This document shows, one piece after another, positions 1 to 64,000 of a stretch of DNA of 64,000 nucleotides (within the stretch, counting starts at the first letter, position 1; every line of letters starts with the position of its first letter). The notes beneath the pieces are model-generated. The model was not told the origin of the DNA. It made no database searches and was given only the letters and a program-made list of their open reading frames with translations. The translations under genes and the position numbers were made by a program. The DNA lies in contig CAVVUF010000002.1 in assembly GCA_963751425.1 (NCBI GenBank), forward strand, positions 1,790,717 through 1,854,716, in the 5' to 3' direction. Source of the DNA: an uncultured Chloroflexia bacterium (GTDB lineage: Bacteria > Chloroflexota > Anaerolineae > Anaerolineales > UBA4823).

Positions 1-335
1 ACCAGATCCACACGGATGCAGAGTTCAGCAAGAGCACACCTTACGGGCAGCGGATTGCCCACGGGCTGCTGGTGCTGGCGATTGCATCGGGTCTGGCGAT
101 GCGGACGGGAGTACTGGAAGGCACAGTTCTTGCATTCCGAGAGATCAATGAGTGGAAATTCTCCAAGCCCACGTTTATCGGAGATACGGTGCACGTGGTG
201 TTGGAAGTGACGGAGACCAAGGCGCTGCCCAGACTGGGCGGTGGGCTGGTGATGATCACTTTGGATGTGAAGAATCAGAAGAATGAGACTGTCATGAAGG
301 GAGCCTGGACGGTGCTGGTGGCTTCAAAACCTTAA
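1..335 (+). CDS. MaoC-like (R)-specific enoyl-CoA hydratase/dehydratase, hot-dog fold; 5' partial, continues upstream of the window
   Basis: Reading frame is open from position 3. The translation '...PYGQRIAHGLLVLAIASGLAMRTGVLEG...FIGDTVHVVLEVTE...' is a typical MaoC dehydratase C-terminal hot-dog segment. Confidence 0.6.
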   Translation, partial: QIHTDAEFSKSTPYGQRIAHGLLVLAIASGLAMRTGVLEGTVLAFREINEWKFSKPTFIGDTVHVVLEVTETKALPRLGGGLVMITLDVKNQKNETVMKGAWTVLVASKP

Positions 336-521
336 GAGAAAACTCCTTTTCAGCGCAGAAAAGACTTTAAGGACCTCGGTGATCCTTATAGTTGGGAATT
401 CATCAGGTGAAGTAGGAACCTATTTTGGAATAGAAAGTTAAGGAAAGTTTAAGGACCATACTTAGGCGCGCAGATGTATATTTTGGGTGAAGAAAGAATG
501 GTATGATTCAAATAAGTTTTT

Positions 522-3500
522 ATGACTGAACAACCGCCCTCAAACCAAACCGAAGAACCCCCCAGCAAGCGCTTCCGGAGGCTGTTGAATGCATCTGACG
601 AGGAGGCGAATTCTGATTCTAGCTTGCCGTCGGAGTTCGGACCTGAAGCCTCAAATGAGAAGCCCATCCAAAGCGAAGAGGCTGAAGCAAGTACGGCGGA
701 GGAGCAACCAGCACCAGAGCCCTTGGAAGGGAGAGAAGAACAGTCACCTGAGGTAGTGGGTGCGGCTGAGGAGCAGTCAGCTCCAGAGCCTGCGGAGGGG
801 AGAGAAGAACCGGCACCGGAGGATGCAGAGATCCTGCTGGAAGCTAACCTGCCCGGAGAATTCGGCGCGATCCGATGGTTGGGGGAGGTGGATGACAGCC
901 TCGCTGAAGACGATGTGTCTTCCACAGAACCGGAACCAGAAAGCGAAGATGCTTTCTTTGGCTTGACAACTGCCCAGCCGGTGCTGCCCATGGAACCTGA
1001 ACCCAAACCTGAATCCAAAGTAGAACCTTGGGTGGGAGCCGCGGCTGCTGCGAGGATTTTATCAGAGCCTGAGAAGCCAGCCCAGAAAGCAGTGGGAGAT
1101 CAGCCCCCCCAGGCGCCTCTGAAAGGCAGCGTACCTGCTTACACCCCACCGCCCCCGCCCCTGGGATCCACCCCACACAAGCGCACCCCGGCGCTGGGCA
1201 CCGAGGCGATGCCACTGCCGCGCCACGTGGATGAGATTGACATGGACGCCACGCGGGCAACCCCGTCCGCGCTGCCGCCTTCCAGGAGCTCCAACCGGCC
1301 TGCCTCCGGGCGGCCAATCCCGGTCTCGAAGCCCATCCAATACCCGCCCCAAGGCCAGGTGCATAAAAAACCTGCGACGCCTAAAACCAAACCGCCGAAG
1401 CAGAAGACCGACTGGCGCCAAGGAATGGGCTGCCTCGTACGCATGTTTATTCTGGGGCTGTTTACCTCGATCTGCCTGCTGCTGACGGGGGCAACTGTGG
1501 TGCTTTATGAATATTATTCTGTGGCGGCTACCCTGCCAAGCGTAGATGATCTCAAAATGCACGCTTCTCAGTTTGAAACAACGCGCATCCTGGACCGCAA
1601 CGGCAATGTGCTCTATGAGATTACGGATCCGAACGCCGGAAGGCGCACCTATGTGCCGCTCAGAAAAATCTCTCCTTACGTCCTGGCAGCAACGATTGCC
1701 ACGGAGGATAAAAATTTTTACAGCCACCCCGGTTTTGACCCAACGGCGATCTTACGGGCTTTCTGGCAGAACTTCCAGAATGAAGGGGAAACGGTCTCGG
1801 GGGCTTCCACGATCACGCAGCAGTTGGCGCGCAACCTGCTTTTCTCGCCTGAAGAGCGCGTGGAGCAGTCCTACCGGCGCAAGGTGCGCGAAGCCCTGGC
1901 TGCCGCCGAAATCACCCGCCGTTACTCCAAGGATGAGATCCTTGAGCTGTATCTGAACGAATTTTTCTACGGCAACCGGGCCTACGGCATTGAGGCCGCT
2001 GCAGAGACATACTTTAACACCACGGCTGACAAGCTGACCTTCAGCCAGGCTGCTTTCCTGGCCGGGCTGCCGCAGGCACCGGGGGTTTATGATATCTTCA
2101 CGAACCGTGAAGCCACCCTGAAGCGCCTGCAGCAGGCACTGGTGCTGACCTATGAGGCTTCTAAGGAGCAGGGCTGCATCCGGGTGAGCAACAACCCGCA
2201 GCCCATCTGCATCGACAGCGCCACCGCCCTGGCGGCGTATGATGAAATCCAGAAATATTCCTTCAACCCCCCACAGGCCATCATGCGCTACCCGCATTGG
2301 GTCACCTTTGTTCAAAGCCAGCTCGAAGCCCTCTATGATGCTCAAACAATCTACAAATCAGGGTTCACCATCCATACAACTCTTGACCCCGATCTGCAGG
2401 AAGAAGCGCAGCGGATCGTGAGCGCACAGGTGGAGAACCTGGCGGCGAACCATGCCACGAATGGAGCGCTGACCGCCATCAAACCCTCGACCGGTGAGAT
2501 CCTGGCGATGGTCGGCTCGGCGGATTTTAACAATAAAGATATCCAGGGGCAGGTGAACATGGCCACCTCACCGACCCGCCAACCGGGATCTTCGATCAAG
2601 CCGTTCACTTACCTGGCAGCTTTTGAGAAAGGCTGGACACCTGCCACCTTGATCTGGGATGTGCCTTCGGAGTTCCCGCCTTCGGGCAACGCCAATGACC
2701 CACGTGCTCCCTATGTACCGGTGAACTATGATGGGCGCTTTCATGGTCCTGTGACGGTGCGCACCGCATTGGCGAATTCGTATAACGTGCCAGCTGTCAA
2801 GACGCTGCAGTTTGCGGGCATCTTCGATGACCCGAGCACCACACAGCAAGAAGGCCTGGTGGGTATGGCGAAGCGCCTGGGGATCACTTCGCTGACGCGC
2901 GACGATTACGGGATGTCCTTGACACTAGGCGGCGGTGAGGTCAGCCTGCTGGAGATGACGTCAGCTTTTGGTACGATCGCCAATGGAGGCCTGCGTTTCG
3001 CGCCCTATGCCATCACCAAGATCGAAGATATGACCGGCAAGGTGGTGTATGAGCACACCGTTTCAAGCGAGCAGGCGATCCGGCCGGAGCACGCTTACTT
3101 AATCTCTTCAATCCTGTCTGATAATAACGCGCGTGCGCCCATGTTTGGCCCGAACTCGGTGCTGGCGCTGCCCTTCACCGCGGCAGCCAAGACCGGCACA
3201 ACCAACGATTTCCGCGATAACTGGACGCTCGGTTATACCCCCGATCTGGTGACCGGGGTGTGGGTTGGGAACGCCGATTATACCCCCATGGTGAATACGA
3301 CCGGCTTGACCGGAGCCGCACCGATCTGGGCGGAGTTCATGCAGGTTGCGGTGCCCAAGCTGACCGGCAATAACCCCTCATCTTTCTTCCGTCCGGCGAC
3401 CATCGTCGACCGGGTGATCTGCGCCATCTCGGGGGCTGAACCTTCGCAGTGGTGCCCGGAGCAGCGCAGCGAGGTCTTCGCTGCTGACCAGCTGCCCTTG

Positions 3501-3644
3501 CCCAAGGAGCAGGACCTGTGGTCCAAGGTGCTCTTCGATACTTATACCAACCTGCGTGCCTCTGTGATCTGCGGGAACTTATACGAAAGAAGATTTTGCG
3601 ATCAACGTCACCGATCCCTGGGCGATTGCCTGGATCCAGGCTAA
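522..3644 (+). CDS. Class A penicillin-binding protein (bifunctional GT51 transglycosylase / transpeptidase) with a ~300-aa acidic Pro-rich N-terminal tail
   Basis: GT51 motifs '[13 protein letters not shown]' and '[12 protein letters not shown]'. Transpeptidase motifs 'SIKPF' (SxxK), 'SYN' and 'KTGTT'. One TM helix lies near aa 305-330 after a low-complexity cytoplasmic region. The 3' end (after ~3565) reads as out-of-frame junk, which indicates a frameshift. Confidence 0.85.
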
Positions 3645-4233
3645 CCCCGACGGGCAGGCTTGGGCGGAGAAGATGGGATTCGAAAAGCCGTTCCGCTTCG
3701 TCCCAAGCCGCGACTGCACGGGGAATGACCCGCGCGCCTCACTGTCAATCAGCTCGCCAACCGAGGGGCAGGCGATCTCGATTAACCCGCTGGATATCTT
3801 TGGGCAGGCAGATGCCACGGCCGATTTTAAGAGCTACACCCTGAGCTATGGGATGGGGAATGACCCGGTGGAATGGAAGCTGCTCAAAGAGAGCAGCCAA
3901 CCCGTCAGCCAGGCGGAGAAGCTGTATACCTGGAACCTGACGGAGGCTTTCCCAGATGGGATTCCTAGCGGAGTGGTAACGGTGAAGCTGGAGGTCTTCA
4001 GCATCCGCGATACCTCCGTCGTGCTGAAGGTGCACATCAATTTGCAGGTGCCCACCCCTACCCCAACGCCCACCAGCACCCCTACTGTGACGCCAACCCC
4101 CACGTTGACGCCCACAGCAACGCTTACCCCCACCATGGAGCCCACCGCGACCGTCACACCCACGCCCACGTTAGTGCCGACCGACACGCCGACCTCGACA
4201 CCAACGGAGACGAGCATCGCAGCAGGATCGTAG
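3568..4233 (+). CDS. Probable frameshifted C-terminal extension of the PBP: a globular domain followed by a Thr-Pro-rich linker. Annotated ORF is 3673..4233.
   Basis: Frame +1 is open from 3568 and reads protein-like ('[44 protein letters not shown]...'). It ends in '[28 protein letters not shown]'. There is no start context of its own. Confidence 0.4.
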
Positions 4234-4508
4234 CACGCCAGAACCAGCTAATCCTTCACATTATTCAGGGAAGGTTCTACCGACGGTCTCGATGAACTTT
4301 TTACCAGATTCTGGGTGCTCCTTCGGCGGCACCGATGCGTACATCGGTAGAGCGCTTCCTCAGGACGATATGAAGGGTTTGTCGTGCTGACCCTGAGCGC
4401 AGCGAACGGGAAGCTCCTTTGTGGCGCGTCTCAGGATAATACATCATAGTTTTTTTGCGGACCTTCAGCAAGACGTGAGCCCTGTTATGGATATAGTGCC
4501 AATAATGA

Positions 4509-5168
4509 TCAGCCTCGGATGCGATAAATGATGAAGATGAAAGCGGCGAAGCCCAGCACCCCGGCGAAGATTAGTAAGGCAGGCCGGTCAGCGTTAGGGG
4601 CAGGAGCGGATTGGTGCACGGGAAAGATGGCAGCGTTGGATTCGTCCAACACCACATCATCGGGCAAAGCGCCGCGCGCTTTCAGCAGGTAAGCCGTGGT
4701 ATCCCAGGCCTGCTCGTCGCTGAGGGAACCGGGTTTCCACCAGGGCATGGTCTCTCTGATATACAGGTAGAGATCCTCGGCGGTTTTAAAGCGGATCAAG
4801 GTGTCCGACCCGATCACAGCTGGGATGGTTTTAGGAAATACGAAGCCATCAGGGGGGTGGTTGGCAGCATGGCAACGGGACTGCCAGCAGTTCATCTCTT
4901 GCGGTCCCCACTGTTCGCGCCATTCGTCGGTCAGTCCCTGTCCTTTGTTGCCATGGCAAGCCATGCAGATGCGCCAATATAAATCGGCTCCATAGTCGGC
5001 CTGGGTTGGGTTTTCGGGCAGCGCGGGGCCGATGGTGCGGCTGATCTCGGGCATGGCAGGGGGCATGGCGGGGCGGGTGGAACAGCCTGCCAGCAAAAGA
5101 AGCAAAATGGGGAGGAGTAAAAGCAGCCGCTGAGAATTTCGAAGATAGGATCTGATGAAGAACATCAA
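4509..5168 (-). CDS. Membrane-anchored mono-heme c-type cytochrome (lipoprotein signal plus C-terminal TM helix)
   Basis: Signal peptide with lipobox 'LLLLAGCS'. Heme-binding motif 'CMACHG' (CxxCH). A downstream Met in 'ETMPWW' is a plausible axial ligand. Hydrophobic C-terminus 'ALLIFAGVLGFAAFIFIIY'. Confidence 0.6.
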   Translation of the reverse strand: MMFFIRSYLRNSQRLLLLLPILLLLLAGCSTRPAMPPAMPEISRTIGPALPENPTQADYGADLYWRICMACHGNKGQGLTDEWREQWGPQEMNCWQSRCHAANHPPDGFVFPKTIPAVIGSDTLIRFKTAEDLYLYIRETMPWWKPGSLSDEQAWDTTAYLLKARGALPDDVVLDESNAAIFPVHQSAPAPNADRPALLIFAGVLGFAAFIFIIYRIRG

Positions 5169-5278
5169 AGCACCTGTTAAATACCAATAAAGCTAACGTT
5201 GGGGATATTTTACCTGATTTATGTCCTGATCAGAAGAACTGCATCACCTTACATTACAGACCATCAGAGTTTGTTTTT

Positions 5279-6670
5279 TCAGAACAACCGCATTTGGGGG
5301 GCGGTGTAGGTCAGCTCGTCTTGGGCGAGAATTTCATCGAAATTACTGCGCTGGAGCAGCAAGTTATCGAGCATCTGCCGCAGGTGACGGAATTTCAAGA
5401 AGCGCCAGCCTGCCGCTGCACCTGGTGCAGAGGCGTTTATGCCAGAGGAATTTTCTGCTCCCGCGCAGAGCGCCCTCAGGCGCGGGTCATGGCGCAGCTT
5501 GTAAGCTAGCAGGTTGGCGCGCCCGCCGGGGAGGACGATGATGGAGCTGGCGGGTGGAGAGGGCGGGCTGTCTGCTTTGCCGAGCATGATCTCACCGATC
5601 ACGGCCGAGGCTACCAGGTAAAACCAGAAGCGCGGCTGACTTTTTTCATTCACCCAGACCGGCTGCTGTCCTTCCATGGAGTACCCCAGGCGCTTGGCAA
5701 GGGTGGCAAGCTGCTCGTAAGCTGCTTCGATGTCACTGCGGCGGGCAGCCGGGGATTCCTGCGGTCGCAGGCGCCACTGGTCGCTGCCAGGCGGCTCTTC
5801 TACCGCATAAGAGTCCAGGCAGACGTGGATCAGCTCAAGGTCGGGGGTAAGCAGGCCGGGGAAGGCGGTGTTCAGGGCATCTTCAAGCTCAAGGGACTGA
5901 CAGCCTGGATGGCGGAGCAGGTAAATTACCAGGGCTTTTTCGAGACGGTCTGCGGCTGGCAAGGAGACCCTGCTGGAGTCTTTCAGCCACCAATAACCTG
6001 TCTCGGCTGATTCGGTAGCTTCCAGGCGTAAAAAGCCTCCCCGGTAGGTGAGAACATCACGGATGGCAGACTGCGCCAGGCTGAAACTTTCTGCAGGGGA
6101 AGGTTCTTTTTCGGGCTGGTCCGGGCCGCCCGCTCCTGTAGCAGGTTGGATAGCAGCGCCAAGGCGGAAGGTGTGGCTTGTGACGATCCCGGTGAGGGCA
6201 GCAGTGTGCATGGGCAGGTATTGAGCCGGTTGGCCAGTGTTCTGTAAAAATTCCTGGGCTGATTGGCTGGCAGCCTGATGTGCCACCGCCGCCAGGGCAG
6301 TTACGGGTAAAGGAAGGGAAGCCTCTGTGGGGTTGGTAGAAAGCCGCCAGTGCACCTGAGCCTGGGCAGGGTCTGAGCGCAGTGCAAGGCCGCACAGCTC
6401 CAATCCAGCCAGGTCTGCGCTGAGCAAGGCTGCGGAAAGAAAGCCTGCTTCGGCTTCGTTGATCAATCCTAAGATGGGGGTCGTGGGACTTAAGATGGGG
6501 ATCAGGCTGTTGAAAGCGACCGTTAACCCGGCGGTGTACCAGGCCCAATCATAGCGGCGGCGGCGCAAGACGCTTTTGAAAGGCCCAACGGATTGGCTTC
6601 CCCACAGCCAGCCGGACCATAAGGCAGACAGCGTCCAGAAAGCCTGGTTCTGGCGCGGCAGCACAGCCAA
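5279..6670 (-). CDS. Hypothetical protein, C-terminal part of the same gene as 6523..7452
   Basis: Long ORF with protein-like composition and no recognisable domain. It overlaps the upstream ORF by about 150 nt in another frame, across a G9 homopolymer. Confidence 0.4.
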   Translation of the reverse strand: MAVLPRQNQAFWTLSALWSGWLWGSQSVGPFKSVLRRRRYDWAWYTAGLTVAFNSLIPILSPTTPILGLINEAEAGFLSAALLSADLAGLELCGLALRSDPAQAQVHWRLSTNPTEASLPLPVTALAAVAHQAASQSAQEFLQNTGQPAQYLPMHTAALTGIVTSHTFRLGAAIQPATGAGGPDQPEKEPSPAESFSLAQSAIRDVLTYRGGFLRLEATESAETGYWWLKDSSRVSLPAADRLEKALVIYLLRHPGCQSLELEDALNTAFPGLLTPDLELIHVCLDSYAVEEPPGSDQWRLRPQESPAARRSDIEAAYEQLATLAKRLGYSMEGQQPVWVNEKSQPRFWFYLVASAVIGEIMLGKADSPPSPPASSIIVLPGGRANLLAYKLRHDPRLRALCAGAENSSGINASAPGAAAGWRFLKFRHLRQMLDNLLLQRSNFDEILAQDELTYTAPQMRLF

Positions 6671-7452
6671 TACCGCGCCGATGTGCTTCTGCAGATTCTC
6701 GGTATGTGCGGCAAGGCCTTCCAGGTCGCGCAGGCGGCCTTCGAAGAGACAGATGCCACCACTGGGGGGGGGAGCTCAGGCCACAGTGTGAGAGGCACGG
6801 GGGGCTGGCCAGTTGCCCATAAACTGAGGCTGTGTTCCAAAGCCAGCCAGATATTATTCTCGCGGAACTTTGGCGGGATGGTGAGCTGGCGCGGGCGTTC
6901 TCGGCGGGGAGGGTACTGCCAGAGCGTATTCGCCTGGTCGCAAGCTGCCAGGAGCAGGGCTGCCAGCATATTGCGGCGGACATGCGGCAGGTTCAGCCCA
7001 TCGAGCTTGTTGATCAGGGTGAAGAGGGCATAGACTGCCCTGGGCAGGTAAACTGACAGCGCTTCTTCGGCGTGGATGCGGTCCGGGTCATCGGCGGGGG
7101 CGATGCGCTCCAGGGCGCGCGCCCGGTGCAGACCGCCCGAGGCAAAATGGTGCGCTTTTTCGGCATCCGCGGTGGTGGCAGGAAACTCTCCATTAGACCC
7201 ACAGTTGGAGCAGGAATATATTCTTGCAAATGGCGTCGTAGCGCCTTTCTCCCACAAAAAGGCTTCGACCATCACTGTCTGAGCGCATTGGCCGCAGGTG
7301 GTGGTGTAAAGGCTGCGGATATGCGGTTCCATGCGCTCGTCACCTTTGCTGGAAGCAGCCAGCTCTGCCAAAACTGCTTGCAGCTCAGCCTCCGATGGCG
7401 GATGGGCGGTCATTTCGAGCAGGAAGCGGGCGATGGGGTTATTAGCCGCCAC
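6523..7452 (-). CDS. Hypothetical protein, N-terminal part, with a Cys4 zinc-ribbon-like motif; frameshifted into the next ORF
   Basis: 'TTCGQCAQ...YSCSNCGSNGEF' pairs of CxxC. The translation degenerates after 'PPPVV', exactly at the G/C homopolymer at 6764..6772. Confidence 0.4.
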   Translation of the reverse strand: MAANNPIARFLLEMTAHPPSEAELQAVLAELAASSKGDERMEPHIRSLYTTTCGQCAQTVMVEAFLWEKGATTPFARIYSCSNCGSNGEFPATTADAEKAHHFASGGLHRARALERIAPADDPDRIHAEEALSVYLPRAVYALFTLINKLDGLNLPHVRRNMLAALLLAACDQANTLWQYPPRRERPRQLTIPPKFRENNIWLALEHSLSLWATGQPPVPLTLWPELPPPVVASVSSKAACATWKALPHIPRICRSTSARYWLCCRARTRLSGRCLPYGPAGCGEANPLGLSKASCAAAAMIGPGTPPG

Positions 7453-7672
7453 AAGGATTCGATAGCCTGAACGAGCCGCCTCGATATCGACACGCGGTGA
7501 AGCGCCGAAGGGGTCGATGACCCAGGGGGATCCGCCTGCCCAGGCTGGAGCGGCAGCACCTCCCTCAGCCAGGCGCTGGCGCTGCCCTCCAGGTAGGGCG
7601 GAAGGAAGCGCGCCAGGGGGTAGGGCTTGACAGGCGTGGTGCCGCTGATGAAGGGAGTGTCGGGCAGGCTCA

Positions 7673-9082
7673 TTACCTTACAACCGGAATCAGAATGGTA
7701 TATACAGCCTGGTAAGTTTTCAGAGCCCCGCTGACTTGATCGTTCTGCAGGCCTCCCAGTGCGAGGAGGTTTTGGTCGAGAGGCACGGAAGCCAGGTAAG
7801 CCCAAGGCTGCGGGCTAGGCTGTTCCAATTCGGTCCAGGTGCTTGTGGAAGGGAAGAATTGATAAGAAGCAGCTCTGGAAGATGAAGGCGGCACCCCGCC
7901 GATGACCAGGATGGAATCGGCGATGGAGGCAGCCCCCATGGCGTAACGCCCTTCGGGGAGAGGGGTGGCGGTACTCCAAGGGGAGGCACCGCTGCCTTCT
8001 AGACTTGGGATATAGGTTTCGTTGCGTGTAAGGGGGGTCTGCCCATCAAAACCGCCCAGTAAGTAGATCTTGCCACCGGCCACAGCGGCAGCCGCTGCAT
8101 AGCGAGGCGACAGCAAAGGGGTGCGTTCACTCCAGGTTTTCAGAGTCGGATCATATTCCAGGACCCGGTCATAGATCGTTTTCCCGTCCCACCCGCCGAA
8201 CAGGTAGAGCTTGCCTTCAAAGGCGACCAGGGCATAGGCGCTGACCGGGTAAGGCAGATCGGGACCACTCTCCCAGGTATCTTGCAGCGGGTCGTAGATT
8301 TCAAGGGATTGGGAGGCTTTCCCATTCGCCTGCCTGCCACCGGGGACGTAGATCTTCCCGCCTAAAACAGCTGCCTGGATCTCAGAGACAGGCAGGGGCT
8401 TGGGTTTGCCTTCATTCCATGTGGAGCTGGCAGGATCAAAAACTTCGAGGCTGGCAGACACACCTTGAGCGGTCTCACCACCAATGGCGTACACCAGGCT
8501 GTTCAAGGCCACTGCAGCCAGCTTGCTGCGTGAGGTTGGCATGGAGGGCAAGGCTTGCCAGCGAGGCTGGGGAGTAGGGGAAGGCGAGACGAGCAGGGGA
8601 AAGACAGCCGCAGCCTGGGTGGGTGGAGAGGTTGGCTTTGGATTGAGATAAAAGCCTACCCCTACCCAACCGAGCACCAGGAGCGCCAGGAGAAGCAGGC
8701 CTACGCCTCCAAACAAAACCCATTTGAGAGCGGGACTGGGCTTCGTTTTGAGTTGGGGTGGTTTGGCTGCCTCTTCTTCGAAGGTGGGTTCCGGGATGGA
8801 GATGGGGAGGCTGAGTGATGGTTCGGTCGGTGAGGTTTTGACCAGTCCATGGTTGATGGCGTACAGGGCAGCTTCGGTGCGCGAGAGAACGCCGATCTTG
8901 GCGAAAATGTTGCGCAGGTGGACCTTGACCGTGTTGGGGCTGATGTAGAGCTTTTGGGCGATCTCTTTGTTGCTGAGGCCCGTGGCTACCAACCGCAGAA
9001 TGCCCAGCTCGCGCTCGCTAAGATCGTTGGTTTCGGGGGAGGCCATGGTGCGATTATACATCAGGTTATTCGATAAGCTCAT
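7673..9082 (-). CDS. Membrane-spanning one-component regulator: cytoplasmic LuxR/FixJ-type HTH, single TM helix, extracytoplasmic Kelch-repeat beta-propeller
   Basis: HTH: '[45 protein letters not shown]'. TM: '[26 protein letters not shown]'. Repeated Kelch blades 'GGKIYVPGG', '[12 protein letters not shown]', '[12 protein letters not shown]', 'LVIGG', 'LLALGG'. Confidence 0.7.
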
Positions 9083-9099
9083 AGATTCTTACGAAGGGT

Positions 9100-9385
9100 G
9101 CAACATTGCGGAATTCACAGAATTGAAAGGAGTATGCGGGTAGGGTTATTTTTTAAAGAGTACACGGAAAAGGCGGAAAAAAGGAAAGAGCGGATTTTTC
9201 TAAATCGGATAGGCGCACGGATTTTTACGATGAGTACATCGTCCGATGAGTACATTGCTTCGGATGACGAGAATTTGGAAGAATACACGGAAAAAGCGGA
9301 ATGATGGAAAATGCGGATATATTCGGTTATAATTATCGCCATTGTAGGAAGTTTGTTCAGTTCATCATTCAGAGGGAAAAATCGA
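9100..9385. promoter_or_regulatory. Divergent intergenic region (LuxR-Kelch regulator <-> SDR) packed with short direct repeats; candidate operator/promoter region
   Basis: Near-identical 21-mers 'gagtacacggaaaaggcggaa' (9158-9178) and 'gaatacacggaaaaagcggaa' (9280-9300). 'cggattttt' occurs twice, 'gatgagtacat' twice, and there are many CGGA/TCCG half-sites. Confidence 0.3.
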
Positions 9386-10150
9386 ATGGAGCAACCAGTC
9401 ATCATTATCACCGGAGCCTCCCAGGGATTAGGTGCAGCCATCGCTTCCCTCGCCGCGGAGAAAGGCGCCCAGGTTGTTTTGGCAGCCAGGAATACTTCAG
9501 CGCTTGATGGCCAGGCTCAAAAGATCATCCAGAAAGGGGGAAAAGTACTTGCTGTAACGGCAGATGTCAGCCGCTATGAGGACTGCCAAAAGATCATCGA
9601 TGTTACCTTACAAAAATTTGGACGGGTCGACGCGCTCATCAACAACGCAGGGGTGATCGAACCCTTTGCGCGCATCTCTGAGGTAAATTACGAGGCTTGG
9701 GAGGATCAATTGAGGGTCAATCTGTTGGGTCCGGTGAGGTTGTGCCAGTTAGCCATTCCATTCCTACGAAAAAGCCGGGGCAGGGTGATCAATCTCACCA
9801 GCCATGCAGCTGAGATCGAGATTCCGGGCGGCAGCGCGTACAGCACCTCGAAGGCCGCTTTGAACCGTTTTTCGAAAGTGCTGGCCGCGGAAGAGCCTGA
9901 AATCACGGTCATTCTATTCATCCCAGGCGAGACCGACACGCCCATGCAAACCGTAATCCGCGAGAAAAGCAAAGGGATCGCTCCTGAGGCAGTTTATCAG
10001 TATTTTACTGACCTGTATGAGCAAAGGAAGCTGCTGCCTCCAGAAATACCCGCCCTGGCGGCTGTTCGATTAGCAATGGAAGCGCCGCATGATTGGAGCG
10101 GTGAAATCCTACAATGGGATGATGAAAAGGTGCAAGCGTTGGATGAATAA
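9386..10150 (+). CDS. Short-chain dehydrogenase/reductase (SDR family oxidoreductase)
   Basis: 'IITGASQGLGAAIA' (TGxxxGxG Rossmann motif), 'NNAG', catalytic 'YSTSKAAL' (YxxxK). Start chosen at ATG 9386, which has an upstream purine-rich RBS. The ORF track starts at 9311, but the first 25 codons are not protein-like. Confidence 0.8.
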   Translation: MEQPVIIITGASQGLGAAIASLAAEKGAQVVLAARNTSALDGQAQKIIQKGGKVLAVTADVSRYEDCQKIIDVTLQKFGRVDALINNAGVIEPFARISEVNYEAWEDQLRVNLLGPVRLCQLAIPFLRKSRGRVINLTSHAAEIEIPGGSAYSTSKAALNRFSKVLAAEEPEITVILFIPGETDTPMQTVIREKSKGIAPEAVYQYFTDLYEQRKLLPPEIPALAAVRLAMEAPHDWSGEILQWDDEKVQALDE

Positions 10151-10410
10151 AATGAATGACCCTTGCTCTGACCCCTTCCCTGGCCTTCACTCATTTCAAG
10201 AGAAGAAATGGGTGAGTGAGAAGACTTTCCCCACCGGCACGGTCACCTTCCTGTTTACGGATATCATGGATCTTTTCCTCTAGCCTGGATGTTGGAGGGA
10301 TGATTGCCATAAACCGCCTTCTTTTCGGGGTGTATTGGGGGTAAACCTTACATTATTATCAGTAGAGAAAAAAGGTTATCCCTTTATAATAGCCAAAGGA
10401 GGTGTGCTGG

Positions 10411-13400
10411 GTGACCGCATCATTTTCCATTTTGGCATTGGTGGCAGTATTGACCCTGGCGTTCTTCCTGGGTATCTTGAACTTGGCATTCTGGCGCGTG
10501 CAGCGCGACGACCGCACCCCAGTGTGGATGATGGGGTGGATGGCTGCTTGCGGTGTGATGGCTCTATGCCGCTTGCTGCAGTATGCCTCTCTAAGCGAAC
10601 AGCTATACGTTCTTGTACCACGCGTCTTAATGACCGCGGTTTATTTGCTGGTGTGGTTGGGGTATGAGATTACCAATTCATTCCTCAACTTTCACCCCAA
10701 GCCTCGGGAACGCCTCCTTTTCATCACGATCGTCGCTGTGCCGATCCTGTTCCTTTGGACTAGCAATCTCATCCTAACCGACCAGGTTGTGATCCGAACG
10801 GTTGCCCTTGGTGGAACATACCATGGGGTTCAGGGGGGGATTCTATATCTGCCAGTGGGACTGCTGCTTCTGGTGATCGGAGCCATCCAACCCATCCGGT
10901 TATTTCGTGCCAAGGCGCTCCACCGCCGAGAGAATATTTTGATGGGGGTGGGTTTCCTGTTTGTGATTTTATGCAATTTGAATGATGTGCTTCTTTTTGC
11001 TCTCAATTTAACCTGGATCCGGCTTTCTGACTTCAGCTACCTGCCAGTGGCGATCTTCTTCAGCTATATACAGGTGCATCGCTACGGCCTTCTCTACAGG
11101 GATATGAATGGATTGGTTCAAGAACGCACGGCAAATTTAATCCAGGCAAATGAATCTCTGCAAGCGGAGATCAGCGTACGTGAGATGGCGCAAGCAGCGC
11201 TGCAAGACAGCGAAGAACGTTACCGCCTGCTGTTCGAGACGAACCCGCACCCCATGTGGGTTTATGACCTGGAATCGCTGGCGTTCGTGATGGTCAATGA
11301 CGCGGCGGTTGAGAAATATGGGTTTTCGCGGGATGAATTTCTACACATGACCCTAAAAGATATCCGTCCGGCGGATGAGCTGCCTGCCCTGATGGAAAAT
11401 CTGGCCCAAGAACGCCGGGCATTAGAATGGTCAGGACCGTGGCAGCACGTGAATAAAGCCGGTGACCCCTTCTTTGTGGAGGTGCTCTCGCATGATTTTC
11501 CATTTGACGGCAGGCCAGCACGCCTGGTGTTAGCCAACGATATCTCGGAGCGCAAGCAGGCCGCGGATGAAATCAATCGTCTTTTCCAGGAAGCCCGGCA
11601 GCAAGCGCGCGAGCTGGAAGTTCTCAACACGATCGGGCAGATTTTGACCGGTACCCACGATTTAGAGGCCATTGTCGAGCAGTTGGGGACTGGAGCCGGG
11701 CAGCTGCTGCGTACTGAGAATATCTCTGTCATCATCTATAACGATAAAAAGGACTCCCTGGAAGGGAGCTTTTATCTTGACCGTACGGTGCGCAAAGAAC
11801 CCTTCAGCCTGCCGATTGGGGAGGGGTTAACCAGTGTGGTTGTAAAGGAAAAGAAACCTATTTTGGCGGCTGACTACCTGGCCGAGTGTCAAAAGCGGGG
11901 GATTGAGCCTTCAGGAGAGGCAGCCAAGGCCTGGTTATGCGTTCCAATCGTAGGAGATGAAAAAGTTTTGGGTGCTCTGACAGCTTGGGACTACGAAATC
12001 GTGGATCGTTTTGACCAGCAGGACCTGCAGATCCTTTCGACCCTGGCGGCACAGGCAGCAATTGCCATTCACAACGCCCAATTGTTCGAGTCTGTACGCA
12101 CCTCGGAACAAAAATTCTTCAGCGCCTTCCATACCACCCCCGATGCAATCACGATCAACCGCCTGTCGGATGGCATATATCTGGAGATCAATGCTGGCTT
12201 TAGCACGATGACCGGGTACAGTGTAGAAGAAGTGAAAGGGAAGGGACCTGCTGAGCTCGGTATTTGGGATGACCCGGCATTTGAAGACCGCCTGGTCAAA
12301 GAGTTAGAGGCACACGGGGAAGTCATCAACCTTGACCTGGTGTTCTTCAGGAAGGATCGCCAGACCCGAGTGGGGCTGTTGTCTGCCCGGACCATGCAGA
12401 TTGAGACTGAGAATTGTATCCTCTCAATCACCCGCGACATCACGGAGCTCAAGCTGGCAGAGGCAGAAATCCGCCGCAAAGCGGAAGAGATGACGGCGCT
12501 GCACGAGACGACGCATGACCTGGTGATTGAGCAGAAGCTTTCGGAGCTGCTGCAGACCATCGTTGAAAGGGCGGTGGATTTATTGAAAACCTCCGGAGGG
12601 GGCCTGTACCTGTGCGACCCCGTGCAGCAGCAAGTGCGCTGCGTGGTGAGCTACCGAACCTTGAGTGACTTTACCGGCGTGGTGCTCAAATATGGCGAGG
12701 GCGCCGCGGGCCGCGTGGCTGAAACCGGGGAGCCCCTGGTGGTGGAAGATTACCGCACCTGGGAGGGGAGGGCAGCTGAGTTTGAGCAAGACCAGCCCTT
12801 CCGCTCCGTTTTGACGGTCCCGATGCGCTGGCGGGAGCAGGTGATCGGTGTGATCCATGTCATCGAAAACATTCAAACGAGGGTATTTACACCGCAGGAT
12901 GTAAGGATTTTGACGCTCTTTGCCAACCAGGCTGCCATTGCCATCGAGAATTCTCGCTTGCTTGAGTTCGAACAGCGCCGCCGCCAGGAAGCGGCAGCCA
13001 TAGTAGAAGTGGGGAGGGATATCTCTGCCTCCTTGCAGCTCGATGTGGTGCTGGAACGCATTGCCATGCATGCCAGGACCCTGCTGCATTCAGTGACCAG
13101 CGCGGTGTATTTATCTGAACCGTCCAACCCGGTGCTGCATGCCATTGCGGCGAATGGGCCAGATGCGGAGGAGATCAAACAGGACCCGCTGCAAATTGGG
13201 GAGGGCATCCTTGGCAATATTGCCCTGCAAAGGGAGGGTGAGATTGTCAACGACAGCATCAATGACCCGCGCGGGATCACGATCAAAGGTACGGATAACA
13301 TCCCAGCGGAACACCTGATGGGTGTGCCGATCCTTTCGAGAGACCATTTATCGGGGTTGATTGCTGTCTGGCGGGAGGGGGAAGGGAATGAATTCACTTC

Positions 13401-14556
13401 GGAAGATCTCGATTTCCTGACCAGCCTGGCCCAGCAGGTAGCTATCGCCATTGAGAATGCGCGCTTATTCGAAGATACCCGCCTGAGACTGACAGAGCTG
13501 GAGATTTTACAGAGGATTGCTTCGGCGCTGCGTATGGCGCAAACCCCAGATCAGGCTTTCCCGATCATTTTGGATCAATTAATTAGCGTCTTAAATTTTG
13601 GCAGCGCGTGCATTGAGATGCTAGAGCCCAACGGTGAGGAAATTGTGACCGTGGCGGCGGAAGGGCCTTGGAGGGCTTCAAATGGTTTGCGAACGAAGGT
13701 GAGTGAAGGGGTGAGCGGTTACGTGATCTCAACCGGCAAAGCTTATCTCACTTCCGATGTGTTCGCAGATGGCCTGGTTGTACGGCCTGAGGTGCTGGCA
13801 GGGTTTAATGTGGTGGCATGTGTGCCGATCATATCACAGCACCACCCCATCGGGACGCTGTGGGTAGGTCGGAAAGGCAGCTTGCCCATCACGATTGAGG
13901 AGGTCAACCTGCTCATTGCTCTCGGCGAGATGGTGGGGAATACCATTCAGCGCATGAGCTTGCACACTCAAACGGTCGTACAGGCTGAAGAGATCGCCCA
14001 GGCGTATGACAAGACCCTGGAGGGCTGGGCGAAAGCGCTAGAGCTGCGGGATAAAGAAACTGAAGGGCACTCGCGCCGTGTGTCTGAGCTCACCCAGCAG
14101 CTAGCCTTAAAAGTTGGCATCCCACCGGCTGAAATGGCCCAAATCCATCGCGGGGTTCTCTTGCACGATATTGGTAAGATGGGGGTGCCGGACCAGGTTT
14201 TGAAGAAAGCGGGACCGCTGGATTATGATGAGTGGGTCGAAATGAAAAAGCACCCGCAGTACGCCTACGATTTGCTGTCTCCGATCACTTTCCTGCGGCA
14301 GGCTCTGGATATCCCTTACTGCCATCACGAGCGCTGGGATGGGCGGGGCTACCCACGCGGCCTGAAGGGGGATCAAATTCCGCTGGCAGCGCGCATCTTT
14401 GCTGTGGTGGATATTTACGATGCGCTGTCACACGACCGGCCTTATCGCGAGGCCTGGCCGATCCGGAAGGTGCTGAAGTATTTGCACGAGCAGGCCGGGA
14501 AGCATTTGGATCCCAAGATTGTGGAGATCTTCTTGCCAATGGTGGAAAACGTGTAA
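10411..14556 (+). CDS. Giant multi-sensor HD-GYP phosphodiesterase: 7TM (7TMR-DISM-like) membrane domain, then PAS, multiple GAF, and a C-terminal HD-GYP domain
   Basis: About 7 N-terminal TM helices. PAS-like 'YRLLFETNPHPMWVYD'. Several GAF-like blocks ending in '...IAIENARLFE' motifs. C-terminus has 'HSRRV...LLHDIGKMGVP' (HD) and 'HHERWDGRGYPRGL' (GYP). RBS AAAGGAGG at 10395-10402. The ORF track start is GTG 10402. Confidence 0.85.
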   Translation: MTASFSILALVAVLTLAFFLGILNLAFWRVQRDDRTPVWMMGWMAACGVMALCRLLQYASLSEQLYVLVPRVLMTAVYLLVWLGYEITNSFLNFHPKPRERLLFITIVAVPILFLWTSNLILTDQVVIRTVALGGTYHGVQGGILYLPVGLLLLVIGAIQPIRLFRAKALHRRENILMGVGFLFVILCNLNDVLLFALNLTWIRLSDFSYLPVAIFFSYIQVHRYGLLYRDMNGLVQERTANLIQANESLQAEISVREMAQAALQDSEERYRLLFETNPHPMWVYDLESLAFVMVNDAAVEKYGFSRDEFLHMTLKDIRPADELPALMENLAQERRALEWSGPWQHVNKAGDPFFVEVLSHDFPFDGRPARLVLANDISERKQAADEINRLFQEARQQARELEVLNTIGQILTGTHDLEAIVEQLGTGAGQLLRTENISVIIYNDKKDSLEGSFYLDRTVRKEPFSLPIGEGLTSVVVKEKKPILAADYLAECQKRGIEPSGEAAKAWLCVPIVGDEKVLGALTAWDYEIVDRFDQQDLQILSTLAAQAAIAIHNAQLFESVRTSEQKFFSAFHTTPDAITINRLSDGIYLEINAGFSTMTGYSVEEVKGKGPAELGIWDDPAFEDRLVKELEAHGEVINLDLVFFRKDRQTRVGLLSARTMQIETENCILSITRDITELKLAEAEIRRKAEEMTALHETTHDLVIEQKLSELLQTIVERAVDLLKTSGGGLYLCDPVQQQVRCVVSYRTLSDFTGVVLKYGEGAAGRVAETGEPLVVEDYRTWEGRAAEFEQDQPFRSVLTVPMRWREQVIGVIHVIENIQTRVFTPQDVRILTLFANQAAIAIENSRLLEFEQRRRQEAAAIVEVGRDISASLQLDVVLERIAMHARTLLHSVTSAVYLSEPSNPVLHAIAANGPDAEEIKQDPLQIGEGILGNIALQREGEIVNDSINDPRGITIKGTDNIPAEHLMGVPILSRDHLSGLIAVWREGEGNEFTSEDLDFLTSLAQQVAIAIENARLFEDTRLRLTELEILQRIASALRMAQTPDQAFPIILDQLISVLNFGSACIEMLEPNGEEIVTVAAEGPWRASNGLRTKVSEGVSGYVISTGKAYLTSDVFADGLVVRPEVLAGFNVVACVPIISQHHPIGTLWVGRKGSLPITIEEVNLLIALGEMVGNTIQRMSLHTQTVVQAEEIAQAYDKTLEGWAKALELRDKETEGHSRRVSELTQQLALKVGIPPAEMAQIHRGVLLHDIGKMGVPDQVLKKAGPLDYDEWVEMKKHPQYAYDLLSPITFLRQALDIPYCHHERWDGRGYPRGLKGDQIPLAARIFAVVDIYDALSHDRPYREAWPIRKVLKYLHEQAGKHLDPKIVEIFLPMVENV

Positions 14557-14667
14557 GGAAACATTTCTCATCCCTATCCTTTTCCTTAGGTTAGGTAAAC
14601 CCATTGCGTGAACGACAATAAACGGATATACTGGCTGAAATTTAGCTAATTCAGCGAAAGGGCAAGT

Positions 14668-15864
14668 ATGAACACTAAGATCTTCCTGAGCGTCGGACGT
14701 ACCTTCACCCCCCAACAAGAAATTTTTGTGACCACCTTGGAAAGTTTTTTGACCAGCCAGGGATTTATTCCCCAGACGGTTGGGCGGACCTACTTTTCCA
14801 GTCAGCAGCCGCTCAGGGCGGTGATGGAATTGATGGATGAATGCGCCGGCTCGATCATCCTGGCTTTCGAGCGCACCCAGATTATCCAGGCTTTTGAGAA
14901 GCGCGGCAGTAAGGATGAGCGCCAGATCGCTGACCTCAAGCTGCCAACGGTGTGGAATCAAATTGAGGCAACGATCGCTTATTCCAAGGGGCATCCGCTT
15001 CTAGTGATCGTTGAAAATGGGTTAAAAGCTGAAGGACTGCTGGAGCAGGGTTATGATTGGTATGTGCAAAGTGTGCCTTTAAACCAGGACGCTCTCTCGG
15101 GGCGCGAATTCCAGGGAATGTTTAGCGACTGGAAACGTCGGGTCGAGCAGAATGCAGCAGCGAAATTCGCTCCTAAAGGGAGCGCCGGGTCGAAAGCCCA
15201 AACCAGTCCGGCTAACCAACCCAACTCTGAACCTGCTCCTGACTCGATGAGGGTGCCCAAAACAGACCCCTCTATTGAGAAAATCCGCATCCTGTTCCTT
15301 ACCGCCAACCCCACCGACACGAACCGCCTGCGCCTGGATGAGGAAAGCCGGGCAATTGACCAGAGTCTGCGCAGGGCAGAGTTCCGCGACCGCTTCGAGC
15401 TCGAGCAGTTCCAGGCGGTGCGCGTGGGCGACCTGCAGGAATGTTTGCTGCGTTTCAAGCCGCACATCGTGCATTTCAGCGGGCACGGAAGCGAAGTGGG
15501 AGAGATTTACTTGCAGGACAGCAATGGGATGAGCAAACCGGTCTCTGAAAAATCACTGGGGAAGCTGTTTGCTGTATTAAAAGACAATATCCGCTGCGTG
15601 GTGCTGAACGCTTGCTACTCACGCACCCAGGCGGACGTGATTGCCGAGCACATCGATGCGGTGGTGGGCATGTCGAAGGAGATTGGCGACCAGGCCGCGA
15701 TCAGTTTTTCGGCAGCCTTTTACCAGGCGCTGGCTTACGGGCGAGACCTGCAGACCGCTTTCGACCTGGGCACCATCCAGATCGACCTGGAATCGATCCC
15801 TGAAGAAGATACCCCCCAGCTCATCGCCCCGCATATCGATCCAAAGACGATGCGGCTGGCTTGA
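14668..15864 (+). CDS. TIR-like (flavodoxin-fold) N-terminal domain fused to a CHAT caspase-like protease domain
   Basis: C-terminal half has the CHAT His/Cys dyad signatures 'IVHFSGHG' and 'VVLNACYS'. N-terminal approx. 150 aa ('KIFLSVGRTF...ILAFER...VWNQIEATIAYSKGHPLLVI') resembles a TIR/DUF1863-like or nucleoside-deoxyribosyltransferase-like fold. That assignment is tentative. Confidence 0.65.
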   Translation: MNTKIFLSVGRTFTPQQEIFVTTLESFLTSQGFIPQTVGRTYFSSQQPLRAVMELMDECAGSIILAFERTQIIQAFEKRGSKDERQIADLKLPTVWNQIEATIAYSKGHPLLVIVENGLKAEGLLEQGYDWYVQSVPLNQDALSGREFQGMFSDWKRRVEQNAAAKFAPKGSAGSKAQTSPANQPNSEPAPDSMRVPKTDPSIEKIRILFLTANPTDTNRLRLDEESRAIDQSLRRAEFRDRFELEQFQAVRVGDLQECLLRFKPHIVHFSGHGSEVGEIYLQDSNGMSKPVSEKSLGKLFAVLKDNIRCVVLNACYSRTQADVIAEHIDAVVGMSKEIGDQAAISFSAAFYQALAYGRDLQTAFDLGTIQIDLESIPEEDTPQLIAPHIDPKTMRLA

Positions 15865-15878
15865 TATAAGAAACACAT

Positions 15879-18153
15879 ATGAGCAAGAAAAAGCCTGTAA
15901 AGGTGGAGATTAATATCAAAGCCATTGCCGGCAGCGGCACAACGAATGTCGCTGGGGGAAATATCGAGCAGAATATCACCCAGCATATTACGATTGTTGA
16001 GGGGAGGGCTTCGGTTGAGACCACACACCCGGCGGTGGAGCCGGGCACCCTGCCACCAGGTTCGCGGCTGCCATTCCGGCGGAATGAGGTTTTCACAGGA
16101 CGGGAGACAGATCTGGAGGTGTTGCGAGAGGCATTGGTGGAAAGGAAGGGCAGTGGGAGGCGGGTGGGGAGTCACCCAGGTAGTGGGGGGGATGGGCGGG
16201 ATTGGCAAGACGCAGCTGGCAGTGGAGTTTTGCTACCGTTATGGTTACTGTTTTACAGGTGTGCACTGGCTCCAGGCGAATCAGGACATTGCGGGGGAGA
16301 TCGCAGCCTGTGGATTTGAGATGGAATTACCCTACTGGCCATCGGCGCAGCCCGAGCAGGTGGAGGTGACCTTGCGGAGCTGGCGCCAATCATCACAGCG
16401 GCTGTTGGTGATGGATAACCTGGAGAGCACCGAAACACTGGGGGAATGGCTGCCGCGTTTGGGGGATGCCTGCGTGCTGCTGACCTCTCGCCGGCAGGAT
16501 TGGCCGCCAGGACTGGGCGTACAGGTGCAACGGATGGGAGTCCTGACTGGGGAGGAAAGCCGGAATCTGCTGGTGAAGTTGGCGCCGCGACTGGAATTCC
16601 TGGATCAGACAGAGTTGGGGAAAGCGGCGGAGAAACTGGGAAATCTGCCCCTGGCCCTCGACCTGGCAGGCAGATACCTGGCTCTGCGGGAAGCGCTTCA
16701 ACTGGGGGAGTACTTGAAGAAGATCGACCAGGCTGGCGGGGCACTGCAAATGGATCACCTGGAGAGTTGGCTAGGCCCTAACCCCACCCGCCATGCACGG
16801 AACCTGGCAGCCACCTTCGAGCTGAGCTGGCGGGAGCTGGACGGGGAGGCGGAGGATCTTAAGGCAGCCAGGCAGATCTTCCTGGCCTGCGGGTACTGTG
16901 CTGCCAACACCCCAATCCCGCGGGAGATTTTGAAAGAGGGGATTATCCAGGATGAACTGTTTCTGGATTTGGGCTTACAACGATTGTATACCTTGGGGCT
17001 GCTGAATAAGGAGCCGCAGGGACCGACGATGCACCCCTTGCTGGAGGAGTTTGCGCGTTTGCAGGATAAGAACGCAGATGAGAGTATACTGACCAGCGTG
17101 GTAGACATTCTAATTCAACTGGGTAACCAGGCCAACAATAGCAGTTTACCCGACCACTTCAAGCCGCTGTACCCCCACTTGCAGGCAGTCGCAAGACATT
17201 CCGAAAAAGCCTCCTTGAAAGAAGATACTGGAAGCCTGTTCAATAACCTGGGATTTTACCTGGATTCCATTGCAGAATATGCCGAGGCGAAACCTTACTA
17301 TGAGCAGGCGCTAGCAATCCGCCGGGAGGTTTTGGGGGAGAAGCACCCCGACACAGCCAGGAGCCTGAACAACCTGGGTGCCTTATTGGATAAAATGGGC
17401 GACTACTCCGGGGCGAAGCCATACTATGAGCAGGCTCTGGCAATCCGTAGAGATGTGCTGGGGGAGAAGCACCCCGACACAGCCAGGAGCCTGAACAACC
17501 TGGGCTACTTGCTGAAGGTCATGGGCGATTATGCCGGGGCGAAATCCTACTATGAGCAGTCGCTATATAACAACCGGGAGTTGCTGGGGGAGAAGCACCC
17601 CGACACAGCCACAAGCCTGAACAACCTGGGTGCCTTGTTGGACAGCATGGGCGACTATGCTGGGGCGAAGCCATACTACGAGCAGGCGCTGGCGATCCGC
17701 CGAGAGGTGCTGGGGGAGAAGCATCCCGACACTGCATTCAGCTTGAACAACCTGGGCTACCTGCTGCAAGCGATGGGCGATTATGTCGGGGCGAAACCTT
17801 ACTATGAGCAGGCGCTATATATCATCCGCGAGGTGCTGGGGGAGAAGCACCCCTACACTGCCCGTAGCTTGAACAACCTGGGCGCGCTGCTGCGGGCGAT
17901 GGGTGATTATGCAGGGGCAAAACCTTACTACGAGCAGGCGCTGGCAATCCGTCGAGAGGTGCTGGGGGAGAAGCACCCCGACACTGCCTTCAGCTTGAAC
18001 AACCTGGGCTACCTGCTGCTGGCAATGGGTGACACAGCCGGAGCGAAGCCTTTCTTCGAGCAGGCGCTGCAGATCTTTGAGGAAAAGCTGCCTGCCGGTC
18101 ACCCAAATATACGGCTTGTCAAAGACAACCTGGAGAGATTGGGGGAAGAGTAG
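15879..18153 (+). CDS. STAND NTPase, NB-ARC (Apaf-1/R-protein type) followed by about 10 TPR repeats (TPR_10/12 type); frameshifted near a G-rich tract (two ORF pieces 15879..16319 and 15925..18153)
   Basis: Frame 0 reads '...EVFTGRETDLEVLREALVERKGSG', then frame +1 reads '...VTQVVGGMGGIGKTQLAVEF' (Walker A of NB-ARC). Downstream are 'LLVMDNLE' (Walker B-like), 'LPLALDLAG' (GLPL-like), then repeated 'AKPYYEQALAIRREVLGEKHPDTARSLNNLGALL' TPR units. The switch lies in the G-rich stretch 16147-16191. A 14-nt gap after the CHAT gene implies an operon. Confidence 0.75.
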
Positions 18154-18316
18154 GCAGTCAGGAGCCAGGGTTGATCGTGTTGAAAGAGGCACGCCGGTAC
18201 TACCGCCTGCCCTTACGTTTGGTGGGAGAGCTTATGATATGAAAAGCAAGCCTCAAAACCCATTGCTTAAAGGTTGAAAATAATATAAGATACTTAAGTA
18301 GCCTAATTCGTTTGGG

Positions 18317-20203
18317 ATGGATGTGATGGAGTCATTCGAAGGAAAATTGCTCGGACATTATCAAATTCTTTCCCAGGTGGATGAGGGGGGGATGGCTACA
18401 ATCTTTAAAGCTATCGATACCCATCTGGAGCGGAACGTAGCGATTAAAATTATCCGCAAGGAAAATTTTAGCCCGAATGTCCTCGAACAGGTGCTCAAGC
18501 GCTTCGAGCGTGAGGCCAAATCACTGGCTCAGCTTTCTCATCCGAATATCGTCAAAGTAATCGATTATGGCGAGTACGAGAACTCTCCATATCTCGTGAT
18601 GGAATTTCTCTCAGGGGGAACGCTCAAACAACGCCTTCAGGAGAAGATCAATACCTACGAGGCTGTGGGATGGCTGATCCCAATTTCGCACGCCCTGGCT
18701 TATGCCCACCACCGTGGGGTGGTCCACCGGGATGTTAAACCTTCCAACATCCTTTTCACCGAAACGAACGAGCCCATGCTGACGGATTTTGGTATCGCGA
18801 AGATCCTGGAAACTCATACGGGTGATTCTTTAACCGGCTCTGGCGTGGGAATTGGCACTCCCGAATACATGGCACCTGAACAGGGCCTTGGGCAGGCGGT
18901 GGATGCGCGCACAGATATCTATGCTTTGGGGATTGTTCTGTATGAGATCCTCACCGGTCGAAGGCCTTTTCAGGCTGATACGCCCATGTCCATCGTCCTC
19001 AAGCACATGAATGAGCCACTGCCCGATCCCAGGCAGTTTACCCCCACCATTTCTGAGTTTGCTGAACAAGTGCTCAATAAAGCCCTGGCAAAAAATCCGG
19101 ATGATCGTTATGCGGATATGGTTGCCTTTGCCAAGGCTCTTTCGCAATTAGCTTCCGAGTACCCCACCGAGCCTGGCAAGTGGATGCCCCTCAAAGCGGT
19201 GGAGGCGGCTGCTTTTACGACAGGACAAGCCGTCGCAGGCAAGCCAGTAGGCACAGGACCCATTTCAGAAGAAGATACCGGAAAACTCCTGATCCGCATC
19301 AGCCGCCTGGAAAAGGTGGTGGAGGAAAGCCTGGCAGCTGAGGATTTCGACGATGCTGAAAATTTAATCCCCACCATCGAGAGTCTTGGCGAACAAGGCC
19401 GCCAGTCTGGAGCCCGCCTGCGCGTTACCTTGGAACACGCTCGGAATAAAGCACACCAGCGAGATACGGATATCTCGAATATCAGATTAGCCTTCCCAAA
19501 AGCTTTGGAGGCTGAGGATATCCCAAAAGCAGAAGAGATGCTGCTCCAGCTCAAAAAACTTGGACCGAAGGGCGTCACACTCGCCAACCAGTTCCAGATT
19601 GCGATCGATACATCCAGGCAGCAAATCACTCTCCGTCAAATTGAAATCAACCGGTTAAAGAACCTGGCTGAGCAGAATATTGCACAGGAGAATTTTTCTC
19701 AAGCCGAGGCTTTGATTCTTTCCTTATCGGTCATCGGGACACAAGGAAAAGCTCAGGCTGCCAGGCTCCAGGAGGCTTTGGAGAAAAGCCAGCAGCAGGT
19801 GGGGCAGCGTAAAGCGCAAATTTATCGTCAATCTGGGTTGGTCGAGAAGCAAATTTCTGAAAGAAATTGGGATGCGGCGCGGAAATCGCTCAAAGAGCTT
19901 GAGAGAATGGGCGCCGAGGGGAAAGCCTCTGCTGAAAAGTTAGGTGAAACCCTGAAAAAAGCAGAGAACGAAGTCACATTCCTGGAACCTATACTCGTCA
20001 GACCGCCTGTTGAGCAGACGATAACATCCCCGCCAATCTCTATGCCTGCCAAGCCCGCCGCTACTGTAAAAGCCCCGGAAAAAAGGAGCATTCCGGGTTT
20101 ACGCTGGATTATCTTCGGGGCGATTTTCTTGTTCATAGGCCTTTTAGCCGGTGGGGGGTTAGCGGTCAGCCTGGCTACCAGGCAAACGCCTAAAAATCGG
20201 TGA
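18317..20203 (+). CDS. Hanks-type Ser/Thr protein kinase with a long coiled-coil repeat region and a C-terminal TM helix
   Basis: 'VAIKII' (VAIK Lys), 'HRDVKPSNIL' (catalytic loop), 'DFGIAK' (DFG), 'GTPEYMAPE' (APE). Four roughly 35-aa internal repeats of the type 'AE..L..L...G..GKA.A..L.E.LEK'. TM 'WIIFGAIFLFIGLLAGGGLAV'. Confidence 0.85.
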   Translation: MDVMESFEGKLLGHYQILSQVDEGGMATIFKAIDTHLERNVAIKIIRKENFSPNVLEQVLKRFEREAKSLAQLSHPNIVKVIDYGEYENSPYLVMEFLSGGTLKQRLQEKINTYEAVGWLIPISHALAYAHHRGVVHRDVKPSNILFTETNEPMLTDFGIAKILETHTGDSLTGSGVGIGTPEYMAPEQGLGQAVDARTDIYALGIVLYEILTGRRPFQADTPMSIVLKHMNEPLPDPRQFTPTISEFAEQVLNKALAKNPDDRYADMVAFAKALSQLASEYPTEPGKWMPLKAVEAAAFTTGQAVAGKPVGTGPISEEDTGKLLIRISRLEKVVEESLAAEDFDDAENLIPTIESLGEQGRQSGARLRVTLEHARNKAHQRDTDISNIRLAFPKALEAEDIPKAEEMLLQLKKLGPKGVTLANQFQIAIDTSRQQITLRQIEINRLKNLAEQNIAQENFSQAEALILSLSVIGTQGKAQAARLQEALEKSQQQVGQRKAQIYRQSGLVEKQISERNWDAARKSLKELERMGAEGKASAEKLGETLKKAENEVTFLEPILVRPPVEQTITSPPISMPAKPAATVKAPEKRSIPGLRWIIFGAIFLFIGLLAGGGLAVSLATRQTPKNR

Positions 20204-20742
20204 GCCCAGGTCAGGAGACCTCACAAGGCAACCAAACTGCTACGGAGAATCAGGAAGGCAGCCTGGACTCAACCAAAATGGCTCTTACAGCACTGCCAAC
20301 TGCTACCGCCGCTGGAGGCATCCTACCTAAACCAACAGCTACTCCCAGCCCTCCTGCTTTGCCAACAGTCACTGCTTCGCTAACCCCGACCCTGACGCCT
20401 ACCCCGCCACGCTATGAGCTAACGATAGACACCGAGAATGCCAATGTCCGCACTGGCCCTGGTACGGTCTACAATATCCTGGCTACAATGCCGCGCGGCA
20501 CGGTATTTGAGGTGGTTGGGCGTAGCGCGGCGGGAGATTGGCTGGTGGTCGAGCTGGAAAACGGCAAGACCGGGTGGATCGCTACTAGAGTGATCCTTTA
20601 CAGATTCGATGCCAACCTGCTGCCAACCGTCCAGGCGCCCCCGACACCGATCGTGCCAACCAAGAAACCCACGGATGTGAAATCCGACCAGTCACCCGGT
20701 CAACCATCCAATCCGCCTACCTGGACGCCACCGCCTCCGTAA
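20200..20742 (+). CDS. Thr/Pro-linker plus SH3b domain; probably the frameshifted extracytoplasmic C-terminus of the kinase
   Basis: No signal peptide. Overlaps the kinase stop (GTGA). 'TPTLTPTPP' linker then 'ANVRTGPGTVYNILATMPRGTVFEVVGRSAAGDWLVVELENGKTGWI' (bacterial SH3). An A5 homopolymer at 20192-20196 lies just upstream of the junction. Confidence 0.5.
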   Translation: MSPGQETSQGNQTATENQEGSLDSTKMALTALPTATAAGGILPKPTATPSPPALPTVTASLTPTLTPTPPRYELTIDTENANVRTGPGTVYNILATMPRGTVFEVVGRSAAGDWLVVELENGKTGWIATRVILYRFDANLLPTVQAPPTPIVPTKKPTDVKSDQSPGQPSNPPTWTPPPP

Positions 20743-20862
20743 CAAAATCTATTCGAATTTTTTCACTATAACAGGGATGATGTGCGAGCAAAAATCTAAT
20801 CCTGAAAGTAAGCTATCCCGAATCACACCAGGCCATTATTATTTTTCGCCGGAGGCTTTGAA

Positions 20863-22523
20863 ATGAAGAATTTTAAATACATTTTTCGCTGCCTGACAGT
20901 CTTGTTGATAATCAGTGGATTTTTTTCTATTCATGTTATGGCATCTCCACACAGCCAGACGGGGGATTTCCCCCAAAAAAAATACCAAGATCCCTTGGAT
21001 TTCCCTGAAGAGGAAAATTCACTTCTGACGCCTCAGACAAACGCAGCGCCTCCAGCCCATTTCGGCCTGCCCACAGAGACCTTTCCGATCTCACTCGTAC
21101 ATATCGAAGTCGAACTCAAACAAAAAATTGAATACGCTGCAAGAATTGGGTTTTGCATGCGACAAATTGGAGGGGTGTGAAGTAGAGATCGACCAAGCCG
21201 CGCTAACCACGCTGAAATTGTTTGGATTTAAATATGAAATCCTGCGCAAAGGGATAGCCGTTCAGATCGATCCGGGCATCGACGCGCCGGATGCATTAGT
21301 CAACAGAGCGGGTGGAAATGATACTGATTACAATATACCAGATTCGACTACCTCCACTTGTGGCTCCGTTGAATTCATCCGTAACTCATCAGCGATGCGC
21401 CAACTGGCGCGACCGTTGATTACGTTGAGTATCGTATCCGTGTGCTGCACACCTGGCCTAGCGATCTGCGGCTGTACCTCAGCAGTCAGAATAACAGTGA
21501 GATTATCTGGGATTTCTTGGGTGGATCGGACGATGGTGGAAAAGATGATGATGTTGAGAATGATGATGATATTTATCTCAATCACCGGCTTATCAACACG
21601 ACATTTGATGGCGAGTCAGTCAACCAGGACTGGTATTTATTCGCCTTTGACTGCGTGCCAGGCGATACCGGAAACATCGATTATCTCGAAGTATGGATCT
21701 GGTATGATGGGGTGGGTCTGCTTTTACCCAACCTGACGCCGTATTGCCCCGCGATTGGGATTTTCCCATCGTGCCCAGCTCTGTAAGCGGAACGAACACT
21801 GTAAACGATTTATTTACCACGAAAACTACCTACATCGACTGGGCCGTGATCAACAATGGCAGCGCCGTGGCGCCCGTTTTTGACACGTGTTTATTCCTGG
21901 ATGCTTCCTTATTGAACTGTTGGTCTACAAGTGAAGGGCTGGAGATCAATTGGTATCTTTATTTAACGGACTGGGTTATTAACATTACTCCCTCCATCGG
22001 CTGGCATACTCTAAAAATCAAGGCAGATTATTTAGAGGGAGTGGATAATGGAAAGGTTCAGGAATCCAACGAGAATGATAATATCTGGAGTTATGATTTT
22101 TATTGGAATCCTTCCCAACGATACACTTACCTGCCATTCGTTTCGTTTAGAACGAAAACTTTTTTTGAGGGTCCGTTTGAGCTGGAACCTAATAACAAAT
22201 ACACACAAGCAAACGGACCGATCCGCTCTGGACAAGATTACCAGGGATACCCTGATGATGTCAATGATTATTTTAGCTTTACGACGGGTACGACCGGAGA
22301 TATTGCGATTAACTTGAGCAATCATACCGGTAATGGAGTGCAGGTGATTCTATATTATCAGTCAACTGCACAGCGGGTTGATCCAGTTTGTCAGAAGCCT
22401 GATGGTGGAACTTCTTGTGTAATCACTTATCCAGCTCGACCAGGCGGTTTATATTATTTACGAATCTATACGGTTTCGAATTTCAACACAACCCCGTATA
22501 CACTGAGGGTGACGTATCCGTAA
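20863..22523 (+). pseudogene. Secreted multidomain protein (signal peptide, proprotein-convertase P-domain-like, CARDB-like, pre-peptidase C-terminal (PPC) domain) broken into 4 ORFs by at least 3 frameshifts
   Basis: ORFs 20863..21180 (signal peptide 'MKNFKYIFRCLTVLLIISGFFSIHVMA'), 21128..21736, 21442..21786 ('YRIRVLHTWPSDLRLYLSSQNNSEIIWDF..GSDDGG' P-domain-like) and 21744..22523 ('TYIDWAVINNGSAVAPVFD' CARDB-like; 'EPNNKYTQANGPIRSGQDY..DDVNDYFSF...YYLRIYTVSNFNTTPYTLRV' PPC domain). They are in frames 1,2,1,0 and each continues the previous one. No protease catalytic domain was seen. Confidence 0.45.
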
Positions 22524-22604
22524 CTGCCCTCACCCCTGGCCACTCTCCCGGTGGGCGAGGGGTAAGGCAGGGAGACCCTGCCCCTACGTACCTCTCATCC
22601 CTGA

Positions 22605-23540
22605 TCAACGCCACTCGCTGCAGGCCACCTCTTCACCGCGGTCGAGGCAGGCGAAGCAGTCATCGCAGTACTGGCATTGAACGATCTCGTCCAGGCGGTC
22701 TTCCTGCACCTTGTGGGGCCAGTCGGGGTCGGCGATCAGCCCGCGGCCAACGGCTACCAGGTCGGCGCGCTTTTCGCGCAGCACCTCCAGGGCGCGGGCG
22801 GGTTGGTCCAGCTCGTTGACGGCGATGACCGGGATGCCCAACCCCATGAAGGGGGCGGCGCGGTCGCCTGGGGCGCTCTTGCTGGAAGGCGAGAGATCGA
22901 GGATATCCAGGCCACGCTCGATCAGAGCTGTCGCCAGATCGAGGCTCTCCGGGATGCCGTAACCTGCCCGGACAGGCGAGTGGCGGTAAAGCAGCAGCGC
23001 ACCAGCCTGTGCAACCAACGGCTGGAGCAGATCACATATCTCTACCGCCAGGCGCATGCGCCCCTCGAGCGTCCCGCCGTAAGCATCCGTGCGTTGGTTC
23101 TGCTCGGGGGAGAAGAACTGGTTGAGCAGGAAGCCATGCGCCCCGTGCGGCTCGAGACCGTCGAAGCCAGCCGCCAGGCACATCTCAGCCGCGAACCGGT
23201 ACTGCTCGAGCAGCGAGTGGATATCCTCCAGGCTGAGGTGAGCGGGTTTAGTTTTTTGGCCTCGCCAGCCCGGGAAGATCTGGATGGCAGCCAGGGCACC
23301 GCCCTGGTGGATACCCTCGACCAGGGGCTTGAGGTTCTCGACAGTATATTCTTTTCCAAACAGCACACTGTCAGCGGCTTCAACGATCACGAGGGATACG
23401 CCGCCGCGGGCATGGCGTGCGTACCACTCCCAGCCGGCGGGCTTGTGGATGCCGCGGTTGACAACCATGGGCGGCATGACAATGCGGTTGCGGAAGGTTT
23501 TTCCTTTAATTTGCAGTGGTTGGAAGAGTAGCTCGTACAT
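22605..23540 (-). CDS. Old Yellow Enzyme family FMN-dependent NADH:flavin oxidoreductase with a C-terminal Cys cluster
   Basis: 'FRNRIVMPPM', 'HGAHGFLLNQFFSP..N.RTDAYGG' OYE signature. C-terminal 'CQYCDDCFACL' . Start at ATG 23540 (MYELLF...). Confidence 0.75.
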   Translation of the reverse strand: MYELLFQPLQIKGKTFRNRIVMPPMVVNRGIHKPAGWEWYARHARGGVSLVIVEAADSVLFGKEYTVENLKPLVEGIHQGGALAAIQIFPGWRGQKTKPAHLSLEDIHSLLEQYRFAAEMCLAAGFDGLEPHGAHGFLLNQFFSPEQNQRTDAYGGTLEGRMRLAVEICDLLQPLVAQAGALLLYRHSPVRAGYGIPESLDLATALIERGLDILDLSPSSKSAPGDRAAPFMGLGIPVIAVNELDQPARALEVLREKRADLVAVGRGLIADPDWPHKVQEDRLDEIVQCQYCDDCFACLDRGEEVACSEWR

Positions 23541-23541
23541 A

Positions 23542-24234
23542 TTATTCCGGCAGCGGTTTTTCGGTTTTCCTGGCAGTATCAATCACCCGCCCGTAGGGGT
23601 TGATGACTTCGCAGGCAGTGACTGCCCCGGCAGAGTCTGTGACAAAACGGATGTGGTAGAGGACATTATCCTTGGGGAAGCATTCTGTCTCAGAAGCCGG
23701 TAAAACCTGTTCTTCAAATTGATATTCCGGAATGCAATGGAAAAGCTCGCCTTCCTTGACGCGGAAATGGTGTTCTTCATTGGGTGGAACCACGTAAACC
23801 CCTACCAGGCGCTCCAGGGCAAAAGGAGACAGCTCGATAGGCTGAGGTTCTGCGATCTCTTTGCCAAGGGTGTGCAGCACAATGCGGAAAGTGAGCTCTT
23901 CAGTATTTTTACCAGCGCCAGTATTATTGGACAGCACAACTACGAAGAGCTGCTCCTGAGGGATGCGAACAGCACTACAAACAAATCCATGTATACCGCC
24001 GTCGTGGCGGATCCATTTTAGCCCGGCGTAATCTTCGATTGCCCAGCCGTAGCCGTAGTAGGTGGAAGAGCCATCATTGAGGGTAAAGGGCGTCCAGGCT
24101 TGGGCAAGCGAGGCAGGCTTGACCAGCCGATCGGTATACAGAGCTGCGTCCCAGAGTGCCAGGTCATCCACAGTGGAAGACAGCACCCCGGCGCCACCAG
24201 GGTGGGTCATGCTTAAAATCGGGGCAATTCGCAT
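23542..24234 (-). CDS. C-terminal part of the same beta-lactamase-family hydrolase plus an extra C-terminal domain
   Basis: 'HPGGAGVLSSTVDDLALWDAAL' and 'HDGGIHGF' (KTG-equivalent region) continue the class-C fold. The frame differs from the upstream piece, with the junction in 24195-24225 across c4/t4 runs. Confidence 0.6.
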   Translation of the reverse strand: MRIAPILSMTHPGGAGVLSSTVDDLALWDAALYTDRLVKPASLAQAWTPFTLNDGSSTYYGYGWAIEDYAGLKWIRHDGGIHGFVCSAVRIPQEQLFVVVLSNNTGAGKNTEELTFRIVLHTLGKEIAEPQPIELSPFALERLVGVYVVPPNEEHHFRVKEGELFHCIPEYQFEEQVLPASETECFPKDNVLYHIRFVTDSAGAVTACEVINPYGRVIDTARKTEKPLPE

Positions 24235-24865
24235 AGCCGTCCTTATCCTTGTTGTAGCCGCTGGCGCGCCTGGGGATGAGGCGTTGGGCAGTATAGCCGT
24301 AGGTGTGGCTCATCCCCAGCGGGTCGAAGATGTGCTTCTGCAGGAATTCTTCATAGGTGCCACCAGATAGTTTGGCGATTATGGCGCCGAGTAGGAAGTA
24401 GGCTGAGTTGTTATACGCGTAACGCATACCGGGGGCGAAGTCCATGGGCTTATATTTAAAGCTTTCAATTAATTCTGCGACGGTATAGTCTTTGCCGAAG
24501 GTGGGCGGCCACTCGGGCAGGCTGGTATAGGATTTGATGCCAGAAGTATGGGTGAGGAGGTGCTCGATGGTGATGCGATGCCCGTGTGTGGGGTATTCGG
24601 GCAGGAATTTCTCGATAGGATCGCTGAGGGCAAGCTTACCTTCCTCTGCCAGCATGAGGATCGAGACGGCGGTGAACTGCTTGGTGACCGAGCCGACTTT
24701 GAAGACCGTCTCGGGTTGGATTGGCACATTTAACTCTACGTTCGCCAGCCCGTAACCCTTGCGGTGCAGGACCTGGCCATCCTTGACCAAGATAACGGCA
24801 GCGCCAGGGCCGTTGGGCGGGTAGGTGGCAGCCAACAAAGTATCGATGGATTGAATTTCAGACAT
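24164..24865 (-). CDS. Serine beta-lactamase/PBP4-like (AmpC-type, PF00144) hydrolase, N-terminal part (frameshifted)
   Basis: 'FKVGSVTKQFTA' (SxxK active-site Ser), 'YAYNNSAYFLLG' (YxN). The translation becomes junk after 'KDKDGYANCP'. Confidence 0.7.
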   Translation of the reverse strand: MSEIQSIDTLLAATYPPNGPGAAVILVKDGQVLHRKGYGLANVELNVPIQPETVFKVGSVTKQFTAVSILMLAEEGKLALSDPIEKFLPEYPTHGHRITIEHLLTHTSGIKSYTSLPEWPPTFGKDYTVAELIESFKYKPMDFAPGMRYAYNNSAYFLLGAIIAKLSGGTYEEFLQKHIFDPLGMSHTYGYTAQRLIPRRASGYNKDKDGYANCPDFKHDPPWWRRGAVFHCG

Positions 24866-24909
24866 AGTTGCCTCCGGGGGAATATGGGTCGGATCTGGTT
24901 ACTCCAAGA

Positions 24910-25935
24910 CTATTGGTCGATGACCCACAGCCACGTATTATCAAACTTGCACTCAGAAAGCCCGGCTTCGCTCAATACACTGAGTCCCAGAAATCCATTG
25001 GTAAAAATGGCCTGATTCTGAGAATAGTTATTTAAAGCATTGCTATACTGAGTTTGCATCTGCTTAACGTAATCCTTATATTGTTCTGCCTGCTCAAGGT
25101 ATTGATCCATCGCCGCCTGGCCTTCGCTGCTGGGCGGTTTGACCGGTGGCGCTGGCATTTGGATCGGGGTTGGCGGTTGGGTGGTATCCACCTCTGCAAT
25201 CTTGGCTTGGTTAGAATAGAACTCGAGAATATTTCCACGGGCGACAACTGCAATCCGGTTCGTTGCCCCATTATCAGAATTGAAAGATTTATCGTTATCT
25301 TTGGGATAAAAATCGTGGATATTCGCCAGCTCGCCGTTGACTAGAGCGGTAAATACTGCGTGACCCGTGGCAACCCGGCTGATGATGAACATATAGGCGT
25401 CCGGTTTATTGGGATCGCCATTCAGGCGAAACATAAACCCACAGCCGGAGGCATAGCGGGAATCCCAGGTAACATCGCTGGCTAAGACGAAATCGGCAGC
25501 AGTAACGGGTGCCATGGTAATTTTCGTTTGCTGGTAGCCTGTGACGGTTAAAGTCTGGGTCGTGGTGATCCAGCCGACATGACCAAGGGTGGTGTCAACA
25601 TTGTAAAAAGCCAGCTCAGCCAGGATTGGCGCAGAAGCGGTTGCTGTGGCGTTCTTGTTGGTATCCACGCTGGTCGCCCGCACAGCCTGGGTGCTTTGGA
25701 TGGCCCGTGTGGTAGCGGTGGCACGCGCTTCTGCAGTTTCCAGGTCAATAGATGTCTGGTCGCCTTTGAGTGCATCGGCAGTGGCGGTTCCGACAATGGC
25801 TCTGCTCATGGCGGTTAAGGTAAGGTCCGGCTGTGCCTCTGCATCTGGACGGGAAAAATTGCAGGAGAGCATGACCAACCCAAACAAGATGAGCGGTGGG
25901 AGCAGGAGGATCTTCATCTTTATCGGTGTGTTCAT
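24910..25935 (-). CDS. Secreted/lipoprotein hypothetical protein
   Basis: Signal peptide 'MKILLLPPLILFGLVMLSC' with a lipobox-like LSC. No recognisable domain. Confidence 0.4.
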   Translation of the reverse strand: MNTPIKMKILLLPPLILFGLVMLSCNFSRPDAEAQPDLTLTAMSRAIVGTATADALKGDQTSIDLETAEARATATTRAIQSTQAVRATSVDTNKNATATASAPILAELAFYNVDTTLGHVGWITTTQTLTVTGYQQTKITMAPVTAADFVLASDVTWDSRYASGCGFMFRLNGDPNKPDAYMFIISRVATGHAVFTALVNGELANIHDFYPKDNDKSFNSDNGATNRIAVVARGNILEFYSNQAKIAEVDTTQPPTPIQMPAPPVKPPSSEGQAAMDQYLEQAEQYKDYVKQMQTQYSNALNNYSQNQAIFTNGFLGLSVLSEAGLSECKFDNTWLWVIDQ

Positions 25936-26113
25936 ATCTTCTCCTCAGCGGATGTCCTTCCGCTTGATCAGGAACAGAATCAAGGCAATATACACAGTGA
26001 TAATGATCAATTGGGAGCGCCAAGTGCCGAAGAGCCAGGGGAGATAAGTGGACTTATCTTCTTTATTGACCCAGATCCAACCAAACTGCTCACTGACGCC
26101 CTCGATCAATCCC

Positions 26114-29100
26114 TCAGCTCTTTCCGCTGCGCCAGATCTTCTCGATTTCATAGCTGACCAGATCTTCTTGATACTTTGCCATTTTAGCCTGGTATTCGTC
26201 TCCCTGGGCTTTGTACAAATCGATTTGGCTTTCGTATTCTGCCTGGATCTGGTCCACATCTTTCATATACGAATCCAAGGCGTTGAGGAACCCGACCATG
26301 GCAACCTGATCGGTCGGATCCTCTGGTTTTTCGGGTCGTGGAGGAAACTCTGGGCGAGGGGGTTCTGATCCCAGCTCAGCCGGCTCGACTGGCTCGGCTT
26401 CGTCGACTGCTGAGACATAATAGGAACCAACCCCGGGAAAATCGCACGAACCCGGCTTAAAGACATTCAATCCAAGGCACCGGCACCCGAACTGCTCTTT
26501 TTGATCCAGAGTCATGATATCTTTGATGTCAAACTCAAGCTTCCAGCAAGGGTCTGCAGCTACATCCGATCCAACACCTAAGATCCCCACCACACCTTCT
26601 AATGCCCAGCGGATGGAAGCGATCTGGCTAATCTTGGATGGCACGGGGCTCAGCACGCCGCTCAAAACGATCTGCGGGATGATAAACATGATCATGATCA
26701 TTGGAGCCGAGCTGGCGGCGGGAGATATTGCTGAGGCCAGCAAACCACAGATCATGCCCGATAAAACCGCTAAGAATAGGGTGATATACAGCAGCAGATA
26801 TTCAGGCCCGTGAATTGGCATCTTAAAGGCGATGGATTGCAGCACGGTATATGCCAGCGCATGGAACAGAGCCAACAAAATTGCTACCCAAATTTTCGAT
26901 CCAACGTAAGGGAAGATTTTCAGGTTCACCAACCGCTCTCGTTTGTAGATGTCGGTCTCCTTCACAAATTCTCTCATTTGAGACAATCCACCGACCAGCA
27001 AGCAGTACAAGGTGAGAAGGAAAAAGGCAATGATTCCGTTGTTCGCGTCGCCATTGACCCAATCGAAGGGTTTATTGCCCATCAAGGGCGCGATGACGAG
27101 GCTTAACATGCCAACGGCTGGGGCAATGAAAATCATCAAAATCATACTGGAACGGTCGCGCGAAAGGATCCTTAAATTTCTCGCGGATAATACAATGAAC
27201 TGTTGCAGCGAGGATACCCTGGCTCTCGAGCGTTTCTTGCGCTTGGTTTCTTTTTTTGTTTGAACCTGGGCAGCCAGCGGTAAACCATTTTGGTCAAGTT
27301 TCAAAGGCTCTGCAATATACTTCTGGTATGCCGGGCATTCTTGAAAGCGTTTGGCCCAATCCTGTGCCGAACCCTTCGATGGATCGTCCAGGATGGCGTA
27401 GATTTGGTCAAATTCCATCGTGCTGGAGCGCTGCTCACGCTCTGTACGGTATTGATCAAAATATGCCAGGGCTTCATCGGGTGGACCGAACCATGCCAGG
27501 TAGCCCCCACGAGCCAGGAATACGACCTTATCTGCCAACATGACATTCTTGGTAGCATGCGTAACCATAATAATGGTGCGACCCTGGTCAGCTAACCGGC
27601 GGCACAGGTGCATGAAAGCCGTTTCAGTGCCTGGGTCCAGGCCAGAAGTGGGTTCATCCAGAAAGAATAACCCGGGACGGGTGATCAGCTCGACGCCGAT
27701 TGAGACCCGTTTCTGCTGTCCTCCGCTCAAGGAGCTGATCTGGTTGTCCTTTCGGTGTGCCAGGTCGAGGTCGTCCAGTACTTCCATGATCCGTTTATGG
27801 CGTTCCGCCTTCGTTGTATCGCGAGGCATGCGCAGTTTCGCGGCGTAGTTCAGAGCCTGGTACACCGTTAACTCCATGTGGATGATATCCCGCTGAGGGA
27901 CAAATCCAATCTCATTGCGGATCGCATCGAAGTTCCGATAGACATCGATGCCATTGACAATCACTTTGCCATGGGTGGCTGGGCGGTACCCGGCGATGGC
28001 ATCTACCAGGGTCGATTTCCCGCCGCCGCTCTGCCCGACAACCACAATGAACTCACGCGGTTGGAAGACAAGCGAGATATTCGCCAGGATGTTGAGGTTC
28101 TTGCGCACCCATTTATTCAATCCCAATGCGGTAACTTGCAGCCCGCTGGTATCGTCGTACTTGACGATTTGATCTTGACCTAGAATAAACCGGTACTGAC
28201 CGATACGAAGGGCATCTTTTGGATTGAGATCTGTTTTCCTACTAATGCGCTCATTGTTGACGAAGGTCCCGTTTGCACTTTGCAGGTCGGTTACGAAGTA
28301 ACGTTTTCCAACTCGCTCGACTTGAGCGTGATAGCGCGAGATCGTGGGCATATCCAGCACTACATCATTCGATGGGTCTCGTCCAAAGGTTAATTTATCT
28401 TTCTGACCAAATTGGATTGCTTGTGCTTGCAGGCTGACCTGCATTTCTGACGTTGATTGGTAGGCAATCGATACCATCATGCCTGGCTCACGGCTGTCAA
28501 TCCGCAAAATATCCCCATGCTGGAGGGACCTGCGCCCAGTCACTGCCCGCCCCTGGCAGGTCAAGGTATTGGTCGCATCGGGTGAGATGATCAATTCATA
28601 CCCGCTGGCTAAACGCTCGATTTCAGCATGGTGCCGGGAGACGAGAGGAGATGGAATCACGATATCGTTATCCTCTGATCTGCCAATGGACATGCGCTCG
28701 CGATCCAGAATGAATGTCTGGGAGGTTTGCCCGGCGATGGTGACAACCAGCTTGGAAGGCTCACTTACACCTTCCATTTTTCCTAAAGACAGGGATTCGA
28801 GCATGGTTTGCCCAAAATCGGGTGGCTTTGCAAGAGATCCAAGGTTCGTAGATCCACTATTTGTGGCCTCAAGGGACGTTTGAGTTTTGGTAATTGATGT
28901 CAATGGCAAGTGCACGATCATAGCCACAGCAGGCGCACTACTTTGACCTTCCATGTGGATTTCATCCCCATCGTGGAGTAGGATCCGTCCGGAACCTGGT
29001 TGGCCGTTGACGATCATGACATTGGCGACACCAGACAGGATAACCAGGTAATAATTGCCTCCCTCAAATTCCAGGCGGGCATGGTGGCGCGAGACGATCC

Positions 29101-29533
29101 CAGAGGAGATCACGATATCATTATCGTCTGCCCTGCCGATCGTCATGCTGTCACTTCGCAGCGGGTAGCGGTTTGTCGCAGTGCCTGAAATGGTAACCTC
29201 TAGGTTCGGAGGGTCTGATTCCTGCAAACCCTCTTGAAAAACCATTAATACCTGGTCCCCGAGGTAGATCTGATCGCCGGACTTGATAGGAACTTTCGCT
29301 TTGATCGGGTCTCCGTTGACAAACGTACCGTTCAGGCTGTTGAGGTCCTCCAGGTAACACTGGCCTCCTTCCAGGGTGATCTGTGCGTGCTGGCGCGATA
29401 CTACTTTATTATCCAGGATGATATCCGCCGGCGCCATGCGTCCGATAACCATGACAGGAGCCTGTAAGTCGATCACCTGTTCCTTGGCCAATCCTTTTTG
29501 CACAATCAAGGATGGTATGCCTGATGAGGTCAT
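26114..29533 (-). CDS. ABC exporter fusion with four N-terminal FHA domains: 4xFHA, then ABC ATPase, then ABC-2/ABCG-type permease (Rv1747-like architecture)
   Basis: Four FHA cores: 'VMVIGRMAPADIILDNKVVSRQHAQI', 'MTIGRADDNDIVISSGIVSRHHARL', 'MSIGRSEDNDIVIPSPLVSRHHAEI', 'LTFGRDPSNDVVLDMPTISRYHAQV'. Walker A 'GQSGGGKST', signature 'LSGGQQKRVSIG', Walker B 'LFFLDEPTSGLD'. About 6 C-terminal TM helices and a coiled-coil tail. Confidence 0.85.
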   Translation of the reverse strand: MTSSGIPSLIVQKGLAKEQVIDLQAPVMVIGRMAPADIILDNKVVSRQHAQITLEGGQCYLEDLNSLNGTFVNGDPIKAKVPIKSGDQIYLGDQVLMVFQEGLQESDPPNLEVTISGTATNRYPLRSDSMTIGRADDNDIVISSGIVSRHHARLEFEGGNYYLVILSGVANVMIVNGQPGSGRILLHDGDEIHMEGQSSAPAVAMIVHLPLTSITKTQTSLEATNSGSTNLGSLAKPPDFGQTMLESLSLGKMEGVSEPSKLVVTIAGQTSQTFILDRERMSIGRSEDNDIVIPSPLVSRHHAEIERLASGYELIISPDATNTLTCQGRAVTGRRSLQHGDILRIDSREPGMMVSIAYQSTSEMQVSLQAQAIQFGQKDKLTFGRDPSNDVVLDMPTISRYHAQVERVGKRYFVTDLQSANGTFVNNERISRKTDLNPKDALRIGQYRFILGQDQIVKYDDTSGLQVTALGLNKWVRKNLNILANISLVFQPREFIVVVGQSGGGKSTLVDAIAGYRPATHGKVIVNGIDVYRNFDAIRNEIGFVPQRDIIHMELTVYQALNYAAKLRMPRDTTKAERHKRIMEVLDDLDLAHRKDNQISSLSGGQQKRVSIGVELITRPGLFFLDEPTSGLDPGTETAFMHLCRRLADQGRTIIMVTHATKNVMLADKVVFLARGGYLAWFGPPDEALAYFDQYRTEREQRSSTMEFDQIYAILDDPSKGSAQDWAKRFQECPAYQKYIAEPLKLDQNGLPLAAQVQTKKETKRKKRSRARVSSLQQFIVLSARNLRILSRDRSSMILMIFIAPAVGMLSLVIAPLMGNKPFDWVNGDANNGIIAFFLLTLYCLLVGGLSQMREFVKETDIYKRERLVNLKIFPYVGSKIWVAILLALFHALAYTVLQSIAFKMPIHGPEYLLLYITLFLAVLSGMICGLLASAISPAASSAPMIMIMFIIPQIVLSGVLSPVPSKISQIASIRWALEGVVGILGVGSDVAADPCWKLEFDIKDIMTLDQKEQFGCRCLGLNVFKPGSCDFPGVGSYYVSAVDEAEPVEPAELGSEPPRPEFPPRPEKPEDPTDQVAMVGFLNALDSYMKDVDQIQAEYESQIDLYKAQGDEYQAKMAKYQEDLVSYEIEKIWRSGKS

Positions 29534-29920
29534 GATTGCATTCTCCCTGACAGAAAATTATGAAAGATCTATGTAAAATATTGGTGGATAATTATCGTGA
29601 ATAAAACGAATAAGGGATTAGGGACTTCAAATGAGGTAAGCCTGGTTTTGCCACAAAATGAACGCGTCACCAAGAAAATATCCAATGGAAAGTTTACTCG
29701 AAATGTTGGTACATGTCGATGATTTTTGGCAGGCTTTTCTGCCCGAACTGGGTTAATCTTTGTTCAGCAGTGGTGCGTTCAAGCGCCGCCGAGAAAGATT
29801 GTTATTATCCCGTTTAGTGGTTTTTCCTTCATCAATTCAACTCCTATGGAATTTAGTCTCAACATTAAAAACAAATCATTTCTTCATGATAACTGAACTT
29901 TTTCTTTAAATCCCTCCGGT

Positions 29921-30763
29921 ATGATGGTGCAAATTACTGATCCAAAACTCTTCAAGAGTTTTCAGATCGATGCAAAGGATTTGACCATCATGAAGACAAA
30001 CAAAAATCAAAATAAATGGCTGATCGATGCCGGGTTGTTTGCCGGTTTTATGATCATGTTTTGGCTCGACCTGACGGGGGTGGCGCTGCACCAGTGGTTG
30101 GGAGTGGCAATTGGAGTGCTGGTTGTTTATCACTTAGTCACCCACTGGAAATGGGTAAAAACGGTTACGGAGCGGTTCTTTAAGCGCACCTCGCAGCAGG
30201 CGCGCCTCTTTTACCTGTTGGATGCTGGGTTGGGGTCAGGTTTTGCCCTGATCCTGGCTACCGGCCTGGTGATCTCTACTTGGTTCTCTTTGTCAATGGA
30301 TAACTATGTTGCCTGGAAAAATGTCCACATTTTAAGTTCCATAGCGGTGCTGTTCTTGCTCGTGGTGAAGATCGGGGCGCATTGGCGCATGATTATGCAG
30401 ACTGCCCGGAAGACGACCTTTGTTTATCAGGAAGCGGCACCCAAACCACGGCCCGCTCAGTCAGTTCAGACGCTTTCGATCGGACGGCGGGATTTCATGA
30501 AATTGATGGGGGTGGTTGGGGCAGCCTCGCTCCTGGCCGCGGGTCGCGCCCTGGATGAGATCGAGGCCGCCTCGAGCAGTGAGGGGAGCTCAGCCCAGTT
30601 GTCCAGCGTGCAGGACTCCTTGTCCTCGACAACCTTGGACAGCAGCTCCACTACCACGCCATGCAGCGTAAGATGCCCGCGCGGCTGCGGTTATCCGGGA
30701 CACTGCCAACGCTATACCGACTCAAATGGGAATCAACGCTGCGATTTTGGGGAGTGTGTGTGA
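29921..30763 (+). CDS. Membrane protein (DUF4405-like, His-containing 4-5 TM domain) with an internal twin-arginine-like motif and a C-terminal Cys-rich module
   Basis: TM helices with conserved His ('VALHQW', 'YHLVTHW', 'GAHW'). Internal 'GRRDFMKLMGVVGAASLLAAGRA' (Tat-signal-like). C-terminal 'CSVRCPRGCGYPGHCQRY..NGNQRCDFGEC'. Confidence 0.4.
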   Translation: MMVQITDPKLFKSFQIDAKDLTIMKTNKNQNKWLIDAGLFAGFMIMFWLDLTGVALHQWLGVAIGVLVVYHLVTHWKWVKTVTERFFKRTSQQARLFYLLDAGLGSGFALILATGLVISTWFSLSMDNYVAWKNVHILSSIAVLFLLVVKIGAHWRMIMQTARKTTFVYQEAAPKPRPAQSVQTLSIGRRDFMKLMGVVGAASLLAAGRALDEIEAASSSEGSSAQLSSVQDSLSSTTLDSSSTTTPCSVRCPRGCGYPGHCQRYTDSNGNQRCDFGECV

Positions 30764-30991
30764 ATTGGCGAAACCTGGGGGAGGTTTAAACGTATAATAT
30801 AACGGAGAGAGAGCAAACTTGTCGATGCCCTTTTCATTGACAGTCACACTATGAATCCACACAAACTGGAAATTGAATAACGCGGAGTCGCGGAGAATGC
30901 TGGGTTTTATCTTGAAAAACTCGGTTTTCTCCGCGTGACAGCGTTAATCTTTTTCAGACCTATCGACAATCGAACTAATCAGGAGGTGTTT

Positions 30992-33010
30992 ATGTTGTGG
31001 CAGTTTCTCATCGTTGTGGTATTGATCGTGGCACTGCTGGCGGTTCTATCGACCCTCATCGGCGTCCGCTTCATCCCAAACAATCGGATTGGCATAGTTG
31101 AAAAGCGCTTCAGCGGGAAAGGATCGCTTAAATCCGGATTCATCGCCCTGAAAGGGGAGGCAGGTTACCAACCCAATTTACTTCGCGGCGGTTTGCACTA
31201 CCTGGCCCCGATCCAATACGTGGTGCACATCGAGCCGCTGGTGACGATTACCCAGGGCAAGATTGGCTACATCTTCGCACGGGATGGGACTCCCCTGGAA
31301 CCTGACCAAACCCTGGCTTCCAACGTGCAGGCGAGCGATTTTCAGGATGTGGAGGCTTTTCTAAAAAACGGCGGGCAGCGCGGTCCGCAGCGGCGAGTAC
31401 TGCGTGAAGGCACCTATGCCATCAACCTGGTGCACTTCGTGGTGATCACCGAGGAAAAGGTATACAGCCTGCCTATGAACCGCGACGAAGCACAGGTGAT
31501 CCAGCGCATGGCGGAGGTAATTGCCGAGCGTAAGGGCTTCCGCGCCGTGGTGATCAAGGATACCGATGACCTGGTTGGCATCGTCACGGTCCACGACGGG
31601 CCTTCGCTGGCACAGGGAGAGATCATCGCCCCGATCGTGGGCGAGAATCCGGCTGATCCGGAGACTTTCCATAATAATTTCCAGAATCCCGACCACTTCC
31701 TGGCGGCGGGAGGCAACCGTGGACGCCAGCTGCAGGTGCTGGTCGAAGGCACTTATTACATCAACCGCTTGTTTGCGACGGTTGAAATGATCCCCAAGAC
31801 CACGGTCGATGTGGGTATGGTGGGTGTGGTGGTGTCATATACTGGTGGGGCGGGAGCGGACCTTTCGGGGACCGATTACCGCCACGGTGAGCTGGTGGAG
31901 CGCGGCAAGCAAGGCGTGTGGAGCGAGCCGTTGCTGCCCGGTAAGTATGCTTTCAATACTTATGCTGGAAAAGTGATCACTGTGCCGACTACGAACATCA
32001 TCTTGAAGTGGATCAGGGCAGAGATTGGTTCTCATAAATTAGACGAGAATTTAAGCGAGATCTCTTTGATCACCAAGGATGCTTTCGAACCCTCGCTGCC
32101 GCTTTCGGTGGTGATCCACATTGATTACCAAAAGGCTCCCCTGGTGATCCAGCGCTTCGGAGATGTAAAACGCCTGGTAGAACAGACCCTCGATCCGATG
32201 GTTTCGGCGTACTTCAAGAACATCGGGCAGACGCGCACCGTGATCCAGCTCATCCAGGAGCGCTTCCAGATCCAGGCGCAAGCCAGCCAGGAGATGAAGG
32301 AGAAGTTTGAGCACTATAATTTGAAGCTCGAGGAAGTGCTGATTGGCACACCTTCCTCACCGGAGGGGGATCGGGCGATTGAGACGATCCTGATGCAGCT
32401 CAGGCAGCGCCAGATCGCTGTCGAGCAGATCGAAACCTACAACCGCCAGCAGAGCGCCGCGACCAAAGAGCGGGAGCTGCGCGAGGCAGAGGCGCGCGCC
32501 CAGCAACAGCGCAGCATCACCGAATCGGAGCTGAGCATTACCGTGCAGACCAACCAGGGTAAGGCGGAGTACCAGCGTGCCCTGCAGCAGGCAGCCCAGA
32601 TCAAAGCGCTCGCCCAGGCGGAAGCGGAGAAGGTGGCGCGCGTGGGTATCGCCCAGGCGCTGGCGACCGAGGAACAGGTGCGCGCTTACGGCGGCCCACA
32701 GTTCCAGGTGACCCAGCAGGTGATGAACCGCTTTGCAGAAGCCATCCAACAGGCAGGCGTGGATGTGGTGCCGCGCGTGGTGGTGAGCGGAGGCAGCCAG
32801 GATGGCAGCACAACCAACGGCAGCATCATGGAAGGGTTGTTGACCATGCTGCTCTCTGAGAAAGCCGGCGTCAATATTAACAGCCCTGCTGGCACTACCC
32901 GTTCGCCGGAGGTGGAATCCCTGCGTGAGCAGATCAAGCAGAGCCTGCAGAATCAGCCGAAGAGCGAACAACCAGCAGCAACAGGAGAAACCCCAGCACC
33001 GATGCCGTAA
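30992..33010 (+). CDS. Flotillin-like SPFH/band-7 protein (YqiK/FloT-type) with a long coiled-coil C-terminal region
   Basis: N-terminal TM 'FLIVVVLIVALLAVLSTLIGV', SPFH core, then a long E/A/Q/R-rich coiled coil ('AEARAQQQRSITESELSI...'). AGGAGG RBS 6 nt before ATG 30992. Confidence 0.7.
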   Translation: MLWQFLIVVVLIVALLAVLSTLIGVRFIPNNRIGIVEKRFSGKGSLKSGFIALKGEAGYQPNLLRGGLHYLAPIQYVVHIEPLVTITQGKIGYIFARDGTPLEPDQTLASNVQASDFQDVEAFLKNGGQRGPQRRVLREGTYAINLVHFVVITEEKVYSLPMNRDEAQVIQRMAEVIAERKGFRAVVIKDTDDLVGIVTVHDGPSLAQGEIIAPIVGENPADPETFHNNFQNPDHFLAAGGNRGRQLQVLVEGTYYINRLFATVEMIPKTTVDVGMVGVVVSYTGGAGADLSGTDYRHGELVERGKQGVWSEPLLPGKYAFNTYAGKVITVPTTNIILKWIRAEIGSHKLDENLSEISLITKDAFEPSLPLSVVIHIDYQKAPLVIQRFGDVKRLVEQTLDPMVSAYFKNIGQTRTVIQLIQERFQIQAQASQEMKEKFEHYNLKLEEVLIGTPSSPEGDRAIETILMQLRQRQIAVEQIETYNRQQSAATKERELREAEARAQQQRSITESELSITVQTNQGKAEYQRALQQAAQIKALAQAEAEKVARVGIAQALATEEQVRAYGGPQFQVTQQVMNRFAEAIQQAGVDVVPRVVVSGGSQDGSTTNGSIMEGLLTMLLSEKAGVNINSPAGTTRSPEVESLREQIKQSLQNQPKSEQPAATGETPAPMP

Positions 33011-33240
33011 AGTGAGAAGACCCTCACCCCTGACCCCTCACCCCGAATTGAGCGCTGCTCGATCCCCCTCTCCCAGGTTTGGGAGAGGGGAAAATCTCAC
33101 CTTTCACCCCCGAAACGAGTTATGCACGATCCCCATCTTCCAATTCTGGGAGATGGGGATCTTTATATCCCGAAAACTCGACGTGGGGATGAGGAGTGGC
33201 TCTGTTGTATAATTCTTCACAAAGAAGGCGAGGGTTCCTG

Positions 33241-33918
33241 ATGCCAGATTTTGTGTATATTTACAATCACAAGGCTGACCTATACCAGCAGATGGTGGCT
33301 TGCGAGGACTACCAGGGCAATCTGCTGCCAGCCATCCAGGCCATCCTGCCACTGGAAGGGTTGGATATCCTAGAAACGGGCGCGGGCACAGGGCGGCTGA
33401 CGAGTTTGCTGGCGCCAGAAGCACACACCATATGCGCCTTTGATCTTTCGCTGCACATGCTCAAGGTGGCGCGTTTGCGTATAGCTGAACATGGCTTCAA
33501 GCATGTCCATCTCGCGGCTGCTGACCACCGCTATCTACCCGCAGCGGAAGCGAGTGCGGATCTGCTGTTGGCGGGCTGGAGCCTGTGCTATGTCTACCTG
33601 GAAAGGGGATCCGAGTGGCGCAGCGTGCTGAAGCAGACGCTGGCCAGTTTCCGGCGCTGCTTGCGACGGAGGGGAAAGCTGATCGTGATCGAGACACTGG
33701 GCACCGGCTTTGAAGAGCCCCAGCGCCTGCTGCTCTTGCGCGAATACCTGGAATTTTTGGAAGACTGTGGTTTCAAGATGAATTGGGTACGCACCGATTA
33801 TCGCTTTGAATCCTTGCAGCAGGCGCGCGATCGGATCCCCTTCTTCTTCGGCGAAGAAATGCTGGAGAAGCTGCAAGGAAACATTTTGCCAGAATGCACC
33901 GGGTTGTGGTGGCAGTAG
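33241..33918 (+). CDS. Class I SAM-dependent methyltransferase
   Basis: Motif I 'ILETGAGTGRLTSLLA', post-I acidic 'AFDLS', motif II region 'ADLLLAGWSL'. Confidence 0.65.
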   Translation: MPDFVYIYNHKADLYQQMVACEDYQGNLLPAIQAILPLEGLDILETGAGTGRLTSLLAPEAHTICAFDLSLHMLKVARLRIAEHGFKHVHLAAADHRYLPAAEASADLLLAGWSLCYVYLERGSEWRSVLKQTLASFRRCLRRRGKLIVIETLGTGFEEPQRLLLLREYLEFLEDCGFKMNWVRTDYRFESLQQARDRIPFFFGEEMLEKLQGNILPECTGLWWQ

Positions 33919-33937
33919 AGACTCAAAAGGAGGCTTA

Positions 33938-35506
33938 ATGGATGATTTTTTGTGGTGGCGGGATGGAGTGATCTACCAGATCTACCCGCGTTCGTTTATG
34001 GACACGAACGGGGATGGGTTGGGCGACCTGCCAGGGATTCTAGGGCGGCTGGATTATTTGCAGGAGCTGGGTGTAGATGCGATCTGGCTCTCACCCTTCT
34101 ACCCCACCCCTGATAACGACTTCGGCTACGATATCAGCGATTACACAGCCGTGGACGCGCGCTTTGGGACGCTGGAGGACTTCGACCGGCTGGTGGAGGG
34201 GGCGCACAAGCGCGGCATCCGGGTGGTGTTGGATATGGTGCTGAACCACACCTCCAACCAGCATCCCTGGTTCCAGGAGGCACGCCGCAGCCGGACCGAC
34301 CCACGCCGTGACTGGTACATCTGGCGTGACCAACCCAATAATTGGCAGGCTGTCTTTGGCGGACCGGCCTGGGAATGCGATCCTTTGACCGGCCAGTACT
34401 ACCTGCATCTCTTCACGACAGAACAGCCGGACTTGAACTGGCGTAACCCGCAGGTGCGGAGGACCGTGCTGGATGTATTTCGCTTCTGGTTGGAGCGCGG
34501 TGCGGACGGCTTCCGCCTGGATGTGTTCAATGCCTATTTCAAGCATCCCGATCTGCTGGATAACCCGACGAAGCTTGGGCTGGTTGGCTTCCAGCGGCAG
34601 CGGCACCTCTATGATATCGACCAGCCGGAGATGATGCCGCTGCTAAAGGAGCTGCGCAGCCTGTTGGATGCCTATCCGGAGCGCTACGCGGTGGGCGAAA
34701 CTTTCCTGGCGTCCCCAGAGAAAACGGTTTCTTACTGTGGAGGTGATAAGCTGCATGCGGCCTTCAGCTTCGATTTCACTGCATCCAATTTGGTTTTTCC
34801 CTGGAAGGCGAGCTGGGTGAAGGAAAAGATCTTGAGCCGGGAAAAGGTCTTCAGTACCACCGGTGCCTGGCCAACGACGGTGATGAGCAACCATGACCTG
34901 CCACGCGCTGCCAGCCGTTACGGAAAGGATGGGGAGGACGCCCAGGCTTTCATCGCCATGACCCTTCTGCTCACTTTGCGCGGGACGCCTTTCTTGTATT
35001 ACGGCGAGGAGATCGGCATGCGCGACATTTCCCTGAAGCGCAGCGAAATCCTGGATCCTCCCGGAAAGAAATTCTGGCCATTCTACAAAGGACGAGATGG
35101 CTGCCGCGCCCCGATGCAGTGGGATGCCTCGCCTAATGGAGGTTTCTCGAGTGCCCGCCCCTGGCTGCCAGTGCATTCTGATTACACCACCCGCAATGTG
35201 GAGGCGCAGCGCCAGGACTCCGGCTCGCTGTTCAACTTCACGAAGAAGCTGCTGGCTCTGCGCAAAGAGCTGCCTGCCCTGTGCCGCGGGGATCTGGCCT
35301 TCCTGGATGGTATGCCGCGGGAGGTGCTGGCATTCCTGCGTGAAACCCCTGAGCAAAGCGTGCTGGCGGCAGTGAACTTTGGAAAAGCTCCTGCCAGCTT
35401 CCAGCTCCCACCGGGAAGGTGGGAAGTTGTTTTAGCCAGCGGGCAGGCAGGCGCTCCTGGCAGCCTGGCAGCGGGGCAGGCGGCCGTGTTGGTCATGAGG
35501 GTGTGA
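33938..35506 (+). CDS. GH13 alpha-glucosidase / oligo-1,6-glucosidase
   Basis: 'WWRDGVIYQIYPRSFMDTNGDGLGDLPGI..LDYLQELGVDAIWLSPFY', 'GFRLDV' (catalytic Asp region), 'VLDMVLNHTS'. GGAGG RBS before ATG 33938. The ORF track start 33806 overlaps the upstream gene and is not supported. Confidence 0.85.
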   Translation: MDDFLWWRDGVIYQIYPRSFMDTNGDGLGDLPGILGRLDYLQELGVDAIWLSPFYPTPDNDFGYDISDYTAVDARFGTLEDFDRLVEGAHKRGIRVVLDMVLNHTSNQHPWFQEARRSRTDPRRDWYIWRDQPNNWQAVFGGPAWECDPLTGQYYLHLFTTEQPDLNWRNPQVRRTVLDVFRFWLERGADGFRLDVFNAYFKHPDLLDNPTKLGLVGFQRQRHLYDIDQPEMMPLLKELRSLLDAYPERYAVGETFLASPEKTVSYCGGDKLHAAFSFDFTASNLVFPWKASWVKEKILSREKVFSTTGAWPTTVMSNHDLPRAASRYGKDGEDAQAFIAMTLLLTLRGTPFLYYGEEIGMRDISLKRSEILDPPGKKFWPFYKGRDGCRAPMQWDASPNGGFSSARPWLPVHSDYTTRNVEAQRQDSGSLFNFTKKLLALRKELPALCRGDLAFLDGMPREVLAFLRETPEQSVLAAVNFGKAPASFQLPPGRWEVVLASGQAGAPGSLAAGQAAVLVMRV

Positions 35507-35732
35507 GTTCACTTTTTATGTTTTGCTGACAAACTAACGCACGGTATTGTTGACAATTTAGAAAAATCCTGGTACTATTTTTACAGTCGGATGCTAGTGT
35601 GTTACCGTTGGATGTAGTAAGAACTAAATACAAGCCCAAAGCGATCTGCTAAGGGCTAGTTTTCGTTGGCTGCACCGATGGGACGTGTAAGCATCAAAGA
35701 ATTATTCAATTTTACAAGGAGTTAAAAAGGAA

Positions 35733-35945
35733 ATGTCTGAACGTATCGTCGGTACAGTCAAATGGTTCAACAGCAGCAAAGGATATGGTTTCCTGTCTCG
35801 CGAAGATGGTCCAGATGTCTTTGTCCACTTCTCAGCAATTCAATCCCAGGGTTATCGCACTCTGGCAGAAGGTCAAAAAGTGGAGTTCACTGTCGAGAAT
35901 GGACCCAAAGGTCTGCAGGCTTCTAACGTGGTGCTAATCCCTTAA
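35733..35945 (+). CDS. csp: Cold-shock protein (CspA family)
   Basis: '[31 protein letters not shown]' with RNP1/RNP2 motifs; 70 aa. Confidence 0.9.
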
Positions 35946-35967
35946 ATTTTCTTATACCTAAATGACA

Positions 35968-35991
35968 TCACCCCGGTCGAAGCACCGGGGT
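35968..35991 (+). terminator. Rho-independent terminator-like hairpin downstream of csp
   Basis: Perfect 9-bp stem CACCCCGGT / ACCGGGGTG with a 6-nt loop, followed by an A/T-rich stretch. Confidence 0.55.
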
Positions 35992-36063
35992 GAATTAATT
36001 TAATTAAGGCTGAATAGAGGATATTTATTTTGGCAAGCTTTTACATTGTAAAAATAGAAATCG

Positions 36064-36396
36064 TTAGCCTTTTATTTCGAGAACATTTAAGGCTGATTTT
36101 GCTGAGGCGACTTGTTCTGGTTGCCACCCCAATTCAGTACTCATCCGTCTTAAATGGTTAATGACAGCCTCTTTACCTTCTTTATCGAGGGAAGTAAATG
36201 CCTCAACTATCAGGTCGGCCTGGCGGGATAATAATGCATCCCAAAGCTTTTCCAATTCATCTTGAGCTTGTTCCATAAATAGGCGGTATCCCAAAAAATG
36301 CCGGTTGGGCGTTAAGGTCAAGCCGTAAGTGTATATTCGATCCAGAGATGATCTGGAGAGTCGTCTACCTTGATCGCTCCTATAAAGGCTTTCCAT
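36064..36396 (-). CDS. Small alpha-helical ORF; either a separate gene or the frameshifted C-terminal extension of the MBL-fold protein
   Basis: Overlaps the 3' end of 36318..37808 by 78 nt in another frame. The translation is protein-like ('...EQAQDELEKLWDALLSRQADLIVEAFTSLDKEGKEAVINHL...'). Confidence 0.3.
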   Translation of the reverse strand: MESLYRSDQGRRLSRSSLDRIYTYGLTLTPNRHFLGYRLFMEQAQDELEKLWDALLSRQADLIVEAFTSLDKEGKEAVINHLRRMSTELGWQPEQVASAKSALNVLEIKG

Positions 36397-37808
36397 TGGT
36401 CATTTGAAATGAGATTGCCCTTAGGCATATCTGGGACTTGGGGAGGAACATTGGGATCAGGACCACTTCCAGATGGTTCTTCAATGTTGGTAATGATCCG
36501 ACCTTTTGTCCGTTGTTGTAATAGCTGGGAAAGAATTGAGGCTGGCATCTTCCAATGCTTGCTTTTTGCTTTTTCTATGTCTACTGGGATCATCGCAATC
36601 AAATCATCCGCATTCATTGCTAATAAACCACCCTCTAATTGGGTTGCATTGTGACTACCGTGATGACCCACCTTATAGAATGTGGTTCGATTCAGGATAT
36701 CTTTTCCAGTCGGAGATCCAGTCCAAGATTTCCAGTTACCGTATTGTGCATCAGCCGCGAAAAGTAAGATTTTCTTGTTTGGAAGCATTTCAAAAGCAAG
36801 CACCAGGCTTGTGTTGTTGATATCATTATCAAGATCCAGCGCTAATGAACCTGCTCCGCCTAACCAATCCGTATCAATCCGGCGCCAATCCAGCTCAGGA
36901 TTTGGCGATGTATCTGTGCCATAATAATTTTTGTAAAATACTTGAGTTGGATCTTGGGATACGTCATCTATTGGAAAGCCGAGTGAAGTATCAAAAGGCA
37001 GGCTTAAGTTGACTAACTCTTTCAGATCACTCTTAGTCAAACCTTCTGGAAGCCTTCCATTTTGGGTTCGGTTTCCTAATTGAAGAACTGCAGTGGTGAA
37101 AGCGGTTGATTGATTGACAGCTTGTCCACGGTCGAGCTGATTTTTAGTCTTAGGCGGATCGCTACGTTTCAGCGCTTGAAGATCTTTGGGGGGAGCAAGG
37201 ACATGCACCAGTACATCATCCAATCCTTCTAAAGGAAGAACAGTTGTCGGGCCATTCACATCTGGTTGAGGAGCCAGGTATAACTGCTTATTTCCCCAGC
37301 CTTTCACCACATCCATGGCTCCGGGTATTAGAAAATCTTGCAGCTCCTGATAACTCTCGTATTGCTCGCCTTTCTTTTTTAATTCCTCTAAAGCGATATC
37401 TAGAGTTTGAGCGGCTATTTTCCAGTAAGCCCGAAATGTCTCTTTTACATCTGGATCGTCTTTATTTTCTGTCCAAGGCATCCAAACTTGGTTAATCTTG
37501 AAATTCTTTTTAAAAAGGCTCTCATGGAAAACAAATCCAGAAAGATGGTCGGCGTGTTCATGAGTTACAGCGAGCACATGCAGACGTCCGCGAGTAGTAC
37601 TCCGAATATCTTTGACAATTTTCTCGAGGCGGTCTTTTTCTCCCGCTGTTTTCTGGAGAACCCCACAATCAATTAATACATACCGAGTAATCGAGCCTTT
37701 CTTAAATTTTAATAAGAAACAGTCACCCAATCCAGGACGGTACATCCGTATGGAAACCTGCAATTTAGAAGAAGAAGTGGGTGTTGTGGATGATGTCTGG
37801 TTGCTCAT
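36318..37808 (-). CDS. Metallo-beta-lactamase-fold hydrolase with a long C-terminal region of unknown function
   Basis: 'YVLIDCGV' and 'HVLAVTHEHADHLSGF' (HxHxDH zinc motif), later 'KVGHHGSHN'. About 496 aa. Start overlaps the upstream gene stop (ATGA at 37805-37808). Confidence 0.7.
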   Translation of the reverse strand: MSNQTSSTTPTSSSKLQVSIRMYRPGLGDCFLLKFKKGSITRYVLIDCGVLQKTAGEKDRLEKIVKDIRSTTRGRLHVLAVTHEHADHLSGFVFHESLFKKNFKINQVWMPWTENKDDPDVKETFRAYWKIAAQTLDIALEELKKKGEQYESYQELQDFLIPGAMDVVKGWGNKQLYLAPQPDVNGPTTVLPLEGLDDVLVHVLAPPKDLQALKRSDPPKTKNQLDRGQAVNQSTAFTTAVLQLGNRTQNGRLPEGLTKSDLKELVNLSLPFDTSLGFPIDDVSQDPTQVFYKNYYGTDTSPNPELDWRRIDTDWLGGAGSLALDLDNDINNTSLVLAFEMLPNKKILLFAADAQYGNWKSWTGSPTGKDILNRTTFYKVGHHGSHNATQLEGGLLAMNADDLIAMIPVDIEKAKSKHWKMPASILSQLLQQRTKGRIITNIEEPSGSGPDPNVPPQVPDMPKGNLISNDQWKAFIGAIKVDDSPDHLWIEYTLTA

Positions 37809-39790
37809 TCCTTTTCTCCTTCCATTTCATCACGGTGAAGCAATGCAAAGATCTCAAAGGATTCTGAAACTTCGCCCAACGCCTTCCGGTATGGATCACC
37901 AAAGTAGGTGGCCTGGAGCGAAGGGACTTGGCCTCCTTCTAAAATATAACGACGGAGAGCTTCAAGTCGTCTCTGGCTTGTTACCGATTTTCCGATCACG
38001 TAACGAACTTTACCACTTTCCAACGAGATGAGGAAAGTGACTCCTCCTCGAAATAGAAAATCCGCGGTGGGTGGGGAGATTTTCCCGGCCTCCACTTGGT
38101 TCTGTATGTTTGGATCAATATAACCACGCCGTGCCTGGCTTACTTCAACAACAAGGTCAGGCTGGCTGTATTGGTTTTGACTGACCCGATAAGCAAGGCG
38201 GACAGAATTTACTTTGAATGGTAAACCATCCGGATAAAGAACAAGGCTTGGCGAAGGATGCCAGAGTACCAAACGGAGCGATTCTTCGAAATTGTAAAGA
38301 TCCTCAGTGGATAACCTGGCAGTAGATTTAAGATAATTTGAGAGGTCTTTATTCAACCAGCTTTGGAACAGGTTCGCGCAACTAGAGTTGCTTTCGTACA
38401 ACTGCTTTCGGATTTCAATTGCTCTGTCTTCTCTGGATCGATTTACACTCGAACGAGCTACAGTTTCATATTCCTGCATTTTCCGTAAAATTTTGGGAGA
38501 AGAGAAGAAATCACTGATTAATTCCCCGCCTCCACTCGGTGGTCGCCACAGCAAGCTTTCTTCAGATAGGCTGCGTACTTTATCAGGGTATATACCGTAG
38601 CGGCGGAAAGACTCCATCAAGGCAATCCGGTAACCATCAGGGTCCGAAGGGGAGACATCATAATCGGCTGTCATTAAAGCGCGCAGGTATTCTCCAAAAG
38701 TGATATCGACAACGGGAGAATAATCCAGAGCGCGAATGCACATTGTAAGAAGGTGCTGTGAAATTTGCGCAGCTTCCTCAGCCATACGGGTGACCAGGTC
38801 AGGATGAATAGCACCAGGAAGAAGGATCCCAGTACCTCCAGTGGCAATACGTAGGAGATCGGCGATACGAATTTTATAAACAGTCAGGAAGGCATCAAAT
38901 ATTGCTGCCACAAGGATTGATCCGCGTTGGTGAGGCTCTATTGTCTTGGAAAGCAGTGAAGGATCGGCTTTTTCCCCGATTGCACTTCGTAGCGCTCGCC
39001 GGTTGCCAATAGCCTGACCGAATTGCTGCGCCAACTCAGCAAGTAAATTATCGCTGGAAAGGTCTCCTCGTGTGCGTGCAATTTGGTGATAGAGCACTTG
39101 GGGGTATGAAAAATGCTGGAACAGGGCAATGAGATCGGCAAAAGCTTCATGGAAGGCTAAGACATCTGTATTGCTTGGAGTATTGAAATTTGGATGGATA
39201 CCATCTAGAAGAGCATGGGTAACCTCATGGGCAATGATATCGTGGGATAGGCACGTGAAGACAATGCTGCCAGGTAAGATCTTGCTGTCGATATCGCCGG
39301 AGGCGGGAAAATACCCAAACAAGATTGCCTTCTTCACTGGGCTGTAATAGGCATTCGCTTCCCGTAATGCGTGTGGATAAAGTCGCAGCCTGGGAACATA
39401 TTTCCCCTCACCGTTTACCTCTTGAGGGGACCAAAGTACAGGCCTGCTCAAGGCTTCTTCGAAGTTCGCAATGGTTCTACTGGCTACGGCATAAACCATT
39501 TGTTGGTGGAACTGAGGCGTACCTTCGGAAGGGGTCAGGCCTCCTTGTGCTAATAAAAACTTGTGATCTAGATTGACCGGTGGGTAAAACATATTGGATG
39601 GTGGATCGACATCGACTACTTCAAGGTATTCACCGACGGGTCCTGGGTCTAATTCCTCCCACGGGATATTTAGTGAAAGTTGATTGATCGTTGCAGCTTC
39701 TAACTCCAGGTTTAGACTTGGATCAAATGCAAAAACATTGAGCTGCCGAGATTTTGGACGTTGAGGCAAGAAATTTACATCACTAGACAT
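37805..39790 (-). CDS. Thermolysin-like (gluzincin) HExxH zinc metallopeptidase-domain protein, 661 aa
   Basis: 'IIAHEVTHALL', then 18 aa, then 'AFHEAFADLIALF' (compare thermolysin HELTH...NEAISD). No signal peptide. Translationally coupled to the MBL gene. Confidence 0.6.
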   Translation of the reverse strand: MSSDVNFLPQRPKSRQLNVFAFDPSLNLELEAATINQLSLNIPWEELDPGPVGEYLEVVDVDPPSNMFYPPVNLDHKFLLAQGGLTPSEGTPQFHQQMVYAVASRTIANFEEALSRPVLWSPQEVNGEGKYVPRLRLYPHALREANAYYSPVKKAILFGYFPASGDIDSKILPGSIVFTCLSHDIIAHEVTHALLDGIHPNFNTPSNTDVLAFHEAFADLIALFQHFSYPQVLYHQIARTRGDLSSDNLLAELAQQFGQAIGNRRALRSAIGEKADPSLLSKTIEPHQRGSILVAAIFDAFLTVYKIRIADLLRIATGGTGILLPGAIHPDLVTRMAEEAAQISQHLLTMCIRALDYSPVVDITFGEYLRALMTADYDVSPSDPDGYRIALMESFRRYGIYPDKVRSLSEESLLWRPPSGGGELISDFFSSPKILRKMQEYETVARSSVNRSREDRAIEIRKQLYESNSSCANLFQSWLNKDLSNYLKSTARLSTEDLYNFEESLRLVLWHPSPSLVLYPDGLPFKVNSVRLAYRVSQNQYSQPDLVVEVSQARRGYIDPNIQNQVEAGKISPPTADFLFRGGVTFLISLESGKVRYVIGKSVTSQRRLEALRRYILEGGQVPSLQATYFGDPYRKALGEVSESFEIFALLHRDEMEGEKE

Positions 39791-39994
39791 GGAAGCCTTC
39801 CTAATCCAATCTTTTTCACTGCTGCGGTTTTTCTCATTCTTAAGCTATCTGTATTTTAGAGTATTCTTCTCCGAAATGCAAGGTTGATTTCCTTCGGTTA
39901 GAATACTTGTGAAATTATGACATTGGAAATAAAATATACCTTATAATTAAGAGAAATATTATCCTGATAAACCGTATATACTGGAGGCATATTT

Positions 39995-42247
39995 ATGGGA
40001 ATTCCTGATAATGAAATGGGTCGAGATTTTATTCTTGCTACTCCAGGCGAATACCTTGGATCTGTGATAAACCGGTTATTGAAACAAGGGGGAAATGATT
40101 ATAGTTTTTTACTCTTGAAAACTGACGTAGCTTCCTTCAAGGCTTGCCAGGTTGGCAAACTTAAGCTGCGTTTGAAATTTTATCCAGAAAATGAACTGTT
40201 TACCAAGAAGTTAGGAGAATTAATCTCTGACTTTACCGATGTGCCTGTGCTACAGCAGGCGGAAGCCAATCTAAACGCCGCCAGGCAGTTAGCTCAAAAA
40301 AATTCTTTGGGTTTTTTGGTTGTGATGGAAAATGATGCCGTGGTCGGGTATGTTTGGCTAGTCAGACGGACGGTTTATCCGGGGAAATCTTTCGGTGAAG
40401 TTTTTCAAACTTTCCAGAATCAGTTTCCTTCGGCAAATGAATTGATTGAAAGCGGGGAACCGAAATCTGCGAAGCCTCGTGCAGAGCGCAATGTTGTCAA
40501 TACCGGTTTTACTACTCGGGATGACCCCAAGACTTTGCTCGATAAAACCAAAGCCTTGACTCCGGCAGGCGAGTACTATTTTATCCTGGGGGTTGGAGAG
40601 GTACTGACTGGTTCAATTGAAAAAACCCCAACCTCATTACCTGAGCATCTTCCCGCCCATGCGTTACTGCAAGTCGTATTATTTGATTTTGAGGATGAGT
40701 TGTCGATTGATCCACAAGCCAGCATTGGACTTCTGGAGCTGCAAGAGGATGGCTCTGCAAGCATTGTTCGACAGCCTGGTAATGCAAGGATTGCTCCAGA
40801 GATACCCTGGCTGCAGTTTCCAATTAAAACACCCGCGCTCAGTGGCCTTAAACGGCTGCGGTGTAATATTTACTACAACCAATGCCTGGTCCAATCTCGC
40901 TTAGTTAGTGCCCAGGTGTTTCCGAATGGGGATTATCGTGGAGAAGATCCGGCACTGGTATCTGAGTTGGATTACAATCTCTCGCAGAGCATGGCTGCGG
41001 GGCACTTGATGGGTATTCAAGAACACCGCTTGAGTTTGATGATAAACGATAATGGAAATGGCACGCATGGCTTCCGCTTCTTTGGAAAAGATGAATTCAA
41101 ATCTGATGCATCCATCGATGGGCAGGAGCTGCAGGGGTTGATCGATTATGCCCGTGCTGTATTTCGGAAGACAGCTTGGGGAGATGAAAAAAATTTTTCT
41201 GGTCAGGCTTACCGTTATGCCGGTCCACCAGATTTGAATCGTTTCCGCGATGATCTTTGCAACCTGGCTGTCCGCGGATATCGAATATACGATCAGATCA
41301 TCAACAAATTAGCCGGAGGCCAGGCTCAAACTCGAAAACTATCGGAGTTAATGGGAGCGCGAGGTCTTGTGCAAATCGCGTTGAAACAAACGGCGCGTTT
41401 TGTGATACCCGCTGCTCTAATCTATGATTATCCCCTGGACACAGGAGCTGATTCCAAAGATTATCAAGTATGCCCAGAATTTTTAAAGGCTTTGGCTGGC
41501 CCGACACCCTTAGATCAATGTATCTGTTTCGATGGTAAATGCCCCTCGAAAGGAGATGATCTTACGATATGCCCGAGTGGTTTCTGGGGTTTTCGCCAGG
41601 ATCTCGGGATGCCGCTGTCATTGGCAGATGCGCCAGATGCGCCAACAGAAATCACTGTGCAGGGCAGCCCCAATTACGTGATCGCTGTGTGTCTCGATCC
41701 GAATTTCACCATGCGAGCCGGGCATGAGACCCGTTTGAAAAATATGCTAACGCAGGTGCAGTGGACCAGGGCAGACAGCCGTGATGCCACTTTTGATGCA
41801 ATGAAGGTTGCACAACCGGCTCTTGTTTATTTCTACTGCCATGGCGGGTTAACGAGCAGCAATGTACCCTTTATTCAAATCGGCTCAATGGACGAGCGAG
41901 GCATTACCCGCGATAACTTGCGTGCGAAGGGTGTATTCTGGGAAAATCCGCGACCTTTGGTTTTCATCAATGGCTGCCATACAACTGCCTTGGAACCCGA
42001 GTCAGCTTTTGAGTTGGTAAGTGGTTTTGTAGAAGTAGCTGGCGCTTCTGGAGTTATCGGGACAGAGATCACAATCTTCGAACCGATTGCAACTGCCTTT
42101 GCAGAGAATTTCTTGCAGGCCTTCAGCCAGGGTGTTGAAGTGGGAGAGGCGATCCGCCAGTCTCGCCTGGCATTGTTGAAACAGAGCAATCCATTAGGGC
42201 TGGTATATATCCCCTATACGATGGCAGGCTTACACATTAAAATGTGA
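39995..42247 (+). CDS. CHAT (caspase-like) protease-domain protein with a large N-terminal region of unknown function, 750 aa
   Basis: C-terminal 'ALVYFYCHGG' (catalytic His) and 'LVFINGCHTTA' (catalytic Cys) in the CHAT arrangement. The N-terminal approx. 500 aa matches no domain I recognise. Divergent from the MBL/peptidase operon. Confidence 0.6.
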   Translation: MGIPDNEMGRDFILATPGEYLGSVINRLLKQGGNDYSFLLLKTDVASFKACQVGKLKLRLKFYPENELFTKKLGELISDFTDVPVLQQAEANLNAARQLAQKNSLGFLVVMENDAVVGYVWLVRRTVYPGKSFGEVFQTFQNQFPSANELIESGEPKSAKPRAERNVVNTGFTTRDDPKTLLDKTKALTPAGEYYFILGVGEVLTGSIEKTPTSLPEHLPAHALLQVVLFDFEDELSIDPQASIGLLELQEDGSASIVRQPGNARIAPEIPWLQFPIKTPALSGLKRLRCNIYYNQCLVQSRLVSAQVFPNGDYRGEDPALVSELDYNLSQSMAAGHLMGIQEHRLSLMINDNGNGTHGFRFFGKDEFKSDASIDGQELQGLIDYARAVFRKTAWGDEKNFSGQAYRYAGPPDLNRFRDDLCNLAVRGYRIYDQIINKLAGGQAQTRKLSELMGARGLVQIALKQTARFVIPAALIYDYPLDTGADSKDYQVCPEFLKALAGPTPLDQCICFDGKCPSKGDDLTICPSGFWGFRQDLGMPLSLADAPDAPTEITVQGSPNYVIAVCLDPNFTMRAGHETRLKNMLTQVQWTRADSRDATFDAMKVAQPALVYFYCHGGLTSSNVPFIQIGSMDERGITRDNLRAKGVFWENPRPLVFINGCHTTALEPESAFELVSGFVEVAGASGVIGTEITIFEPIATAFAENFLQAFSQGVEVGEAIRQSRLALLKQSNPLGLVYIPYTMAGLHIKM

Positions 42248-42253
42248 GTAATC

Positions 42254-42496
42254 GTGTCGATACTAAACATTTTAGGTAGTATTGGGATCGGAGCTGTAAT
42301 GGGGTGGCTACTTGGCCTCTTGGAACCAAGACGGCTTCGTATTAGCCAGTTGTTAGCGATCTTATTTGCCAATGGGTTGATCCTACTTGAAATTGTTTGG
42401 TTTACAGGCTGGCAGATAGCTGTCGCTGCATTCTGCAGTGGTTTTTTCATGTTCTTGATCCATAAATTGTGGCGCAGAGAATTGCGCCGTCGTTGA
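42254..42496 (+). CDS. Small 2-TM membrane protein with a basic C-terminus (GlsB/YeaQ/YmgE-like glycine-zipper helix)
   Basis: 'ILGSIGIGAVMGWLLGLL' plus a second TM, and tail 'HKLWRRELRRR'. Starts 7 nt after the CHAT gene stop (GTG). Confidence 0.4.
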   Translation: MSILNILGSIGIGAVMGWLLGLLEPRRLRISQLLAILFANGLILLEIVWFTGWQIAVAAFCSGFFMFLIHKLWRRELRRR

Positions 42497-42527
42497 CATA
42501 TCCATTCATTTTCAGGAGGTAATACTT

Positions 42528-42932
42528 ATGGAACCATCAGCATCCACAATCCAATTAGTAGGCGCAGCAGGTTTTGGCGCGTTGATCGGTTGGTATGTTT
42601 ACTATATCAATCGTTATCGGAAGAGTGAGGTGTCACTTAATGATCTCGTTACGCTAATTGGCGTATTAGGTGGTGGAGCTATCCTAGCAATTTTTCCTGA
42701 ACGCACGGATCTTTTTGGTGCATATGGAATTGGCCTATTTGTGGGGTTCTTTTCCTACTTCATCTTGCTGTTGGTATGGGTGAGTATATCCAAGAACTTC
42801 ACTGTGGAATGGTTTCTGGATGGCCGGCGAAAACGACCAATGGAACCTTTCTTTATCCCGGAGGATAAAGCTGGAGGAACTGCGATGGGCATGCCAAACG
42901 AGGCAGGTGGGAAAACAACCGTAAATGATTAA
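42528..42932 (+). CDS. Small 3-TM membrane protein, paralogous N-terminal helix to the preceding ORF
   Basis: 'LVGAAGFGALIGWYVYYI' shares the G-x-G-A-x-x-G-W motif with the previous ORF. RBS 'caggaggtaatactt' before the ATG. Confidence 0.45.
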   Translation: MEPSASTIQLVGAAGFGALIGWYVYYINRYRKSEVSLNDLVTLIGVLGGGAILAIFPERTDLFGAYGIGLFVGFFSYFILLLVWVSISKNFTVEWFLDGRRKRPMEPFFIPEDKAGGTAMGMPNEAGGKTTVND

Positions 42933-43287
42933 AGAGGTTTCAGATAATATAATCTTGATGTAAGAAGAGCTTTTGAGTTTTTCAGAGTCGACCCGACTGG
43001 AATTACTTCCAGCCTGAGAGGCTTTGGGATTGGTTTTTCTAATACCTTGATTTCACTTTACTTGATTTGCCGATTCGCGCAAAAATCTTTAAAATAACGT
43101 GGGATTTCGACAAATAATAAGAACATGATGACGAAAATAGGCGACAACCTCTTGACAGGAATATTTAAATATATAAAATCAGAGTAATCTTCGAGTCTTT
43201 AACGAATGTTTTGTGAGGTAATGAATTTCGGAAATGATTTTGTCACAGTTAATCTCACGCCTGTTTGTATTTTCTAATGTGTAGCAA

Positions 43288-43329
43288 TGTAAGAACAAGG
43301 ACGCGGTTTGTTGCGTCCTTGTTCTTACA
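43288..43329. other. Perfect 17-bp inverted repeat / stable hairpin in a 660-bp non-coding AT-rich region
   Basis: TGTAAGAACAAGGACGC ggtttgtt GCGTCCTTGTTCTTACA, with no T-run after it. Confidence 0.5.
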
Positions 43330-43607
43330 TAATGATCGAGAGGAAGGGTGTGGGTATGCCAACAGGACCACTTTCAGACCGGATTGATTGTATTACCGAA
43401 AGACCGCTGTACGAAACGATGAAGAGACAGTCCATACCAAAATACAGGTTCAGCTTCACATATCGCAGAAAGCCCTGAGATTTTTTCTGATGATTCTCAA
43501 GAACTATGGCATGCCTCCCAGATCAATTGCCCCATTCCACCTCGCTATCCCGATCAATGGATGTCGTAAAATAAAGAATAATCTTCTTCAAAGCATGTGA
43601 TGAGGGG

Positions 43608-44153
43608 TTGTTTCAAATCTCAATGGAAGAACTCATTCATCATGATTCCTTAATTCAATCTCTTTCTTTTGAAAATCCAACTCTCCAGTTACACGAATTA
43701 TTAAACAACTATATAATTGTGACAAATTTGAGAACAGTGCAAAAAATTAATATTGGCATTGGCTTTTTCGTATATTTCAATAAGGAGATTCCTATGCAAT
43801 GGGAAAATTTAACTTCCAATGATTTTAGAGCTGCTGTGGAAGCAACCCAGGTTTGTATTATTGCTTTGGGGGTTGTGGAGAGGCATAGTGATCACTTGCC
43901 CCTCGGAACTGATTTCCTCAACGGCCATCGGATTGCCTGCCTGGCTGCAGAGAAAGAACCCGCGGTTGTGTTTCCCCCCTTTTATTTTGGCCAAATATAT
44001 GAAGCACGCTGTTTCCCTGGCACGATAAATTTGAAACCTAACCTTCTTCTTGATGTGCTGTGGAACGTATTTGATGAAATCGCCCGGAATGGATTTAAGA
44101 AATCGTTCTTTTTAATGCGCATGGTGGAAATAACCATCTATTGGGCTTTCTAG
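43608..44153 (+). CDS. Creatininase/creatinine amidohydrolase-family protein, N-terminal piece (frameshifted)
   Basis: 'ALGVVERHSDHLPLGTDFL', 'FPPFYFGQIYEARCFPGTINL'. The frame is lost after 'NGFKK'. Confidence 0.6.
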   Translation: MFQISMEELIHHDSLIQSLSFENPTLQLHELLNNYIIVTNLRTVQKINIGIGFFVYFNKEIPMQWENLTSNDFRAAVEATQVCIIALGVVERHSDHLPLGTDFLNGHRIACLAAEKEPAVVFPPFYFGQIYEARCFPGTINLKPNLLLDVLWNVFDEIARNGFKKSFFLMRMVEITIYWAF

Positions 44154-44581
44154 GACAATGCGCTCTTTGGGAGGAGAAGCCATATCACCTATATATCCCA
44201 ACCAATCTGTTTGACCGTGCCCAATGGAAAGCGATCTTAGACACGGAATACCACGGACATGCTTGTGAGTGTGAGACCAGTGTCACTCTGGCAAATTACC
44301 CTGAACTAGTGCATATGGAGCGAGTTCCAGCTGAACCTGGTGATCCGAAAGGTCGTATGAGCAGCCTTCCGGCAACCTATAATGGGATTTGGTGGTATGC
44401 AGATCATCCTGAGCATTACGCTGGAGATGCGCGCACGGCGTCTGCTGAAAAAGGGAAGCAACTCGTCCGATTGGAAGTGGAAGGGCTCGCGCGTTATCTC
44501 GCGGCAGTAAAAGAAGATCAGATCATCCCGACCTTGACAGCGGAGTTTTTTGAAAAAGAAAATGGATTAGCCAGATCATAG
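44141..44581 (+). CDS. Creatininase-family protein, C-terminal piece
   Basis: The upstream in-frame extension reads 'KIVLFNAHGGNNHLLGF' (the NxHGGN family motif), so the junction lies at 'aagaaatcg' near 44098-44103. Confidence 0.55.
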   Translation: MGFLGQCALWEEKPYHLYIPTNLFDRAQWKAILDTEYHGHACECETSVTLANYPELVHMERVPAEPGDPKGRMSSLPATYNGIWWYADHPEHYAGDARTASAEKGKQLVRLEVEGLARYLAAVKEDQIIPTLTAEFFEKENGLARS

Positions 44582-44584
44582 GAT

Positions 44585-45853
44585 TTGAGTGCAATGAAAA
44601 CCAGACTTGCGATCAGTGTTAGCCCAAATGGGAGATATTTTGTCAACACCAAGGGACAGCCCTTTTTCTGGCTTGGAGATACAGCCTGGCCTCTTTTTGG
44701 GCAGTATTCTCGCCAAGAAGCAGAGAAGTGGATCGAAAACCGAGCTCGTAAAGGATTTTCAGTTATTCAAGGAGTTTTAGGGTGGGGAGGGGGAACGGGT
44801 TTTGAAACGAAGCTTCCTGGGCCTAATTATGCCGGGCACCAACCCTGGTTGGGGAGCCCGGAACAGCCTAACCAGGATTATTTTGAGAATGTTGATTATT
44901 TGCTGACCGCAGCTGAGACACTAGGGGTTACGTTGGCTCTGTTACCCACCTGGGGTTATTACGTTGTCGATACAGGGACATTCAATATTGAAAACGCGTA
45001 TTCCTATGGGTATTGGCTGGGTGAGCGTTATCAATCAAGACCAAACCTGGTTTGGGTAAGTGGAGGGGATCGTATTCCTTCTGGATATGAGGAAGTGTAT
45101 CGATCTCTGGCACATGGTTTGCGAGCTGGTGATCATGGTGCGCACTTAATTACTTACCATCCCTGTGGTTGGCGGCATTCCTCACAATTTTTCCATAAAG
45201 AGGATTGGCTTGATTTCAACATGATTGAGACCTGGACCGAATGGGTGAGAGTGTATGAGGCGGTGCGGTCCGATTATGGACTGGTTCCGGTAAAACCAGT
45301 TGTTCTCGGAGAGCCGGCTTACGAAGATGGTTCAGAATATCCGCTGGGTCCCATCACTCCTTTGATCATCCGCAGGCAAGCCTGGTGGACTTTCATGGCA
45401 GGAGGGTATTTCACCTATGGACATAATCAGAACTGGCGAATGGAAACAGGTTTCTTATCTTGCCTGGAATCTCCCGGGGCACATCAAATGGATCTTTTCC
45501 AAAAAATCATCCATTCTCGACCTTGGTGGGATATGGTTCCAGACCAGGGATTTTTTGCAGATGGGATCAGCGGCGAACGAACGTTGAATACATCTGTGCG
45601 GAAAATGGACTCGAGCTGCGGTATGGTTTATCTCTCAAGCCAATGTCATGTACAGTTATACCTGGAACGGATTTTGACTCGAAGAGTAAAAGTTACCTGG
45701 GTCAACCCTCAAACCGGTGAAGAGCGTGACGGTGGAATTTATCTAACAGGGAATGCGAATGGGAAAGCTTTTCCAGAAGGCTTTGTCCGTACACCTTTCA
45801 CAGTTCCGGAATATTGGGAAGATGCTCTGTTAATCTTGGATGGAATGGATTAG
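44585..45853 (+). CDS. DUF4038 / GH140-like glycoside hydrolase-family protein (cytoplasmic)
   Basis: 'GQPFFWLGDTAWPLF' and an overall (beta/alpha)8-type composition. Family assignment is tentative. Confidence 0.45.
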   Translation: MSAMKTRLAISVSPNGRYFVNTKGQPFFWLGDTAWPLFGQYSRQEAEKWIENRARKGFSVIQGVLGWGGGTGFETKLPGPNYAGHQPWLGSPEQPNQDYFENVDYLLTAAETLGVTLALLPTWGYYVVDTGTFNIENAYSYGYWLGERYQSRPNLVWVSGGDRIPSGYEEVYRSLAHGLRAGDHGAHLITYHPCGWRHSSQFFHKEDWLDFNMIETWTEWVRVYEAVRSDYGLVPVKPVVLGEPAYEDGSEYPLGPITPLIIRRQAWWTFMAGGYFTYGHNQNWRMETGFLSCLESPGAHQMDLFQKIIHSRPWWDMVPDQGFFADGISGERTLNTSVRKMDSSCGMVYLSSQCHVQLYLERILTRRVKVTWVNPQTGEERDGGIYLTGNANGKAFPEGFVRTPFTVPEYWEDALLILDGMD

Positions 45854-45949
45854 AATTTATCCCATATGGATCAAATAGACATATTGGTTTGGATTAAGAC
45901 TGCTGTCAAATGGATCTCAGTTTAATAATAGTTGTTTACGGAGAAAAAG

Positions 45950-46817
45950 ATGTCTACAACGGTACGAAGAATTCAATCACTTGTCCAGCCACAAACGGTA
46001 TTGGAAGGGGCTGGAGTCAGGCTGAAACGGAGTTTTCCAACTCGAGTATTAGATTATCCTGATCCTTTCTTATTATTTGACCACTTTGGATCGGATGATC
46101 CAGCCGATTACCTGCCCGGATTTCCAATGCATCCTCATCGCGGCATAGAAACTGTTACGTATATGTTATCAGGAGTGGTGAGTCACCGCGATAGCATCGG
46201 AAATGCAGGGAAAATCACAGCTGGCGATGTCCAATGGATGACTTCGGGTCGAGGCATCTACCACGAGGAGATGCCGGAACCTGATGAAGGTAAGAAGATG
46301 GAAGGTTTTCAATTATGGGTAAATTTACCGGCAAATTTGAAAATGACAACTCCGCATTACCAGGAGATCAATTCGAGAGAAATTCCGGAGATTGAAAGTT
46401 CAGATGGGGCGCGGATTTGAGTTATTGCTGGCTCGGTTGCTGGTCAAAAAGGCCCTGTAGTGGGTGTTGCTGCAGATCCACAATATCTTGATGTATCCTT
46501 GGATGCGGGAGGAGTTTTCTCGCATGAGATTGATCAAGATCACACAGTTCTGATTTATCTCTATCGCGGTAAAGCCTTTATTGGCAGCGACCAATCAGCA
46601 GAAAATAGCACTGTTCTTTCTCCAGCAATGATGGTATTAAGTGAAGGGGAGCTCGTTAAAAGTAAATGCGATAGATGAGCTTGCGCGGTTTCTTGTTATG
46701 TCGGGAAAACCCATGCACGAACCGATTTTCCGTTATGGTCCGTTTGTGATGAACACGCGTGAAGAAATCGAGCAGACATTAAGCGATCTTCGAGCCGGCA
46801 CCTTCATAAGATCGTAA
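45950..46817 (+). pseudogene. Pirin-family cupin (quercetinase/YhhW-like) disrupted by an in-frame TGA (46418-46420) and a frameshift at an A4 run near 46656-46662
   Basis: 'HPHRGIETVTYMLSGVV.HRDS.GN' pirin motif. '...SSDGARI*VIAGSVAGQKGPV' (expected Arg at the TGA; a CGA to TGA change would explain it). C-terminal piece in another frame: 'DELARFLVMSGKPMHEPIFRYGPFVMNTREEIEQTLSDLRAGTF'. Confidence 0.6.
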
Positions 46818-46825
46818 ATTTCATC

Positions 46826-47455
46826 ATGTTATATGTTTGTCACCAATGTGGTGAATACCGGGTTGATAAAATTATCGACCCGGAAGGGCCCTTTGCAATC
46901 TGCCCCGAATGTGGATATAAACACCTTTTTCGTTATTCACCACTTTTGGTCGTTTCAGGTGCGAGTGGAGCTGGCAAGAGTGCTGTGCTTTCACACCTCG
47001 TAGGAAAAATTAACTCTATGATTTTATTGGAATCCGATATCATTTGGAGAAAAGAGTTCAATCAACCCGAATTGGGATATCGAAATTTTTTTAAGACCTG
47101 GTTGAGAATTGCTTTTAATATCGGACAATCGGGACAGCCTGTAGTGATCTTTGGTGCAGGTTTTGGAGTTCCAGAGAATCTAGAAATGTTGGCTGAGCGC
47201 AGGTATTTTTCTGATATTAAGTATCTGGCATTGGTCTGCGATGAATATGAGCTCAAAAACCGATTGTTAAAGCGCCCGACGTGGCGCGGAATTACTGAAA
47301 ATTTTGTGCAAGAGCAGATAGAATACAACCGCTGGTTCACAGAGGTAGGAAGTATTGGAATTCCACCAGTCGATTTAATCAATACTACTAATGTTCCGCT
47401 TGAAAGGACCGTTTATCAAGTCAGGCAGTGGATAGAGAAAAACCTTTTTAGGTGA
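46826..47455 (+). CDS. Zn-ribbon plus P-loop kinase-like NTPase (AAA_33/shikimate-kinase-like fold)
   Basis: 'CHQCGEY...CPECGY' zinc ribbon. Walker A 'VVSGASGAGKS'. Confidence 0.5.
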   Translation: MLYVCHQCGEYRVDKIIDPEGPFAICPECGYKHLFRYSPLLVVSGASGAGKSAVLSHLVGKINSMILLESDIIWRKEFNQPELGYRNFFKTWLRIAFNIGQSGQPVVIFGAGFGVPENLEMLAERRYFSDIKYLALVCDEYELKNRLLKRPTWRGITENFVQEQIEYNRWFTEVGSIGIPPVDLINTTNVPLERTVYQVRQWIEKNLFR

Positions 47456-47522
47456 ATGGAACTTTACCTGCCAAAAGCGTTTTCAATATCACGGATGTGA
47501 TGAGTTAACCGACCCAGAAAAC

Positions 47523-47732
47523 CTAATTGGACATCATATGCAGCGTCAAAAAGAGATTCCGCATTGATAGCCAGGCGCATCCGATCGATAAACCTTTGAT
47601 CAGATGGTCCATATAAGCTGCCAAAACTTCCCTGAGCATCTCCTCCCCAAAATCGGAAAGGAGATTCTTTAAATCACTGGTAGGATCGTCTAATGTCAGG
47701 TCGCCAAAATCGATAATCCCTCTCAATTTCAT
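47523..47732 (-). CDS. Orphan C-terminal fragment of an APH/CotS-type phosphotransferase (gene remnant)
   Basis: 'GIIDFGD' (the DFG/IDxGD motif of aminoglycoside phosphotransferase-like kinases). Only 69 aa. Overlaps the GNAT stop by ATGA. Confidence 0.3.
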   Translation of the reverse strand: MKLRGIIDFGDLTLDDPTSDLKNLLSDFGEEMLREVLAAYMDHLIKGLSIGCAWLSMRNLFLTLHMMSN

Positions 47733-48262
47733 TCTTGTCGTAATACTTTCGTGAAGTTGAGGGTTAAGTCATCGTTGACAATACAGGTTTCACCCCATTG
47801 AAGATGATGGTTATTGTAAAATAAACCACGCCCATCGGGAATATAACCTCGTTTGATATACAAAATATGCGCTGGACCGTAATCAGGGGTCAGGCCTACA
47901 CCTATTCCGGCGACTGGAGATCTCAATGCAATCTGCTTCTCTGCCTCATCCATCAAAGCCTTACCAATCCCTTGCCGGCGATATTTGATCAATACATTGA
48001 AATCGACGATTTCAGGGATCTGCTCTTTTCTAAAGGGCGGGTATTCTGATCCCCACACGATTGTCAGGTATCCAGAAAACTCGAAAAGGGTCGGCTGTTG
48101 TTCTACCTCTGCGAGGAGAACGGTCCTCTCTCCGGATAGGTGTTCTTCCAGATATTGTTGATACTGACTTTCAGGTTTGTTCCAACCTTGCATACGGAAA
48201 GAGGCTGCCATGACCGGTGGATCGTTTGACTGCATAACCCGAATAATGATGTGATCATTCAT
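47729..48262 (-). CDS. GNAT-family N-acetyltransferase
   Basis: 'RRQGIGKALMDEAE' acetyl-CoA-binding motif A (R/Q-x-x-G-x-G/A). Confidence 0.7.
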   Translation of the reverse strand: MNDHIIIRVMQSNDPPVMAASFRMQGWNKPESQYQQYLEEHLSGERTVLLAEVEQQPTLFEFSGYLTIVWGSEYPPFRKEQIPEIVDFNVLIKYRRQGIGKALMDEAEKQIALRSPVAGIGVGLTPDYGPAHILYIKRGYIPDGRGLFYNNHHLQWGETCIVNDDLTLNFTKVLRQE

Positions 48263-48304
48263 TCAATATTCCTTATTGTCATCGAGATTGTAATTTTATT
48301 CCGG

Positions 48305-50776
48305 TTATTTGCGCTTCTCCACCTCCCATTGCATAGCCCAGATCGCCAAAGGGCGCATGTAGCCAATAGCTCGATAGACTCCCTCTGCATTGATGGCTTC
48401 AGGGGTTTGGAAGAAGAGTCCATAGTCCCGATAGATCGTTTGATATATACCTATCGCAGTGGTGAAAGCCGCTTCGTTTAATTCCATTTGCAGCATACAG
48501 GCTGCCAGGGCAAAAGTGGTACCAATCCACATCTCGCGGGATTGCATGCTGGATGTATCGACAATCCCATCTGAACGCATACCATTAATGGCACCACACC
48601 CACCATTTTTGAATTTCTGCACATTGTAAGAGTATATTTTTTCCAAAGACTTACGCACATGTTCGGTTGGAATAATATCGGGAAGACCACAGGCTTTGCT
48701 GAACCATTGACCGGCTAACATGTCGGCCATGATACTATCGCGATGCTTACTATGGCTCGAATTGTAGTTATAGTATTCGCCATTCCAGAGTCTGTCTTCA
48801 TAAGCGGATTGGGCTTTATTGAGCTGATTGCGGTATTCGTGAGCTTCGTTAACTTTCCCAAGCGCTTCAGCCATGCCGGCCATGGCGTTCAAACAGGCCA
48901 ACCACAAGCCTCCCGAATAGGCGCTGGGACCGGTGGCTGTCCAGGCATCATATGTCTGATCGGGGTAGCCGTCATTCTCGATTAATCCATCGCCATCGCG
49001 GTCGAATACTCGCAATTTTTCAGTAGCTTCTTGGCATGCAGGCCAAGCTTCTTCTAGAAATGGATGATCCTTCGTGAGCATGTAATCGCGGTAGATCATC
49101 AGCACAAACTTAGAGTTGAGGTCTTTCCAACGACTGACATCTTGTGCCAGGTAAGCATTTACCTGGCGCCAGGGATCCTCTTGCGGGCTGCCCAAATCAT
49201 GAGGAATAACCCCGCTGACCTTGCGGGGAGCCTTCTGACCGGAAAGAAACATCACATGCACATCAGGGTGGTCAACAGGCAAAGCATGTATATAATCTCG
49301 CTGAAGTGAAAGCTCTAGCTCAGGGAAAAGCATGGCAAGGGCGAAAGATGAGTAAAAATGCACATCATATGTGTTGTACATTTTGTACTCGTAACTTTCC
49401 AAGTATGCAAAGTGACCGATCTCGGGCTCGGGGAGGGCATCTTTTCCAGTGGGAGCATCCCCTACCCTGCCTGCCGTCCAGATAGTCCCGCCATCGACGA
49501 GATAGTATGTTTCATTGAAAAGCATGGCTTTATACCAGTCAGGCAGGGAAGGATTTTCAAGGGTTGGCTTTTGCCAGGCATTGATATCTGCTTCCCATTG
49601 GGGATAATTTAAGAGTGCGTCCAGAGAAATGCGTTGAACGGCATTTCCTTCTCTCCCGTAATGCTTCGTGTAGCGGCGATACCAACCGTTGCCCCAGCCA
49701 AAGCGCCCAATGGGCATATCCCAGGCGAGCGCAAAGACGATCTGGCGTTTCTCCCCGGCAGGAATTTGAAGGCGGACTGAGATGGCCGCGCCTATCGAAA
49801 GATCCTGGGTCGATGGTCTTTCATCATCTACATTTCCCAGGTTTCCATCAACTGAAAAATCATCCCATACGTCGTGACCTGAGGTATTGGTAACGAAACG
49901 TGCCCGATAGCTGGCCTCTACCCCTGTTGTGGCTAAAGTGGAAATAGCGAAAGTCAATGGATCTTCGAATTTACCTTGCTCTGCCAGCTTTTGACCTGCT
50001 TCAAGGGGCTTGGGCTGGCGATGGATGTGCCGGAACTCAATGCCAATCATATCGCCAGAAGATGTCGGATGATGGAAAGCATGGTTCGAATGTCCGCCGG
50101 CCCGATCGTTCGGTGTGCCTGTGCCATTTTGGAATGAGAACATCAGCGCCACAGTAACCGGCGTATCCGCAGTATTCTCTAGGGTCCATACGAAAACTCC
50201 GGCTGGGGTTGATGAAACGTCGTAATTGTGTGGGATGAACGGGGATATCTGCTTACTGGTCAGGCGCAGCCCGGGCAGAGGATCCTCATATACCGTCCAG
50301 GCAAAGGGAAACAAGGCATGATAGGTGCCTTTTTGGGCGGGTAAACCCCACTGCCAGGCATCGAGATAGGAACTGTTTGGTTGCCTGGGATTGAGAACCT
50401 GGGTTTGTGCTGATTTACCAGGGCGCTGGGCAAAGAGGGAAAATTGATCTGCCTGGACATTATCAAAGCGGGTGATCCCGGGTTGCAGCTGCCAACGATT
50501 GAAATCGCCACGAAAACCACGGGTTATTGTCCCACCACCCAGGCCTCCTAAAGGAATACCCTTATCGGGGCGGAAAGGGATGCCATGGAAAGTATCTAAG
50601 ACGGGAGGAATGCCTCGTTTGCGGTCTTCCTGGATTTGCTTCCCGATGCGCATGATCGTGGGAAGCGATTCCCAGAGTAATTTGAGGCTGACCTTCATCG
50701 GAGAGGCTTTCAACAAGGGTTCTTCGTCAAAGCGACGAGACCAGGCAGCAGGTGGAATGTAGGTAGGTGAATGCAT
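48305..50776 (-). CDS. GH116 beta-glucosidase (GBA2 / bile-acid beta-glucosidase type)
   Basis: N-terminal 'GIPLGGLGGGTITRGFRGDFNRWQL' (GH116 N-domain signature). 823 aa with a C-terminal (alpha/alpha)6-type catalytic region. Confidence 0.8.
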   Translation of the reverse strand: MHSPTYIPPAAWSRRFDEEPLLKASPMKVSLKLLWESLPTIMRIGKQIQEDRKRGIPPVLDTFHGIPFRPDKGIPLGGLGGGTITRGFRGDFNRWQLQPGITRFDNVQADQFSLFAQRPGKSAQTQVLNPRQPNSSYLDAWQWGLPAQKGTYHALFPFAWTVYEDPLPGLRLTSKQISPFIPHNYDVSSTPAGVFVWTLENTADTPVTVALMFSFQNGTGTPNDRAGGHSNHAFHHPTSSGDMIGIEFRHIHRQPKPLEAGQKLAEQGKFEDPLTFAISTLATTGVEASYRARFVTNTSGHDVWDDFSVDGNLGNVDDERPSTQDLSIGAAISVRLQIPAGEKRQIVFALAWDMPIGRFGWGNGWYRRYTKHYGREGNAVQRISLDALLNYPQWEADINAWQKPTLENPSLPDWYKAMLFNETYYLVDGGTIWTAGRVGDAPTGKDALPEPEIGHFAYLESYEYKMYNTYDVHFYSSFALAMLFPELELSLQRDYIHALPVDHPDVHVMFLSGQKAPRKVSGVIPHDLGSPQEDPWRQVNAYLAQDVSRWKDLNSKFVLMIYRDYMLTKDHPFLEEAWPACQEATEKLRVFDRDGDGLIENDGYPDQTYDAWTATGPSAYSGGLWLACLNAMAGMAEALGKVNEAHEYRNQLNKAQSAYEDRLWNGEYYNYNSSHSKHRDSIMADMLAGQWFSKACGLPDIIPTEHVRKSLEKIYSYNVQKFKNGGCGAINGMRSDGIVDTSSMQSREMWIGTTFALAACMLQMELNEAAFTTAIGIYQTIYRDYGLFFQTPEAINAEGVYRAIGYMRPLAIWAMQWEVEKRK

Positions 50777-51088
50777 GATCTGCTCCGCAGATATTCGATT
50801 GAGGCTAAGGAGGATAAGATAATTATAACTCAGCCTTTTTCATCCTGCTTTTATCCCTGAATAAGAAGGCTAACTATGAAAAGAGAATTGAATTAAGAAA
50901 AAACATATCACTAGAAACGCGTGGGATAAATGTATTGTTTACAATACCTTTAAAGACAGGTATAATAGGTACATATTATTTGGAAAAGTAAGTCCTAGAA
51001 CCTTGAAATTTTATCAAACCAAACCCCGGCGCTGCTGGTACAGCCACAAGGTCGGTGAGAGATCTTTTAGAAGAAAGGAAAATAAACA

Positions 51089-51367
51089 ATGCCATCCATT
51101 CAATTTACAACAACCTTTGTGGGAAGCGTCCGGGATATAGATTTGATCAAGAAGGTCCTGGAAAACGAGGACAGCCAATCTGAATTTTCGACCATAATTT
51201 ATGATGCTGTTGCAAAAGCTATCTATGAAGCTGACCCTCTGAGAGAAAAATTAAGAGATGTGAACGTTAGTGTTAGCCCTGCTAGTATTAATCCTTTTTT
51301 GCGTCAACTTATGGAAAAGCAACGCGCGGTTGAAGAAGCACACAAGGCCAAAGATAACTGGGCGTAA
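51089..51367 (+). CDS. Hypothetical small protein immediately upstream of the integrase (2-nt gap)
   Basis: 92 aa, helical composition, no recognisable domain. Confidence 0.3.
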   Translation: MPSIQFTTTFVGSVRDIDLIKKVLENEDSQSEFSTIIYDAVAKAIYEADPLREKLRDVNVSVSPASINPFLRQLMEKQRAVEEAHKAKDNWA

Positions 51368-51369
51368 AC

Positions 51370-52455
51370 ATGACGAAATCCCTAACCACGCGCGAAGCAC
51401 AAAACCAAGGGTTTGCTAATCTCAATCCTAAACGGATGCACCAGGCAGGACAGGCAGCCAACCACGCGGCGCGCGAGGTTGTATTCTCAGAGTATCGAGA
51501 GCGATTATCCAAGCACACCCGAAGGCGCCAATATAGCGACCTGAACGTATTTGGAGACTACCTGCGAAGTATCGACTTAACTCCCGGCGACATGGTTTCC
51601 GATCCGCAGGCATGGGAGTGTGTGACATGGGGATTGCTGGAAGCTTTCAAACGCTGGATGTTACAACAGGGTTATGCGGTTAGCACAGTCAATATTCGAC
51701 TGACAACTGCCCGTGTTTATGCGGCATTGGCAGTTAAGGCAGGTGTGCTGCACGAGAGTGATCTACCTATGATCCGCTTTGTCAAAGGCTGCGCATACAA
51801 GGAAGCCACCCACATAGACAAACAGCGGGAAGATGCAGGCATCGAAACGCGCCGCTCCGTACGGAGGAACGGCGCATTATCCAACCGCAAATGGGCGGCA
51901 ATCAAGATCGGCGGCGACCAGGCGCGGCAGCTAAAGGTGCAACCTGACAACCCCAAGGGTAAGCGGGACGCACTGCTCATGTGTATCCTTCTGGATCATG
52001 GACTGCGAGCTGGTGAAGTATCCAGCTTGACTGCGCAGGACTTTAACCTGGAACACGGAACGATGACCTTCTACCGCCCGAAAGTATACAAGATCCAAAC
52101 GCATAACTTAACCGAGGATACCCTGGTGGCTGCCAGAGCATACTTCGAGCAAGTTGGACCGATCGAGGGTAATCTTTGGTGCCAATCGCGCAAGAGTAAA
52201 AGCGGCGAACTGGTGGTGGAGGCGCGCGGTATGTCTCCCAGGGCGATCACAAAACGTGTCGGCGCATTGGGTGAAGACATTGGGCTTGTTAGTCTCTCCC
52301 CGCACGACTGCAGGCATTTTTGGGCAACCAAGGCAGCCAGGAACGGCACCCCGCTGGATCGGCTTATGCAAGCGGGTGGTTGGAACAGCCCGGAAATGCC
52401 CTTGCGCTACATCCAGGAGGCTGAGATCGCCAACGAGGGGGTAAAGCTAGATTGA
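51370..52455 (+). CDS. Tyrosine site-specific recombinase / phage-type integrase
   Basis: Catalytic residues in order: 'LRAGE' (Arg), 'HDCRHFWAT' (HxxR), 'LRYI' (Tyr), plus an N-terminal SAM-like core-binding domain. Confidence 0.8.
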   Translation: MTKSLTTREAQNQGFANLNPKRMHQAGQAANHAAREVVFSEYRERLSKHTRRRQYSDLNVFGDYLRSIDLTPGDMVSDPQAWECVTWGLLEAFKRWMLQQGYAVSTVNIRLTTARVYAALAVKAGVLHESDLPMIRFVKGCAYKEATHIDKQREDAGIETRRSVRRNGALSNRKWAAIKIGGDQARQLKVQPDNPKGKRDALLMCILLDHGLRAGEVSSLTAQDFNLEHGTMTFYRPKVYKIQTHNLTEDTLVAARAYFEQVGPIEGNLWCQSRKSKSGELVVEARGMSPRAITKRVGALGEDIGLVSLSPHDCRHFWATKAARNGTPLDRLMQAGGWNSPEMPLRYIQEAEIANEGVKLD

Positions 52456-52504
52456 ACACCTCCTGCACTGATTAAGCAAAAAATTAGCTTTGAGAGGATG
52501 AAAG

Positions 52505-52798
52505 ATGGAACCGACATATTGCACACAGAACGAGGGCGATTGCCCGATCTGCAGCCTGTCCAGCCAGGGGCGGGATTGTAAGAATAACAAGATTTATACT
52601 GTGGGCATGATCGCGGACTGCTTAGACTGCCATGAAACGCAAGCCTGTAAGCTGTTAAACAATGCTGGCGCTAACCCCTGGCTGGATGAGTATACAGCTA
52701 ACATCAGCGAGGTGATCCCCCGCGCTTTAGTCATAAATCTGGCATTGATCCGGGCGAGCGATAGAGTAGGGCGCCAGCTTAAGGTGTTGCTGAACTAA
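52505..52798 (+). CDS. Small Cys-rich hypothetical protein
   Basis: 'CTQNEGDCPICS...CKNN...CLDCHETQAC', eight Cys in 97 aa. Confidence 0.3.
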   Translation: MEPTYCTQNEGDCPICSLSSQGRDCKNNKIYTVGMIADCLDCHETQACKLLNNAGANPWLDEYTANISEVIPRALVINLALIRASDRVGRQLKVLLN

Positions 52799-52879
52799 AC
52801 TTGACGATACCAGATAACAGACCAGGCGGTGATGACGCCCGGTCTGTTGTTTCCTAATTGTCGAGGATCCAGCTTCTTT

Positions 52880-54286
52880 TTATAAAAGAGCCTTATCAGC
52901 TTTGGAAATCAGGCTGAGGAGTTCTTTCTCTTCGGATTCGGATAGCTGTGAGGGGTCGGGACTTTCTTCCCAGACTGCCAGGGCAAAATCTCTCGCTCGG
53001 TCGGTATCTAGTTGAGAGCCTTCTTCCAGCCAAGGAGCGAGCATGGTACGCGTCCACATTTTTGGCTGCCAATGCTCTTTACGATAATGCTGGGCAGTAT
53101 GTTCTTTATCCAAGTATTGATGCGCCGGTCCTGTCTCGATAATCGTATTTAGCCCAATACTTTCCTCGCTGACTTCGAAATCGACTACAAAACGCTTCAG
53201 AGCAGAAACCAGCTCGTTATCCAAAATGAGCTGGATAGGGGAGTATATTTCGTCCATTGAAAGAAGACCTGCGTCTACCCATAGGCTGCCGCCGGCTAAG
53301 AGGGTCACTGCGCCAGTCATGGCTTTCTGGGCGCCAGACTCGGGGGAGGGGAACTTAGCATCTGTCAGTGCGGCATGCCCCGCGAAAGATGCACGATAGT
53401 GGCGAGCTAATTGTACGGTCATTACATTGGCAACTGCCATCTCTGGGCGCCCAAATGCATGCACCATCGTGCGCATATCCATTGGAGCGATTGAGGAATG
53501 GAGATGAAAGTGCTTTTCACCAAACAGAGCCCAGTTCACGATGGCGAGGGCAAACTGTTCAGCCAGATTGAGAGTTACAGCACCAGCAAGAGTGGCTGGA
53601 GCACTAGCGCCCATGGCGTACATATCACCAATGCCAACCCGCAGCCCTTTTTCGAGGAACCATGCGACCTGGTAAGCTTCGTGACGACCGAGCTTAAGCG
53701 GAGGTTGTAAGTATACCGTGCCATCAAAAAGCTCGTTTAGGGGTACACCCAGCTGTGAGGCTCGCAGCTCATAAAGGTCAAGCAAGTGAGGACAAATATC
53801 ATCTTCATAGATGGATGAACCTGGAGTGGCTCCATATTTCCAGCAGTAAAAGCGCTCATATAAGGCTTCTAGTTTCGGAGGGCAAGGCAGGCGGCAGCCC
53901 AGCATTTGGGCAGAACCGACATTGGGGAGACGACGGGCAAGCTTGAAATAATAAATCAATTTCTCTTCGTCCCAAGGCAGGAGCTTACCGGTTTGAGGGT
54001 CATGGAATTTTCCGTGGTAGACACCTGCTTGAGAGGAGACAGTAGGAATGTGGGAATCCCAATCGTATTTATCGCAAGCTTCTAACCAGCGATCGACAAC
54101 TGCTTGAGAAAAGTAGACTCTTTCAGCCTGAAGATCTACCCGCAAACCGAAATCCGCTAAGCGCTGGAGCAGGGGTTCGTTTTGGATCTGCATGCCGACT
54201 TCTTGCAGAATGCGCATAGCCGATGTGTGAATAAGGTAAACTTCTTTTTCAGTGAGAACAGGGTAGGGATGGCCCGAGATATGCAT
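52880..54286 (-). CDS. MttB-superfamily (non-pyrrolysine) methyltransferase, probably a quaternary-amine:corrinoid methyltransferase
   Basis: N-terminal 'YLIHTSAMRILQEVGMQIQNEPLLQRLADFGLRVD' is the typical MttB-family opening. Uninterrupted 468-aa ORF with no in-frame TAG. Confidence 0.55.
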   Translation of the reverse strand: MHISGHPYPVLTEKEVYLIHTSAMRILQEVGMQIQNEPLLQRLADFGLRVDLQAERVYFSQAVVDRWLEACDKYDWDSHIPTVSSQAGVYHGKFHDPQTGKLLPWDEEKLIYYFKLARRLPNVGSAQMLGCRLPCPPKLEALYERFYCWKYGATPGSSIYEDDICPHLLDLYELRASQLGVPLNELFDGTVYLQPPLKLGRHEAYQVAWFLEKGLRVGIGDMYAMGASAPATLAGAVTLNLAEQFALAIVNWALFGEKHFHLHSSIAPMDMRTMVHAFGRPEMAVANVMTVQLARHYRASFAGHAALTDAKFPSPESGAQKAMTGAVTLLAGGSLWVDAGLLSMDEIYSPIQLILDNELVSALKRFVVDFEVSEESIGLNTIIETGPAHQYLDKEHTAQHYRKEHWQPKMWTRTMLAPWLEEGSQLDTDRARDFALAVWEESPDPSQLSESEEKELLSLISKADKALL

Positions 54287-54355
54287 TGAGAATTCCTTTT
54301 TGATTCAATGAGGTATATGGATGAACAAGGGTTTCACAGAAATTATTGAGCGGAA

Positions 54356-55324
54356 TTAATCAATCAGCCCGGTGCGCTCAATGCTGGTGACAAAATAACG
54401 CTGGGTAAAAGCGTAAAGAATAATGAGGGGCAGGATGACCAATAGCGTAGCAGCCATGATCGTGCCGGTGCCCCACATGCCCCGCAGTTGATTAGACTCG
54501 AGCGCACTCTCAACTATCGATAACCGTTGGGGGAGGAAGAAATGTTCAGGACGACTCAGGTAAAGAGACGGTTCGAGGGTATCATTCCAATGCCAAACCA
54601 GGGAAAAGAGAAAGACCACCAGGATTACGGGTTGAGCCAGGGGAAGCATAACGCGGAAGAATATTCGGAAAGGGCCGGCGCCATCGATCATGGCAGCATC
54701 TTCCAGCTCCCAGGGAAGACCTTTAAAAAATTGGCGATAAATAAAAATAAATAGCGCGCCACGCAAACCCATTCCAAAAGCTGATGGCACGAGGAAGGGG
54801 TAATAGGTCTCCAACCAATGAAATCGGGATACCTGGATAAAATTTTGAATGATCAAGGCATGGGGAGGAACAATCATGGCAAATAGCACTAACAAGAACA
54901 ATCGATCTCGTCCCGGAAATTTGAAGCGCGCGAAGCCATAACCGACAATGGCACAGGATAGAGTTTGGAGAACGGCCGCTCCTCCAGCAACGAGGAGGCT
55001 TCTGTTAAAGGCTGGCCAAAAATTCAGCGCAGCAAAAGCTTGAGGATAATTTTCCCAGGCCACACGGCGTGGAAGCCATGAGACAGTTGGATCGTAAAGA
55101 TCCATGATATTCATGAGGGATTGTGACACCAGGCGCATGATCGGCAGAAGAAAGATAAAGGCCACGTCGATGAGAAGTACTAACATCACAAAGCGGGAGA
55201 CAACCTGGCGGAACCGTTTTCCCTGTAACCTTTCCAGGGTGGTGTTCTTTGTCTTGCGGCTTACAGCTTCTAATTTCGTTCGTAAAGTAGAATATTCCAT
55301 GCGACACCTCTTATCCACGCTCAC
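54356..55324 (-). CDS. Carbohydrate ABC transporter permease (MalG-like)
   Basis: EAA-loop 'EDAAMIDGAGPFRIFFRVMLPLAQP', 6 TM. Confidence 0.8.
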   Translation of the reverse strand: MSVDKRCRMEYSTLRTKLEAVSRKTKNTTLERLQGKRFRQVVSRFVMLVLLIDVAFIFLLPIMRLVSQSLMNIMDLYDPTVSWLPRRVAWENYPQAFAALNFWPAFNRSLLVAGGAAVLQTLSCAIVGYGFARFKFPGRDRLFLLVLFAMIVPPHALIIQNFIQVSRFHWLETYYPFLVPSAFGMGLRGALFIFIYRQFFKGLPWELEDAAMIDGAGPFRIFFRVMLPLAQPVILVVFLFSLVWHWNDTLEPSLYLSRPEHFFLPQRLSIVESALESNQLRGMWGTGTIMAATLLVILPLIILYAFTQRYFVTSIERTGLID

Positions 55325-56183
55325 CCCGATAGAATGTCATTCGTCCGATGACGATAAAGATGATGATCACCAAGATGAAAATGAGGATGAAGTAAATATT
55401 TCCCAAGGCTGAAGGATAACCTAATCGATTGGGGGTCATGTTAAAAGTAACTACACGAATGTAACGAAGCACCATGTTGAAATAATCCGTAAAAGAGTCG
55501 ATGATTGTATAAACAATATTGATCAAGATAACGGGTGAGAGCATGGGCAGGGTGATCTTCCAAAATTGGTTCCAACTAGAAGCGCCATCGACCTGGGCGA
55601 CTTCATACAGCATGGGGTCAATACTTTTCAGACCGGCGATAAAGATTAAGATTTGAACCCCCGAACGCCATAAAACGAAGACGGAGCGGCTAAGAAAATT
55701 CATAAAGAGGGGCATTTGATTGCCCAGGTAGACATAAAGAAACTCTTGGGCAGCCTGGCCTCGAAATAGGACGAGCTGGTTCCCGAACTGGTCGAACATG
55801 CGCCCAATGACGACGGATGATCCAATCACGACGGGCAGGAAAAAAATGGCGCGAAACAGAACACTCCCGGGAACTTTCTGGATGGCCAACATGGCAACCG
55901 CTAAAGAGAAGGCTAAGATAATAGGAACATCGGTGAGCAGGTTTGTGAAAGTCTGGATTAGGTAAGGAACAAACTCAATATCCACCGAAAAAGCCTCAAT
56001 ATAATTTTGGACTCCGATGATCTTATAAGAATTTTCACGGATTGTGTTTAGTTGTGCATCGGTCATGCTCAAGTAAAAGTTCTGAAAGAGGGGCACCATG
56101 AAGAAAACGAGCAAACCGAACAGCCAAAAAGCAATAAAGAGATATCCGTTCAAGGCGTTGCGCTGGCGCAAGGTCAAATGCAT
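55311..56183 (-). CDS. Carbohydrate ABC transporter permease (MalF-like)
   Basis: 'YEVAQVDGASSWNQFWKITLPMLSP' EAA-loop. Confidence 0.8.
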   Translation of the reverse strand: MHLTLRQRNALNGYLFIAFWLFGLLVFFMVPLFQNFYLSMTDAQLNTIRENSYKIIGVQNYIEAFSVDIEFVPYLIQTFTNLLTDVPIILAFSLAVAMLAIQKVPGSVLFRAIFFLPVVIGSSVVIGRMFDQFGNQLVLFRGQAAQEFLYVYLGNQMPLFMNFLSRSVFVLWRSGVQILIFIAGLKSIDPMLYEVAQVDGASSWNQFWKITLPMLSPVILINIVYTIIDSFTDYFNMVLRYIRVVTFNMTPNRLGYPSALGNIYFILIFILVIIIFIVIGRMTFYRGERG

Positions 56184-56184
56184 T

Positions 56185-58437
56185 TCAATTTCCTTTCACA
56201 ACGGTAAATTGCATAGATGGAATGACCAGGGTTCCAAGCGAATAATTGTCTGTAGTGTAATTCACGATGATTTTTGTGCCATCTTCATAGGTGGTTTGGT
56301 AGACGCCTTCTGCCAGCCTGGAGTGGTCGGTGATGAATTGGGATTGAAGGAAAGCGAGACTTTGCATATTTTCGTATTGCTTGATGACTTCATTCTTCCA
56401 ATAGGTGTACTGTGAGCTGTAGAGCTCATCAGCAGGCGTTCTCACCAGATTAGAGGAGCTTTCTTTCGACAAAATAAAGTAGGAAATCGCCCCATATTCG
56501 ATTTGCCTTAAGTACATACGTTGGTAGTCACTGATCAAGTTGAACGGTTCACCGGTATATTGGACCAGACCATGTATGGCTATTTGATAGAGTGGAATTG
56601 TCTCATCAAAAATGTCATAATGGGTGCTGTCTAAAGGCGTCATGACCAGGCAGTCTGAATAGGAAGCAGCATAGATATTACTCCCAGTCATGGTAGCGGC
56701 ACCGAGTGTATTCGTTGTAAGCTTGGCTATCTCCATCCAGGTGCCAGCAAAACCTTCTCGAGTAAATGGATAGCGCGAATTCTTGTCTGGCAAGGCAATC
56801 ATGGCAAAGGTATTGAGCTGCATACCGTCAATGCCAAGCTCCTTCATTTCTGGCAAATCTTTGGATACATAACGGTCTAGGGCAACCTGAGGATTGAGCA
56901 AGTAGCCGGTTTCACTGCTGCCCAAAGGTAAACCATCCACGCCGCGCACGGCATCCAGGTAAGGAAACACCCCCTTAGCACCAGGAGAAATGGGTAAGTA
57001 ATCCCTGGTCAGGAAAAGACGTTGGCTGCGTTGATGGGCATCTGCTGCCAGAGCCTCTAATCCGGCTTCTCCACCCAGACGTTTATCGACTGCGAAGGCT
57101 TGGGGAGTTTGCGAACTGAGGCTGCCTTCATCCCAATTCCACAAGGTAACATCTAGGTTGGACACCCCAGCATTGTGCAGGTCGTCTAATATTTCTTGAG
57201 CCTGGCTGAAGGTGGTGGTTGAGACCATATCACGCAGGATCCAATTCCGGCGCTCTATGCCCATGAACAATCCCAAGTTAAGAAGTGGGATGCGTTCTGT
57301 GATACGCTTTGCGCCACGCTCTTTGGTAAGAAAATCACGATAACGCTGTGCCATGCCTGAATAACTGGCATCCTTGCCATATAAAAAGCAATAGCGCACA
57401 ACATGATCGCCAGGGATACGGTCTGGCTGGTAGAGCAAGGCTGGCTGCCCACCAGTGATCGAAAAACGACCTTGCCTTCTATAAATAAACTGTGACCAAA
57501 CGTGGTTGTAATTGATGCCCTTACCAGCCCGTCCGAGGCTGATGCCGGAGTCAAAATCGCCTTGTGTAACCATGCCAACAAAGCCGCCTTCATCTTTTAC
57601 CAGGCCAAAGACTGGCATGGGGATTGACTGACGAAAAACACCCGATCCGTTGCTGCCAGATGCCTGCCCGCCTGAAGCATCAGAGCCATAGACTACACCT
57701 ACTATTTTCTGAACATCGGCTGGATGCGGGGTAGTGAAATACATGAGAGCCCCGCTGCCATCTGGATAAACAATAAAACCTGGATCACCATCGTGCGTGG
57801 CACCGAAGAAAGGGAGGATCTCGATGGAAACCAGGCTATTTTCACCGTCTTCCACAATCGAAGATCCGGGTAGGATCACATTCATACACCCATCCTGCAA
57901 TGTATAAATTAGATCGAAGGCTAAAAAATCGTTCGGGAAACGATAAGAAACTTTCATCCCTTCTTGAACAGGGGAATAATCCTGAACCGATTCACCTGGT
58001 TTGACATTCTTTGGTTGAGAGCGGTCTTCATCGACATAGGAGACTAAGATGGGAAAATCGATCTGTTTTTTCCAGATATTCGTGGTGGATTCATCTTGCT
58101 GCAAATCTGCAGGGCTGCTACGCCATAAAATCTGGCTGCGCTTATCTTCTATGATGATGGCAGAGGTTTTTTCATTAGCGTATAAGCGGAGCAGGTCGTT
58201 TTCGACAAGCGGTATGTAATCCTGCTCGACATCTGGATTCCGGGTGTCGATTTGTGGAAAGGAATCCAGGGCAACGGGAAGCGATACAAACGGGTTGATA
58301 TTGGGAGCTTGAGTAAGATGTTCTTCAGAAACGGTTCCGGCACAACCAAGTAGCGATGAAGCCAGAAGGAACAAGCTTAGAACTTGAAAAAGGCGGGGCT
58401 TCATTACTGTGATATCTCCATTAATAAAGGCGAACAT
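56185..58437 (-). CDS. Large lipoprotein of unknown function, co-operonic with the sugar ABC permeases (possible glycan-binding or glycan-processing protein)
   Basis: Lipobox 'LLGCAG'. 750 aa. No catalytic motif recognised. Confidence 0.4.
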   Translation of the reverse strand: MFAFINGDITVMKPRLFQVLSLFLLASSLLGCAGTVSEEHLTQAPNINPFVSLPVALDSFPQIDTRNPDVEQDYIPLVENDLLRLYANEKTSAIIIEDKRSQILWRSSPADLQQDESTTNIWKKQIDFPILVSYVDEDRSQPKNVKPGESVQDYSPVQEGMKVSYRFPNDFLAFDLIYTLQDGCMNVILPGSSIVEDGENSLVSIEILPFFGATHDGDPGFIVYPDGSGALMYFTTPHPADVQKIVGVVYGSDASGGQASGSNGSGVFRQSIPMPVFGLVKDEGGFVGMVTQGDFDSGISLGRAGKGINYNHVWSQFIYRRQGRFSITGGQPALLYQPDRIPGDHVVRYCFLYGKDASYSGMAQRYRDFLTKERGAKRITERIPLLNLGLFMGIERRNWILRDMVSTTTFSQAQEILDDLHNAGVSNLDVTLWNWDEGSLSSQTPQAFAVDKRLGGEAGLEALAADAHQRSQRLFLTRDYLPISPGAKGVFPYLDAVRGVDGLPLGSSETGYLLNPQVALDRYVSKDLPEMKELGIDGMQLNTFAMIALPDKNSRYPFTREGFAGTWMEIAKLTTNTLGAATMTGSNIYAASYSDCLVMTPLDSTHYDIFDETIPLYQIAIHGLVQYTGEPFNLISDYQRMYLRQIEYGAISYFILSKESSSNLVRTPADELYSSQYTYWKNEVIKQYENMQSLAFLQSQFITDHSRLAEGVYQTTYEDGTKIIVNYTTDNYSLGTLVIPSMQFTVVKGN

Positions 58438-60514
58438 ATATTTCCAAGATGATGTCGCTGATGAACTGAAAGATTTCGGACGTCAAGGCGTAAACTAACC
58501 CAACCAGTACCCAGAGCACAAGAATGCCAACTAATGTCAGGAGCATGACGAAGATGGCTTGTCCCAGCTCAAAGTTATGAACGTTCTTGATCACTAATAA
58601 GAATTGCAGAACTAACAATCCCCAAATCAACGCCCAGGCTGTATTATGTAAAGTAAGCTCATCCCGGGTCATGAGGTTGGTTAACAAATTTAGTGGAATA
58701 GGAAAAACGATCAGGGGCCACAAAGCCCAAGCGCTGGCAATCATGACTTTACGCAGGGTGCCTTCTCCAAAGAAGATCTCACCGACCATCGAAGCGGAAA
58801 TGCACCAGGAGAGCCAGGGGACGATGATCTTGATGCTTTCGATGAGTAAGCGGATCTCTTCCGGGCGCCGAGTGCGATATTGGAAACTGAGCAGAGAGAG
58901 GCTGACCATCCAGGAGAAAATTGTCAAACCCAGCAAGATGGGCACTGCCCAAAGACCCATACGGTCACGCAAATGATGGATATTATTCAATAGTTTGGAC
59001 CAAGCACCCTGGTTTTTCCGAAAGGCAAATGCGCCGGCTGCAGCCAAGCCGATGAACCCAATCCCAAGGAAAGCGAAATTCTTGCGCATCCATAAGTAAC
59101 GGATCTCACCAAAAGCCTTCGAATAGCCATCCTTATTTTCAGCGTAATAGTATTCCTGCATGGCTTCCCGATAGTGTTTCTGGCTCATTAACGCTTTCCC
59201 CAATCCTGTATGAGCCAAGGAAAAATTGGTATTGCGCTGGGAAATTTCATACCAAATCTGGGCGGCTTTCTCGTAGCTGCCAGAAAAATATTCATACGAA
59301 GCCTGGTGGATCATGTGCGTCAATTCTGTGGGACGAAAGACTTGAATGTTTCCGCGACCTGAATTTAGGATGTAAAGCAAGCCATCTTTACCAGACACAA
59401 TGCTAACAGGCTGCTGGAGAAATCCAGCACTGGAACCGGAGCCTCCGAACATGGTGAGCATGTTCCCGGCGGGGTCAAACTGGTAGATCTGTTTATTGCG
59501 CTCGTCGATGACGGAAACAATCCCCAGCTCATCAACAGCAATATCTTGAAATTGCGGATTTTTCTGCTGCGGAACTGACATGCGCATAGCATTGTTCCAG
59601 CTCCAGGTTAACTCGCTCTCTCCAAAGAAAATGCCTTCCTTGCCAAGCAATTTGTCCCACAACTTTCCAGCACCGGTACGCGTGCCAATGTCACCAAAAA
59701 CATTGACGCCGACCGAGTTCAAACGTTGGATTTGGTCCAAACTTAGAATGGGCGACACTGCATATATGAAACCTTGCGGATCCAGGAAGAGATTACCAAG
59801 TGGGGCAGGTTGGACGAGAAGCATTCTTTTTCGCTGGACTTTGGTGGCAAAAACTCGGGTAACAAGACGGCGCAAGTTGAATTTAATGCGAGTGCGCCCA
59901 AAAAAGCCACGAAACCGCTCAGCCCCGTCGACGACGAGAACCCCCAGGTTGTTTTGTGATCCGGTAACGACATAAATAAAACCTCGCTGATCAACGACGA
60001 GTTTACTAGGGGTGAATTCTATATCATCAAGATAAGAAGAATTTGGTTTCTTGTGTTCTTGCTTAAATGCGCCATCGGGAGAGAAGACAGCGATGCGTTG
60101 ATTACCGGTATCAGCCACCCAGATATCCCCCTTTTGATCCACAAAAACTCCTTCAGGCGCATTCAGCCCGGCGGCTTCTCCTCCAATTTCAAATACATAC
60201 TTGCCTTGCGAATCCAGGAGAACGACGCGGTTGTTGCCTGTATCGGCAACCAGCAAGCGATCTGTGGTTGTATCGAGAAAGATATCTTTGGGATTTAGAA
60301 AAGTCCCTGATGGCAACTTCTCACCGCTGAACACAGCTGATTGGACATACCCAGTCGGAGCAGGCACTCGTTGCCCATCTTGAATTGTGTATCCAGGGAT
60401 CAAGGGGCCGTCGGCAGAGGCGGGCTCAAAGACAGAAATGAACAGGCTGAAAACGACGCAAGCGATGATGGTGATCCTCAGGCCATTGGAAAAAAATCTT
60501 CTTTTCTCTTTCAT
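58421..60514 (-). CDS. NHL-repeat beta-propeller, TPR and C-terminal multi-TM (Yip1-like) membrane protein
   Basis: 'LLVADTGNNRVVLLD' and 'IWVADTGNQRIAVF' NHL blades. TPR-like 'YEKAAQIWYEISQRN'. About 5 C-terminal TM helices. Confidence 0.5.
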   Translation of the reverse strand: MKEKRRFFSNGLRITIIACVVFSLFISVFEPASADGPLIPGYTIQDGQRVPAPTGYVQSAVFSGEKLPSGTFLNPKDIFLDTTTDRLLVADTGNNRVVLLDSQGKYVFEIGGEAAGLNAPEGVFVDQKGDIWVADTGNQRIAVFSPDGAFKQEHKKPNSSYLDDIEFTPSKLVVDQRGFIYVVTGSQNNLGVLVVDGAERFRGFFGRTRIKFNLRRLVTRVFATKVQRKRMLLVQPAPLGNLFLDPQGFIYAVSPILSLDQIQRLNSVGVNVFGDIGTRTGAGKLWDKLLGKEGIFFGESELTWSWNNAMRMSVPQQKNPQFQDIAVDELGIVSVIDERNKQIYQFDPAGNMLTMFGGSGSSAGFLQQPVSIVSGKDGLLYILNSGRGNIQVFRPTELTHMIHQASYEYFSGSYEKAAQIWYEISQRNTNFSLAHTGLGKALMSQKHYREAMQEYYYAENKDGYSKAFGEIRYLWMRKNFAFLGIGFIGLAAAGAFAFRKNQGAWSKLLNNIHHLRDRMGLWAVPILLGLTIFSWMVSLSLLSFQYRTRRPEEIRLLIESIKIIVPWLSWCISASMVGEIFFGEGTLRKVMIASAWALWPLIVFPIPLNLLTNLMTRDELTLHNTAWALIWGLLVLQFLLVIKNVHNFELGQAIFVMLLTLVGILVLWVLVGLVYALTSEIFQFISDIILEIYVRLY

Positions 60515-60604
60515 ACGAGAATCCTAATATAAATAAAAAGGGATGAACAGAATGGACAGGATTGGATCGAAATCATTATGCTTAGCTAATAATTTTTGAA
60601 CTAA

Positions 60605-61537
60605 TTATGACTTAATACCGGAATAGGCCATGGTTTCCATGACAAATCGCTGTAAAAAGACGAACAGGATCAGGGTAGGCAGGATCATGACCATACTGGC
60701 GGCGGCGACTGCACCCCACCGGGCGACGACACCTGGACCGCCACCGATATTGCTCATCATAAGCGGTAAGGTTTTCATCTGCTCGCTGCGGGTAAAGATC
60801 AGGGGGGTGAAGAAATCGTTCCAGGTGCCGATGAAGGAGAAGATAATCAAGGTGATCCAGGCAGGGCGCACAAGAGGCATGATAATGCGCCAGAAGATAC
60901 GCCATTCTGTAGCGCCATCCACCTTGGCAGCTTCAATCAGCTCAGTAGGAAGCTGCTCCATAAACTGTTTCATTAAAAAGAGGCCATAAGTACCTGCCAG
61001 GGCTGGTAAGATCAACCCAAAATAGGTGTCGATCATATTCAGCTGATCTACGATCAGATAGCGAGGAATCTGGGTTACTTCGGGAGCAAACATTAGGGCA
61101 GAAATAATCATGATGAAGAAGAACTTGGCACCCGGCATACGGGGATATTTTGCCAAGGGATAAGCTGCCAGGCTGCAAAGAATGACAGTTCCGGCAGCAG
61201 TGATTATGGAGACGAATAAGCTGTTGAATAAATAACGTGCAAAGGGAACCTGAAAGGAGTCGATGGCTAAGACCAGCTCCGCAAAGTTACGCAGCGTGGG
61301 GTGGCGAACAAGGAAACGTGGCGGATACAGGAACATTTCCTCCAGCGGTTTGAAAGAGGTAGAGACCATGTAAACGATGGGCAGCATGGTCAACACAGCC
61401 AGGAAGGTCATAACGATGTATTCGGAAGGTGAGGCTTGCCGCTTGATCAGACGGGTGAATCCTGCTCTTTTTCTATGAATGGTTGCCATGCGGTTAGGCG
61501 CCTCTTTCGCTGAATAATCGAATGGATAATCGACCAA
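60605..61537 (-). CDS. Carbohydrate ABC transporter permease (MalG-like)
   Basis: 'EAAKVDGATEWRIFWRIIMPLVRPA'. Confidence 0.8.
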   Translation of the reverse strand: MVDYPFDYSAKEAPNRMATIHRKRAGFTRLIKRQASPSEYIVMTFLAVLTMLPIVYMVSTSFKPLEEMFLYPPRFLVRHPTLRNFAELVLAIDSFQVPFARYLFNSLFVSIITAAGTVILCSLAAYPLAKYPRMPGAKFFFIMIISALMFAPEVTQIPRYLIVDQLNMIDTYFGLILPALAGTYGLFLMKQFMEQLPTELIEAAKVDGATEWRIFWRIIMPLVRPAWITLIIFSFIGTWNDFFTPLIFTRSEQMKTLPLMMSNIGGGPGVVARWGAVAAASMVMILPTLILFVFLQRFVMETMAYSGIKS

Positions 61538-62415
61538 GAATGAAGGTCATTAAAAACAAAACCACGGCGATCGAGGCCGCGTAGCCCATTTCGAAGTGAA
61601 TAAACCCATGCATATACAGGTGAGCCACGATAGTATGTCCGGCGTAAAGTGGGCTGGGAACACCGGCTACCTGCGCGGCAATCTGGAAAACGGCGAAGGA
61701 GTTAACGATCGCCATGACAGCTCCAAACAAGAGCTGGGGTTTCATCACGGGCAGGGTAATGTAAAAAATTTCTTGCAGGCTGCTCGAGATCCCATCCACC
61801 ATTCCAGCTTCATAAAGCTCAGCGGGCACTGCCTGCAAACCGGCCAGGAATACCAGGAAGCTGGTGCCCATGCTCATCCACAACGAAATGATGATGATTA
61901 CAGGCAGAATGGTAGACTGTTCCTGGAGCCAGGCGACAGGTTCGGTAATCAAGCCAGATTGGATCAGTAAGTAATTTAAGCAATCCATAACGATCGTTAG
62001 CAAAGAAATACAGCCAGATCACCGAGATGGCAATCCCGCTGGTGAGCGAGGGTGCGTAAAAAGCCAGGGTGTATGCCTGGCGAAACTTTAGTCGATTGAT
62101 CAGCCAGGCTAAAATAAATGAGGTTGTATATGCCAGAGGGCCAGTGATGATGGCGAAGATCAGGGTATTCTTGATGGCGGTTATAAAAACATCATCTTCC
62201 AAGAAGAGCAGGCGGTAATTGGATAGCCCGATCCAACGCGGCGGCTCGAGCATGTTGTAATATGTGAAGCTGAGATAAACGGAGGTGGCGACCGGGGCGA
62301 TCACAAAAATGATAAACAAGATGGTGAAAGGCAGCATAAAGAGATACATGGTGTGGTATTCATGCCAGGCACGTTTGGCTGCATTCCAGCGCATTGATAA
62401 GGCTTCAGCCATCAA
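61494..62415 (-). CDS. Carbohydrate ABC transporter permease (MalF-like), frameshifted (ORF pieces 61819..62415 and 61494..62003)
   Basis: Upstream piece '...FFANDRYGLL' then junk. Downstream piece '..NYLLIQSGLITEP...EAGMVDGISSSLQEIFYITLPVMKP'. Junction at 'cttaaatta' near 61985. Confidence 0.6.
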
Positions 62416-62479
62416 AAACTCCGAAACCCCTGCCCCTATTTCCTTTTATGCGGATAAAGGGAAAGGGGCATGTGGGGAA

Positions 62480-64000
62480 TTAAGGTTCGGCAAAAATGCC
62501 GAATTCTTCTTGTTTCTTGCGCAGCTCGCGGTTGATCTGCTTAATCGCTTCTTCCAATGTTTCGCGGGAATTTGAACCCTGTAAGACCACTTCATTCCAG
62601 GCATTCGCAATATGCCGGGGAGTATAGTAGCCTCCCAGGACGACAGGGCGCTCCTGGAACCACTGCCATTGTTCAGTGATCGCTTCAATATCGTGCTTCG
62701 GCCAAGCCATGCCTTGCAAGGCTTCTACATTGGCGGTGTTCCAACGGGCTTCGACACCTAAAAGGGCTTCCAGCTCAACGCCATATTGGAGCTGGATCTC
62801 TGTAGAAGTCCACCACTTCACAAATTCCCAAGCTTCTTTGGGGTGCTCAGACTGCTTGAAGATTACAACAGCGTTACCATTACCTCCCGTAGACCGGTTG
62901 ATCGAACCATCTGACATCATCTTGCCAGGGATGGGGGACATTTCCCAGCGACCGGTTAGCTCACGCGCTGCCGTGGAAAGAAGTACGTACATCCAGTAAT
63001 CGGCGATGCCGATAGGCATTTCCCCAGTCTTAAACCGATTGAAGAAATCCGCATACTGAGGAATACGGTAGTTGGTGTAAAGTCCAGTCCATTCACGAAA
63101 TGCTGCCAGGGCTTCGGGCTGGTCAAGGGCTGATTTCAGGCCGTCTTTGGTGTAATAATCTCCTCCATGCTGGAACAAGAAGGGCGTCAAGCCCTCGGAA
63201 CCAGGCGGGTAATAAAAATCCAGACCGTTTTGCTGCAGTATCCACAGCATATCGTACAATTCTTCCCAGGTCTGAGGCGGCTTAAGCCCCAGAGCATCCA
63301 GGATATCGGTGCGATAGAACATCATACTGAAGTTCTGCGTCTCAGGAAGGGCAAAAACCTGATCCTGGTAGGAGTAAGGTATCAATGCGCCTGGGCGGAA
63401 CCTTTGTGCGATCTCGGGATAATCCTCGAACTCGCTCATGGGAACCAGGGCATTGCGAATGGCAAATTCGACCGGTAAGTTCGGGTTGACAGCCGCAGCA
63501 ACATCCGGAGCTTTGCCAGCCGTAGCAGCCAGGAGGAGCACGCTGGCATCGCCGGCGGAAAGCGAGCCTGGAGGCACGAGATGGAGGTTTACTCGGATAC
63601 CAGTCTTGGGAGTGAACGATTCCTCAATCATCTCCTTCATGATCTTTCCCCATTCGGTGCCACGTGCCATCCATACCTCGAGAATTACGCCTTCATCCTG
63701 CTTTTGCGGATCATAGACGTCTCCAATGACGGTGTAGTCTTTGCGGAAGGAGGCCAGGAAATTTATGGCAGTCAAGCGCCACTGGGCTAACATGCCAGCA
63801 TCGCCAGAAGGCATTTTAGAATCGGGAGAAGAAAAAGTGAGGCTGTCTACCTCAAACTCACCTTCCTGCAAATCTAGCGCCCAATACCCCAGCATGGACT
63901 GGGTTTCACTGAGCTGCAAGAGACGGTTGGGGACTGTGTCGGGATTGTCAGCCATATTGCGAAGCTGCGAAACCACTTCCAGGAGCGTATCGGCACTGGT
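62480..64000 (-). CDS. ABC transporter extracellular solute-binding protein (family 1, sugar-binding); 5' end lies beyond the window
   Basis: Typical SBP_bac_1 C-terminal half. No signal peptide is visible at the apparent start, so the true N-terminus is upstream of position 64000. Confidence 0.6.
   Translation of the reverse strand, partial: TSADTLLEVVSQLRNMADNPDTVPNRLLQLSETQSMLGYWALDLQEGEFEVDSLTFSSPDSKMPSGDAGMLAQWRLTAINFLASFRKDYTVIGDVYDPQKQDEGVILEVWMARGTEWGKIMKEMIEESFTPKTGIRVNLHLVPPGSLSAGDASVLLLAATAGKAPDVAAAVNPNLPVEFAIRNALVPMSEFEDYPEIAQRFRPGALIPYSYQDQVFALPETQNFSMMFYRTDILDALGLKPPQTWEELYDMLWILQQNGLDFYYPPGSEGLTPFLFQHGGDYYTKDGLKSALDQPEALAAFREWTGLYTNYRIPQYADFFNRFKTGEMPIGIADYWMYVLLSTAARELTGRWEMSPIPGKMMSDGSINRSTGGNGNAVVIFKQSEHPKEAWEFVKWWTSTEIQLQYGVELEALLGVEARWNTANVEALQGMAWPKHDIEAITEQWQWFQERPVVLGGYYTPRHIANAWNEVVLQGSNSRETLEEAIKQINRELRKKQEEFGIFAEP

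Follow-up and report, generated by a model that had tools for sequence, protein, structure and literature searches.

Adjacent TIR/nucleosidase-like CHAT protease and NB-ARC-TPR ATPase genes at a variable slot in a Chloroflexota genome

The locus and its genes

The window, by which we mean the whole 64-kb stretch of Chloroflexota DNA that was analysed, carries on its forward strand a gene for a two-domain protein with a C-terminal caspase-like CHAT protease (the CHAT protein below) and, after a gap of only 14 nt, a gene for an NB-ARC-TPR ATPase that runs from 15879 to 18153. Both genes had been proposed in a preliminary description of this DNA, and both are present there. The features of the locus are listed in Table 1. 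A Hanks kinase gene (18317) and a gene for an FHA-ABC protein (26114-29533, with four FHA domains) were confirmed as neighbours. Near an A5 run at about 20190-20205, a frameshift interrupts the kinase reading frame. Phospho-regulation of the two genes by the kinase or the FHA protein had also been called plausible; we found nothing in support of it, and the kinase is only a conserved flank.

Table 1. Features of the CHAT and NB-ARC-TPR locus, with positions counted from the first letter of the window.
Feature	Position	Strand	Evidence or remark
Gene for 398-aa two-domain protein (TIR/NDT-like N-domain, disordered linker, compact CHAT)	14668..15864	+	ORF, Pfam/PADLOC CHAT matches, structure model
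N-domain, aa 1-170, Rossmannoid TIR / nucleoside-2-deoxyribosyltransferase / MilB-like fold	14668..15177	+	fold model, conserved site
Disordered Pro/Ser/Ala/Gln-rich linker, aa 169-202	15172..15273	+	low pLDDT, variable length
Compact CHAT caspase-like protease, aa 205-393	15280..15846	+	family HMM 4e-96
Catalytic His273	15484-15486	+	HFSGHG motif
Catalytic Cys316	15613-15615	+	LNAC motif
Variable slot, CHAT stop codon to kinase promoter region; filled here by the NB-ARC-TPR gene alone	15865..18238	+	
NB-ARC-TPR gene, 5′ part, frame A, ~91 aa: short Gly/Asn/Ile-rich head and conserved LPPGSRLPFRRNEVFTGRE pre-NTPase motif	15879..16151	+	
Frameshift zone, G-run-rich	16149..16171	+	single indel restores 757-758 aa ORF
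NB-ARC-TPR gene, 3′ part, frame B, 666 aa (public call): NB-ARC NTPase, winged-helix/MHPL region, TPR sensor	16153..18153	+	
Walker A of NB-ARC	16189-16212	+	
Tandem TPR array, 6.3 x 126 nt, 42-aa TPR_10-type units	17278..18069	+	78-83% DNA identity
Conserved right flank, outside the module: Hanks kinase, TM segment, SH3	18317..20742	+	808 aa in relatives

The N-terminal domain of the CHAT protein

The N-domain is confidently folded in the structure model and is covered by no Pfam model: a Pfam search with aa 1-171 at E ≤ 10 gave no match. It had been described as TIR-like. By its structure matches the fold appears to be of the TIR/NDT/MilB type, but the domain matches none of the TIR sequence profiles (PF01582, PF13676, PF08937 and PF10137). 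The best structural matches of the domain are enzymes, namely MilB and deoxyribosyltransferases, and a beta-hairpin is inserted at aa 70-92. Its near-invariant residues are S8, R69 and W96-N-Q-I-E100, with E100 kept in 221 of the 222 family members. The spacing of the W96-N-Q-I-E100 motif is that of the TIR W-x-x-x-E motif, which holds the catalytic Glu on the helix after strand C, and in a low-confidence hhalign alignment to the TIR_2 profile (just 14% probability) E100 falls on the invariant Glu of that profile. Two homologues of the domain are labelled "TIR domain-containing protein" in UniRef. In our reading, the N-domain is a branch that had no model before, within the superfamily of TIR, nucleoside-deoxyribosyltransferase and MilB domains.

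The N-domain would be an enzyme that is turned on by proximity and whose substrate is a nucleotide or of the NAD type. Its putative active site would use Glu100 for catalysis, and Ser8 and Arg69 as phosphate ligands. The weak hhalign support speaks against Glu100 as the putative catalyst.

The N-domain family comprises about 1,250 clusters at 50% identity in many phyla, with members in Chloroflexota as well as in Pseudomonas, Rhizobium, Nitrospira and Methanothrix, and the genes that encode it have no conserved neighbours. Elsewhere the domain is joined to a conserved, Gly-rich TM helix, to EAD1, EAD7 or bDLD1 death-like adaptors, or to CHAT, the fusion to a caspase-like protease being found in a few lineages. 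These alternative fusions fit with the effector network described by Kaur, Aravind and colleagues. The interchangeable C-terminal partners may be alternative oligomerisation or recruitment modules that turn the N-domain on, and we infer that it is oligomerisation that activates it.

The linker and the CHAT protease

The full-length model of the CHAT protein has a pLDDT of 80.6 overall, which drops below 50, to about 30, in the linker (aa 169-202), and the length of the linker differs from homologue to homologue. Beyond it, PF12770 (CHAT) is matched over aa 210-364 with 31.6 bits, above its gathering threshold of 24, and the PADLOC "chat" model is matched at 8e-25. The His/Cys dyad previously proposed for this domain is intact and conserved: HFSGHG (H273) is found in 120 and LNAC (C316) in 121 of the 129 family members, and both motifs are invariant in a 22-sequence alignment. 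When the whole protein was searched with Foldseek, the top match was SAVED-CHAT (8TL0, E 1e-13), and caspases 1, 4, 6, 7 and 9 were matched at E 1e-4 to 1e-3. In other proteins the compact CHAT is fused to EAD1, EAD10, EAD11, bDLD1, TIR_2, REC, a kinase or a DO-GTPase.

The 35-residue flexible linker would tether the N-domain to the compact caspase-like CHAT with its His273/Cys316 dyad. In this CHAT version of the family, protease and N-domain would be switched on together, and the protease may then cut the linker and free the N-domain.

The NB-ARC-TPR ATPase and its frameshift

PF00931 (NB-ARC) is matched by the ATPase with 24.1 bits against a threshold of 23.5 when the TPRs are trimmed, but with only 22.2 bits when they are attached, so the Pfam match is marginal. 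A profile of the family searched against the PDB recovered AfsR at 2e-17 and the plant NLRs Roq1, NRG1-like, NRC and ADR1 at 3e-6 to 7e-3. The protein has Walker A (GMGGIGKT), Walker B (LLVMDN), a GLPL-type GNLPLAL and an MHD-type MHPL motif, and the corresponding columns of alignment A4 show little or no variation. The trimmed Pfam match, the profile matches and the motifs bear out the NB-ARC/STAND identity first proposed. The TPR array is real as well, although it holds about seven units of 42 aa (seven stretches matched by Pfam TPR_10) instead of the ten or so repeats described before. We suggest that the ATPase would sense a ligand through this repetitive array and that ATP binding would lead to oligomerisation.

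The head of the protein is short and Gly/Asn-rich and has no effector domain. A similar G/N/V-rich head motif is also found in homologues, other homologues having TIR_2, EAD1, EAD7, caspase, trypsin, PNP or Mrr heads. The frame-B fragment matches the NCBIfam model NF040586 with 306.1 bits against a cut-off of 300. Frame A encodes model positions 3-24, and frame B encodes 27-687. With regard to an FxSxx-COOH context, the ORFs scanned between 522 and 29533 included no radical-SAM/SPASM maturase and no FxSxx peptide gene.

A frameshift had been suspected at 16140-16200. We confirmed it and narrowed it to 16149-16171, where a repair scan showed that a 1-nt deletion or a 2-nt insertion gives an ORF of 757-758 aa. 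Within 16 kb there are three further frameshifts, two at G runs in a gene of 798 aa and one in the kinase, and the locus L001 of a relative also carries a frameshift. Since these three interrupt genes that are conserved in other respects, and since two of them are at G runs, the frameshift in the NB-ARC gene is probably an assembly error of the long-read homopolymer kind.

The ATPase gene occupies a variable slot

Close relatives have the flanks of the locus in common, namely GAF-PAS-HD, CHAT and the kinase. In L089 and L090 homology to the window ends exactly at the CHAT stop codon (15864) and resumes at 18239, which is 78 nt before the kinase start. In L089, a relative with 86% nucleotide identity, the slot holds an Imm5_like gene. 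On the contig that encodes a CHAT orthologue of 93% identity (P0001), the kinase follows directly and the slot is a gap of 147 nt. An orthologue of 89% identity (L001) stands alone at another site of the same neighbourhood, beside adh_short. Thus the slot is empty, Imm5-like or filled with NB-ARC-TPR among these relatives, the last only here. The nearest relative of the NB-ARC protein is just 50% identical, compared with 93% for CHAT.

The adjacency of CHAT and NB-ARC was absent from the P0001 contig, L001, L089/L090, L086, L087, L083-L085 and the 79 genomic loci of the N-domain, none of which (0/79) has this NB-ARC family within 8 kb. The more distant CHAT homologues P0013 (69%) and P0019 (60%) have no STAND neighbour in the contexts examined, and neither CHAT nor the N-domain is encoded beside the short-headed NB-ARC homologues P0122, P0151 and P0166. 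No EAD, death-like or matching amyloid-type motif common to the two proteins was found, and the NB-ARC head has no counterpart within the 64-kb window. The preliminary description had viewed the locus as a two-gene apoptosome-like module. Its domain calls were right, but the pairing is not conserved and the proteins have no adaptor motif in common.

Because the pairing is found in this genome alone, with the ATPase gene filling a swappable slot, we conclude that the two genes do not make up a conserved system. Each is nevertheless a genuine gene of the immune type, one for a caspase-like protease with a TIR/nucleosidase-like domain and the other for an NLR-type ATPase. With a probability of about one half, the CHAT and ATPase genes are two separate conflict-system genes that became neighbours by insertion into a variable slot and form no obligate pair. 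The CHAT gene would then be a self-contained single-gene unit, mobile on its own, and the two genes would function independently.

Relation to known systems

The EAD-coupled NTP-dependent conflict systems (PMC7159879; PMC8195603) draw on the same domain vocabulary, with caspase-like CHAT and TIR-type domains as effectors and STAND NTPases that sense through TPRs, and the domain calls bear out the proposed membership of both proteins in this network. As in those systems, relatives of all three domains of the window are fused to EAD1, EAD7, EAD10, EAD11 or bDLD1 adaptors. In contrast to them, neither protein of the window has an EAD or death-like adaptor, and the adjacency of the genes is not conserved. 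The N-domain is not among the families that we found named in these two papers. An EAD-linked effector need not be encoded next to its NTPase (PMC8195603, PMC7159879).

The CHAT protein resembles SAVED-CHAT of type III-B CRISPR (8TL0; bioRxiv 10.1101/2023.06.23.546230) in layout, with an N-terminal nucleotide-related domain and a C-terminal CHAT of about 200 aa. However, the N-domain here is Rossmannoid and TIR/NDT-like, not SAVED, and CRISPR or cyclase genes were not found among the ORFs scanned. The PADLOC SAVED_CHAT model is matched only at positions 273-451, its CHAT part, and its SAVED sensor domain is not matched. Type IV Thoeris (bioRxiv 10.1101/2024.10.24.620036) likewise joins a TIR-superfamily domain and a caspase-superfamily protease in one defence unit. 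It consists of two genes that work through a diffusible N7-cADPR signal, and its caspase has a C-terminal sensor domain, whereas here the domains are fused and nothing follows CHAT. TIR_2/ThsB-type profiles had no match in the N-domain, and a separate TIR gene like that of type IV Thoeris was not found among the neighbouring ORFs scanned. The annotation of ThsI, the effector of the validated type VIII Thoeris, includes a MilB-type CMP hydrolase domain (bioRxiv 10.64898/2025.12.03.692087). Compared with the CMP N-glycosidases MilB and BcmB, nucleoside 2-deoxyribosyltransferases, DNPH1 and ThsI, the N-domain has an identity of just 9-14%; no sequence profile linking it to them was found, and its beta-hairpin is extra relative to the MilB-type enzymes.

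The ATPase has the NB-ARC and TPR_10/12 architecture of AfsR-type proteins, plant NLRs and the NF040586 "FxSxx-COOH system TPR protein", but lacks the SARP/BTAD DNA-binding head of AfsR and the TIR/CC head of plant NLRs. BASS pairs (Dyrka et al., bioRxiv 10.1101/2020.01.06.895854) likewise place an effector gene directly upstream of an NB-ARC-TPR gene with a short Gly/Asn/Val-rich, beta-prone N-terminus, and CHAT and TIR2 are reported there as BASS-linked effectors. Unlike in BASS pairs, the C-terminus of the CHAT protein carries no motif that matches this segment, nor does such a motif occur elsewhere in the window.

Alternative explanations

Several observations run against independence of the two genes. 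The two genes share a strand and are spaced by 14 nt, which suggests co-transcription, and nothing like a terminator lies between them; moreover, an NB-ARC protein without effector and a CHAT protein without sensor are complementary. The protein P0239 has TIR_2, CHAT and this NB-ARC family on a single chain, and EAD1 and EAD7 are used across the three families, which links them at the network level. It could be that the genes are a lineage-specific pair, freshly built by insertion of a sensor gene right behind an effector gene, in which the NB-ARC-TPR protein would sense an invader with its TPRs, oligomerise, and recruit or activate the adjacent N-domain-CHAT effector in trans. The slot behind CHAT, which holds an Imm5-like gene in a relative, may then house genes whose products modulate the CHAT protein. 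We consider such a pair rather unlikely: none of the other genomes examined has the two genes side by side, neither protein has a recruitment motif of the EAD, death-like or matching amyloid type, effector-less NB-ARC homologues stand alone elsewhere, and the CHAT of P0239 belongs to a different, larger subfamily.

The N-domain could also be a ligand sensor and not an enzyme, given that the best whole-protein structural match, an activated SAVED-CHAT filament, is a sensor-protease. It would then be the receptor of a nucleotide-derived second messenger made elsewhere, whose binding would cause oligomerisation and turn CHAT on. The protein would be a single-chain analogue of SAVED-CHAT or of the type IV Thoeris caspase, and the relatives with a TM helix would be messenger-gated membrane effectors. 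The match of the CHAT part to the PADLOC SAVED_CHAT model agrees with this, as does the known activation of caspase-like proteases by TIR-derived signals (bioRxiv 10.1101/2024.10.24.620036). It is an unlikely reading in view of the N-domain fusions to EAD and death-like adaptors, a typical effector trait (PMC7159879), the invariant Glu at the catalytic position of TIR/NDT enzymes, which points to catalysis, and the best structural matches, which are enzymes; moreover, the scan of neighbouring ORFs showed no gene that could make such a signal, be it a cyclase, a TIR or a CD-NTase.

We find it doubtful that the locus is decaying, with the NB-ARC-TPR gene a true frameshifted pseudogene left from a horizontally acquired sensor and only the CHAT gene functional: the frameshift does stand in the public assembly, where P0121 is called from downstream of it, and the gene has no close relative and is missing from sister genomes, but both halves keep all conserved motifs with no other stop or indel over 757 codons, and of the three nearby frameshifts the two for which an orthologue allowed a comparison are at G homopolymers, which argues for assembly error.

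More speculatively, and with a low probability, the N-domain may found a large unnamed TIR/MilB-like immune family in which swappable partners set the output, with N-domain-CHAT as the single-chain counterpart of the TIR-to-caspase immunity of Thoeris IV or of SAVED-CHAT. The tightly coupled slot would then be a docking site for exchangeable regulators, an NLR-type NB-ARC-TPR sensor in this genome and an Imm5-like protein in a sister genome, and the locus would be a natural experiment in building an apoptosome-like sensor-caspase pair.

Implications

If insertion of independent genes side by side is the true explanation, the locus is no new apoptosome-like system. The slot with its three states, empty, Imm5-like and NB-ARC-TPR, illustrates how effector and sensor genes become neighbours, and the locus is a warning against deducing systems from one adjacency. 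Under the same explanation, it would point to a family of TIR/nucleosidase-like domains, widespread but uncharacterised, that connects to the death-domain/EAD network of bacteria. Glu100-dependent hydrolysis of NAD+ or nucleotides combined with cleavage of the linker by CHAT would, if true, be a new effector type in bacterial immunity.

CHAT protease and NB-ARC ATPase genes

The C-terminal half of the 398-aa protein was recognized as CHAT by Pfam (PF12770, 31.6 bits; threshold 24) and carries both dyad motifs, HFSGHG (His273) and LNAC (Cys316), which upholds its preliminary description as a caspase-like CHAT protease with an H/C dyad. The same half matched the PADLOC 'chat' model (8e-25), and the two motifs were invariant in an alignment of full-length homologues. 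Among 129 members of the compact 190-aa CHAT subfamily, HFSGHG was kept in 120 and LNAC in 121. Compact CHAT forms the C-terminal module of varied architectures, following EAD1, EAD10-VMAP-M1, EAD11, bDLD1, TIR_2, REC, kinase, HD-CE and DO-GTPase heads.

The product of the second gene matched NB-ARC (PF00931) with 24.1 bits when the TPRs were trimmed (threshold 23.5). Its family profile matched AfsR (2e-17) and the plant NLRs Roq1, an RPW8-NLR, NRC1/3/4 and ADR1, and the motifs GMGGIGKT (Walker A), LLVMDN (Walker B), GNLPLAL and MHPL are present in conserved columns. These matches mark the product as a true NB-ARC STAND ATPase, as had been proposed for the gene 14 nt after CHAT. TPR repeats are likewise present, but they number about 7 units of 42 residues at the C-terminal end rather than about 10; they are encoded by a tandem array (6.3 × 126 nt, 78-83% identical). 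The best NB-ARC homologue was only 50% identical, and homologues came from Methanothrix, Anaerolineales and other Chloroflexota, with TIR_2, EAD1, EAD7, caspase, trypsin, PNP or Mrr heads.

The window NB-ARC head is Gly/Asn/Ile-rich and resembles the heads of several homologues. Many members of the family (P0124, P0129-P0132, P0137, P0139, P0146 and P0148) have in common a short head motif rich in Gly, Asn and Val, such as SVAIGGDVSGSTI or GGSISAGNINCKGDV, about 30-40 residues before an LPPGS anchor (window 15879-16050); in some members 1-2 TM helices precede the motif. The head bears a loose likeness to amyloid-signalling motifs (bioRxiv 10.1101/2020.01.06.895854). Amyloid-signalling (BASS) pairing was rejected because no segment similar to the head (aa 1-57) was found in any frame of the window, nor a matching motif in the genes that precede the homologues P0151 and P0166. 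An FxSxx-COOH RiPP system was also rejected, as NCBIfam NF040586 was barely over its cut-off and no maturase was found among the ORFs scanned at 522-29533; NF040586 seems to pick up NB-ARC-TPR proteins of all kinds.

At 39995-42247 (+) the window encodes a second CHAT protein, of 750 aa and unrelated to the first, with CHAT at aa 595-732 and the dyad motifs YFYCHGG and FINGCHT. Its gene belongs to a low-GC island spanning about 36-48 kb (0.42-0.47 vs 0.55 upstream), and two unannotated genes (36318-39790, -) are divergent from it. In the 496-aa product of one of these, an N-terminal segment matched PADLOC LmuA (1.6e-16), an Avs1a head and DRT RTasMBL. This may be another defence locus.

The NB-ARC gene occupies a variable slot

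Gene orders in relatives are listed with the window features in the table.

Window features and gene order at related loci (P, homologous protein or its contig; L, genomic locus of a relative)
Feature or relative	Position	Strand	Detail
N-domain-CHAT gene	14668-15864	+	ORF, 398 aa
NB-ARC-TPR gene start	ATG at 15879	+	14 nt past CHAT stop codon
Frameshifts in 798-aa protein orthologue (window 5279-7452)	6774, 7526	-	both at G homopolymers, relative to L001
Frameshift splitting 808-aa kinase-SH3 gene	~20190-20205		near A5 run
P0001 contig (93%-identical orthologue)			GAF-PAS-HD, CHAT, kinase-SH3; 147-nt gap behind CHAT
L089/L090 (second close relative, ~86% nt)			flanks as for P0001; 171-aa Imm5_like gene 37 nt behind CHAT
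L001 (89% orthologue)			CHAT gene alone, elsewhere in same neighbourhood, adjoining adh_short
P0013 (more distant N-domain-CHAT)			acetyltransferase gene flank; STAND gene absent
P0019 (more distant N-domain-CHAT)			SSB, DnaA_N-like and helicase gene flanks; STAND gene absent

DNA homology between L089/L090 and the window stops exactly at the CHAT stop codon and restarts 78 nt before the kinase gene begins. Three NB-ARC homologues whose heads are likewise short stand by themselves. Because of the relatives' gene orders, these homology breaks and the solitary homologues, sequence comparison identifies window 15865-18238 as a variable slot with at least three states among close relatives: empty (147 nt), Imm5_like (PF21805, 171 aa; L089 2644-3367) or NB-ARC-TPR. 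No direct repeats longer than 6 nt flank the slot. In one relative the gene behind CHAT is of immunity type, a hint that the CHAT protein could be toxic.

L001 has a duplicate of 78 nt of the Kelch-GerE gene (window 8867-8944) immediately before its relocated CHAT gene (L001 7856-7933, 97% identical); this may be a scar left when a rearrangement moved the CHAT gene. The N-domain-CHAT gene of P0019 (L087/L088) is 60% identical, and its place amid SSB, DnaA_N-like and helicase genes suggests that in this lineage it is carried on a mobile element.

The CHAT and NB-ARC genes had been described as a two-gene module. The domain identities stand, but the pairing is absent in the relatives compared, and a search with the NB-ARC family HMM found no family member within 8 kb of the N-domain at any of 79 loci; the comparative evidence thus argues against a module. 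What links the two genes is their 14-nt spacing, with no terminator-like site found between them, and their complementarity, a sensor without an effector beside an effector without a sensor. One homologue, P0239, joins TIR_2, CHAT and an NB-ARC of the window family (53% identity over 167 aa) in one chain; its CHAT is larger than, and different from, the compact CHAT of the window. The TIR_2, EAD1, EAD7, caspase, trypsin, PNP and Mrr heads of NB-ARC homologues add a link at the level of the wider network. Neither window protein had an EAD or bDLD match, and by these searches the two have no adaptor in common. We conclude, with a probability of about 0.5, that these are two separate conflict genes without obligate pairing, and that the NB-ARC-TPR gene is an ordinary one that arrived beside the N-domain-CHAT gene by insertion.

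A Hanks kinase and a 4xFHA-ABC protein lie nearby as described. The phospho-regulation suggested for them was rejected, since the kinase is a conserved flank whether the slot is filled or not; PADLOC PD-T4-6 matches to the kinase are generic Hanks-kinase matches. An EACC1-caspase two-gene system (PMC7159879) was dismissed because the upstream small TM gene is absent and CHAT is C-terminal, not N-terminal.

Frameshift in the NB-ARC gene

NF040586 positions 3-24 matched in the first frame and 27-687 in the second, indicating one frame change. The frameshift reported earlier was thereby narrowed to 16149-16171, where a 1-base deletion or 2-base insertion at any position restores an ORF of 757-758 aa. 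Public annotation has a gene call, P0121 (666 aa, 100% identical), that begins just past the shift, and therefore the indel is present in the deposited assembly. The frame is otherwise free of stops and indels over 757 codons, with the conserved NTPase motifs intact. Three further frameshifts, in otherwise well-conserved genes, fall within 16 kb, and L001, from a related MAG, has its own in a GAF gene. Four frameshifts within 16 kb are typical of long-read homopolymer errors, and we judge an assembly error roughly three times likelier than a pseudogene. A programmed frameshift was rejected, given these additional shifts and a G-run-rich zone in which no slippery motif was seen.

The N-domain belongs to a widespread family

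Residues 1-171 of the CHAT protein gave zero Pfam matches even at E ≤ 10 and zero PDB matches by sequence. A model built from an alignment of 22 homologues (pLDDT 90.7) matched the TIR / deoxyribosyltransferase superfamily in structure comparison, with Foldseek in agreement. Because of these structural matches the N-domain is assigned, as a predicted fold, to this superfamily and not specifically to TIR; the earlier label "TIR-like" has to be qualified. Two homologues are called 'TIR domain-containing protein' in UniRef and hypothetical in NCBI. Near-invariant residues among 222 family members are Glu100 (221/222), Arg69 (219/222), Trp96 (218/222) and Ser8 (213/213). Glu100 is part of a W-x-x-x-E motif on the helix that follows the third strand, and a profile alignment of low confidence (hhalign probability 14%) sets it against the Glu that is invariant in TIR_2 domains. 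By topology, it would occupy the catalytic-Glu position of TIR and deoxyribosyltransferase enzymes.

The N-domain profile recovered 1,253 clusters at 50% identity (E ≤ 1e-3) from 1.84 billion representatives. The 79 loci, from one-genome-per-species data, span Chloroflexota, Acidobacteriota, Alpha-, Beta- and Gammaproteobacteria (hosts including Pseudomonas fluorescens, Rhizobium beringeri, Vreelandella and Methylobacterium), Verrucomicrobiota, Cyanobium, Nitrospira, Planctomycetota and Methanothrix, the closest being an uncultured Chloroflexia MAG, which makes the window chloroflexal rather than cyanobacterial. Clustering of all ORFs within 4 kb at these loci gave no conserved neighbour gene, the sole recurrent clusters being antisense shadows of the N-domain gene itself. 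A phage origin was rejected, a relative being encoded by just 2 of 2.9 million viral contigs.

The N-domain is nearly always N-terminal, and its C-terminal partner differs between members. The commonest is a single, strongly conserved Gly-rich TM helix, and these TM tails had no Pfam match; an EAD7, EAD1 or bDLD1 death-like adaptor occurs in Chloroflexota and Acidobacteriota, compact CHAT is rare (window, L001/L004, L029, L043 and L078), and some members have no partner or one of unrecognised type. The TM form, of about 215 aa (genes at ~8001-8650 of loci L014, L023-L026, L032-L053 and others), ends in a strongly conserved juxtamembrane motif followed by the Gly-rich helix, for example LTVAELLGGLKPVQLWSVLVALAALVAGAFALGGKLFGG. 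It ranges from Pseudomonas and Rhizobium to Nitrospira and Methanothrix without a conserved neighbour and is 'hypothetical' in NCBI. In Acidobacteriota (L013, L019, L021, L022 and L028) an N-domain-EAD7 gene adjoins a second small gene (184-226 aa) with an EAD7-like end, which suggests paired EAD7 effectors.

Proposed mechanism

Since the N-domain and compact CHAT are each fused elsewhere to EAD or death-like partners, both halves of the window CHAT protein are, by architecture, members of the effector-sharing network of Kaur et al., in which EAD-linked effector genes can be located in the operon or at other genomic sites (PMC7159879, PMC8195603). From the folds, motifs, architectures and genomic contexts we infer every step of the following mechanism. 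The N-domain would be a TIR/MilB-type enzyme switched on by proximity, and its interchangeable partners (TM helix, death-like adaptor or CHAT) would be alternative routes to its clustering. With CHAT as the partner, the protease would act as co-effector and may cut the linker, freeing the N-domain; such release is proposed by Kaur et al. for caspase-linked effectors (PMC7159879, PMC8195603). The full-length model (398 aa; pTM 0.5) has two well-folded domains with a disordered linker (aa 169-202, pLDDT ~30) between them. Type VIII Thoeris, which is experimentally validated, has an effector, ThsI, with a domain annotated as a CMP hydrolase (bioRxiv 10.64898/2025.12.03.692087).

The main alternative, which we consider unlikely, is a sensor-protease in which the N-domain would bind a nucleotide signal, by analogy with SAVED in SAVED-CHAT. 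The top structural match of the full-length model was the activated SAVED-CHAT filament (E 1e-13), with caspases next, and signal binding has been proposed likewise for the type IV Thoeris caspase (bioRxiv 10.1101/2024.10.24.620036). The locus shows a TIR/nucleosidase-like family without a prior model, fused to compact CHAT, and we suggest that this N-domain family, not the gene pair, is the main lead from the locus.

Follow-up and report, generated by a model that had tools for sequence, protein, structure and literature searches.

The interval at 36064-42932 of the window (the whole 64,000-nt stretch of DNA that was analysed) carries two gene modules that are strictly linked within themselves and conserved independently of each other: module A, a metallopeptidase gene (PEP) and a nuclease gene (MBL), and module B, a CHAT protease gene and two small membrane-protein genes (TM1 and TM2). 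We consider it slightly better than an even bet that these are two autonomous conflict-type cassettes, probably anti-phage, that are neighbours by chance, with A a pro-nuclease pair and B a membrane-linked protease.

Layout of the locus

The features of the interval and of its left border are as follows.

35968-35993, no strand: bidirectional intrinsic-terminator-like hairpin, 10-bp stem with 7 GC pairs
36064-36276, minus strand: small ORF 3' of MBL, likely product of 70 aa starting at M41 (MEQAQDELEKLW...)
36318-37808, minus strand: MBL, module A gene 2, 496 aa, predicted ComEC-type MBL-fold nuclease
37805-39790, minus strand: PEP, module A gene 1, 661 aa, HExxH metallopeptidase
39791-39994, no strand: divergent intergenic region between the modules, AT-rich, 204 nt
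39995-42247, plus strand: CHAT, module B gene 1, 750 aa, clan CD caspase-like protease
42254-42496, plus strand: TM1, module B gene 2, 80 aa
42528-42932, plus strand: TM2, module B gene 3, 134 aa

The ORFs of the first-pass annotation are present where it placed them, its MBL, HExxH and CHAT domain calls are right, and the catalytic motifs can be read intact in the sequence. PEP and MBL form the coupled operon that it described, the PEP stop overlapping the MBL start by ATGA; PEP and CHAT diverge across 204 nt, in which promoter-like matches are no more frequent than expected by chance (39791-39994); and gaps of 6 nt (CHAT-TM1) and 31 nt (TM1-TM2) couple the CHAT gene to the two small genes, again as proposed. 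None of the PEP, MBL and CHAT proteins has an N-terminal hydrophobic segment, in agreement with the earlier view that all three lack a signal peptide, and a terminator does lie between csp and the minus-strand operon: the hairpin at 35968-35993 has T-rich tails on both strands and separates the end of csp from the end of PEP-MBL. The statement that no named system fits also held, as PEP, TM1 and TM2 have no PADLOC, NCBIfam or Pfam match (PEP thus being without any curated family), the matches of MBL and CHAT are N-terminal or weak only, and the system models of PADLOC and NCBIfam fit neither module.

A metallopeptidase and a ComEC-type nuclease form a strict pair

The PEP motifs HEVTH (residues 188-192; window 39215-39229) and HEAFAD (residues 214-219; 39134-39151) are invariant across the family alignment and suggest a gluzincin-type enzyme, an assignment made from the motifs only because the fold model is of low confidence (pLDDT 53.7). 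All 8000 of the 8000 scored PEP candidates are significant homologues. The mean identity of PEP across phyla is 54%, a level of conservation that is unusually high for a defence gene; a third of the PEP homologues carry a tandem duplication, in which the N-terminal copy often reads HQxxH.

The MBL protein has a ComEC-type fold: its structure model (pLDDT 89.4) finds Pce (1wra) as the top Foldseek match, the family profile finds ComEC as the top PDB match, and HEHADH (HxHxDH; residues 83-88; window 37545-37562), D353 and H382/H383 are invariant in the family alignment. Matches to LmuA (1.6e-16) and Avs1a in PADLOC and to Avs1a and 6A-MBL in NCBIfam span the N-terminal ~100 aa only, and defence-type models (LmuA, Avs1a, RTasMBL, 6A-MBL) score above the ComEC model. 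Compared with the 266-aa ComEC domain, MBL has extra segments at approximately residues 113-170, 206-335 and 443-496. Its anchor motifs are collinear with those of the experimentally gated KaeCanC and of an Avs-type nuclease, with spacings expanded at the same two places, and its large insertions fall at the same two positions as the autoinhibitory gating insertions of HamM, Avs1a and CanC; the alignment with CanC (356 aa vs. 496 aa for MBL) is limited to the N-terminal 85 residues.

Across 80 species genomes, MBL lies directly 3' of PEP in every informative locus (76/76), the remaining 4/80 PEP loci ending at a contig edge, and the linkage is reciprocal, with PEP upstream in 3/3 MBL homologues checked. 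The pairwise identities of the two proteins co-vary (Mantel r 0.77; 0/999 permutations as high), and no third gene recurs beyond 7/80 PEP-MBL loci. The pair is found in many phyla and one archaeon (at least 509 relatives), with a patchy distribution; 112 plasmids carry it, and half of these are conjugative.

In protease-activated nuclease pairs, proteolysis unmasks the nuclease, and one protease has repeatedly taken the place of another as the partner (PMC12799240). The partners found in that study are trypsin, caspase/CHAT and subtilase only. A pair with a metalloprotease would therefore be of a new kind, and PEP-MBL is probably such a metalloprotease version of these defence pairs. We reasoned that MBL would act as a ComEC-type DNase and the translationally coupled zinc metallopeptidase PEP as its activating protease; a trigger would lead PEP to cut MBL and release DNA degradation, resulting in abortive infection or growth arrest. 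Since most genomes hold PEP-MBL without any other conserved partner, the sensor would lie in the non-catalytic N- and C-terminal regions of PEP.

However, the pair departs from the published systems in two respects. In most of those pairs the nuclease gene precedes that of the protease, whereas MBL is downstream of PEP; and the gating loops of HamM, Avs1a and CanC are disordered as published, whereas the MBL insertions are predicted as ordered helices (pLDDT ~80-90) with near-invariant residues inside them (e.g. W308-R-R-I-x-x-D314-W315), and so may form a functional subdomain instead of a gate that can be removed. Both departures would suit a genuine two-enzyme conflict module in which no pro-nuclease is gated by a protease: the two proteins might act jointly as effectors within a stable complex, or PEP might cut proteins of the phage or of the host, or pro-enzymes other than MBL, such as the patatin whose gene is found immediately upstream of the pair in 6/80 loci, with the large insertions serving as a structured DNA-binding or PEP-docking subdomain. 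The duplicated PEP with its HQxxH copy also suggests a regulated dimeric protease with a logic of its own. We regard this account as unlikely, though one to be taken seriously: the PEP-MBL neighbourhood contains no conserved gene for another substrate, and the published mechanism is the simplest explanation of the strict linkage, the co-variation and the insertions at gating positions. Proteolytic activation of MBL by PEP is therefore the reading that we carry forward for module A.

A CHAT protease travels with two small membrane proteins

The CHAT domain is recognised by Pfam (E 1.3e-8; 35.1 bits, cut-off 24), its best PDB match being a weak one to the CHAT-domain protein 8tl0 (E 0.23). The catalytic dyad, the absence of which would have counted against the first-pass call, is present and invariant in the family alignment: H616 (in H616-G617; window 41840-41842) and C661 (in INGC661HT; 41975-41977). 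A cluster of conserved cysteines (C493, C511, C516 and C526) lies in the family core, which covers residues ~160-750; the 160 aa that precede it occur in the window's clade only, and homologues carry other N-terminal domains (kinase, CARDB, SIR2_2, Hsp70).

TM1 has three predicted TM helices (hydrophobic segments) and a basic C-terminus; TM2 has two to three hydrophobic segments, with about three TM helices predicted, and a conserved juxtamembrane tail, EWFLDGRRKRPMEPFFIPED (residues 94-113; window 42807-42866). TM2 is the most conserved component of module B (median identity 65% vs. ~45% for CHAT), clustering its family at 50% leaves 489 representatives, and P0347, P0350 and P0366 are fusions in which an S8/S53 peptidase follows the TM2 module on its C-terminal side. 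The earlier proposal that TM1 and TM2 are paralogues finds its support in the first helix, to which their likeness is confined (hhalign probability 57%; BLASTP E 9e-4).

TM2 and CHAT are direct neighbours in 59 of 80 metagenome loci, which is 59 of the 62 informative ones. The TM1 family HMM has matches in 47/80 CHAT loci, and a small gene, whose product has two or three predicted TM helices, stands immediately 5' of TM2 in 47 of the 49 loci with room for it. The linkage is kept in two gene orders: the window's clade has CHAT-TM1-TM2, and distant relatives have TM1-TM2-CHAT. We infer from this linkage a membrane-linked caspase-like protease system, in which TM1 and TM2 would form a small inner-membrane complex and the conserved, predicted cytoplasmic tail of TM2 (DWFLDGRRKRPxEPYYIP) would either dock the CHAT protease or be cut by it; contact between CHAT and the tail could then let an event at the membrane set off proteolysis, or let proteolysis lead to damage of the membrane. 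The protease-plus-effector logic suggested in the first-pass annotation is a reasonable general idea; the single CHAT-centred unit in which it was cast does not hold.

Defence or another role

It is improbable, in our estimate, that one or both modules serve something other than defence, module B as a membrane device for regulated proteolysis or signalling, of anti-sigma type or in quality control, and module A as an accessory pair for nucleic-acid or peptide turnover. The immediate neighbours of both modules are mostly ordinary metabolic genes, neither module was found on viral contigs, TM2 and PEP are highly conserved, and a CHAT domain occurs in DdvA, a transmembrane anti-sigma factor (PMC11506125). 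On the other side, no conserved sigma factor or regulator was found beside CHAT-TM, the flanks differ between loci, and the patchy phyletic spread and frequent plasmid carriage speak against such roles. Defence genes also recur nearby: beside module A stand, in places, SIR2 genes together with an IS5 element, an E2/ThiF/JAB gene of the kind that CBASS-type systems carry, accompanied by WYL and patatin genes, or CanC-like nucleases, and the neighbours of module B include a complete CanABC system, SAVED-TIR, SduA and Cas6/CARF. The domain shuffling is typical of conflict systems, in the N-termini of the CHAT homologues and in the additions to PEP-MBL, which comprise an S8-PEP fusion followed by MBL in some genomes, SMC-like ATPase-PEP-MBL operons and, in some genomes, added NB-ARC/TPR STAND NTPase, caspase or patatin genes. 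An anti-phage role therefore remains our preferred reading for both modules.

Two modules rather than one system

The first-pass annotation had taken all five genes for one CHAT-centred unit. We found instead that the two sets, each tightly linked internally, are rarely together, and the co-occurrence of MBL, HExxH and CHAT genes is absent for most of the family: the CHAT core, TM1 and TM2 profiles find nothing in 80 PEP-MBL genome loci (0/80; 10 kb either side), and a true PEP is present in only one of ~75 CHAT loci outside the window's clade. The modules are found together in just two lineages, namely the window's clade (L081, L082, L084, L085 and L161) and L104, which is unrelated to it (PEP identity 43%, CHAT 46%, GC 0.58, different gene order). 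Even within the clade, relatives ~76% identical to the window (L082-L084) carry a ~2.8-kb NB-ARC/TPR STAND NTPase gene exactly at the PEP/CHAT junction.

In an integrated five-gene cascade, the CHAT protease, associated with the membrane, would perceive or relay a signal and then act on PEP or MBL; alternatively, it could work alongside PEP on one shared nuclease, after the fashion of caspase-nuclease 'canu' loci. This account could draw on the independent adjacency in L104, on co-directional C14 caspase genes abutting PEP-MBL in 7/80 genomes, and on the proven place of caspase/CHAT-nuclease pairs in defence (PMC12799240), but we think it quite improbable given that the modules are transcribed divergently, that the STAND gene separates them in the ~76% identical relatives, that CHAT-TM loci with flanks lack PEP-MBL outside the two lineages, that MBL falls within the PEP-linked clade and not the CanC clade, that the CHAT-core profile does not pick up the C14 caspases, and that independent systems side by side are the norm in defence islands. 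Two autonomous cassettes thus remain the favoured account, and given the co-localisation in two unrelated lineages and the caspases beside PEP-MBL, some functional cross-talk between them may occur.

Genomic setting

In the window, the modules are flanked by csp, amylase, creatininase and apiosidase genes. The suggestion of an accessory insertion was right in that the csp-to-creatininase interval is a variable spot among relatives; a GC argument for it fails, since the GC drop at ~36 kb extends into downstream housekeeping genes and is therefore not specific to the cluster. The left edge of the interval (36064-36317) lies outside the MBL gene and carries a separate small ORF, which a mechanical call extends to 36064-36396 (110 aa), overlapping the MBL 3' end by 79 nt. 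This ORF has no family match (Pfam, NCBIfam, PADLOC) and was not found in L082 or any remaining locus; it is conserved in the closest relatives only, with 74% identity in L081 and, in L161, conservation limited to the C-terminal 62 aa (48%).

Two gene modules share the interval

A first-pass annotation of this DNA had placed a single CHAT-centred unit of five genes at 36064-42932. All of its genes were present in the ORF list and all of the motifs it quoted were found in their products, and its domain calls (a metallo-beta-lactamase fold, an HExxH peptidase and a CHAT protease) were right. The unit itself, however, we redrew by neighbourhood conservation as two modules: the peptidase with the metallo-beta-lactamase-fold protein (PEP-MBL, module A), and the caspase-like CHAT protease with two small membrane proteins (CHAT-TM1-TM2, module B).

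35733-35945: csp gene, its leader recognised as a cspA thermoregulator (Rfam RF01766, 90.9 bits; full-length match at 35528-35997, which encloses the gene)
35968-35993: strong bidirectional hairpin terminator, separating csp from the 3' end of the minus-strand operon
36064-36396: small ORF left of MBL, probably 70 aa from 36276, separate from the MBL gene
36318-37808, minus strand: MBL, metallo-beta-lactamase-fold protein, 496 aa (ORF list)
37805-39790, minus strand: PEP, HExxH peptidase, 661 aa (ORF list)
39995-42247, plus strand: CHAT, caspase-like protease, 750 aa (ORF list)
42254-42496, plus strand: TM1, small membrane protein, 80 aa (ORF list)
42528-42932, plus strand: TM2, small membrane protein, 134 aa (ORF list)

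The tetranucleotide ATGA is common to the PEP stop and the MBL start, so the reported overlap of the first two large genes is real, as is the terminator beside csp. The interval as first drawn holds the named genes, but its leftmost ~250 nt lie outside MBL and belong to the separate small ORF, which is kept only in the closest relatives (74% identity in L081, 48% over 62 aa in L161) and is absent elsewhere. PEP and CHAT are separated by 204 nt of AT-rich sequence, in which a promoter scan found sites at a level not above shuffled sequence; the CHAT-TM1 and TM1-TM2 gaps are 6 nt and 31 nt, respectively. MBL carries HEHADH at residues 83-88, D353 and H382/H383; PEP carries HEVTH at 188-192 and HEAFAD at 214-219; and CHAT carries H616-G617 and INGC661HT. 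An N-terminal hydrophobic segment is absent from all three large proteins, in keeping with the earlier statement that they have no signal peptide, and hydrophobic segments number three in TM1 and two to three in TM2.

A Pfam search gave nothing significant for PEP, TM1 or TM2 and a sub-threshold result for MBL, with the CHAT domain alone above threshold, and a PADLOC/NCBIfam search gave no match for PEP, TM1 or TM2. Because the PADLOC/NCBIfam matches that did arise were N-terminal or marginal, and PEP and the TM proteins had none, the earlier view that these genes fit no named system is correct at the level of curated models (Pfam, PADLOC and NCBIfam).

PEP and MBL form a conserved mobile cassette

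The PEP family is very large (all 8000 scored candidates in a homologue search were significant, i.e. at least 8000 clusters), and its members are 45-60% identical across phyla, with several named homologues at 56-61% identity coming from the Chloroflexota/Anaerolineae. Scanning one genome per species returned at least 509 relatives, and we analysed the best 80 loci, which derive from Acidobacteriota, Gemmatimonadota, Planctomycetota, Chloroflexota, Bacteroidota, Pseudomonadota, Actinomycetota, Armatimonadota and Verrucomicrobiota, and also include Clostridia and one euryarchaeal bin. An MBL homologue begins a few bases from the PEP stop in 76 of these 80 loci, and the remaining four are cut by a contig edge (76/76 informative loci); the commonest gap is -4, which is the ATGA overlap of the window. 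All-against-all clustering of the flanking ORFs revealed no further real gene recurring in more than 7 of the 80, and profile HMMs of the CHAT core, TM1 and TM2 matched none of them (0/80), in keeping with two independent cassettes. Reciprocally, 3/3 MBL homologues (35-41% identity) had a PEP gene directly upstream, and the pairwise identities of PEP and MBL co-vary (Mantel r 0.77; 0/999 permutations as high).

Plasmid records carrying PEP number 112, and half of these plasmids are conjugative. On a plasmid of Rhizobium sp. CCGE 510 (L054), two PEP-MBL pairs occupy opposite strands less than 10 kb apart (9935-13778 and 18070-21446). Among viral contigs (IMG/VR), the CHAT core and MBL were absent and PEP was represented only by distant relatives of its catalytic domain (25-36% identity), and we therefore rejected a phage or prophage origin. 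Our literature searches found no description of a metallopeptidase-MBL pair, and PEP-MBL ranks among the more abundant uncharacterised two-gene cassettes measurable in this analysis.

At motif level, PEP is a candidate gluzincin-type metallopeptidase. HEVTH and HEAFAD are invariant in 22 PEP sequences, and PEP, like the thermolysin-type gluzincins (MEROPS clan MA(E), e.g. M4), has HExxH with ExxxD 21 residues on, the pattern of the gluzincin third zinc ligand. PEP differs from these enzymes in that neither it nor 21 relatives have a significant Pfam match, although Peptidase_M4 is precomputed for one PEP homologue (P0028). A PDB search returned no sequence relative of PEP. The AF2 model built from the 22-sequence alignment reached a pLDDT of only 53.7 (<50 in the catalytic region), a failure of model confidence that makes the Foldseek search on it meaningless, and its matches were noise.

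Homologues of ~1130 aa were considered as PEP-MBL fusions, which would have been Rosetta-stone evidence; we rejected this reading, as they are tandem PEP duplications. These make up 39 of the best 120 PEP homologues, about a third (e.g. P0006, P0016 and P0028). Their N-terminal copy often lacks the catalytic Glu (HQLAH, HQVAH; HQxxH) and their C-terminal copy retains HExxH, an arrangement that hints at a dimeric, regulated protease with a built-in pseudo-protease partner. Separately, in the 69%-identical relative L161 (7786-9780) the PEP frame is interrupted to give three ORFs (88, 432 and 152 aa), while the MBL, CHAT, TM1 and TM2 genes are intact; the cause is either PEP decay or indel errors in long reads.

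Optional partners of PEP-MBL include putative sensors and effectors

Most PEP-MBL pairs stand without extra genes; tightly linked, co-directional additions nevertheless recur. These comprise a C14 caspase gene before PEP or after MBL (7/80 loci), a patatin gene before PEP (6/80), an SMC-like/AAA ATPase gene overlapping the PEP start (L187 and a Hymenobacter plasmid), and an S8 subtilase fused to the PEP N-terminus on the Methylorubrum plasmid pCMU01. In the window's 76%-identical relatives, an NB-ARC/TPR STAND NTPase gene lies directly upstream of PEP, at a site (L082-L084) corresponding to the window's 204-nt divergent intergenic region. A defence effector pair would be expected to pick up sensors and effectors in such a modular way, and the STAND NTPase could be a PEP-MBL sensor that is missing from the window's lineage. 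More broadly, PEP-MBL neighbourhoods include SIR2 with IS5, E2/ThiF/JAB with WYL and patatin, CanC-like nucleases, TIR and RT-protease models; the majority of the neighbours are ordinary genes.

The pCMU01 fusion (Methylorubrum extorquens CM4; L183, 5717-10259) is annotated as a 1032-aa "S8 family serine peptidase", is followed by the MBL-fold gene, and is flanked by two SIR2 genes, an IS5 transposase and an AAA ATPase with a 3'-5' exonuclease. The STAND NTPase of L082 (3893-6466; also in L083 and L084) has 857 aa, and its gene is co-directional with PEP and 67 nt upstream of it. At L143 (4211-7323) and L144 a distant PEP-like protein (26% identity) is encoded downstream of a CHAT-family gene and is followed by a calpain-like C2 cysteine peptidase in place of MBL.

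MBL resembles the nucleases of protease-gated defence pairs

In the confident MBL model (107-sequence alignment, pLDDT 89.4) the fold is that of a ComEC-like MBL, and the metal-binding motifs are intact; as modelled, MBL is a ComEC-type phosphodiesterase or nuclease with ~250 additional residues. In the secondary-structure map the extra residues fall at ~113-170, 206-335 and 443-496; set against the 266-aa ComEC domain, the 496 aa of MBL place two insertions between conserved motifs. These insertions are predicted as ordered helices (pLDDT ~80-90) and hold near-invariant residues, e.g. W308-R-R-I-x-x-D314-W315. MBL differs from the competence nuclease ComEC/Rec2 (PDB 9ic4, 30bt) in having neither the competence membrane channel nor the OB-fold domain; it is a soluble, stand-alone protein with the additional residues, and its gene is invariably paired with that of PEP and frequently carried on plasmids.

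PADLOC/NCBIfam matches of MBL were to LmuA (1.6e-16), RTasMBL, PDC-M48B, Avs1a and 6A-MBL, all far under the family cut-offs (in NCBIfam, Avs1a 33.5 bits vs. a cut-off of 420, and 6A-MBL 32 vs. 220). The PADLOC matches are mainly N-terminal, their best stretches lying within residues 18-117 (LmuA has a second matched stretch). With similarity so placed and scores so low, we rejected MBL as a curated member of Avs1a, LmuA or 6A-MBL.

A closer parallel comes from a recent study in which ComEC-like MBL nucleases with two active-site-blocking insertions were described as pro-enzymes that are unmasked by a co-encoded protease (Tuck et al., Science 2025, PMC12799240). The known pairs are HamM with protease-HamA, Avs1a with Avs1b, and Lamassu and DRT variants, and a further radiation of these nucleases has other protease partners, the caspase-nuclease system canu being one example; the protease partners surveyed were subtilase, caspase/CHAT and trypsin only, and metalloproteases go unmentioned (PMC12799240). 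We took the KaeCanC and Avs-type nuclease sequences from the supplementary table of that paper (PMC12799240) and compared them with the MBL family profile, which aligned with both over its N-terminal 80-90 residues (hhalign probability 89-91%). In a direct alignment, the anchors GDxFL, THxxxDH, VW, VLxPxxxLxxLK, NNxS(L/I), GDA and KVxHH are collinear, and the extra sequence of MBL falls in the same two intervals as that of KaeCanC and the Avs-type nuclease; the window's pair therefore closely resembles the published ones.

Spacing between conserved motifs, in residues
Interval; MBL; KaeCanC; Avs-type nuclease
HxHxDH to VLxP; 120; 93; 118
VLxP to NNxS; 128; 68; 79

The likeness extends beyond the nuclease fold. 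As in the protease-gated pairs, MBL is ComEC-like with insertions at two positions between HxHxDH and NNxS/GDA, its protease gene is adjacent, operonic and co-varying, and the cassette is mobile and is found with differing sensor genes (an SMC-like ATPase or a STAND NTPase). There are also differences: their protease is trypsin-like, fused to the sensor and encoded downstream of a nuclease of ~350-400 aa, whereas PEP is a free-standing HExxH metallopeptidase encoded upstream of a longer MBL; and their insertions are disordered loops occluding the active site, whereas those of MBL are conserved and, by prediction, ordered. By analogy, the best description of module A is that of a protease/pro-nuclease pair in a new, metalloprotease version. 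Mainly on account of the ordered insertions with their near-invariant residues, we put proteolytic gating of MBL by PEP at roughly an even chance. A slightly lower probability goes to the reading that PEP-MBL by itself represents a fourth class of protease in pro-nuclease defence pairs, very widespread and hitherto unrecognised; this is still much more probable than the cascade considered below.

Were PEP-MBL to act like HamMAB, Avs1 and canu, the principle that a protease unmasks a nuclease would extend to metalloproteases, the prediction by Tuck et al. that the nuclease repeatedly recruits protease partners would gain support (PMC12799240), and a minimal, sensor-less two-gene version would become available for mechanistic study. 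There is also a consequence for annotation: PEP has no Pfam, NCBIfam or PADLOC model and so escapes present annotation and defence-finder pipelines, and both modules are only partly detected by current defence-annotation models.

The canu system (CanABC) itself shares with the window a clan-CD protease gene near a ComEC-type nuclease gene. It differs in that MBL aligns with KaeCanC over ~85 N-terminal residues only, and in that the window's CHAT gene is linked to TM proteins rather than to the nuclease, from which it is transcribed divergently; the window's genes do not form an operon of CanA caspase, CanB and CanC. KaeCanA and KaeCanB were compared with the loci fetched from other genomes (the window was not among them) and matched no PEP, CHAT or TM gene there. 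PEP was likewise rejected as the CanB of canu, KaeCanB being a 347-aa protein that lacks HExxH and matched no PEP gene in those loci.

CHAT is linked to a conserved membrane module

The CHAT domain scored 35.1 bits against Pfam PF12770 (cut-off 24), and its dyad, H616-G617 and C661, is invariant in 28 sequences. CHAT homologues share residues ~160-750, including a four-Cys cluster, and vary in their N-terminal domains (protein kinase, CARDB, SIR2_2, Hsp70 or none). Residues 1-160 of the window's CHAT (39995-40474) occur only in its close relatives (69-91% identity) and have no Pfam match.

We analysed 80 metagenome loci, the scan having found 341 relatives. A TM2 homologue adjoins CHAT in 59 of the 80, and 18 of the other 21 are cut at the relevant contig edge (59/62 informative loci); a small multi-TM gene precedes TM2 in 47/49 loci with room for one. 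Distant relatives have the order TM1-TM2-CHAT and the window's clade CHAT-TM1-TM2, which means that the association has outlasted a change of gene order. Of the three components, TM2 is the best conserved (median 65% identity vs. ~45% for CHAT), above all in the tail motif DWFLDGRRKRPxEPYYIP, and 489 relatives of it were found in a library of 1.8 billion proteins (representatives at 50% clustering). By the positive-inside rule, its basic segments (loop 28-32 and RRKR 100-103) would be cytoplasmic, which would place the tail on the same side of the membrane as the signal-less CHAT protease; the tail may dock CHAT or be cut by it.

A TM2-type N-terminal membrane module, including DWFLDGRRKRP, also occurs in P0347, P0350 and P0366, joined there to a C-terminal pro-kumamolisin/S8 (sedolisin-like) peptidase, and one such fusion gene (L188, 6001-7863) has no CHAT gene nearby. 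Given these fusions as well as the CHAT linkage, the TM2 membrane module is a recurrent protease partner. The neighbours of CHAT-TM are mostly metabolic; they also include SAVED-TIR, SduA, Cas6/CARF and a complete CanABC. The last lies at L131 (9816-14186; matched by KaeCanC at E 1e-60, by KaeCanA at E 1e-39 and also by KaeCanB), convergent with a TM2-CHAT module and 58 nt from it.

Two known systems bear comparison with module B. Borvo (BovA) is a single-gene system with a cytoplasmic CHAT-domain protease in phage defence, and the PADLOC BovA model is the sole defence model touching the window's CHAT, by a marginal match below significance (E 0.009, 12.6 bits, catalytic core only); Borvo is not known to have associated membrane proteins. 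Bacterial gasdermins with a caspase-like/CHAT protease follow a common logic, the protease being encoded beside a membrane-acting protein, and the first-pass annotation had likewise drawn an analogy with protease-activated pores. Gasdermins, however, are soluble pro-toxins of the gasdermin fold, whereas TM1 and TM2 are small and, with two or three predicted TM helices apiece, constitutively integral to the membrane; they match no gasdermin, Pfam or PADLOC model, and no gasdermin-fold partner lies beside CHAT. Module B is thus a CHAT-plus-membrane-protein system outside the assigned families, and our literature searches found no description of a system combining CHAT with small TM proteins. In it a caspase-like protease is associated with a conserved membrane module, one that other proteins carry as a direct fusion to subtilases, and this may be a novel means by which membrane events are coupled to proteolysis.

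Adjacency of the two modules

The two modules lie side by side throughout the window's clade (L081, at 90% DNA identity, L082-L085 and L161) and, independently, in L104, a separate lineage with PEP 43% and CHAT 46% identical, a GC of 0.58 and another gene order. Two independent co-localisations are above chance for unlinked genes, yet are what is expected of two island-dwelling systems. A functional linkage could take the form of a membrane-triggered proteolytic cascade, a bacterial three-tier initiator-executioner-nuclease pathway: TM1 and TM2 would respond to envelope perturbation (e.g. the entry of phage DNA or the action of holins) by activating the CHAT protease, which would activate the zinc protease PEP, which would in turn unmask the ComEC-type nuclease MBL. 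We consider this very unlikely. CHAT and TM genes are missing from every one of the 80 PEP-MBL loci, many CHAT-TM loci have no PEP-MBL, the modules are divergently transcribed, and in relatives the STAND gene is present or absent exactly at their junction. For genome scanning, the case illustrates that adjacency of attractive domains does not make a system.

Genomic setting

The modules are flanked upstream by csp, a GH13 amylase and an SPFH protein, and downstream by creatininase, apiosidase and pirin. L161 has the same flanks, with extra genes (an MFS gene and others) between csp and MBL. The suggestion that the cluster is an accessory insertion gains some support from the interval's variability among relatives; a GC step gives none. 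The GC of the cluster equals that of the downstream housekeeping genes (0.47-0.48), and as the lower GC is common to both we rejected composition as evidence for insertion.

Two further features lie downstream. The creatininase gene (43608-44581) consists of two overlapping ORFs, 43608-44153 and 44141-44581, which correspond to Pfam positions 1-106 and 151-237, and in L161 it is a single intact gene of 261 aa; the split in the window is a frameshift, marking either a pseudogene or a sequencing error. The stretch at 43031-43503 (~474 nt), previously described as long and non-coding, is absent from the 90%-identical L081, and it may contain either a mobile remnant or a small gene. Within it lie a perfect inverted repeat of 18 bp (8-nt loop, 43287-43330), which occurs nowhere else in the window, and a short ORF from 43356 (MPTGPLSDRIDCI...) whose start is similar to a 69-aa ORF that L161 has in this position.
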